Source: a virus | Lineage: Duplodnaviria > Caudoviricetes | Strand: one strand, 5' to 3' | Length of the DNA stretch: 28,743 bases | IMG/VR virus record: IMGVR_UViG_3300005805_000339 | Span: 1 to 28,743 of that record | Part shown: in pieces, positions 1 to 28,743 of the stretch | How positions within the stretch are numbered: position 1 is the first letter of the stretch | How the letters are laid out: every line of letters starts with the position of its first letter | Position numbers and translations under genes: made by a program | The notes under the pieces: model-generated | Database searches by the model: none | What the model was told of the DNA's origin: nothing | The model's input: the letters and a program-made list of their open reading frames with translations, nothing else

Positions 1-99
1 TCAGCGTTTGGTGCTATATCTAGCATATCGAGCAAAGCCTTGAACTTCATTACATCTTGCATAGTGATGCTTTCATATACTTCATAGGATGGGTCGATG
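1..99. repeat. Left copy of exact 99-bp inverted repeat (reverse complement of 28645..28743)
   Basis: tcagcgtttggtgctatatc...gggtcgatg is the exact reverse complement of the last 99 nt; first mismatch at position 100 vs 28644. Confidence 0.97.
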
Positions 100-103
100 G
101 GGT

Positions 104-640
104 CTAGCGTATATGGTCTGCTACTTTTTCGGTCGCGTATTCAAGACCTGTATAGGCGTAAGAACCAAACAAGTTTTTTGCTGCCTTACAGTATGCTTTA
201 TATGCATCGTCTTTGTTGTCATAATATCCAAGATTATATGACTTGCCGTTCTTCTTGATACGAGCTTCCCACGATTCTTTGATTTTGTTCCAGAATACGC
301 CTTTATAACCGCTGGTATTATTAGATGATATACGACGGTTGGCTTGATTGGTAGAATCTGTGCATTCTCTTAGATTTTCTATTCTGTTGTCTGCTCTGTC
401 GTGGTTGATATGGTCAATATACTTTTTTGGAAATTTGCCGTGTACATAAAACCAAGCAAGTCTGTGTGCTCGGTATTTTCTTTTGTTGATTTGAATTTGC
501 ACATATCCATCTGTTGATTTGATGCAACCAGCCTTTGAGCCAGCGGGTCCAGTAGCAGATAGCTTTTGCTTCCAAGTAAAGTCGCCGGTGTGCGAGTTAT
601 AATCTAATATTGTTTTTAGGTAATCTATAGTTAGTGTCAT
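104..640 (-). CDS. HNH homing endonuclease with C-terminal AP2 DNA-binding domain
   Basis: YRAHRLAWFYVHG..IDHINHDRADNRIENLR (HNH) followed by NTSGYKGVFW..W.ARI..LGYY..A..AY..AA..LFG (AP2); AAGGA SD upstream. Confidence 0.92.
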   Translation of the reverse strand: MTLTIDYLKTILDYNSHTGDFTWKQKLSATGPAGSKAGCIKSTDGYVQIQINKRKYRAHRLAWFYVHGKFPKKYIDHINHDRADNRIENLRECTDSTNQANRRISSNNTSGYKGVFWNKIKESWEARIKKNGKSYNLGYYDNKDDAYKAYCKAAKNLFGSYAYTGLEYATEKVADHIR

Positions 641-659
641 AATATTTGTCCTTTCAAGA

Positions 660-687
660 GATAAATATTATTGTCAAGATTAAAAAC
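660..687 (-). promoter_or_regulatory. Putative phage promoter GTTTTT-N14-TATTTATC upstream of HNH-AP2
   Basis: Matches the bipartite motif with 14-nt spacer found upstream of several other genes. Confidence 0.65.
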
Positions 688-716
688 ACTTTTTATAGTT
701 AAAAATAATTATTTTA

Positions 717-3700
717 TTATAGATCGTACCAAACAAGATTTGGGCCAGAGGTTCCATTATGACCAAGATATTGTTGAACATTTGGATTGTATGAGCCCAA
801 AGTTTGAAGGGCGCTAAATATATTAGCAACTGTTACATCAGCATCTGTACCACTTGTTCCTGATGTACCACTAGTGCCGCTTGTACCACTTGTTCCAGGT
901 GTGCCTGGGTCTCCGTCAACACCAGATGTACCAGATGTTCCTGAAGTGCCATTACCATCTACACCAGATGTGCCGCTTGTGCCAGATGTACCACTACCAT
1001 CTACACCGCTTGTTCCTGATGTACCATCTGTACCACTTGTACCATCGGTGCCGCTTGTACCATCGGTGCCGCTTGTACCATTGGTTCCGCTTGTGCCATT
1101 AGTGCCAGATGTTCCAGATGTTCCAGAAGTGCCATCTATACCGCTTGTGCCACTCGTTCCATCTGTACCGCTTGTTCCGTCTGTACCGCTTGTGCCACTT
1201 GTACCAGATGTTCCACCTCCTCCACCATTTGCTGCAAACAAAGCATATGAAGCAGTGCCGTGGAATAATCCAAGACCACTGCTTCCACCAGTACCAGATG
1301 TGCCTGTCTGGAAATGACCAATAGTACTTCCACCGACGCTGACATTTATTACGCCTGTGCCTGTGTTTATTATATCAAAATCTCCATTCGTTCCAGAATT
1401 ACGAATTACTCTAGCATCATAATCGCTAACACCAGTTGTTGATATAAAGTCAACATATGTTGCTCTGTTTGCTCTATCCTCAAATCCAAGCTCTATAGCG
1501 GATTCATTGAATTTATTGTCTCCTAATCTATTTGTTGTTCCGCGAACATCAATACTTTGAGATACAAATAAAGTACCATTTCTTTGTATTTGAGCTCTCT
1601 CTAAGTCAGCAGTTCTAAATTTTATTGTGCCGTCACTTGGAGATGTACCAACATCACCGGCAGCTAATACAAGATTTCCTCTTATACCAGGTGAACCTAT
1701 ACTATTTCCAACGAGGTCTATTTGTGCACCATTTGATGCACCATTGGTTTCACCACCTGTAATAGTTAATACACCATTGTTGTCCTGATATCTCATTCCA
1801 ACCTGGCTATTAACCATAAATCCAGAACCTGTAATTCTTGGTGATTGTAACTCAGCAGCTGTTAGTAATACCGTTGCATTAATTGTTCCAGCAGTAATCT
1901 TACCAGCATCAAGTTCACGTATCAAAGCCTGTGGCATAAATACACCATTAGCATCAGCTGTGAATGATTGAGTTACTGTACCATTTGCTGTACTATAAAT
2001 TCTGAACTTATCTGCCTGAACAGTAAATTCACTTTCAGCACCACTTTGATTTATGATTCTAAATCCAGCTATACGTGGCGTGCCAGATGATGTTACTGTA
2101 AGAGCATATTCACCACCAAAGTTGACAAGCGATTGGCTAATTGGATTTATACGACCATCGTCAACAGGTTCCCAACTGCCGCTGTTGCTTGTTATAGTAA
2201 ATCTGTATGGTTTATAATTATCATCAGTATCCCACCACAGATCGCCTATAGCTATGGAACCAGTTGTATCACCGGTTGGTGGAGTTGTTTGATACCAAGA
2301 TACTTTACCACTTAATCTTTGTGGTGTGCTCCAAGAGCCACTTAATGTTATACCATCAGATCCAAGAATTACACCATTTGAAACCCAAAGAGCATTACCA
2401 TTATCAGCTGGAATTGATATACTCCAAAATGCTGGCGTAAGATTGCCAGTTGGTGTCGGCGGAGGAGTAGCACTGCGACGATAGATATTATATTGTATAT
2501 TACCTGCACTGCCACTTGGTCCAGCACTACCACTTGCCTCAATAGGGAATATAGAAGCAGACACAGCACTTGATGTCGCAGACATATTGTTGCTCGTATC
2601 TATATTTTGCAACCAAGCGTATTGTAGTAAACTGCTCGTTACAGCAATTGCTTTATTGAAAGTCGTGCCAGATATTGTGCCTTGAAGTTGGGCTGTTCCA
2701 AGATTATTACTGGTGTTTAAAAATATCTTGGTAAATTTATAATCTGTATCAACGGCTGGATTGACCCAAGTTAATGTGAAACTACCAGTGCCACCAGTTG
2801 CTACTATGTTTGTTGGTGTTTGTGGAGCAGTATTATCTCCATTTATTTTTAGGCTGGCACTTACATATGTGCTATATACACCAAGATAATTTAGATTGCG
2901 TGCTCTGAACTCATATGTATTTCCAGCTATAACATCAAGAGTTGTAAATGTATTGTCTGTTCTGGATACAACACCCAAACTGTCATAGTTTGCTGATGCT
3001 GTATTTCTAAATTCAAGAGCAACATCAGCAATACTACCGCTGAAGGATGAACTCCAAAGCATCGTAGCACTTGGAAATACAGTACCATCTCTGTCCAATG
3101 TAGTTGTTTCAGTTACACTAAATCCAACTGGAGGTTGTACAACAAATGGATTTGGCAGATTTGTATTTGGACTTAGATCACGATCAACATCTTCATCAAT
3201 TGGAAAGTCATAAATTGTCGCAGCAGTTTCTTTTAATACAAGATTTATGCTTAAATCTGGATTTATCACCAATTCATTTACTTCAAATACTTTATTTTCC
3301 CAGCCATATCTTGCTAAACTTAGATATACATTATCTCCAGCTATCAACTGCAAACCGCTGATTTTTGTGGTCAATGATACAGTCAAATCTTGACGACTAT
3401 CCAACAATGCCAATTTTGCCAATCTACGAGCAACTGTATGATCTGTAACAGATGGCAATTCCAAATCTATTGGATTTTCTATACCATAATCTTCAGCCAA
3501 ATAAAAACTGCTTGTTATAGGCACAAAGTCACCAGCTTGAAAACTGGATGTATAAAAATCATCTGGTTGATTACTGCTTGTAGCTACAGTATATGGATTT
3601 CCATCTATATACAATCCTCTTACACTATTGAATGCATTTGCTAGAGATGAGCGTGTGGTTACAGCTATACTACCTACAAGATCATCTTCATTCAATGATA

Positions 3701-4631
3701 CAGTTGGAGTGCTATATGCACCAGCTTTCAATATGAACTTGCCATTGCTATATGCAAGTTTGCCATAACAGCTTTTTAAAATATCTTCTATTACTTTTGC
3801 TGGTTTAGCATTAAGAGTAAACGTATAATTGCAAGTATATCTCCGACCAGTAAAACCACTTGGTATTGTATTGCACACATCTCTTGCTGTAGCAAAACTG
3901 CCTGTATCAATTTCATCATTACTTACTCCAAAATAATTCTTCAAATAGTGTAGTAATATAAGCGCTGGATTGTCATAATAATCTACATCACTGCCATCAA
4001 CGTCTTGTAATTTATGTCCAACAATTGTAGCGGATATATTTGGTATACCATTTGGATATACAGCAGGATCAGCAACAAGCTTTGTATATATGCTAGCAAT
4101 ACCATTCAGTTTATGATCGCTGGTCCATTCCGTAGCTGGAGTCATTACATAAGCTGTTTGGCTGCTTGCACCAATTTTATATGTCAAAGCTAATTTGTCA
4201 GATGGAAATGTTGGAGTTTGTCCACTGCCACTCGTCCAAGCCAATACGTCGTTGAAGAAAATGTTTTTAAACTCTGTTACTTCGTGTCCAGCAACCGCAA
4301 CAATTAAATGCAAAAATTCATTCTTTCCAGAGAAATTTGAACTGTTGGTACTAGCAAAAACTATTGGCCCAGATACACGATTCGTGCCATATAATACTCT
4401 CCTTGACGCTACCGTGTCACGCGTCATCGTAATTTTACCACTCGTTTCACTTTGTAAATTACCAAAAGATGGTATTTTCATTGTTGATTTTACTGCAGCA
4501 TATGTACCAGCAGCAACAATGGCATAAGAAGCAACATAAACAGCCGCATATTGTCCAGCTGTAACGCTGACTCCGTATGATGCTAAATAATATAGAATTT
4601 CAGTTGCGATATAAGTGGCTACTTGTGGCAT
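717..4631 (-). CDS. Tail tip attachment / central fibre protein (lambda J-like) with FN3-like domains and C-terminal GTS collagen-like tract
   Basis: Follows the tail-tip genes; RRVLYGTNRVSGPIVF, GIPNISATIVG, DNPALILLHYL, RRYTCN motifs; FN3-like YEFRARN and DNTAPQTPTN..LTW; IAGF..SEFTVQADKF segment; 1304 aa. Confidence 0.88.
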   Translation of the reverse strand: MPQVATYIATEILYYLASYGVSVTAGQYAAVYVASYAIVAAGTYAAVKSTMKIPSFGNLQSETSGKITMTRDTVASRRVLYGTNRVSGPIVFASTNSSNFSGKNEFLHLIVAVAGHEVTEFKNIFFNDVLAWTSGSGQTPTFPSDKLALTYKIGASSQTAYVMTPATEWTSDHKLNGIASIYTKLVADPAVYPNGIPNISATIVGHKLQDVDGSDVDYYDNPALILLHYLKNYFGVSNDEIDTGSFATARDVCNTIPSGFTGRRYTCNYTFTLNAKPAKVIEDILKSCYGKLAYSNGKFILKAGAYSTPTVSLNEDDLVGSIAVTTRSSLANAFNSVRGLYIDGNPYTVATSSNQPDDFYTSSFQAGDFVPITSSFYLAEDYGIENPIDLELPSVTDHTVARRLAKLALLDSRQDLTVSLTTKISGLQLIAGDNVYLSLARYGWENKVFEVNELVINPDLSINLVLKETAATIYDFPIDEDVDRDLSPNTNLPNPFVVQPPVGFSVTETTTLDRDGTVFPSATMLWSSSFSGSIADVALEFRNTASANYDSLGVVSRTDNTFTTLDVIAGNTYEFRARNLNYLGVYSTYVSASLKINGDNTAPQTPTNIVATGGTGSFTLTWVNPAVDTDYKFTKIFLNTSNNLGTAQLQGTISGTTFNKAIAVTSSLLQYAWLQNIDTSNNMSATSSAVSASIFPIEASGSAGPSGSAGNIQYNIYRRSATPPPTPTGNLTPAFWSISIPADNGNALWVSNGVILGSDGITLSGSWSTPQRLSGKVSWYQTTPPTGDTTGSIAIGDLWWDTDDNYKPYRFTITSNSGSWEPVDDGRINPISQSLVNFGGEYALTVTSSGTPRIAGFRIINQSGAESEFTVQADKFRIYSTANGTVTQSFTADANGVFMPQALIRELDAGKITAGTINATVLLTAAELQSPRITGSGFMVNSQVGMRYQDNNGVLTITGGETNGASNGAQIDLVGNSIGSPGIRGNLVLAAGDVGTSPSDGTIKFRTADLERAQIQRNGTLFVSQSIDVRGTTNRLGDNKFNESAIELGFEDRANRATYVDFISTTGVSDYDARVIRNSGTNGDFDIINTGTGVINVSVGGSTIGHFQTGTSGTGGSSGLGLFHGTASYALFAANGGGGGTSGTSGTSGTDGTSGTDGTSGTSGIDGTSGTSGTSGTNGTSGTNGTSGTDGTSGTDGTSGTDGTSGTSGVDGSGTSGTSGTSGVDGNGTSGTSGTSGVDGDPGTPGTSGTSGTSGTSGTSGTDADVTVANIFSALQTLGSYNPNVQQYLGHNGTSGPNLVWYDL
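843..1214 (-). repeat. (Gly-Thr-Ser/Asp/Asn)n collagen-like coding repeat in the J-like protein
   Basis: GTSGTSGTDGTSGTD...; Gly at every third residue with a few interruptions; degenerate 9-nt DNA units. Confidence 0.95.
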
Positions 4632-4634
4632 ATT

Positions 4635-5012
4635 TTATTTCTCCGAATAGTAATATACATCTGTAATTTTTTCTCTTGGTCTAAATGCCCCTCCAGCAAA
4701 TAGGCCTTTGTATCCATCCGACATACCAATAGCATTATCAGCTATGACAACGTCTCCTGGAAACATAGATTTGTCTTGTCTTTTAATAAAACCAGCATCA
4801 GTTAAAACTTTATGCCATCCACCTCTTTGTTCTATTAATGAAAATGCACTATCTTTATCTGAACATTTATTTTTAAACTCTGACAAGAAATCTTTGCCAT
4901 ACATAAAGTTTAGCATATATCCTACAAAAAAGCCACAATTGTTTGTGCTCCAATCAAATTTGCGTCTATGAAGCTCTTCCAATTTTTTATAAAATGTAGA
5001 ATCTATATTCAT
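4635..5012 (-). CDS. Tail assembly protein, NlpC/P60-like (DUF6950-like)
   Basis: FDWSTNNCGFFV..G.D and PGDVV..IG motifs; usual position just upstream of the J-like gene. Confidence 0.7.
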   Translation of the reverse strand: MNIDSTFYKKLEELHRRKFDWSTNNCGFFVGYMLNFMYGKDFLSEFKNKCSDKDSAFSLIEQRGGWHKVLTDAGFIKRQDKSMFPGDVVIADNAIGMSDGYKGLFAGGAFRPREKITDVYYYSEK

Positions 5013-5653
5013 TATGATCCAGTTCCAGTTCCTTCGCCGTCTCCATCACCTTCACCAGAAGAATTTCCAACGCTAGATGGAGCACTTACACCCCAATAAA
5101 TTGATTTGTCAGCCATACTAGCCACAAATTCAAGACCTTTATCATCTGGATACAATTGCTTTTGTGCTTCATCTGTATATCTTACATCTTTTGGTCTATT
5201 TAATTCAATCAATCGACTTTCACATTTTACAGTTATTGCAGAAGTATCAGATGATTCGTTTATTAAAAGCTGATCCATTTTGCCTCGGAACAATGTTATT
5301 TGTTCATAGCTTGTCATAGCAGTATTGTATAAAATGAGATATACAACTGCATCTCTATTTCTATATGATCCAGTTAAAGCAAGACTGACATATTCTGTTG
5401 GTATGCCAGATAATGTAAGATCCATACTTTTTGCAGAAACATCTGTGGTTTCTGATACAGAGGATATACTGCCAAGAGTACCAATACCAAGATAATTTCC
5501 ACTACCACTTATGTCAGTAAAAGAAGCAGATTGTATTCCAGTCCATAATCTAACTGGAGCACTTCCACTAAAATCAAGATATGCAGCTAAGTAAGGTTGG
5601 ATTATAGTTACAGAGCTGCTAACATATGTATCAGTTACATTTGGTCTACTCAT
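5012..5653 (-). CDS. Minor tail / tail-tip hub protein
   Basis: RLWTG, YLGIGTLGSIS..E, LTLSGIP, LFRGKMD, CESRL..L.RP..RYT.E.Q..YP.D.GLEFV pattern; position between Dit and NlpC-like gene. Confidence 0.8.
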   Translation of the reverse strand: MSRPNVTDTYVSSSVTIIQPYLAAYLDFSGSAPVRLWTGIQSASFTDISGSGNYLGIGTLGSISSVSETTDVSAKSMDLTLSGIPTEYVSLALTGSYRNRDAVVYLILYNTAMTSYEQITLFRGKMDQLLINESSDTSAITVKCESRLIELNRPKDVRYTDEAQKQLYPDDKGLEFVASMADKSIYWGVSAPSSVGNSSGEGDGDGEGTGTGS

Positions 5654-6195
5654 ATAGCTTCAATCATAGGAATTGTTACTTCTGTAAGCATAAATTGATC
5701 TACTGTATATCTCGTATCATTCATAGCAAGTCTCATTCTTACTCCAGCTGAATTGTTTATACTATATGCTGTGCTTGGACTTAGTTTTGGAAACAATGAT
5801 GTAGCTGTGGTAAATTGAACAAGTCTGTTTGATGTAGTATCATATCCATATTTACCAACTTGAACTGTGCCAGAACTTACACTAAAATCATTTCCAGTTG
5901 CTGTAGTAGTTATGCCTACAGTAGATGATATAATAAATTTGCTTGGCAATTTAAAAGTAAATGTACCAACTGTTCCAGCGAGAGCATTAAGAAAAGCAGT
6001 CAACTCTTCAGCATCTGTCTGGAACATTGGAGCAAGTGTTACATTAAGTTCCCACCATTGACCACCATAACGATATATCTGAGTTTTGCCTGTAAAAGGT
6101 GACTGAAATTGAGTAGTCAATGTTTTGGCAGTAAATTCTATATTACGAGGTTGAAGCCTTGTATTTGTTGGATATGTTAATGGAAAATTTGGCAT
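5650..6195 (-). CDS. Distal tail protein (Dit-like)
   Basis: Immediately after the tape measure gene; FQSPFTG..Q..GQWWEL..AFL..L.G..GTF motif; ends in EAI. Confidence 0.75.
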   Translation of the reverse strand: MPNFPLTYPTNTRLQPRNIEFTAKTLTTQFQSPFTGKTQIYRYGGQWWELNVTLAPMFQTDAEELTAFLNALAGTVGTFTFKLPSKFIISSTVGITTTATGNDFSVSSGTVQVGKYGYDTTSNRLVQFTTATSLFPKLSPSTAYSINNSAGVRMRLAMNDTRYTVDQFMLTEVTIPMIEAI

Positions 6196-6207
6196 ATAAT
6201 TTAATTA

Positions 6208-8736
6208 TTAAGCTGCGGCTAGTCCTTTGGCATAAGACCCACCACGTTGTTTTGCGTCAAGAACACCAGCCATAGCTTCTTGTTTGAATCTTGGTAATAG
6301 GCCAATCATTTCAGCACGTACTGTTTGAGCAACTCCGGTTTGAATGTTTATATTTTGTACAACATTAATTTGTTCTCCACCACCTTGAAAATCATTTGGT
6401 AATATCATTCCATTGGATCTTGGAACAAACATTTCTGGGCCATCTTCTCCAACCAGATATGATCCTCCACTCCTAACAGATCCACCATCTTTTTTTGGTA
6501 TAAGACCAGTAAGTCTGCCAAATGATTGTGCTGCCTCTGAGTTTATACTGCCTGTTGCAAGTCCTATGCTTGCCATTATAGCTTGTAATATTAGTGTTCT
6601 TAAAATTAATACTTGAATATCTTTTAATACACTCTTAAATACATTTTTAAATGCATCAGCAAAATTTTCTCCTTCTACTATTGCTCTAGCAAACTGATCG
6701 GCAAATCCAGACATAAATTCATAAGCTTTCATTATTCCAGGATTTGTAGCTTCCCACAATTCAACGCTTGACTTTGCTAATGCTGCGGTGGATTGTTCCA
6801 GAGTAATAAATCCAGCTTCATATAATTCAATTATATTTCCTATTCTTACTCTTACTTCATCTCCTGGTTTAGCAATATAATTTACTATACTTTGTCCCAT
6901 ATCTTTTATTACTTTATCAGTAGCCATCGTGGCTTCTTCAATTGTAATAAATCCATCTTGATAAGATACAGCAAAATCAAGTATTTTTTGTTTAGCTTCC
7001 TCTATTGGAGTACGAATAAAATCTCTTACAGATTTTCCAGCATTTGCTGTGGTTAATTCTATAGCTCTTTGTGCTTCTTCCAAAGATATTATACCCTCGG
7101 CATATTGTCTACCAAATTCAAGGATTTGTCTTTTAACAAGCTGTGCCGGAGTAGAAAGTAATTCTTCTGTTGATTTTCTAGCATTTTTTGTTATTCTATT
7201 TATTTCTTTTTGATAAGTTTCATAACTTATCATTCCACTTTGAAATACTTCTCTTGCTCTATCCAATTCTCTTTCATATAATTCACTAGGAGTCAATATT
7301 GATTCTTCTATAGCCTTTGCTCTAGAGGCCATATCTGATATACTAGCTTCAGTTAATTCCATCTCAGCTTTTGCTAGATCTTTCAAAGCCTGTTCTTCTT
7401 TATCTATAATTAATGTAGCATCATTAGCCTCTTGGCTAAATTGTTTTTGTGTATTTATTAAATTTTCAAAAGAATTTTTAGTTTCTTCGCTACTAAATCC
7501 AAGTTTTTTAAATATTTCTTCTATTGATGCTGAAACAATCTCATTTTGATATATTGCTTTATCTCTATATTTCTTTATTGTTTCATCACTTGCTCCAAAA
7601 TATTCAAGCAAATCGGCAAACAATTCATTTCCAATAGCAAATGTTTTAAATAATAATAAGAATGCACCGGTTATAGCAGCTACAGCTCCTAATACAACCC
7701 CAGCAGCAGCTGATACTGCAGCAAATCCAGCAGCCACTGCTTTTAGAGCTACGGAAAGTGCGCCAAGACCACTTAACAAAACAGAAGGTATAGCTATTCT
7801 TAATAATGTTGTTTGAAAGAATAATGCAGCTGTATTTGCTGCGATTTGTGCTTTTGTATAAGTAGATACTGCGTTGGCTACATTTATTATCAATGTTGCA
7901 AACGATGCTAATATAATTGGACTGAATGCTATAGCTATTGCCTTTGCAACACCTTCTATATTTTTTATTATGAAAATTAAAGAATCAGATATACTAGTTA
8001 AACTTGGTGTTAATGATATTAATGTTTGTTTAAATTTCTGTTCTATAGTTCTTGAAACTTCTTCGTATTGTTTATTAAGTCTATCAAGTTTTATTATTTC
8101 TTCTGGCGTGGAAGAGCCTTTTGCAGCATTAACAATTCCATCTCTTCCTTTTGCTATTATTGGAGCTAATTCAGTATAAGATTTCCCAAGAAGTTTAATT
8201 CCTAACTCATTTCTTTTATTTTCATCAGTTACTTTTGATAATGCATCGGCTATAGCCAAAAATCTTTCATCCGGTGACAAGGTTGATATATAAGAATATG
8301 ATATACCGAGATCATTAAATGCTTTTGTTGTTTCTTTTGCGCCATTTAAAGCTTCATTTATAGATTTTTGTAATTCTTTATATGCTACTTTTACATCACC
8401 AATTGTTGCTCCATTTCTTTTAACAGCGACATCCAAGGCAGTAAATTGAGCAACAGAAGCGCCTACTTTTTCCGCTTCATCAACAAGCATTGATGTATTC
8501 TTTAAAATATCAGAAAAAGCAGAAACCAATTTTTGAGTTGAAAATACAGCCAAAAATTGCTTACCTAATCTATCTAGCGCTTTTGCCGTTGATTGAAATG
8601 AATCATTGGCATTTTTAGTTTGCTTATCTGTATTTGAGGCCCAAGACTTTGTTTGCCTATTTATGTTTTCAAGCCCTTGGATGTACTTTCCTGTGTTGGC
8701 AATAAAATCGACTGCTACTGTACTTAGTGTGGCCAT
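6208..8736 (-). CDS. Tape measure protein
   Basis: 842 aa, helical and Ala-rich with a central hydrophobic segment; C-terminal DGGSV..GGSYLVGEDGPEMFVP.SNG.I.PN motif; position after chaperones. Confidence 0.93.
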   Translation of the reverse strand: MATLSTVAVDFIANTGKYIQGLENINRQTKSWASNTDKQTKNANDSFQSTAKALDRLGKQFLAVFSTQKLVSAFSDILKNTSMLVDEAEKVGASVAQFTALDVAVKRNGATIGDVKVAYKELQKSINEALNGAKETTKAFNDLGISYSYISTLSPDERFLAIADALSKVTDENKRNELGIKLLGKSYTELAPIIAKGRDGIVNAAKGSSTPEEIIKLDRLNKQYEEVSRTIEQKFKQTLISLTPSLTSISDSLIFIIKNIEGVAKAIAIAFSPIILASFATLIINVANAVSTYTKAQIAANTAALFFQTTLLRIAIPSVLLSGLGALSVALKAVAAGFAAVSAAAGVVLGAVAAITGAFLLLFKTFAIGNELFADLLEYFGASDETIKKYRDKAIYQNEIVSASIEEIFKKLGFSSEETKNSFENLINTQKQFSQEANDATLIIDKEEQALKDLAKAEMELTEASISDMASRAKAIEESILTPSELYERELDRAREVFQSGMISYETYQKEINRITKNARKSTEELLSTPAQLVKRQILEFGRQYAEGIISLEEAQRAIELTTANAGKSVRDFIRTPIEEAKQKILDFAVSYQDGFITIEEATMATDKVIKDMGQSIVNYIAKPGDEVRVRIGNIIELYEAGFITLEQSTAALAKSSVELWEATNPGIMKAYEFMSGFADQFARAIVEGENFADAFKNVFKSVLKDIQVLILRTLILQAIMASIGLATGSINSEAAQSFGRLTGLIPKKDGGSVRSGGSYLVGEDGPEMFVPRSNGMILPNDFQGGGEQINVVQNINIQTGVAQTVRAEMIGLLPRFKQEAMAGVLDAKQRGGSYAKGLAAA

Positions 8737-8770
8737 AATTTAAATCTTATTTAATATAAGTATTGTAGTA

Positions 8771-9094
8771 TTATTGATTCTGCTGTTTTGTAGACATATA
8801 TTTCAAGAAGTTTGCCTTTATTTCAGCCTCATTTTCCTTTGTAGTCTTGGTAGTCTTGGGCATAAAATCTTTTGGCTCATATTTCTTTTTGCCACCACCC
8901 ATGCAATTGGCTATAATACAACATAATACAGCATTTCTGGCATCTTTTCTGTTTTCTCTTTCTTTCCACGCATTCATTAATGCTGCATATAATGGATCCG
9001 TTGGAGTCATTGCATACAATGTCTCCAACGGAATTGGCACATTAAGTTCTACGCATGCGAAGGCCACAATGTCATGCGCAGAATATTTATTCAT
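8771..9094 (-). CDS. Tail assembly chaperone, second (gpT-like) ORF
   Basis: Directly upstream of TMP; MTP.D, DARNA.L..IIAN..G..Y.PKDFMP motif; TAATG overlap with the upstream ORF. Confidence 0.7.
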   Translation of the reverse strand: MNKYSAHDIVAFACVELNVPIPLETLYAMTPTDPLYAALMNAWKERENRKDARNAVLCCIIANCMGGGKKKYEPKDFMPKTTKTTKENEAEIKANFLKYMSTKQQNQ

Positions 9095-9321
9095 TACTTA
9101 ACTTCTTCAGATATAGATTTTATAGCTTCCTGAAATTCATCAGTAGACATATTTTCAATCTTATCAAAAGTAACTGTGTTATCCTTTGTATGCTTTATAA
9201 GAAATACAATATCACGAAGATCTGTAGCTGACTTGTTTTCTTTGCTAAAAAGCTCCATAGCATTTTTATTGCTAAGCTTTTCATATGTACACATTGATTT
9301 TAGACTAATTTTATCGAACAT
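9094..9321 (-). CDS. Putative tail assembly chaperone, first (gpG-like) ORF
   Basis: Position between major tail and TMP genes; small helical protein; coupled to the next ORF. Confidence 0.55.
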   Translation of the reverse strand: MFDKISLKSMCTYEKLSNKNAMELFSKENKSATDLRDIVFLIKHTKDNTVTFDKIENMSTDEFQEAIKSISEEVK

Positions 9322-9323
9322 AA

Positions 9324-9560
9324 TTATACCTTTTCTGTTTGGTTTTTGAACTTACGAAATTGAGAATCGTATTTGATGAGGAACATTTTTAATTGCCTAT
9401 CCTCTAATTGTTTTTGATGCATTGTCAAAATATACTTTGCACGTTGCTCATCGGACCATTCGGCACCGAATCTTGGATGGTTTTTTCCAACATACTTTTT
9501 GCGAGATGCTGCTATCTTCTTTTTTGTTTCTTCACTATGCGTTTTTCCCTTAAATGACAT
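9324..9560 (-). CDS. Stand-alone NUMOD3-motif basic protein
   Basis: FKGKTHSEETKKKIA and G.NHPRFG..WSDEQRAK motifs; no nuclease domain; AAGGA SD and own promoter-like motif. Confidence 0.78.
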   Translation of the reverse strand: MSFKGKTHSEETKKKIAASRKKYVGKNHPRFGAEWSDEQRAKYILTMHQKQLEDRQLKMFLIKYDSQFRKFKNQTEKV

Positions 9561-9575
9561 AAAATTCCTTTCAGA

Positions 9576-9603
9576 TATACATATAACTATAAAATGTAAA
9601 AAC
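9576..9603 (-). promoter_or_regulatory. Putative promoter GTTTTT-N14-TATGTATA
   Basis: Bipartite motif directly downstream of the terminator at 9631..9661. Confidence 0.7.
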
Positions 9604-9630
9604 GATATTTAGACTTAGAAAAAGGCAAAG

Positions 9631-9661
9631 AAAAAACCCACCAAATAAATGGTGGGTTTTT
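9631..9661 (-). terminator. Rho-independent terminator after major tail gene (potentially bidirectional)
   Basis: AAAAAACCCACCA-aataaa-TGGTGGGTTTTT perfect stem with flanking A/T tracts. Confidence 0.9.
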
Positions 9662-9684
9662 ATAATCAAATAATCCTAGAAGAA

Positions 9685-10119
9685 TTAGGTCAAAGATCCA
9701 GATACGAAGTTGACAGCTCCAGATAGACGAACTGAGCAATCTGCAACCAAGATACCTTGTGATGGATCGTCAGCGGTAATGTTGAATTCCAACAACGAAC
9801 CAGAGAATCTCCAAGAAGTGCCATCGCTGAATTTGATAGAGAAGTAATCGGTAGCAGTTCCTTGGTTAGCGGACTGAGAAACAATATACTGGTGTACGCT
9901 TGAAGCTGGATTATATTGTAGTCCGAATGTCAAAGTGCCTGGATCAGATAGAGCAGCTGCTTTGTATTCTTTGGCGGTGGATGCCATATTTGTAATATCG
10001 ATCTCTGGTTTAGAGAAGTTTGGCCCACCGATATTGGTTACGTTTGGTATTTCTGCAGATGACGTTGGAGTAACCTGCATCGACAAAATTGTTTTTGAAT
10101 AAATTGCTGTTGAAGCCAT
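9685..10119 (-). CDS. Major tail (tube) protein, lambda gpV-like
   Basis: I.NVTNIGGP..EIDIT..KEY..L.DPGTLTF.LQYNP..H..F.IKFSDG..W.F.G..V.LSG pattern; SD AAGGA; followed by a terminator. Confidence 0.9.
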   Translation of the reverse strand: MASTAIYSKTILSMQVTPTSSAEIPNVTNIGGPNFSKPEIDITNMASTAKEYKAAALSDPGTLTFGLQYNPASSVHQYIVSQSANQGTATDYFSIKFSDGTSWRFSGSLLEFNITADDPSQGILVADCSVRLSGAVNFVSGSLT

Positions 10120-10152
10120 ATATTTCCTTTTTTTAGATTATTTGTTTACGAA

Positions 10153-10180
10153 TATAAATATAAACGAAGACACGAAAAAC
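10153..10180 (-). promoter_or_regulatory. Putative promoter GTTTTT-N14-TATTTATA for major tail gene
   Basis: Consensus copy of the bipartite motif. Confidence 0.72.
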
Positions 10181-10193
10181 GTCAGTCTTGGTG

Positions 10194-10221
10194 ATTTTTA
10201 TTTGATAGCTTAATATGTATA
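10194..10221 (+). promoter_or_regulatory. Putative divergent promoter ATTTTT-N14-TATGTATA
   Basis: Same motif and spacing on the plus strand, back-to-back with the major tail promoter. Confidence 0.55.
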
Positions 10222-10235
10222 ATCGTAGTATAACC

Positions 10236-10275
10236 AGTAGAGATGGCCTGGAGGTAACTCTGGGTCATTTCTATT
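10236..10275 (+). other. Long RNA hairpin with GUAA tetraloop (terminator, leader or small RNA)
   Basis: AGTAGAGATGGCCTGGAG-GTAA-CTCTGGGTCATTTCTATT pairs fully only on the plus strand, using G.U wobbles. Confidence 0.7.
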
Positions 10276-10305
10276 TATAGACATATTAGATTATAGTTAT
10301 GCTAT

Positions 10306-10515
10306 ATGACCGAAAAAAATGATGCTAAGCTTCAGTATTTCGTGAAAGTAGATGTCAGCAGATTAACATTGTCAGAGAAGGGAACAATGTGTTTAGCCGT
10401 AGAGTGTTGTTGTCTCAAGATAAGAAAAGCAAAGAAATATACTTCATTCTATTTTGAGACGAAGGAATATGCTGAAACATTTACAGCATTCCTTAATATG
10501 CACGTAAAATCTTAG
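10306..10515 (+). CDS. Hypothetical protein (69 aa), convergent with 10493..11263
   Basis: Fills otherwise empty space; TATTTATA at 10272..10279 upstream; 23-nt 3' overlap with the opposing gene. Confidence 0.45.
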   Translation: MTEKNDAKLQYFVKVDVSRLTLSEKGTMCLAVECCCLKIRKAKKYTSFYFETKEYAETFTAFLNMHVKS

Positions 10516-11263
10516 TAGTTCCCCTGACTATTTTATAGCCGTTGATTTCTTGTTTGTTTGTCCGTATAGCATATCCCAATTTTTTATCATTGGTTTTGAG
10601 CACATTTGCAGTAACTCGTAGGCTCACAAAATCTATCTGCTTTTCATCTTTGACAAACTTCAGATAGTTTATCACATCATATATTTCTTTTTTTGGCTTA
10701 GCTCCTGAGAAATATTCGTCCCACGTTCTGCCATCTATAATATCACCTTTGTAGCACCAATCTCTTATTATACCACCAGTTTGTAGCATAGTGTCAAGTG
10801 TTGATACTTTCATGCCTATCTTTTTGCATATTACATTTTTTGATATATGTAATGGTACTTCTTCTTTGGTTTTTATATTGATGAGATGGTGACCATACAT
10901 CCGTATATGCCAATTTTGAGTTGCATCTATTTTTGGTGCCTCTACAAATCTTTTGATATTTTTGCGGAATATCATTAATCCATTGCCTCTAGGATCTCTG
11001 TGCAATGCCCTTACAAACGATTGTGCAAGTTTTTCTAACTCAGGTATGTTGAATCGTGTATATCCTAATGGCCTATTTGCTTGAATATCAACCCTGACGG
11101 TATCTGTATGGCTTAGGCACATTGTATATTCTTCAAACTTATTGTCCTTTATTATATGCCCCCGCATCCTACCAGCATCAATGGTCTTTATATAAGTAAA
11201 GCCATTTAGCTCAGTAAGCTTAACGTCTTCTATTGTTGGGATATAAATTTTTTGGTAGTCCAT
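10493..11263 (-). CDS. Hypothetical basic non-structural protein, possibly with NUMOD1/HTH-like DNA-binding elements
   Basis: 256 aa, Lys/Ile-rich, lacks Ser/Gly repeats; C-terminal F.SLR.TA..L..L..AI..INGYKI loosely resembles NUMOD1; own TATATATA element upstream. Confidence 0.6.
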   Translation of the reverse strand: MDYQKIYIPTIEDVKLTELNGFTYIKTIDAGRMRGHIIKDNKFEEYTMCLSHTDTVRVDIQANRPLGYTRFNIPELEKLAQSFVRALHRDPRGNGLMIFRKNIKRFVEAPKIDATQNWHIRMYGHHLINIKTKEEVPLHISKNVICKKIGMKVSTLDTMLQTGGIIRDWCYKGDIIDGRTWDEYFSGAKPKKEIYDVINYLKFVKDEKQIDFVSLRVTANVLKTNDKKLGYAIRTNKQEINGYKIVRGTTKILRAY

Positions 11264-11325
11264 ATATACTCATATATATAGAACAAAAATCTATAGTCAA
11301 ACTTTTTAGATTTTATAAACTATTT

Positions 11326-14049
11326 TTACCAAGTACTCAGAGTGCTTCGCCTCCAAGTATTTGTTGCTGTGCAAATATACACTGATCCGCTATCCCATCT
11401 TATTTCACCAACTGTGCCAGACGAGCTGATTGAAGATGGAACTGATCCGCTTGGTAACAATAGTGATCCAGATATTGCTACACTACCAGTAAATCTGCAA
11501 GTATCAGATGTAGCATCACCAAACTTTGAGTCGCCTGTTATAAAAATAGAACTTGCTGTAACAGGTAGATCAAATGTAGTATGACCACTTGCGCTAACTC
11601 TTAGGCGAATATTTCCAGCACCGTCTGCAAGTATTATATTATTGCTCAATACAGTATTTAAGGCGAAAGGAAGATTTGCACCAATTATTGTATTGTTGCT
11701 TCCAGTTGATATGTTTCTAGCACAATCATATCCAAGTATTGTATTATTACTTCCACTTACCAATCCATATAATGACTGTTCACCAACAGCTACGTTTCCA
11801 CTTCCAGAAGTATTAGAAAATAATGCGTGATGCCCAAGTGCGGAGTTGTAGTTGCCAGCAGTATTATTTCTTAATGAACCAAGACCAACAGCGGTATTTT
11901 CTATGCCGGTTCTGTTTTCACCTAATGATTGTTGACCGACCGCTGTATTGTCTATGCCGGTTCTGTTTTCATACATTGAAAAATAACCTATAGCAGTGTT
12001 GCTATTTCCGGCAGTATTTTGAGTTAATGAAAAAACGCCTACGGCTGTATTTAGATTTCCACCAATATTATTACTTAATGAATGAGCTCCTATAGCAACA
12101 TTATCGCTACCAGAAATATTATTTTGTAATGCTATCCAACCAACCGCTGTATTATTATCACCAATAGTATTACCAGTCAGTGTGTAATTTCCAACCGCGG
12201 TATTATTATTACCAACAGTGTTGCCACTCAATGAATTATAGCCAACAGCAGTAGTATTGATGCCAGTAGTATTTACAGACAACGAAGAAAATCCTAATAC
12301 TGTATTACTACTATCATTACCTTTTCCTCTACCAACAGTAATAGAATTTATTGTAGCATCACTGCTGCCTGTAATTTGTCCGAATGTTACATTGTTTGAT
12401 GAAGTAAATGCATATCCGCCACCATTGGATAGTTGGAAGCTGCTGCTAATTGTTCCGCCTCCAGTTCCACTTGTGCCTGATGTACCATTAACTCCAGACG
12501 TTCCGCTTGTGCCGGATGTACCACTTGCGGCATTTAATGCATATGAAGCTGTAACGGCAAAACTTGCTGTACCTTGTAATGATCCAGTAAATGATGTAAA
12601 TACTGCTGTACTGCCAGATACCAATCCACGAAGTTGAGTAAGTGTTACAGCTGTAGTTCCTATCCAAACGCTGTTTGATCCACTTGCTATAACGCTATTT
12701 CCTATCGCAATTACATTTGATGTATTTGGTAAACTACCAGAAACTACTCCTGTATTTGATCCAATAAATACAGAATTGCCCATATTATTGAATGACTCAC
12801 TAAATGGAGAAACAGTTTGTCTTCCTGTTCCAGCAAAATATCCAATAAATACGCTTTGACTACCAGAGCCGATCATTCTACCAGCTTGAACACCAACTGC
12901 TGTATGTTGATTTGATACATTGTTTGTTAATAATGCGCTTCCACCTATAGCAATGTTGTTATTTGGTTGCCAAGCTGAAGCATTTGCATTTTGACCAATT
13001 ATAATACTATTTGAACCAGATGATATACTTGCTCCAGCATTTAATCCAATTACAATTTGATTAAATGAACTTGTATTCCTTAACAAAGATCCAGTTGGTG
13101 ATATTACAATATTAGCAATTGATGCAGTTATATTGTTTATCTTAGATGTAAGATCTGGTCCAATGTATATAGATGAGCTTTTTATTCCACTACTAACATT
13201 TACTGCGTCATTTATATACAGATCATCTACTGAATTTGCATAACTGGCTGTTCCAGCAAATGAGCTTGTTGATGATACGCTTGAAGATATATCATTCCAA
13301 TTTTGTGCTCCGCCTCCACCAGCATTTAATGCAAATGATGCGGTTATAGCATAACTTGCTGTAAGATTATTTAAAGCCCCACTAGCAGTAACAACATATC
13401 CACTTAAATCTTGAGTAATTCCCGATGTTCCAGATGTGCCATTGGTTCCTGATGTTCCATTGGTGCCACTTGTTCCATCTGTACCACTTGTTCCAGAGAT
13501 ACCAGATGTACCACTTGTTCCACTAGTGCCATCTGTTCCAGACGATCCTATTGATCCATTAACACCGCTTGTGCCAGATGTTCCACTGCTTCCGCTTGAA
13601 CCATCTGTTCCAGATATACCCGATGTTCCACTAGTGCCAGAACTACCATTAGTACCACTTGTTCCTGATGTTCCATCTATTCCACTAGTGCCGCTGGTGC
13701 CATCTGTACCAGAGGTTCCACTAAAACTTAGTGCATATGAAGCTGTGATAGCAAAAGATGAACTCAATGATTGTAAAGCATAGCTGGCTGTAGTTTCTGA
13801 ATTGCTTATCAATTTCCAGTTGTTTGGATTATCCCAATCAGCACTACTGCTTGTAGCACCATAATAACCATAATATTGTAGTGATGCTGTAGTAAATATA
13901 ATTGCTCCTACATCTCTTTTGTTTGCTGGTATTGAGCCTGTGTCAGATAATTGACCAACTGGATAACCGAGTCCCTTCAAACTCGTTTGAGCCATCAACG
14001 GGTTGTTGGGGTTATTATGTTGTAGGATGTCTGGAAAATTCAGTGCCAT
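11326..14049 (-). CDS. Long fibre/adhesin-like virion protein (GTS collagen-like tracts, TASYA motifs, beta-roll repeats)
   Basis: 907 aa; two GTS tracts; 17-aa NTAVG..SL..NT.G repeats; C-terminal P.S.SS.GT.GEIRWD..YIC.ATNTW.R domain typical of phage fibre ends. Confidence 0.8.
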   Translation of the reverse strand: MALNFPDILQHNNPNNPLMAQTSLKGLGYPVGQLSDTGSIPANKRDVGAIIFTTASLQYYGYYGATSSSADWDNPNNWKLISNSETTASYALQSLSSSFAITASYALSFSGTSGTDGTSGTSGIDGTSGTSGTNGSSGTSGTSGISGTDGSSGSSGTSGTSGVNGSIGSSGTDGTSGTSGTSGISGTSGTDGTSGTNGTSGTNGTSGTSGITQDLSGYVVTASGALNNLTASYAITASFALNAGGGGAQNWNDISSSVSSTSSFAGTASYANSVDDLYINDAVNVSSGIKSSSIYIGPDLTSKINNITASIANIVISPTGSLLRNTSSFNQIVIGLNAGASISSGSNSIIIGQNANASAWQPNNNIAIGGSALLTNNVSNQHTAVGVQAGRMIGSGSQSVFIGYFAGTGRQTVSPFSESFNNMGNSVFIGSNTGVVSGSLPNTSNVIAIGNSVIASGSNSVWIGTTAVTLTQLRGLVSGSTAVFTSFTGSLQGTASFAVTASYALNAASGTSGTSGTSGVNGTSGTSGTGGGTISSSFQLSNGGGYAFTSSNNVTFGQITGSSDATINSITVGRGKGNDSSNTVLGFSSLSVNTTGINTTAVGYNSLSGNTVGNNNTAVGNYTLTGNTIGDNNTAVGWIALQNNISGSDNVAIGAHSLSNNIGGNLNTAVGVFSLTQNTAGNSNTAIGYFSMYENRTGIDNTAVGQQSLGENRTGIENTAVGLGSLRNNTAGNYNSALGHHALFSNTSGSGNVAVGEQSLYGLVSGSNNTILGYDCARNISTGSNNTIIGANLPFALNTVLSNNIILADGAGNIRLRVSASGHTTFDLPVTASSIFITGDSKFGDATSDTCRFTGSVAISGSLLLPSGSVPSSISSSGTVGEIRWDSGSVYICTATNTWRRSTLSTW
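11690..12310 (-). repeat. About 12 tandem 17-aa NTAVGxxSLxxNTxGxx repeats (YadA-head-like beta-roll)
   Basis: NTAVGNYTLTGNTIGDN / NTAVGWIALQNNISGSD / NVAIGAHSLSNNIGGNL etc.; boundaries approximate. Confidence 0.85.
13420..13719 (-). repeat. GTS collagen-like coding repeat (a second short tract lies at ~12464..12522)
   Basis: About 33 consecutive Gly-X-Y triplets, X mostly T/S, Y mostly S/D/N. Confidence 0.95.
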
Positions 14050-14053
14050 ATGT

Positions 14054-15475
14054 TTATGATATTGCTAATGTTGTTCCACTGGCGAATGCTTTATCAGAAT
14101 TTGATTTATATACTCTGACCGAAACAGATGCACCATATGCATTGTTGATTGTATAATCACCAAGTTTAGTAAAGGCTGTTAATACTGGCAATGCACCGTT
14201 TTGTATGATAGTGCTCAAATCACCATAAGAAGCTGGATAAATTATATATGTAAAGTTTCCTAGTGTATCATTATTTCCATTGCAAGTAGCCGTCCAAGAA
14301 CGATCACTATCCAATATAGAATCTACAACATCATTATCTATTACAGTTTGGGCTGTGGCATTGGATATTATATCTGTAGAGCTTGCTGCCATATAATTTC
14401 TGAATCTGAATGACACAGATGTTGATGCACCAGTTATTGCTGTACCAATATCTGATCTTTTTCCGTTTACAGTAAATGTCACAGTGCCTCCAGATGTTGC
14501 ACGATTTATAGTATATGTATTACCAACCGACAATATATTAGAGCCGTTAGACAATCCAGCATTACCAAAATAATATGATACTGTACCAATATCTGCACCA
14601 GATGCTGTCCAGCTTGAGCTAATTGGTCCCACACCGTTACTATCAAGAGTAGCAGTAAACGAAGCTGTATTGACTTGGAAAGAGTTGTTTACATCTCTGG
14701 TTGCTGTAGAGATTGTGCTTCCTCCAAATCTCATAGATAGAGACGATAGTGTAGGTGGAGTATATGCAATCAGCATAGTTCTTAAAACTGACTCTATAGT
14801 GCTTCCAGAATGTATTGTTATACCAGAAATAATACCACCAACATTTTGGTTTGGTACAATATCAGCCTGTAAAGTAGTAGCAGATGATGTTATTGCATAT
14901 GATGCACTGGTAGCAAAACTTGAACTCTCTGAGTTGAATGCACCACTTATGGTCAAGCTGCCTGATATAAAAACATCACCATAAAAAGATATATTACTTC
15001 CAGTAATAGCCATCGCATTACTGCCTGTAAGAATATATTTGTCTTCCCATACAGCAACTTGACCAGCTTTACCAGCGCCTATAATTGCATTGTAATATAT
15101 TATGTCAGCACCATATACTACATCAAAGCTTACGTCCCTGCTGTATATTCCGGTTGAAATGTCGAAGTCATCAATTTCTGAGTTGATGACCATTTGTATT
15201 TCGCCATTGTTATATCCATTGAGAATAGAGATTAAGAAATCTCTCATATCCTCAGCTTCTTCTATTGTCTTAGATTTGCACGACCAAGTTGTTGTTTCTG
15301 TGCGTACACTTGGTCCGCTCATTGTCTGAGTACCAAGAATGCCTTCGCGAGTAAATACAATACAAGGTAAATCTACATTGCTGTTTTCAAACGTAGATTC
15401 ACTATAGACAGGCACCTGCAAATTGAGGTGAACCATCTGTCTTAAACTATAATAATACTCTTGTATTCCAGACAT
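14054..15475 (-). CDS. Tail-terminator-like domain (copy B) fused to a beta-rich extension
   Basis: N-terminal ~126 aa about 77% identical (hand alignment) to the N-terminus of 17251..19869; C-terminal Thr/Ser-rich beta region ending in YIIYPASYG.L..I..NAYG..RVYKSN. Confidence 0.72.
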   Translation of the reverse strand: MSGIQEYYYSLRQMVHLNLQVPVYSESTFENSNVDLPCIVFTREGILGTQTMSGPSVRTETTTWSCKSKTIEEAEDMRDFLISILNGYNNGEIQMVINSEIDDFDISTGIYSRDVSFDVVYGADIIYYNAIIGAGKAGQVAVWEDKYILTGSNAMAITGSNISFYGDVFISGSLTISGAFNSESSSFATSASYAITSSATTLQADIVPNQNVGGIISGITIHSGSTIESVLRTMLIAYTPPTLSSLSMRFGGSTISTATRDVNNSFQVNTASFTATLDSNGVGPISSSWTASGADIGTVSYYFGNAGLSNGSNILSVGNTYTINRATSGGTVTFTVNGKRSDIGTAITGASTSVSFRFRNYMAASSTDIISNATAQTVIDNDVVDSILDSDRSWTATCNGNNDTLGNFTYIIYPASYGDLSTIIQNGALPVLTAFTKLGDYTINNAYGASVSVRVYKSNSDKAFASGTTLAIS

Positions 15476-15493
15476 ATTTTATTGCTGATTATT

Positions 15494-15817
15494 TCATCCA
15501 GCTGAATATGGTGGATACATATTCCATTGTTGATTTTGTTCATTCCAAATGTAGAAATTTTCTACATCATCAGGATGTGGTACAGGAGCATTCCACGTTT
15601 TAGTTTCTGAGTTCCATATCCACGATGGATAAGGCTTTGGTTGGCGAAATCCATCTGTTTCATTGTATGTGTAGCCAATACCCACCAATGTTTCATCTGA
15701 ACATACCCATACACCGCCAAGCCTTTCCATAGCCCATTGTTCATTATCACAGACGATAACTTGTGTGACTATGCCATCAACAATTTTGCAACAATAATGT
15801 TCTTTTGTATTACTCAT
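15494..15817 (-). CDS. Small fibre-associated protein (Trp/Pro-rich)
   Basis: GIVTQVIV..GIGYTYN..DGF..PKPYPSW.WN..W.APVP.P..Y.WNE..W pattern, usually adjacent to glycine-rich fibre genes; ATGA overlap with the upstream gene. Confidence 0.7.
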   Translation of the reverse strand: MSNTKEHYCCKIVDGIVTQVIVCDNEQWAMERLGGVWVCSDETLVGIGYTYNETDGFRQPKPYPSWIWNSETKTWNAPVPHPDDVENFYIWNEQNQQWNMYPPYSAG

Positions 15818-16638
15818 ATTGGATATCTTATTATGACAATGCCTGAGCCACCCTTGCCAGGTAAGTTACCTGTATTACCGCCTTGGTAGTTGGACCCACC
15901 GCCACCACCACCTGTATTTGCTGCACCGTCTGTGGCATCTGATGTAGCAAAGGTAGTAGCACCGTTGCCGCCTCCACCCGCGCCACCAAGTCCACCTGAC
16001 CCTACTTTGTAAGCACCGCCACCGCCGCCACCATAAGTAGCAGAAGATCCTCCGATGGTTGAAGTTACACCGTCTCCACCATTTCCTCCAGTACCACCTA
16101 AATCACTCGTAGCGTTTCCACCATTTTCTCCAGCACCAGCACCACCACCACCAGCAAAATATGTATTATCATCAGTAATTCCAGTGCCACCGTTGTAAGT
16201 GACACCAGTACCACCAGCCTGAGGAGTGCCTGTTCCGTGTCCTCCACCACCGCCGCAACCGCCGTTTCCACCAACACCAATGTTGTCAGTCGCACCACCG
16301 CCGTGTCCTCCACCTTCAGATGTAATACTAGAGAACTGTGAGTCTGAACCTTTGGTTAAATAAGTTCCACCACCTCCAACTATTATACTATAAGTTGTTG
16401 CAGTTACAGTAAAACCAGTACCTGTTTTTACATCTCCACCGCCGCCACCACCAAACGAACCACCACCACCACCAGCAACAACTAGATAATCCACATTGCC
16501 ACCAGTAGTTACAACAAAGTCTCCTGAAGAAGTAAACGTATGAATACGATAGCCACCAGAATCAGTAACAGTGCCACCAGTAGCTACTACATTGGATACT
16601 GCTGCGAAAACGTATGGATTTATAAATATGACACTCAT
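15814..16638 (-). CDS. Glycine-rich-domain virion protein (likely fibre tip)
   Basis: ATGGTVT..GYRIHTFTSSG.F..VDYLVVAGGGGG...YGGGGGG..ANTGGGGGG..GGSGIVIIRY; N-terminal INPYVF peptide. Confidence 0.8.
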   Translation of the reverse strand: MSVIFINPYVFAAVSNVVATGGTVTDSGGYRIHTFTSSGDFVVTTGGNVDYLVVAGGGGGSFGGGGGGDVKTGTGFTVTATTYSIIVGGGGTYLTKGSDSQFSSITSEGGGHGGGATDNIGVGGNGGCGGGGGHGTGTPQAGGTGVTYNGGTGITDDNTYFAGGGGAGAGENGGNATSDLGGTGGNGGDGVTSTIGGSSATYGGGGGGAYKVGSGGLGGAGGGGNGATTFATSDATDGAANTGGGGGGSNYQGGNTGNLPGKGGSGIVIIRYPI

Positions 16639-16676
16639 AATATATTATTTGTTGGAATATGTTATAAGAGTGATAA

Positions 16677-17222
16677 TTACGAGTCTCTTCTTGTTTTTAG
16701 GTATACTTTTAATCCTTTACCGGCTGTAGAGCTCCCAACTTGGTCTATGTCAATAATTATTTCAGAATCATCAGCTAATGATGAAGTGGTAATAGTTGCT
16801 TGACTTGCTGCGGTTACAGATGTTTTTTCTAAAGCATCTATACTTAATTTTGTTCCAAGTAAACTACCACTAGCAGCACTACCACTTATATTGATATCTA
16901 CAATAAGTGTTGAACCGCTTGGTGCTGTATTCACGGAGGATCTTACAGCTAATAGTGTACCTGCGTATGGCATTCTGAAATATACTTTACCAGAGCCAGT
17001 AGTAAGATCAGTAGTTTCATCAGAAGCAGCAATTGTAAAATAATCTATACTACCAGTTGTTGCATCTGAGCTGTATGGCAATGAATTCCACGAGCCAGTT
17101 CCATCACCTATTTTAAATCTGCCTGTATTTAGTTCTGCCCCAAGCTCTCCTTGCATCAAGATTGGGTTTGTACTTGACCATTGTGTTGATGATCCTCTTC
17201 GAAGTTGAATTTGCGTTGCCAT
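16677..17222 (-). CDS. Mtd_N/hyaluronidase-N-like domain fused to a beta-sandwich; putative fibre adaptor
   Basis: QIQLRRG..W.S.NP.L..GE.G.E..TG.FKIGDG..WNSLPY, then SDETT.LTTG..FRMPYA..DIDQVGS..AGKGLKVYL. Confidence 0.78.
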   Translation of the reverse strand: MATQIQLRRGSSTQWSSTNPILMQGELGAELNTGRFKIGDGTGSWNSLPYSSDATTGSIDYFTIAASDETTDLTTGSGKVYFRMPYAGTLLAVRSSVNTAPSGSTLIVDINISGSAASGSLLGTKLSIDALEKTSVTAASQATITTSSLADDSEIIIDIDQVGSSTAGKGLKVYLKTRRDS

Positions 17223-17250
17223 AAATATTATTGTTTTATATTATTAAATA

Positions 17251-19869
17251 TTATACAGTTCCTCCATCAATTGATGTTGATCCTCCATAATTACTATCTG
17301 GTGCTCCACCGTCAAGATTTGGAGATGCGAAATTTAAAGCATATGAAGCGGTCACTGCAAAACTTGCTGTACCCTGTAGTGATCCAGTTATATTGATGTT
17401 ATTTTTGCTATTCTCCCACAAACCAGAAGAGCTGTATACAAGAAGATCGCCTGCAGATGGAGTAAGTGCTCTAACATCATGCAACTCTTCCAATTCATAT
17501 CCATTTTGTACAAGTGTGAAAATGCTGCCGTTGGCAACACCAACTCTGGTTACGATACCAGCATATACAAGATGAGTTGGTGCATATTGTTTGATGTTTG
17601 TCAATTGACCAGAAGATGTGGAAACATATAATATATCACCAGCGGTATATGTTGAGGTATTGATATTGCTTACTAAACCACGGGTTGTTACAAATCCGCT
17701 ACCACCAGATGCTATACTTTCTGCTACAATACCAAGTGTGCGTGCTGATGTAGCATCACCACTTGCATTTGCTCTTTTTACAGCCACACGATCCGTCTGT
17801 GATCCAGAAGCATATACAACTTCACCTTTGTTTAATGTGGTTGCTTCAGCATTATATACATAAGAAACTTCTTCTTGACCGATTGGAAGATTTACATTAC
17901 CACCACGCAATCCAATTTTTAAAGTTCCTAGATCACTATTCCAAGATAATTGACCAACTGCATCTGAAGTATTTTCTGTCTGAGCAAACTGAACTAATGA
18001 ACTGCTTGCATTACCAAGAAGATATGAAGCAGTAAATGGAGTTATACCGCTTGTACCAGATGTGCCGCTAGTCCCAGACGTACCATCTGTGCCAGATGTT
18101 CCATTGGTTCCACTTGTACCATTTGTACCTGATGTACCAGATGTACCAGATGTACCACTAGTTCCACTCGTTCCGTCTGTTCCAGATGTACCACTTCCAC
18201 CACCACCAGCATTAAGAGCATAACTTGCTGTTATAGCATATGACGAAGTTAATGTATCTAAAGCGTAACTTGCTGTTCCTAGTAATGATCCAGTTATAGA
18301 TAGCGCTTCTACAGATGAACCACTTATTACACCACGCAATAATGTTAATGTGGTTTGTAGATTGCCTATCACCGTGCTGTTATTTGCAGGAGACAATACA
18401 TTGTTACCAATTGCTATTGTATTATATCTACCAGAATCTCCAGGATTACTGCCTGAAACTATACCAGTTTTAAAACCAATATATATACTACTAGAGCTAT
18501 TTGCTGGATGAGATTGCCCAGTTCCGTTTCCAACTCCAGCATATGCTCCAATCATTATTGTTTCACCACCACCTGCTATATTTGCGCATCTATTTCCTAT
18601 AAAAATATTATTACTTGTGTTTCCAGAGCTGGCCATATTATTGCCAATGTATACACTACCAGTTGTGGCTGAAGAAATTGTTGTTCCTACACTATTACCT
18701 ATGACTATGTGATTATTTGCTGTGCTAATCGACGTAGCATTACCAGTTCCAATAATAATATTATTTGCACCAGTAGTTGTTCCACCAGTTGCATTTCTTG
18801 CTCCAATTATGGTGGAGTTTGTAGCTGTTGATCCAGATGTAAAATTCTCAAATCCTATGACTGTATTATTTACACCAGTCGTCATTCTATTAGCAGATCC
18901 ATTACCAACAACTGTATTTTGTCTTCCAGTTGTTATTGCGGTTCCAGATCCACTACCAATGAAAATATTAAATGACGCGGTTGGATTGTTGCCTTTATAA
19001 TTTTCGTGTAGTGTTCCGATGAATATAGATCTGCTTTCAACCAATACTTCAAAATTATCTATGTCTGTAGCATAGCTTGCTGTACCAGGGAAAGAACCTG
19101 TGGTTGTTACTGTTGGTCTTATATCAGCCCAGAACGACGATCCATTTGTGCCAGATGTACCACTTGATCCATCAGTTCCACTTGTGCCACTAGTTCCTGA
19201 TGTGCCACTTGCACCATCAGTTCCGCTCGTACCAGACGTGCCAGATGTACCACTTGCACCATCAGTACCACTTGTGCCATTTGTACCAGAAGTGCCATTT
19301 ACTCCACTTGTGCCACTCGTGCCAGATGTTGCACCTGTCATTGCATATGATGCTGTGATAGCATAACTGGCTGTACCACTTAATGTACCAGTGCTTCCAG
19401 ATATTATAAGTGCTGCACTGCTACTAATAATATATCTGTCTGTCCAGAAAGCTACTTGGTTTGCTGTACCACCACCGGTAATGACATTGATATACTCTAT
19501 ATCAGCTCCATAGTTTACTCTAAATCCTATGTCACGACTATAGATGCCTGTATTAACATCAAAACTATCAACCTCAGAGTTAAGCACCATCTGAATTTCA
19601 GCATTATAACCATTAAGCAGGGATATAATAAAATCCCTCATATCTTCTGCTTTTTGTATCGTCTTTGCTTTGGCGGCAAATGTTACTGTCTCATATCTGA
19701 CCGATGGGCCAGACATAGTTTGTGTACCAAGAGTGCCTTCACGGCTAAAAACCACGCAAGGTAAATCAACATTCTGATTAGCAAATGTGCTTTCCGAATA
19801 TACAGGCACCTGTAGATTCAAATGTATCAGCTGTCTTAGATTATAATAATATTCTTGTATTCCGGACAT
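17251..19869 (-). CDS. Tail-terminator-like domain (copy A, DUF3168-like) fused to a long GTS/beta-roll fibre
   Basis: Occupies the tail-terminator slot after the gp10-like gene; N-terminal VY..LP.VVF.R..SG..AKT..A..RD..LLNGY..D.FD..TGIY.R..F.V.Y pattern; then GTS tracts, NxxIG repeats, a KGEVVY..GIV..G..TRG domain and terminal DGG motifs. Confidence 0.78.
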   Translation of the reverse strand: MSGIQEYYYNLRQLIHLNLQVPVYSESTFANQNVDLPCVVFSREGTLGTQTMSGPSVRYETVTFAAKAKTIQKAEDMRDFIISLLNGYNAEIQMVLNSEVDSFDVNTGIYSRDIGFRVNYGADIEYINVITGGGTANQVAFWTDRYIISSSAALIISGSTGTLSGTASYAITASYAMTGATSGTSGTSGVNGTSGTNGTSGTDGASGTSGTSGTSGTDGASGTSGTSGTSGTDGSSGTSGTNGSSFWADIRPTVTTTGSFPGTASYATDIDNFEVLVESRSIFIGTLHENYKGNNPTASFNIFIGSGSGTAITTGRQNTVVGNGSANRMTTGVNNTVIGFENFTSGSTATNSTIIGARNATGGTTTGANNIIIGTGNATSISTANNHIVIGNSVGTTISSATTGSVYIGNNMASSGNTSNNIFIGNRCANIAGGGETIMIGAYAGVGNGTGQSHPANSSSSIYIGFKTGIVSGSNPGDSGRYNTIAIGNNVLSPANNSTVIGNLQTTLTLLRGVISGSSVEALSITGSLLGTASYALDTLTSSYAITASYALNAGGGGSGTSGTDGTSGTSGTSGTSGTSGTNGTSGTNGTSGTDGTSGTSGTSGTSGITPFTASYLLGNASSSLVQFAQTENTSDAVGQLSWNSDLGTLKIGLRGGNVNLPIGQEEVSYVYNAEATTLNKGEVVYASGSQTDRVAVKRANASGDATSARTLGIVAESIASGGSGFVTTRGLVSNINTSTYTAGDILYVSTSSGQLTNIKQYAPTHLVYAGIVTRVGVANGSIFTLVQNGYELEELHDVRALTPSAGDLLVYSSSGLWENSKNNINITGSLQGTASFAVTASYALNFASPNLDGGAPDSNYGGSTSIDGGTV
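18046..18192 (-). repeat. GTS collagen-like coding repeat
   Basis: Consecutive GTS/GTD/GTN triplets. Confidence 0.93.
19141..19335 (-). repeat. GTS collagen-like coding repeat
   Basis: Consecutive GTS/GTD/GTN/GAS triplets. Confidence 0.93.
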
Positions 19870-19887
19870 ATGCGTGATTGTTAATAA

Positions 19888-20319
19888 TTATTTTCCACCT
19901 TTTTCAAAACGTTTGATTCTTGATGCCAAAGATCTAGTAAATTTATCAACTACGTTTTGTTTTACGCCTTCAAATGCATTTTTTGTAAAATTATATCTGG
20001 CTTCAAGGATATTAGCATAACGCCAAGGCACTCTTGGTTTACCTTTTTTATCTACTCCTTTAACGCTCTTGCTAACACCAGTCATTATAACAACTGTGCT
20101 ATCTTTTGGATATATGATCTTTTTTCTGGTTATACTTTTTTCAAGTAGTCCAGTATCAACAAGACCATTGGATGTTATATTTGATCTTATAGCATTAACT
20201 ACTTCTTTGTTTGCGGTATATGCTGCACCAACAATACTTTTTGCAGCCATATCTTGGCCCATAGCTTGAAGCTTTTTATCAAGTTCTTGTAGGCCTGTAA
20301 TTTTAATTTCGACGGCCAT
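19888..20319 (-). CDS. HK97 gp10-like tail completion/neck protein
   Basis: IKITGLQELDKKL..VDTGLLEKSI..WRYANILE..F.KNAF motif; canonical position. Confidence 0.85.
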   Translation of the reverse strand: MAVEIKITGLQELDKKLQAMGQDMAAKSIVGAAYTANKEVVNAIRSNITSNGLVDTGLLEKSITRKKIIYPKDSTVVIMTGVSKSVKGVDKKGKPRVPWRYANILEARYNFTKNAFEGVKQNVVDKFTRSLASRIKRFEKGGK

Positions 20320-20324
20320 AGGAG

Positions 20325-20639
20325 TTAATTTCTCCTTTCGCCAGTTGCTATTGTATATCCCTTGAAAGGTTGTTCGTCAATATAGACCAAATTATAATCA
20401 TTGCTGTCATATGTGATGATTGCTTTTTCAGTTATGTTTGAATTTTCTCGCAAAGTAAATGTATATGTTGCGGTGTTAACAACATATCCATTAGTATTGT
20501 TTTCTCCACCACCATCTTTTTTTATTCTGCACCATAAGCTCTGTGATGCATAATACATTATACTCTGACCATATCTATCAATAGATGAACTGGTCGGATA
20601 TTTTAAGACTATTCTATCTTCTAAAAGTCCTGGATTAAT
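20325..20639 (-). CDS. Head closure / head-tail adaptor (SPP1 gp16-like); start extended to ATT at 20639
   Basis: The frame upstream of the listed ATG (20558) reads INPGLLEDRIVLKYPTSSSIDRYGQ, the typical N-terminus of this family; in-frame TGA at 20643..20645; SD GAGGTGAT at 20642..20649. Confidence 0.8.
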   Translation of the reverse strand: MNPGLLEDRIVLKYPTSSSIDRYGQSIMYYASQSLWCRIKKDGGGENNTNGYVVNTATYTFTLRENSNITEKAIITYDSNDYNLVYIDEQPFKGYTIATGERRN

Positions 20640-20701
20640 AAATCACCTCATTTGTTAATTGTTTTTGACTGTTTATGAACCCATCACTATATGTATAGTA
20701 T

Positions 20702-21187
20702 ATGAAAACAAAAAACGTATTAAATAGATTCTTAAATAAAGTTGATAAAGATGGTCCAACCATGCCACATATGGATACCAAATGCTGGATTTGGTTAGCT
20801 GGTAAAAATAAAAAGGGATATGGAAGATTTAGTTTCAATCGTAAAAATAGATTAGCACATAGAGTATCTTGTATACTTCATAATATCGACATTCCAGAAA
20901 ATATGTGTGCCTGTCATAAATGTGATAATAGGAACTGTGTAAATCCAGAACATATTTTTATTGGAAGCATCATTGATAATACTCTTGATATGATTAAAAA
21001 AGGAAGACAGCGTGGTGGAGGTGTTCTTGGAGAATTGCACAAAGGAAGCAAACTTACTGAAAATGATGTAAGATATATTAGAAATAATAAAAACGCTTCG
21101 CTTCCAGAACTTGCTGAAAAGTTTAATGTTGGAACTGGAAATATTTGGTGTATTAGACATAATAAAACTTGGAAGCACGTAAAATAA
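20702..21187 (+). CDS. HNH homing endonuclease with C-terminal HTH, inserted antisense
   Basis: CWIW..GYGRF..AHRVS..CHKCDNRNCVNPEH..DN..DM.KKGR..SKLTE.DV..IR..LAEKF.V..KTWKHV; TATGTATA 4 nt before the ATG. Confidence 0.92.
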   Translation: MKTKNVLNRFLNKVDKDGPTMPHMDTKCWIWLAGKNKKGYGRFSFNRKNRLAHRVSCILHNIDIPENMCACHKCDNRNCVNPEHIFIGSIIDNTLDMIKKGRQRGGGVLGELHKGSKLTENDVRYIRNNKNASLPELAEKFNVGTGNIWCIRHNKTWKHVK

Positions 21188-21673
21188 TCATTGTGGTTTG
21201 ATTAATTTATATGGATTCAATAGTGCATCAACAGCGTAACTTAATGGAGCAGTAGATACTCCAACGGCTTGTGGTAGGCGATTTTCATACCAATTATTAA
21301 TTAGCATCATTTGAGCAATCTTGACATTGGTTGGTAGACTGCCGCTGATATTACAATGATATACAATATCACCACTAAATTCAGAACTAAGCATCGTGTA
21401 CCAAGAACCATCAGCTCCTTCAAACAACGAACCAGTGCTTACATAATTTGTATCTTGAGTGGTTAGAAAAACATCACCACTGCTTGAAAAAACAGACATA
21501 CTATAAGTGACAGGCAAAAAGTCACGATTGCATTCTGCTGTGATTTGTTCATATGAAGCTGTAATAAGTGAACTAATCAAGACATCATCATCGCTAGAGT
21601 CTTGTCTCAAATAGTTTTTGGCTTCTGTCAGGGTTGGTCCGTAGGTACTTGGGCTATTGAGTCTTTTACGCAT
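21188..21673 (-). CDS. Head-tail connector (HK97 gp6 / SPP1 gp15-like)
   Basis: TLTEAKNYLR.D..DD.LI.SLI.A..., LP.NVK.A.MMLI.NWYENR, VDALLNPY. Confidence 0.9.
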   Translation of the reverse strand: MRKRLNSPSTYGPTLTEAKNYLRQDSSDDDVLISSLITASYEQITAECNRDFLPVTYSMSVFSSSGDVFLTTQDTNYVSTGSLFEGADGSWYTMLSSEFSGDIVYHCNISGSLPTNVKIAQMMLINNWYENRLPQAVGVSTAPLSYAVDALLNPYKLIKPQ

Positions 21674-21678
21674 AATAC

Positions 21679-21706
21679 TATAAATAGAAGACTAAAGATG
21701 AAAAAC
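21679..21706 (-). promoter_or_regulatory. Putative promoter GTTTTT-N14-TATTTATA, 5 nt from the ATG (near-leaderless)
   Basis: Consensus motif directly after the capsid terminator. Confidence 0.72.
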
Positions 21707-21733
21707 TGTGATTTTATACCTCTATTATAGAAT

Positions 21734-21764
21734 AAAAAAAGACCCACATTTCTGTGGGTCTTTT
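21734..21764 (-). terminator. Rho-independent terminator after major capsid gene
   Basis: Minus strand GACCCACA-GAAA-TGTGGGTC followed by T7. Confidence 0.92.
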
Positions 21765-21787
21765 AGTATTATGTGTTAAGACTAGGA

Positions 21788-22966
21788 TTAAGCTACGTTT
21801 GTGACGAGCTTGACCAAAGAATTTCCGTCTGTTAGGGTGCAGTCAAAGCGCTTGTAAGCTCTCCAACCGATGTTACCTTCAGCGGCGTACAATTCGTTGA
21901 GACGTTGTAGTGAGACACCACCACGATCACCGATTACGAAGTGCTGAGGATATAGCAATGCGCCACCAACGTTACCTACTTGCCAGGTTGTTGGCAAAGC
22001 GTGTGTAACGTAAACTGGACGACCCAAGAAACGATCTGGTTGACCAGCTTGTGTGCTCATTTCCCACAAGTAGACCCCGCTTGTGCTGGCCTTGACTTGT
22101 CTCATTGCTGAGGCTAGTCCATCTCCAACGATCCAGACTGTCTCTTGACGACGCGCACCTGGAACTTTGTAGTATGCATTGATCATACCGTCCAAGAAGG
22201 AACCAGACTGCGATCCAAGATTTTGGGTTAGAACTGAGTTTCCACCAGCTGTGGTGAAGCGTACTAGACCGCGTGGCTCATCGCTTGCGGAACCAGATAC
22301 GAATGCTTTTTCTTCCAAGTTAGCGAAACCGGTACCGATTTCAGCAGCCAATGTGGCTTCTAGATCGGTGCTAGCGTCTTGCAATAGCTCCTCGCTGGTT
22401 TTTACCAATGCACTTGCCTTATAGGCACCAAGAGTAGCTGAACCGAATGTTGGATTGGTTGGGCTATAAGAACCCGAATCAGCTTCCTTGATGAATGCAG
22501 CAGTAACGCCAGAAGCAACGATTGGCAATGTGGTTGTGCTGGTTGTCTGAATGACACGAGCTCCAATATTACGCATTACAGAGTTTTGAGCGATTGTGCG
22601 CTGGATTGTCTGGAAAAGGATTGTTGGAACGTTAACTCCACCTTCGGCACTTGTATAAGTGTTCAAGTTTGTGCTAGCGCGTAGTTCATTCATATCACCA
22701 GAACGAGCCCAAGCCAAGAATGCTGAACGATATTCTTCGTCAGAAGTCTTGCTGTTGCTTGAGACTGCTCTCTTGTCGAGTGCTTCGCCCATATTGTTCT
22801 TGATTGCATCAAAGCGAACTTCAGCTTCGATAGCTTTGGTCAAAGAAGCATATTTGGCATCTAGTTCATTGAACTTTGCCAAGTCAGCTTCGCTGCGAGT
22901 TTCCGAGGACATAATGTGTTTCATTTCCTCGTATGTTTTATTTCTTTCTGCTAATAGTTTAGACAT
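21788..22966 (-). CDS. Major capsid protein, HK97 fold with N-terminal delta domain
   Basis: Coiled-coil N-terminus, EGG..VP, SEELLQD, GQPDRFLGRPVY, LNELYA..G.IG.RAY.RFD; SD TAAGGA. Confidence 0.95.
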   Translation of the reverse strand: MSKLLAERNKTYEEMKHIMSSETRSEADLAKFNELDAKYASLTKAIEAEVRFDAIKNNMGEALDKRAVSSNSKTSDEEYRSAFLAWARSGDMNELRASTNLNTYTSAEGGVNVPTILFQTIQRTIAQNSVMRNIGARVIQTTSTTTLPIVASGVTAAFIKEADSGSYSPTNPTFGSATLGAYKASALVKTSEELLQDASTDLEATLAAEIGTGFANLEEKAFVSGSASDEPRGLVRFTTAGGNSVLTQNLGSQSGSFLDGMINAYYKVPGARRQETVWIVGDGLASAMRQVKASTSGVYLWEMSTQAGQPDRFLGRPVYVTHALPTTWQVGNVGGALLYPQHFVIGDRGGVSLQRLNELYAAEGNIGWRAYKRFDCTLTDGNSLVKLVTNVA

Positions 22967-23021
22967 ATGTCTTCCTTATTTTGTTAATGTTTGTTTTTTT
23001 TGAGAACGAGGTATGTCCCCG

Positions 23022-23708
23022 TTAAAATTTGTGTGTTAAAGAAAGGAATCTAAAGCGTAGTTGATAATCTGTATCATCTATCTTTTTCTTTTCCTCTACT
23101 TTTGGTTCAACTTTTTGTTCAACCTTTGGTTCTTCTGCTCTTTCTTCCTTCTTTTCTTCAACAACAGGAGCCTGAGTTTCTGTAACTTCTTCGATAAAAT
23201 CTTCATTTCTCATTACAGTAAGGGTTGTATCTGGATATGCTGGTGAAGCAACGATGGATACTTCACGAAGATTTAGTGATTGTATCTCACGAATCTTTTC
23301 ACCAGATCGACTATAGTTCTTGCTCTTTGGAGAGTTGAATCCAAAACTGAATCCACGAAGATCACCGCGATCAGCAGAAACTAGTGTATCATCACCATAG
23401 CTTGTTTCTGGAATAGCGATTCTTACATAAAGTCCGTCAGCCCTATCTTCCATTTGTAGGGTTCCAGCAGACTTACGACCGAGCAGATAAGCTGGGTTAT
23501 GCTCCTTGAATGCGAGAACATCATTTCTTTCCATACTTTCTTTTAAAGCGCCTGGCTTGATGATTTCTCTAAACTTGTCTCCGTTCATTGTACGAAGTTC
23601 ATTACTCATGCTGTTATATACAACTGCACGGCCTTCAATGATGCGTTGGTCTTTGTTGACCTTTACGTCCATCATATCATATGCTCTGTATTCAAGATTG
23701 TCTTTCAT
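23022..23708 (-). CDS. HK97-family prohead protease
   Basis: IEGRAVVYN..S, FREII.PGA, EHN..LLGR..GTL, GFSFGF, LREVSIV..PAYPDT. Confidence 0.95.
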   Translation of the reverse strand: MKDNLEYRAYDMMDVKVNKDQRIIEGRAVVYNSMSNELRTMNGDKFREIIKPGALKESMERNDVLAFKEHNPAYLLGRKSAGTLQMEDRADGLYVRIAIPETSYGDDTLVSADRGDLRGFSFGFNSPKSKNYSRSGEKIREIQSLNLREVSIVASPAYPDTTLTVMRNEDFIEEVTETQAPVVEEKKEERAEEPKVEQKVEPKVEEKKKIDDTDYQLRFRFLSLTHKF

Positions 23709-23748
23709 ATATATGTTATAAATATTATGGTGTTAATATAATCTATTA

Positions 23749-25401
23749 TTATTCTGTTGGTTTAGCGTACTTAGGATGATCAGCGTTTAATAGATCATTA
23801 TCTCCTACATATGCCTCATTTTCTGGTGATCCAGTACGAGCCAATCTTAGAAATGCGTTAACTCTGGCCATTGCCCATGCTCCTCTGCTTACGCCTGGAC
23901 GATGACTTGTAGAATATGCTCCAGCTCCTCTGCGATATACTGCCTTGAGAGAACCAAGTCTGACCTTGCTCCAGTTTGGTTTATTTTCCTTGGTCATTTC
24001 AGCATTGTGCTCTTCTACTTTGTTTTCAAGAGCAGCTTCTATAGCATCTGTCATTTCTATATCTCCAGATTTGCCACTTGCTGATTCTGGTTCGTTTTTC
24101 TCACTACCTTCTATTCTATCTTTTGGTGGAGCTGGTGCATCAGCTCTGCTTTCAACAACTGGTGCAGGTGGTGGTGTGGCTGCTGGTGTGCTTGTTATTT
24201 TAGCAAAGTTTAGTGGACGTACATAATCATCTCCACCGCTTGTTGGTTCAATATACAATCCACTATCTTCTGCTTCATTAACTTGGTTAGCTGTCATTAC
24301 ACCGTGTTCAAGGGCGAATCTATAGTATTCGATTCTGGTCTTGATATCTCCACGTAGCAATCCAGATACATTGAAGTTTACATAAACGTCTTCTTCATCT
24401 TCAAGCAATTGCTTTTGTAGTTGTTGTTCAATATTAGTTATGATTGGCGTCAATGTATATTGAACAAATTCGATAGCTTGCTGCTCAACCGAAGCGTAAG
24501 TTGGACTGCTTTGTAGGCCCAACATATGTAATGGCACACGGAAAATGTCTGCGGCAATGCGTTGAGCACTGAATTGTTTCTGTTGTATATATTCAGCTTG
24601 CTGAGCTGTAATACCAACATTTGGAACTTCTACCTTGAGAGTATTTGGTAGAAATGCTGTCTTACCAGAATTGTTGCCTGTAAATCCTTGCTTCCATCCA
24701 GACTTGAGCTTTTGTAGCTCATCTTCTTTCATATTGCCTGGATAATATACCACACCGGCTGGTTTTGCCGCCTGCTTTGCGATTGCTGTGCCAGATGTTT
24801 CTAGTTCGCTATATCCGTCATATAGTGTGCGGAATGCGTCAATTAAGCTCATACCATAATAACCTTCGCGGCTATATCCTTTGATATGAATTAGCTGATC
24901 ATATGTAAATTCTTTATAAAGACTTGTGCCATCTGGCTGAGTCATATTCATCTTATAGTATGGCATGCCATCATCTCTGACATATACATCTACACTATAA
25001 GGATTGAGCGGATATAATTCTATAACAACGCCAGCGTTGTTTCTAATTTTCTGTATGTAGGCATTACCAAACATATCCAACTGAGTAATGCACCAATGCC
25101 AGAAATTATATGTGGTTTGAAATCCATTTGGACGTTTTGTAATAAGATCATAATATGGATGATCTCTGGCTGGTTCGTGGCCTTTTGGTAGTTTTCGATT
25201 TAGTTGTATTGGCAAACTAGCAATGGTGCTTGCACGTAGATTGATGCAACCATAAACAATACTCAGACGATCAACATAACGACCATAGCCAAATGCTGAA
25301 TTCCAATCCATAACATATGGACCGCCTATGGTTTCACTGCGAATTTCTTCAGCAGGTTGAGTATCTTTTTTTGATCTAAAAATATCTAGTATGGACGCCA
25401 T
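23749..25401 (-). CDS. HK97-family portal protein with ~130-aa C-terminal extra domain
   Basis: VYGCINLRASTIASLP, PNGFQT, GNAY, LYPLNP, FRVPLHMLG, EQQ..F..YTL.P, LLRGDIKTR, GVMTANQV..E..GGD; then a Pro-rich linker and an extra domain. Confidence 0.95.
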   Translation of the reverse strand: MASILDIFRSKKDTQPAEEIRSETIGGPYVMDWNSAFGYGRYVDRLSIVYGCINLRASTIASLPIQLNRKLPKGHEPARDHPYYDLITKRPNGFQTTYNFWHWCITQLDMFGNAYIQKIRNNAGVVIELYPLNPYSVDVYVRDDGMPYYKMNMTQPDGTSLYKEFTYDQLIHIKGYSREGYYGMSLIDAFRTLYDGYSELETSGTAIAKQAAKPAGVVYYPGNMKEDELQKLKSGWKQGFTGNNSGKTAFLPNTLKVEVPNVGITAQQAEYIQQKQFSAQRIAADIFRVPLHMLGLQSSPTYASVEQQAIEFVQYTLTPIITNIEQQLQKQLLEDEEDVYVNFNVSGLLRGDIKTRIEYYRFALEHGVMTANQVNEAEDSGLYIEPTSGGDDYVRPLNFAKITSTPAATPPPAPVVESRADAPAPPKDRIEGSEKNEPESASGKSGDIEMTDAIEAALENKVEEHNAEMTKENKPNWSKVRLGSLKAVYRRGAGAYSTSHRPGVSRGAWAMARVNAFLRLARTGSPENEAYVGDNDLLNADHPKYAKPTE

Positions 25402-25406
25402 TTGAT

Positions 25407-25434
25407 TATAAGTATATGTGAAGACTTGGAAAAC
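25407..25434 (-). promoter_or_regulatory. Putative promoter GTTTTC-N14-TACTTATA, 5 nt from the portal ATG
   Basis: Bipartite motif filling the terL-portal gap. Confidence 0.68.
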
Positions 25435-25441
25435 TACGATT

Positions 25442-26974
25442 TTATATCCAAGAAACCTCTGAAGCTCCAGTTTGATAATTATTCTTACTACATTCTTCTA
25501 GAGCCATAAGCATTGATATAACAGAGTCTATTCTATCTCTTGACTTAGCCTTGTCACATTTTGCATTACCAGATGCATCAACTTTTAATAAAACATTACT
25601 TAGGCACCAACGTAAAACTGGATGATTGTCGTGTACAAGATCTTTACTTAATACAAGTCTTTCCAAGGCTCGTACTGGACTAGCCATACTTGCGAATCCC
25701 TGACCAAATGCTATAACATTAAACCCACTTTCCATCAGTTTAGTGCTAAGAAAACTGCTATTCCAACGATCTATACATATGCCTTTTATATCAAACATAG
25801 TGCCCAGTTCTTGAATTTTTTTAATTACAAAGTCATAATCTGTGGCATTGCCTGGGGTTGTATATAAATGACCTTCTTTTGACCATTGCTCATATGGTAC
25901 TTTGTCTCTGCGACTTCTCATCAAGATATTGTCACTTGGGCAAAAAGGAAATGTAAATATATTATATTTGTCATTTTTGTAAAAACATAAACTAAGAGAT
26001 GTTAAGTCAGTAGTAGATGAAAGGTCTAATCCAGCATAGCAAGAATCTCCTTTAAAGTCATCTAGCTTTATTTCACCACCACATTCCATCCATTGACCAT
26101 CGCTGATCCAAGATTTGGCAAGATCAATCCACGCATTTAAATAAAGTACCTTGAATGCGTTTTCAAAACGAGTAAATTCCTTGGCTCTGTTGTATTCTGT
26201 TCTGAAGAACTCAACACTAATAGTGTGGCCAAGGCTCGGGTTACACGCTTTCCACGTTTCTTCTTTTGTCCAGTCTTGTCCTTCTTTGAGTCCATATATT
26301 TTAGCATAAAAAGTATCATCCTTAATTATACCGTGATTTACTCTTTCGCCGTGTTCAACAAGTTGATACAAGAAACTTGCTTTGCTAAATCCAGCTGTTG
26401 ATATACTAAGCATCAAAGGCTGCTTACGAGCCCCCATACTGGTGACCATTGAATTGTATAATGCGTCATCTGGAGCCGCCAGCAACTCATCGAATATGAC
26501 AAAAGACGCATTAAGGCCAAGAGCCGTATTCGCATCTCTGCTAAGAACTCTGAACGTGCTACGATTTTTTGGGTTATATAGTGCATTTTTATATACTTTT
26601 ATTGTTTTGGAAAGAGCAGGCGAAGAACTGACCATATCAGTAGCAATGCCAAAAATAATCCTAGCTTGATCCCTTGAATTGGCACACGCGTAAACTTCAC
26701 CATTGGCATCACCAAATAAAAGTTCATATAAACACAAACCAGCACAAAGTGTAGTTTTACCATTCTTGCGGGGAATAAGAATAAGACCGTTACGATACCT
26801 GCGAAGACCCTCTTTAGTATATGTACCATACAAGGCTGTTATAATTTCTTTTTGCCAAGGAAGCAATATAAAAGGCTCACCCGCGTGTACACCTTTGCCG
26901 TGCTTTAAAAATTCAGCAAAGAACTTTTCGATACGGTTAGGTATCTTTTCGTCTATAACATATTCATCAGACAT
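25442..26974 (-). CDS. terL: Terminase large subunit
   Basis: LLPWQ, Walker A IPRKNGKT, Walker B VIFDEL, ISTAG, nuclease AGLDLS and DRIDSV. Confidence 0.97.
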   Translation of the reverse strand: MSDEYVIDEKIPNRIEKFFAEFLKHGKGVHAGEPFILLPWQKEIITALYGTYTKEGLRRYRNGLILIPRKNGKTTLCAGLCLYELLFGDANGEVYACANSRDQARIIFGIATDMVSSSPALSKTIKVYKNALYNPKNRSTFRVLSRDANTALGLNASFVIFDELLAAPDDALYNSMVTSMGARKQPLMLSISTAGFSKASFLYQLVEHGERVNHGIIKDDTFYAKIYGLKEGQDWTKEETWKACNPSLGHTISVEFFRTEYNRAKEFTRFENAFKVLYLNAWIDLAKSWISDGQWMECGGEIKLDDFKGDSCYAGLDLSSTTDLTSLSLCFYKNDKYNIFTFPFCPSDNILMRSRRDKVPYEQWSKEGHLYTTPGNATDYDFVIKKIQELGTMFDIKGICIDRWNSSFLSTKLMESGFNVIAFGQGFASMASPVRALERLVLSKDLVHDNHPVLRWCLSNVLLKVDASGNAKCDKAKSRDRIDSVISMLMALEECSKNNYQTGASEVSWI

Positions 26975-27231
26975 TACAAAGTCTTGCCAAATTCCATTGC
27001 TTGTTTCTCTGTCTGAAACATAGCATTAAAAACTTTATGTGGAGATGATACAATTTGTACATTGACCGATCCCATAGTTTTGGCTTTTGCTTCCAAAATT
27101 GATATATCATCTTTGTCAGTCAAGACCTTTGTGATAAAATGTGTGCGCAAATATATGATATTGCTTTTCAAAGGCTTTAGATCGCCTGTCTTTTCTAATC
27201 TTTCAACGTCATTTGGATTTATTGCTGTCAT
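26974..27231 (-). CDS. Hypothetical protein between terS and terL
   Basis: 85 aa, tightly packed, TAATG coupling to terL. Confidence 0.7.
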   Translation of the reverse strand: MTAINPNDVERLEKTGDLKPLKSNIIYLRTHFITKVLTDKDDISILEAKAKTMGSVNVQIVSSPHKVFNAMFQTEKQAMEFGKTL

Positions 27232-27233
27232 AA

Positions 27234-27638
27234 TTATTCGTCGTCCTCGTTGTCTAAAAATTGCTGAATAGCATCTTCTTCTTCTACCTTGGCGATTCTA
27301 AGTTTGGCTCTTGCTGATGGAGTTATACCAAGTTCTTTGGACAATGATAAAACTGAAGATGTCAAGTCGTTCTGCAATCTTTCATCAGCAAATTCTTTGT
27401 CAGCCTTGTTTGATATAACTTGCAATCTATCAAGCTGAGCACTAAATATTGCTAGAATATTTTGATCGCATTTGCCAGCAATGCCAAGTTTTACAATTTC
27501 TTCAGCGGTTTGCTTGTATATCTTTTTGGCATTTTTGTTAAGCCAACTTGGTGCTTTTGGAACTATTTTGTCACTAACTGGTTTTGGACGTTTGTCGTTA
27601 CTATTTATAGAATGTTCACTAGCTATTGGTCCAGGCAT
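27234..27638 (-). CDS. terS: Terminase small subunit (P27-like)
   Basis: MPGP.., PKAPSWLNKNAK.., ELGITPSARAKL. Confidence 0.9.
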   Translation of the reverse strand: MPGPIASEHSINSNDKRPKPVSDKIVPKAPSWLNKNAKKIYKQTAEEIVKLGIAGKCDQNILAIFSAQLDRLQVISNKADKEFADERLQNDLTSSVLSLSKELGITPSARAKLRIAKVEEEDAIQQFLDNEDDE

Positions 27639-27656
27639 AATTTTAAATTAGTTCAA

Positions 27657-27684
27657 TATACATATACTATGAAAAACATAAAAC
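27657..27684 (-). promoter_or_regulatory. Putative promoter GTTTTA-N14-TATGTATA for terS; divergent TATTTATA at 27709..27716 (+)
   Basis: Bipartite motif in the divergent intergenic region. Confidence 0.65.
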
Positions 27685-27726
27685 TACTAAAAGACTTGAT
27701 TTTTGCTATATTTATAAAGATAAAAC

Positions 27727-28020
27727 ATGCCTTTTCGCCCAAAAACAAGCAAAATCAGCAAACTGAAAATAAAAAAGATTGACGACAGACCAAACGCATA
27801 TCGCAGAGGATATGATAATAGTTGGAGATTAGTGCGTCATCAGCATCTGCAAAACAATCCTATTTGTTTGGACTGTTTAAAAGAAGGCAGATATGCTGCT
27901 GCAACAGATGTCCACCATATAAAGAAACTAGCAGAACATCCAGAATTGCGTGACGTAGCTGAAAACTTGATGAGTCTTTGCCATAGATGTCATAGTATTC
28001 GTACAGGAAAGGGAGAATAG
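27727..28020 (+). CDS. Terminase-associated HNH endonuclease (HK97 gp74-like)
   Basis: RGYD..WR.VR..HL..NP.C..C..G..A..VHHI..NL.SLC..CH..RT; small size; next to terS. Confidence 0.88.
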   Translation: MPFRPKTSKISKLKIKKIDDRPNAYRRGYDNSWRLVRHQHLQNNPICLDCLKEGRYAAATDVHHIKKLAEHPELRDVAENLMSLCHRCHSIRTGKGE

Positions 28021-28036
28021 ATTATACTTATAAGAT

Positions 28037-28441
28037 ATGGCAAGCTATACACCAACAACAGAAATGGCAAATAATGCTGAGAAAGCTCTTAGAGTAAGAG
28101 AGACTAAACCAGACAGCCAAAAAGGAATGACAAGTGTTGGATTGGCTCGCGCAAGAGATTTGATCAATCGTCGGCCACTAAGCGAAGAAACTGTAAGACG
28201 AATGAAGGCATATTTTGATCGCCACGAAATTGACAAGCAAGGTGCCACTTGGAATGAACAAGGCAAAGGATGGCAAGCCTGGAATGGTTGGGGTGGTGAT
28301 GCTGGTCGTGCTTGGGCAAACAGAATTGTAGCTCAACTAAACAAAGAACAAGCTCGTCATATGGGCGTAATACATTTTGATGATATATCTGATGATAAGA
28401 GTTATGATCGTTATATTTATCCTAGAACAATAAAACTATAA
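28037..28441 (+). CDS. Uncharacterised phage head-module-associated domain protein
   Basis: G.T.VG.ARA..L..LSEETV.RM.AYF.RH..G..AW.GWGGDAG.AWA motif; TACTTATA 4 nt before the ATG. Confidence 0.72.
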   Translation: MASYTPTTEMANNAEKALRVRETKPDSQKGMTSVGLARARDLINRRPLSEETVRRMKAYFDRHEIDKQGATWNEQGKGWQAWNGWGGDAGRAWANRIVAQLNKEQARHMGVIHFDDISDDKSYDRYIYPRTIKL

Positions 28442-28447
28442 AAATAT

Positions 28448-28743
28448 ATGCCAGCTGTATCCGAAGCCCAACAATCATTTTTCAGACTAGTAAACGCATA
28501 CAAACAAGGAGCACTTAAAAAGTCTCAAGTATCTCCATCAGTTGTTGCTACCGCAAAAGAAATGAGCAGAAAAGAAATATCTGATTATCTAAAGCTCAAG
28601 AAACGCAATATGACTGAAGGATATGATGATGATACTTTGCCCGACATCGACCCATCCTATGAAGTATATGAAAGCATCACTATGCAAGATGTAATGAAGT
28701 TCAAGGCTTTGCTCGATATGCTAGATATAGCACCAAACGCTGA
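28448..28743 (+). CDS. Hypothetical protein, 3'-truncated by the window end (not in the ORF track)
   Basis: ATG at 28448 reads MPAVSEAQQSFFRLVNAYKQG...LLDMLDIAPNA with no stop before the end. Confidence 0.75.
   Translation, partial: MPAVSEAQQSFFRLVNAYKQGALKKSQVSPSVVATAKEMSRKEISDYLKLKKRNMTEGYDDDTLPDIDPSYEVYESITMQDVMKFKALLDMLDIAPNA
28645..28743. repeat. Right copy of the 99-bp inverted repeat
   Basis: Exact reverse complement of 1..99. Confidence 0.97.

Follow-up and report, generated by a model that had tools for sequence, protein, structure and literature searches.

Predicted tail-terminator domains fused to fibre extensions, a likely neck-fibre anchor in an uncultured freshwater phage

Gene content between the neck and the tail tube

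The window analysed here, the whole stretch of 28,743 nucleotides, belongs to an uncultured, freshwater, long-tailed phage and corresponds to about 35% of its genome according to CheckV (runs with a word share <0.2 were left out of the habitat inference). It encodes a lambda-like tube and a gpJ-like tip, and a sheath gene is absent from the window. An ORF check recovered all six cassette genes on the minus strand with the boundaries of the earlier note, and the Mtd_N, glycine-rich, Trp/Pro-rich and 907-aa fibre genes downstream of the two copies agree with its description (Table 1). Its placement of the cassette between the gp10-like and major tail genes also holds, but a conserved ORF of 256 aa had been missed. 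Gene order and module linkages in relatives bear out the division into two sub-cassettes, one headed by copy A and the other by copy B.

Table 1 Features of the cassette and its flanking genes in the window.
Feature	Position	Strand	Basis
gp10-like tail completion / Neck1 gene, upstream marker, 143 aa	19888..20319	-	PHROG 5, E 9.3e-12
Copy A gene, 872 aa	17251..19869	-	ORF; domain order from sequence and Pfam
Predicted terminator-fold domain of A, residues 1-120	19510..19869	-	AF2, Foldseek, PHROG 347 E 8e-4
Post-domain linker / fibre-start segment of A, residues ~121-160	19390..19509	-	loose motif
Gly-X-Y run 1 of A (mostly Gly-Thr-Ser), residues 183-245	19135..19323	-	Pfam Collagen
Gly-X-Y run 2 of A, residues 557-610	18040..18201	-	repeat analysis
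DGG peptide at the C-terminus of A, candidate docking site for Mtd_N protein	17254..17328	-	same ending before Mtd_N gene in L006
Mtd_N adaptor gene, 181 aa	16677..17222	-	PF18454 E 7.6e-12
Glycine-rich protein gene, 274 aa	15814..16638	-	PF21722 (Gly_rich_2) E 2.2e-17
Small Trp/Pro-rich protein gene, 107 aa	15494..15817	-	PHROG 7759 (function unknown), E 2.6e-12
Copy B gene, 473 aa	14054..15475	-	ORF; BLASTP to A
Terminator-like domain of B, residues 1-121	15113..15475	-	77% identity to A; profile E 8e-61; without own fold model
C-terminal module of B, residues 200-473, candidate socket	14057..14878	-	AF2 pLDDT 94.6
907-aa fibre gene	11326..14049	-	collagen repeats, Pfam Collagen
907-aa fibre N-terminal domain, residues 1-85, candidate plug	13795..14049	-	next-gene start after B-type module
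Conserved ORF, 256 aa, between 907-aa fibre and major tail genes	10493-11263		
Major tail (tube) protein gene, downstream marker	9685..10119	-	PF16460 E 1.7e-8; PHROG 158

Phage record searches found no cultured relative, and no prophage relative was found in GTDB genomes. The capsid protein had a best match of 33% in the phage records, and when 50,697 such records were searched by tblastn with the N-terminal domain of A and with P0046, neither query gave a match.

An assembly chimera or a decaying duplicate could in principle explain the A/B pair. The contig has inverted ends of 99 nt, which together with repeat-rich fibre genes could mislead assemblers, and contigs of a possible source run stop at 18139-18166, inside a Gly-X-Y run. 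However, in an independent study (run X3) a set of overlapping contigs covers 13660-17752 at 95-100% identity. They reach from the beginning of the 907-aa gene across B and the three small genes to A's 3' end. In addition, the related contig L011 likewise carries two long copies, a full B orthologue is known (P0004), and dN lies far below dS. This reading is already largely refuted, and its probability is close to negligible. We rejected the inverted ends as genome termini; they are likely an assembler effect because one arm interrupts an open ORF.

The shared N-terminal domain and its predicted fold

The identity between the two copies, estimated by hand at ~77%, was confirmed by alignment: 96 of 125 residues (77%) are identical over residues 1-125. 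The proposed domain length of ~125 aa fits that stretch but falls short of the full homology, which goes ~35 residues further, to residues 1-160 (BLASTP E 2e-81). The DNA repeat begins at both start codons. Nucleotide identity over the domain is 69%, with saturated synonymous sites (pS 0.78) and a dN of 0.22; comparison of dN with dS places both domains under purifying selection, and A and B retain the same conserved residues across the whole domain. Scanning all six frames of the window with a profile of 59 sequences revealed exactly two copies (E 1e-61, and 8e-61 for B) and no third one, the next best score being E 0.67.

Our analyses predict that residues 1-120 form a tail-terminator domain in A and likewise in B. 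The AF2 model of the A domain has moderate confidence (pLDDT 62.8, below 50 at residues 121-130) and shows two helices on an antiparallel sheet in the order H-E-E-E-H-E-E (H3-19, E38-44, E57-68, H71-86, E93-104, E109-120). Foldseek matched it to solved tail terminators, including lambda gpU (3FZB/8IYD) and T5 p142, with E 5.8e-6 to 1e-3 and TM 0.5-0.7. There were 45 PDB matches at E<=0.001; the 35 of them that were listed consist of entries for terminators, necks, collars or caps together with the two prophage hexamers 2GJV and 4ACV. The best BFVD matches are tail completion/DUF3168 proteins, and the best ESM Atlas clusters carry PF11367 on 10-75% of their members (cosine 0.93, 188-192 shared features). 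PHROG 347 (tail terminator) was matched by 29 of 59 family members at E<=0.05 (best E 3.4e-9), with zero PHROG matches for B alone. The terminator fold proposed for residues 1-125 from the letters of the sequence is thus corroborated by the likeness of the A model to gpU and p142 in these comparisons.

Neither A nor B was matched by a Pfam terminator family; nothing in the window exceeds the curated cut-off of PF11367 (Tail_completion_gp17, DUF3168; 24.5 bits), and the two are not filed under that family. A PDB profile search with domain A returned nothing. A WD40-repeat identity for this domain was discarded as chance, since it came from summed weak PDB sequence matches with each stretch <8 bits. 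As the earlier note had stated, the window (~35% of the genome) has no terminator candidate besides A and B: own-genome searches with PF11367 and PHROG 347 were empty and the family profile found no other. The placement after Neck1 and before the tube gene recurs in relatives whose contigs extend as far as the latter, such as L001, L016 and L025. Stand-alone paralogues of 118-123 aa occur in relatives, so the domain is an autonomous unit.

Beyond the domain, a loose linker motif was found in 24 of 27 long proteins examined, down to ~30% domain identity, and the reading frame is unbroken across the domain/extension junction in every complete long copy. Both findings weigh against an extension that is not displayed at the neck, where cleavage, a frameshift or an early stop would yield a short terminator, or else a canonical one would lie elsewhere, with the fibre part at the head or tail tip. 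This would be in line with the 65% of the genome outside the window, with displaced terminator genes such as those of ceduoviruses, which lie outside the late cluster (PMC12474359), and with the shortened version of a long-type gene in one cluster, P0007 (197 aa, on a contig of 28 kb). A and B have no other baseplate or head anchors, and we consider this explanation highly unlikely.

Copies in related phages and the fibre modules

In 26 related contigs the same slot occurs in three states: a short stand-alone copy plus a long one, the commonest two-gene state; one long copy alone; and two long copies (L011). Where the next gene was readable in these 26 contigs, a short copy was never found without a long one, and in 11 of the 26 Neck1 is followed directly by the long copy with no short copy. 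Two contigs, L008 and L012, are readable through to the 256-aa marker with one copy (genome completeness 10% and 33%; the 29-kb L012 record contains a single match). That these two have the fused copy only speaks for this domain as the terminator in use. Long proteins in relatives reach 1505 residues, and the short copies form their own clade with 41-52% identity to A. Judged from sequence, the terminator-fibre fusion is a clade trait of the related phages. The search for other phages with extended or duplicated terminators proposed earlier yielded these 26 related contigs. The original description as a duplicated terminator is modified by them: across the clade the fusion takes three forms, of which doubling is one, and the two copies here seem to stem from different lineages.

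Treating A and B as sisters gave an AU p of 0.041, and the L011 pair as sisters 0.05. A and B are probably not sisters and come from different lineages, which suggests cassette exchange over fresh duplication; recent in-place duplication is disfavoured only marginally by these values. The scan found no loci for the distant group (P0037/39/41/43/44).

Copy number also bears on whether each paralogue forms its own hexamer, stacked at the top of the tail, giving two fibre tiers here and, in relatives with a short and a long copy, one bare tier and one with fibres. The terminator fold is akin to that of the tube, and terminators are able to polymerise (PMC11784142), crAss001 has paralogous stacked rings (PMC10172136), and the separate clade of short copies agrees with such tiers. 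However, near relatives carry one or two copies on an otherwise common neck and capsid module, so a second tier would need to be optional, and proteins at 77% identity would be expected to mix. We regard stacked rings as unlikely. Slightly less likely again is that one copy caps the tube while the other domain is a peripheral clip on the neck or tube exterior, like the Ig-like N-domains of XM1 collar spikes. A clip would remove the six-versus-three mismatch, and XM1 gp40 trimers dock three N-domains non-equivalently on the neck (PMC10457771). Against it, the domain-wide conservation shared by A and B gives no sign of lost ring interfaces, and the fused copy is the sole candidate in long-only relatives.

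After the terminator domain and conserved linker, A continues with a Gly-X-Y run, an Asn/Gly repeat block, a second Gly-X-Y run, a globular domain and the DGG-containing C-terminus. PF01391 scored above cut-off in A and in the 907-aa protein. The Pro-poor Gly-Thr-Ser runs are not necessarily triple helices. The Mtd_N gene product carries PF18454 at its N-terminus (45.4 bits, cut-off 26.3), a domain that matches the N-terminus of the phage hyaluronidases 6x3m and 2yvv in the PDB; a literature search on Mtd_N found nothing relevant. Among L001-L028 and the window, Mtd_N occurs only in the window and L006, and its association with the DGG ending is based on these two loci. The glycine-rich protein lacks a PDB sequence match and is a candidate tip adhesin; the 107-aa protein had no Pfam match.

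Copy B has the terminator domain, the linker and a mobile C-terminal module composed of a small helical knot, an Ig/FN3-like sandwich (238-358) and a terminal beta domain. It has no Gly-X-Y run and resembles an adaptor serving the 907-aa protein rather than a fibre in its own right. The module resembles Ig/FN3-type folds with Z 7-8.7, perhaps just a common fold with no function implied. It has 191 homologues and is C-terminal in 119 of 119 inspected, whose N-terminal slots hold many different short domains, including Mtd_N, and a terminator in one. In other phages, at 34 of 34 readable loci, the gene after a B-type module opens with the domain that forms the N-terminus of the 907-aa fibre. From this linkage the two likely form a socket-and-plug joint. 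The fibre itself consists of the plug domain, Gly-X-Y runs (111-212, 510-533), 17-residue repeats (582-786) and a C-terminal cap. In one run X3 contig, B up to codon 171 runs on in frame into the 907-aa gene at codon 97, with both joint halves missing; this contig (325 nt) was found at 85% likeness and absent at 90%, and its fibre side is of low complexity. A complex prediction of three B 354-473 chains with three chains of residues 1-82 of the 907-aa protein scored 0.00 twice, without controls, and counts neither for nor against the joint. The nearest named Atlas cluster of the module is crAss_THB (cosine 0.83), a lead only; the fold matches cover the Ig-like domain and barely the terminal domain.

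The tail-cap ring as a candidate fibre anchor

We interpret these results as terminator domains fused to fibre extensions, and so as a tail-cap ring that likely also anchors neck fibres, probably with A and B in one ring (probability about 0.7). A fused copy is very probably the working terminator of this phage, because its neck-to-tail interval has no short copy. The chain would quite likely leave the ring past residue 120 through the conserved linker as an outward fibre, most likely a trimer; the collagen-type runs and the Peptidase_S74 chaperone in which the distant member P0037 ends are hints of this state. Six ring subunits and trimeric fibres present a geometric mismatch: a six-membered ring would take <=2 fully docked trimeric fibres, and more if only some domains per trimer dock. 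Lengthening of each fibre by non-covalent binding of the next gene's product is likely too, if a little less so. The DGG end of A would bind the Mtd_N protein, itself carrying the glycine-rich and Trp/Pro proteins, while the partner of B's terminal domain would be the N-terminal domain of the 907-aa protein. The odds are about even that A and B co-assemble into a common ring, something that short and long copies may also do in relatives. The tube of SPP1 is built of mixed short and long subunits. The likely role would be auxiliary, reversible attachment to surface polymers, apart from the gpJ-like tip.

The domain is like siphophage terminators (lambda gpU, SPP1 gp17, T5 p142, DUF3168/PF11367, PHROG 347) in predicted fold, domain size and gene position (PMC11784142). 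Whereas those are 117-240 residues long among the solved matches listed and 99-224 in the best 50 BFVD matches, here the domain heads proteins of 473 and 872 residues and occurs twice. T5 counts against such an anchoring ring, as its C-terminus is part of the subunit interface and a C-terminal tag leads to aberrant polymers (PMC11784142). The enlarged terminators of contractile systems, T4 gp15 and PVC16, likewise add C-terminal domains (PMC11784142), but these hold the sheath or repeat the terminator fold, whereas the extensions here are fibre repeats.

Fibres at the head-tail junction are described for T4 fibritin, XM1 gp40, the Bas63 collar-whisker, A-1(L) gp82-gp81-gp80 and the lactococcal neck passage structure, often as trimers from several neighbouring genes (PMC10457771, PMC12609058, PMC10966104, PMC9863714). 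All of these are separate proteins, mostly of myophages, with their own anchor domain on the connector, whereas here the anchor would be the core terminator domain; in Foldseek the N-terminal domain of A matched terminators and not Ig-like collar domains. The crAss001 phage likewise has paralogous ring-forming genes, with THA2-THB hubs that accept a trimeric fibre by its N-terminus (PMC10172136), but its podovirus rings are dodecameric and of another fold, and each hub is a protein apart. In siphophages, decorated tube and Dit proteins also join a core hexameric tail protein to an adhesion extension (PMC9863714), though the ring protein is another one and the additions are small Ig or carbohydrate-binding domains, not long multi-gene fibres. 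Neck fibres and enlarged terminators are thus already known, and a terminator-fibre fusion was not found in the literature searched.

In the usual view the terminator is a small ring with a strictly structural role. Were it to carry fibre extensions of 40-150 kDa, one and the same core assembly protein would also serve as a platform for host contact, and the hexamer/trimer mismatch would be solved in a way so far unseen in any structure. Fibre genes between neck and tube genes of uncultured phages could then be neck appendages where annotation would say tail fibres. More tentatively, and with the balance somewhat against it, the terminator of this clade of freshwater siphoviruses might be a combinatorial display ring, in which bare, fibre-bearing and socket-bearing paralogues share one hexamer and exchangeable plug-and-socket pairs hang different adhesins, so that neck fibres vary by subunit mix within a virion or between virions of one burst. 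Since nature supplies a series of arrangements (a short with a long copy, a long copy only, two long copies, and a variant lacking the joint), ring composition is open to direct tests. The tight pairing of B module and fibre N-terminus (34/34), together with the C-terminal peptide/adaptor pairs, suggests that aquatic phages draw on a general, modular set of fibre parts.

A terminator-type domain heads two fibre-type genes

The earlier note had claimed that genes A (872 aa) and B (473 aa) begin with a duplicated domain, and the two are indeed 77% identical over residues 1-125 and alignable to about residue 160. Saturated synonymous sites together with a dN of 0.22 mark both domains as old and conserved. 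A six-frame scan found just these two copies, which supports the statement that the window holds no further terminator candidate. Contigs from X3, a run from an independent study, tile part of the cassette with 30-nt overlaps; they span the start of the 907-aa fibre gene, the whole of B, the three small genes that follow A, and the 3' end of A. The A 5' domain is not among the pieces listed.

Residues 1-125 of A alone match PHROG 347 (tail terminator, E = 8e-4). B alone has no PHROG match, and neither protein reaches a terminator family in Pfam. In the family alignment, 29 of 59 members match PHROG 347 (best E = 3.4e-9), and A 1-130 adjoins gp17/DUF3168 clusters by language-model features (cosine 0.93). 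The structure prediction proposed earlier upheld the terminator fold: the AlphaFold2 model of the A domain (pLDDT 62.8) had 45 PDB matches at E ≤ 0.001, and the 35 listed rows are terminator, neck, collar or cap entries, including lambda gpU, T5 p142 and T4 gp15. A BFVD search with this model agreed. By predicted structure, the A/B domain belongs to the terminator structural superfamily, and by its cut-off not to PF11367. The A/B feature is real and the terminator call holds at the level of the model.

Phylogenetic analyses grouped B with protein clusters P0004, P0006 and P0016 (support 99/90 in one tree and 97/91 in a second) and placed A apart from it, in a position that had no starred support. 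A tree constrained to join A with B was rejected only marginally (AU test on 27 rows, distant rows left out; p = 0.041, and 0.05 for the pair in related locus L011). Judged from these sequences, acquisition of a second cassette by recombination would fit better than a fresh duplication, a preference that is not firm. P0006 has a minimal form, with a B-type domain, linker and DGG ending in 186 aa; it may be cut because its source contig is only 845 nt.

Copy states among related phages

Three scans gave 28 loci on 26 distinct contigs (L001 = L010, L002 = L021), phages with extended or duplicated predicted terminators such as the earlier note had suggested seeking. A short, stand-alone copy of 118-123 aa directly precedes a long-type (fused) copy on 11 of the 26 (of which only 89 aa are present in L018). 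On another 11, a long copy comes straight after Neck1, the gp10-like tail completion gene, with no short copy. Two of these, L008 and L012, are readable through to the conserved 256-aa ORF and hold a single copy (in L008 the reading frame of the long gene is broken close to the 3' end). A second long copy is present in L011, and the remaining eight contigs stop before any further copy could be seen. Four contigs (L015, L026, L027 and L028) are cut at the decisive place. The long copy was not seen to be missing on any of the related contigs. Whole-record searches, all on fragments, found one copy each in L004, L006, L008 and L012 and two in L011.

Copy states are interleaved on the capsid, adaptor and Neck1 tree (15 contigs). 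The domain tree puts the short copies in a single clade, which also contains one long protein on a long branch. Most simply read, a short plus a long copy was the old state, and the short copy has repeatedly been lost. In 24 of 27 long proteins the stretch that follows the domain is conserved, suggesting that terminator and extension were fused once, long ago. Searching 1.84 billion representatives with the domain gave 18 matches. Nine are more distantly related proteins, 266-585 aa long, that carry it N-terminally. Three matches were dropped as WD40-like repeat proteins.

Extensions, downstream partners and a candidate neck appendage

The A extension contains two Gly-X-Y runs and a block of Asn/Gly repeats, and it finishes with a DGG ending. 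Asn/Gly repeats of 17 residues form trimeric beta-rolls. B has no Gly-X-Y run; the model of its residues 200-473 is confident (pLDDT 94.6) and shows a small knot, followed by an Ig/FN3-like sandwich and then a terminal beta domain. Homologues of this module number 191, and in all 119 inspected (118 of 120 listed plus P0004, self match left out) it stands at the C-terminus. The N-terminal domains ahead of it are of many kinds, a terminator in a single case. The B module was examined at 39 viral loci, five of them cut and many of the rest near-duplicates; at 34 of 34 readable loci the next gene, ≤15 nt away, opens with the domain that begins the 907-aa fibre. No terminator domain lies within the 8 kb examined at any of the loci. 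In one 325-nt X3 contig the frame runs on from B codon 171, across 56 other nucleotides, into the 907-aa gene at codon 97, so that the two parts of the putative joint (B module as socket, fibre N-terminus as plug) are both missing. This contig was not seen at the 90% setting. In P0016, a similar B-type domain runs straight into Gly-Thr-Ser repeats.

Among the window and the related loci, only two (the window and L006) have either the DGG ending of A or an Mtd_N gene, and both have the two together. The kind of peptide at the C-terminus of the long copy tracks the downstream adaptor gene (L008, L011, L012, L014, L016 and L001): a D-[IV]-W-x-Y-x-G ending pairs with a 121-126-aa gene in five lineages, and another ending pairs with a 108-aa gene in L001/L002. 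None of these adaptor genes directly follows a copy with a cap-type end (L004, and the second of the two in L011). Glycine-rich proteins of the type found after A act as tip adhesins.

The terminator hexamer of solved phages caps the tube and binds the head connector (PMC11784142). The A/B domain would do the same, with each chain leaving it through the conserved linker and then trimerising, and downstream products would plug onto the free fibre ends. One fibre would run from A to the Mtd_N protein and on to the glycine-rich and Trp/Pro proteins, the other from B to the 907-aa fibre. With 77% of residues identical, the two domains would most probably assemble together in one putative ring; the rivals are stacked rings, or one of the two domains acting as a peripheral clip outside the ring. 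Against a fusion ring stand the mismatch between a hexameric ring and trimeric fibres and the disturbed assembly caused by a C-terminal tag on the T5 terminator (PMC11784142).

Known neck fibres are separate proteins, whereas the putative fibres of A and B are, by predicted fold, fused to the terminator domain; in known enlarged terminators the added parts have a role with the sheath or are repeats of the terminator fold, whereas those of A and B are fibre-type extensions. We found no description of a terminator fused to a fibre in the mostly non-subscription literature, available in part (including PMC11784142, PMC10172136, PMC10457771, PMC10966104, PMC12609058, PMC9863714 and PMC12474359), whose supplements and annotation tables could mention such fusions; terminator, collagen, fused and phage together returned nothing. 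What is new here is a candidate neck appendage in which the predicted terminator itself carries the fibre-type part, encoded in a modular cassette of variable content.

Genomic setting

The window, which spans an entire virus record of 28,743 nt, carries a minus-strand HK97-type head module and a lambda-like tail module, in the order terminase, portal, protease, capsid, adaptor, head closure, Neck1, cassette, tube protein, chaperones, tape measure, Dit, hub and gpJ-like fibre. No cultured relative was found in searches of phage records and no prophage relative in GTDB genomes; lake and freshwater metagenomes are the best holders of the sequence. IMG/VR classes the window ends as inverted terminal repeats. 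An assembler effect is more likely, because CheckV completeness is only 35%.

Features of the window and related contigs
Feature	Position	Strand	Observation
Inverted ends	1-99, 28645-28743		perfect 99-nt repeat; one arm cuts an open ORF (28448 onward)
gpJ-like central fibre	717-4631	-	ends in a long Gly-Thr-Ser run resembling cassette runs
256-aa ORF	10493-11263	-	separates cassette and tube gene; versions in relatives are 26-34% identical; matches neither Pfam nor PHROG; end mark of the variable slot
Cassette (six genes)	11326-19869		
X3 tiling	13660-17752		
X3 325-nt contig	13760-14964		
B	14054-15475		
A	17251-19869		
Head closure	20325-20639	-	apparent ATT start behind a GAGGTG site gives 104 aa, as in relatives, versus a 77-aa ATG ORF
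HNH gene	20702-21187	opposite	inserted between head-closure and adaptor genes
Portal	23749-24200	-	extended at the C-terminus by a part with DUF5824 (E = 4e-8); L003 and L018 share it, most relatives lack it
897-aa protein	L001 10514-13207, L002 8548-11241		many short F-x-x-C-x-x-L repeats; cassette tip position

AGGA-type sites precede the Neck1, tube and capsid genes, whereas upstream of the six cassette genes the sequence is A-rich and lacks a purine-rich Shine-Dalgarno-like site. These different upstream signals may mark a different gene pool.
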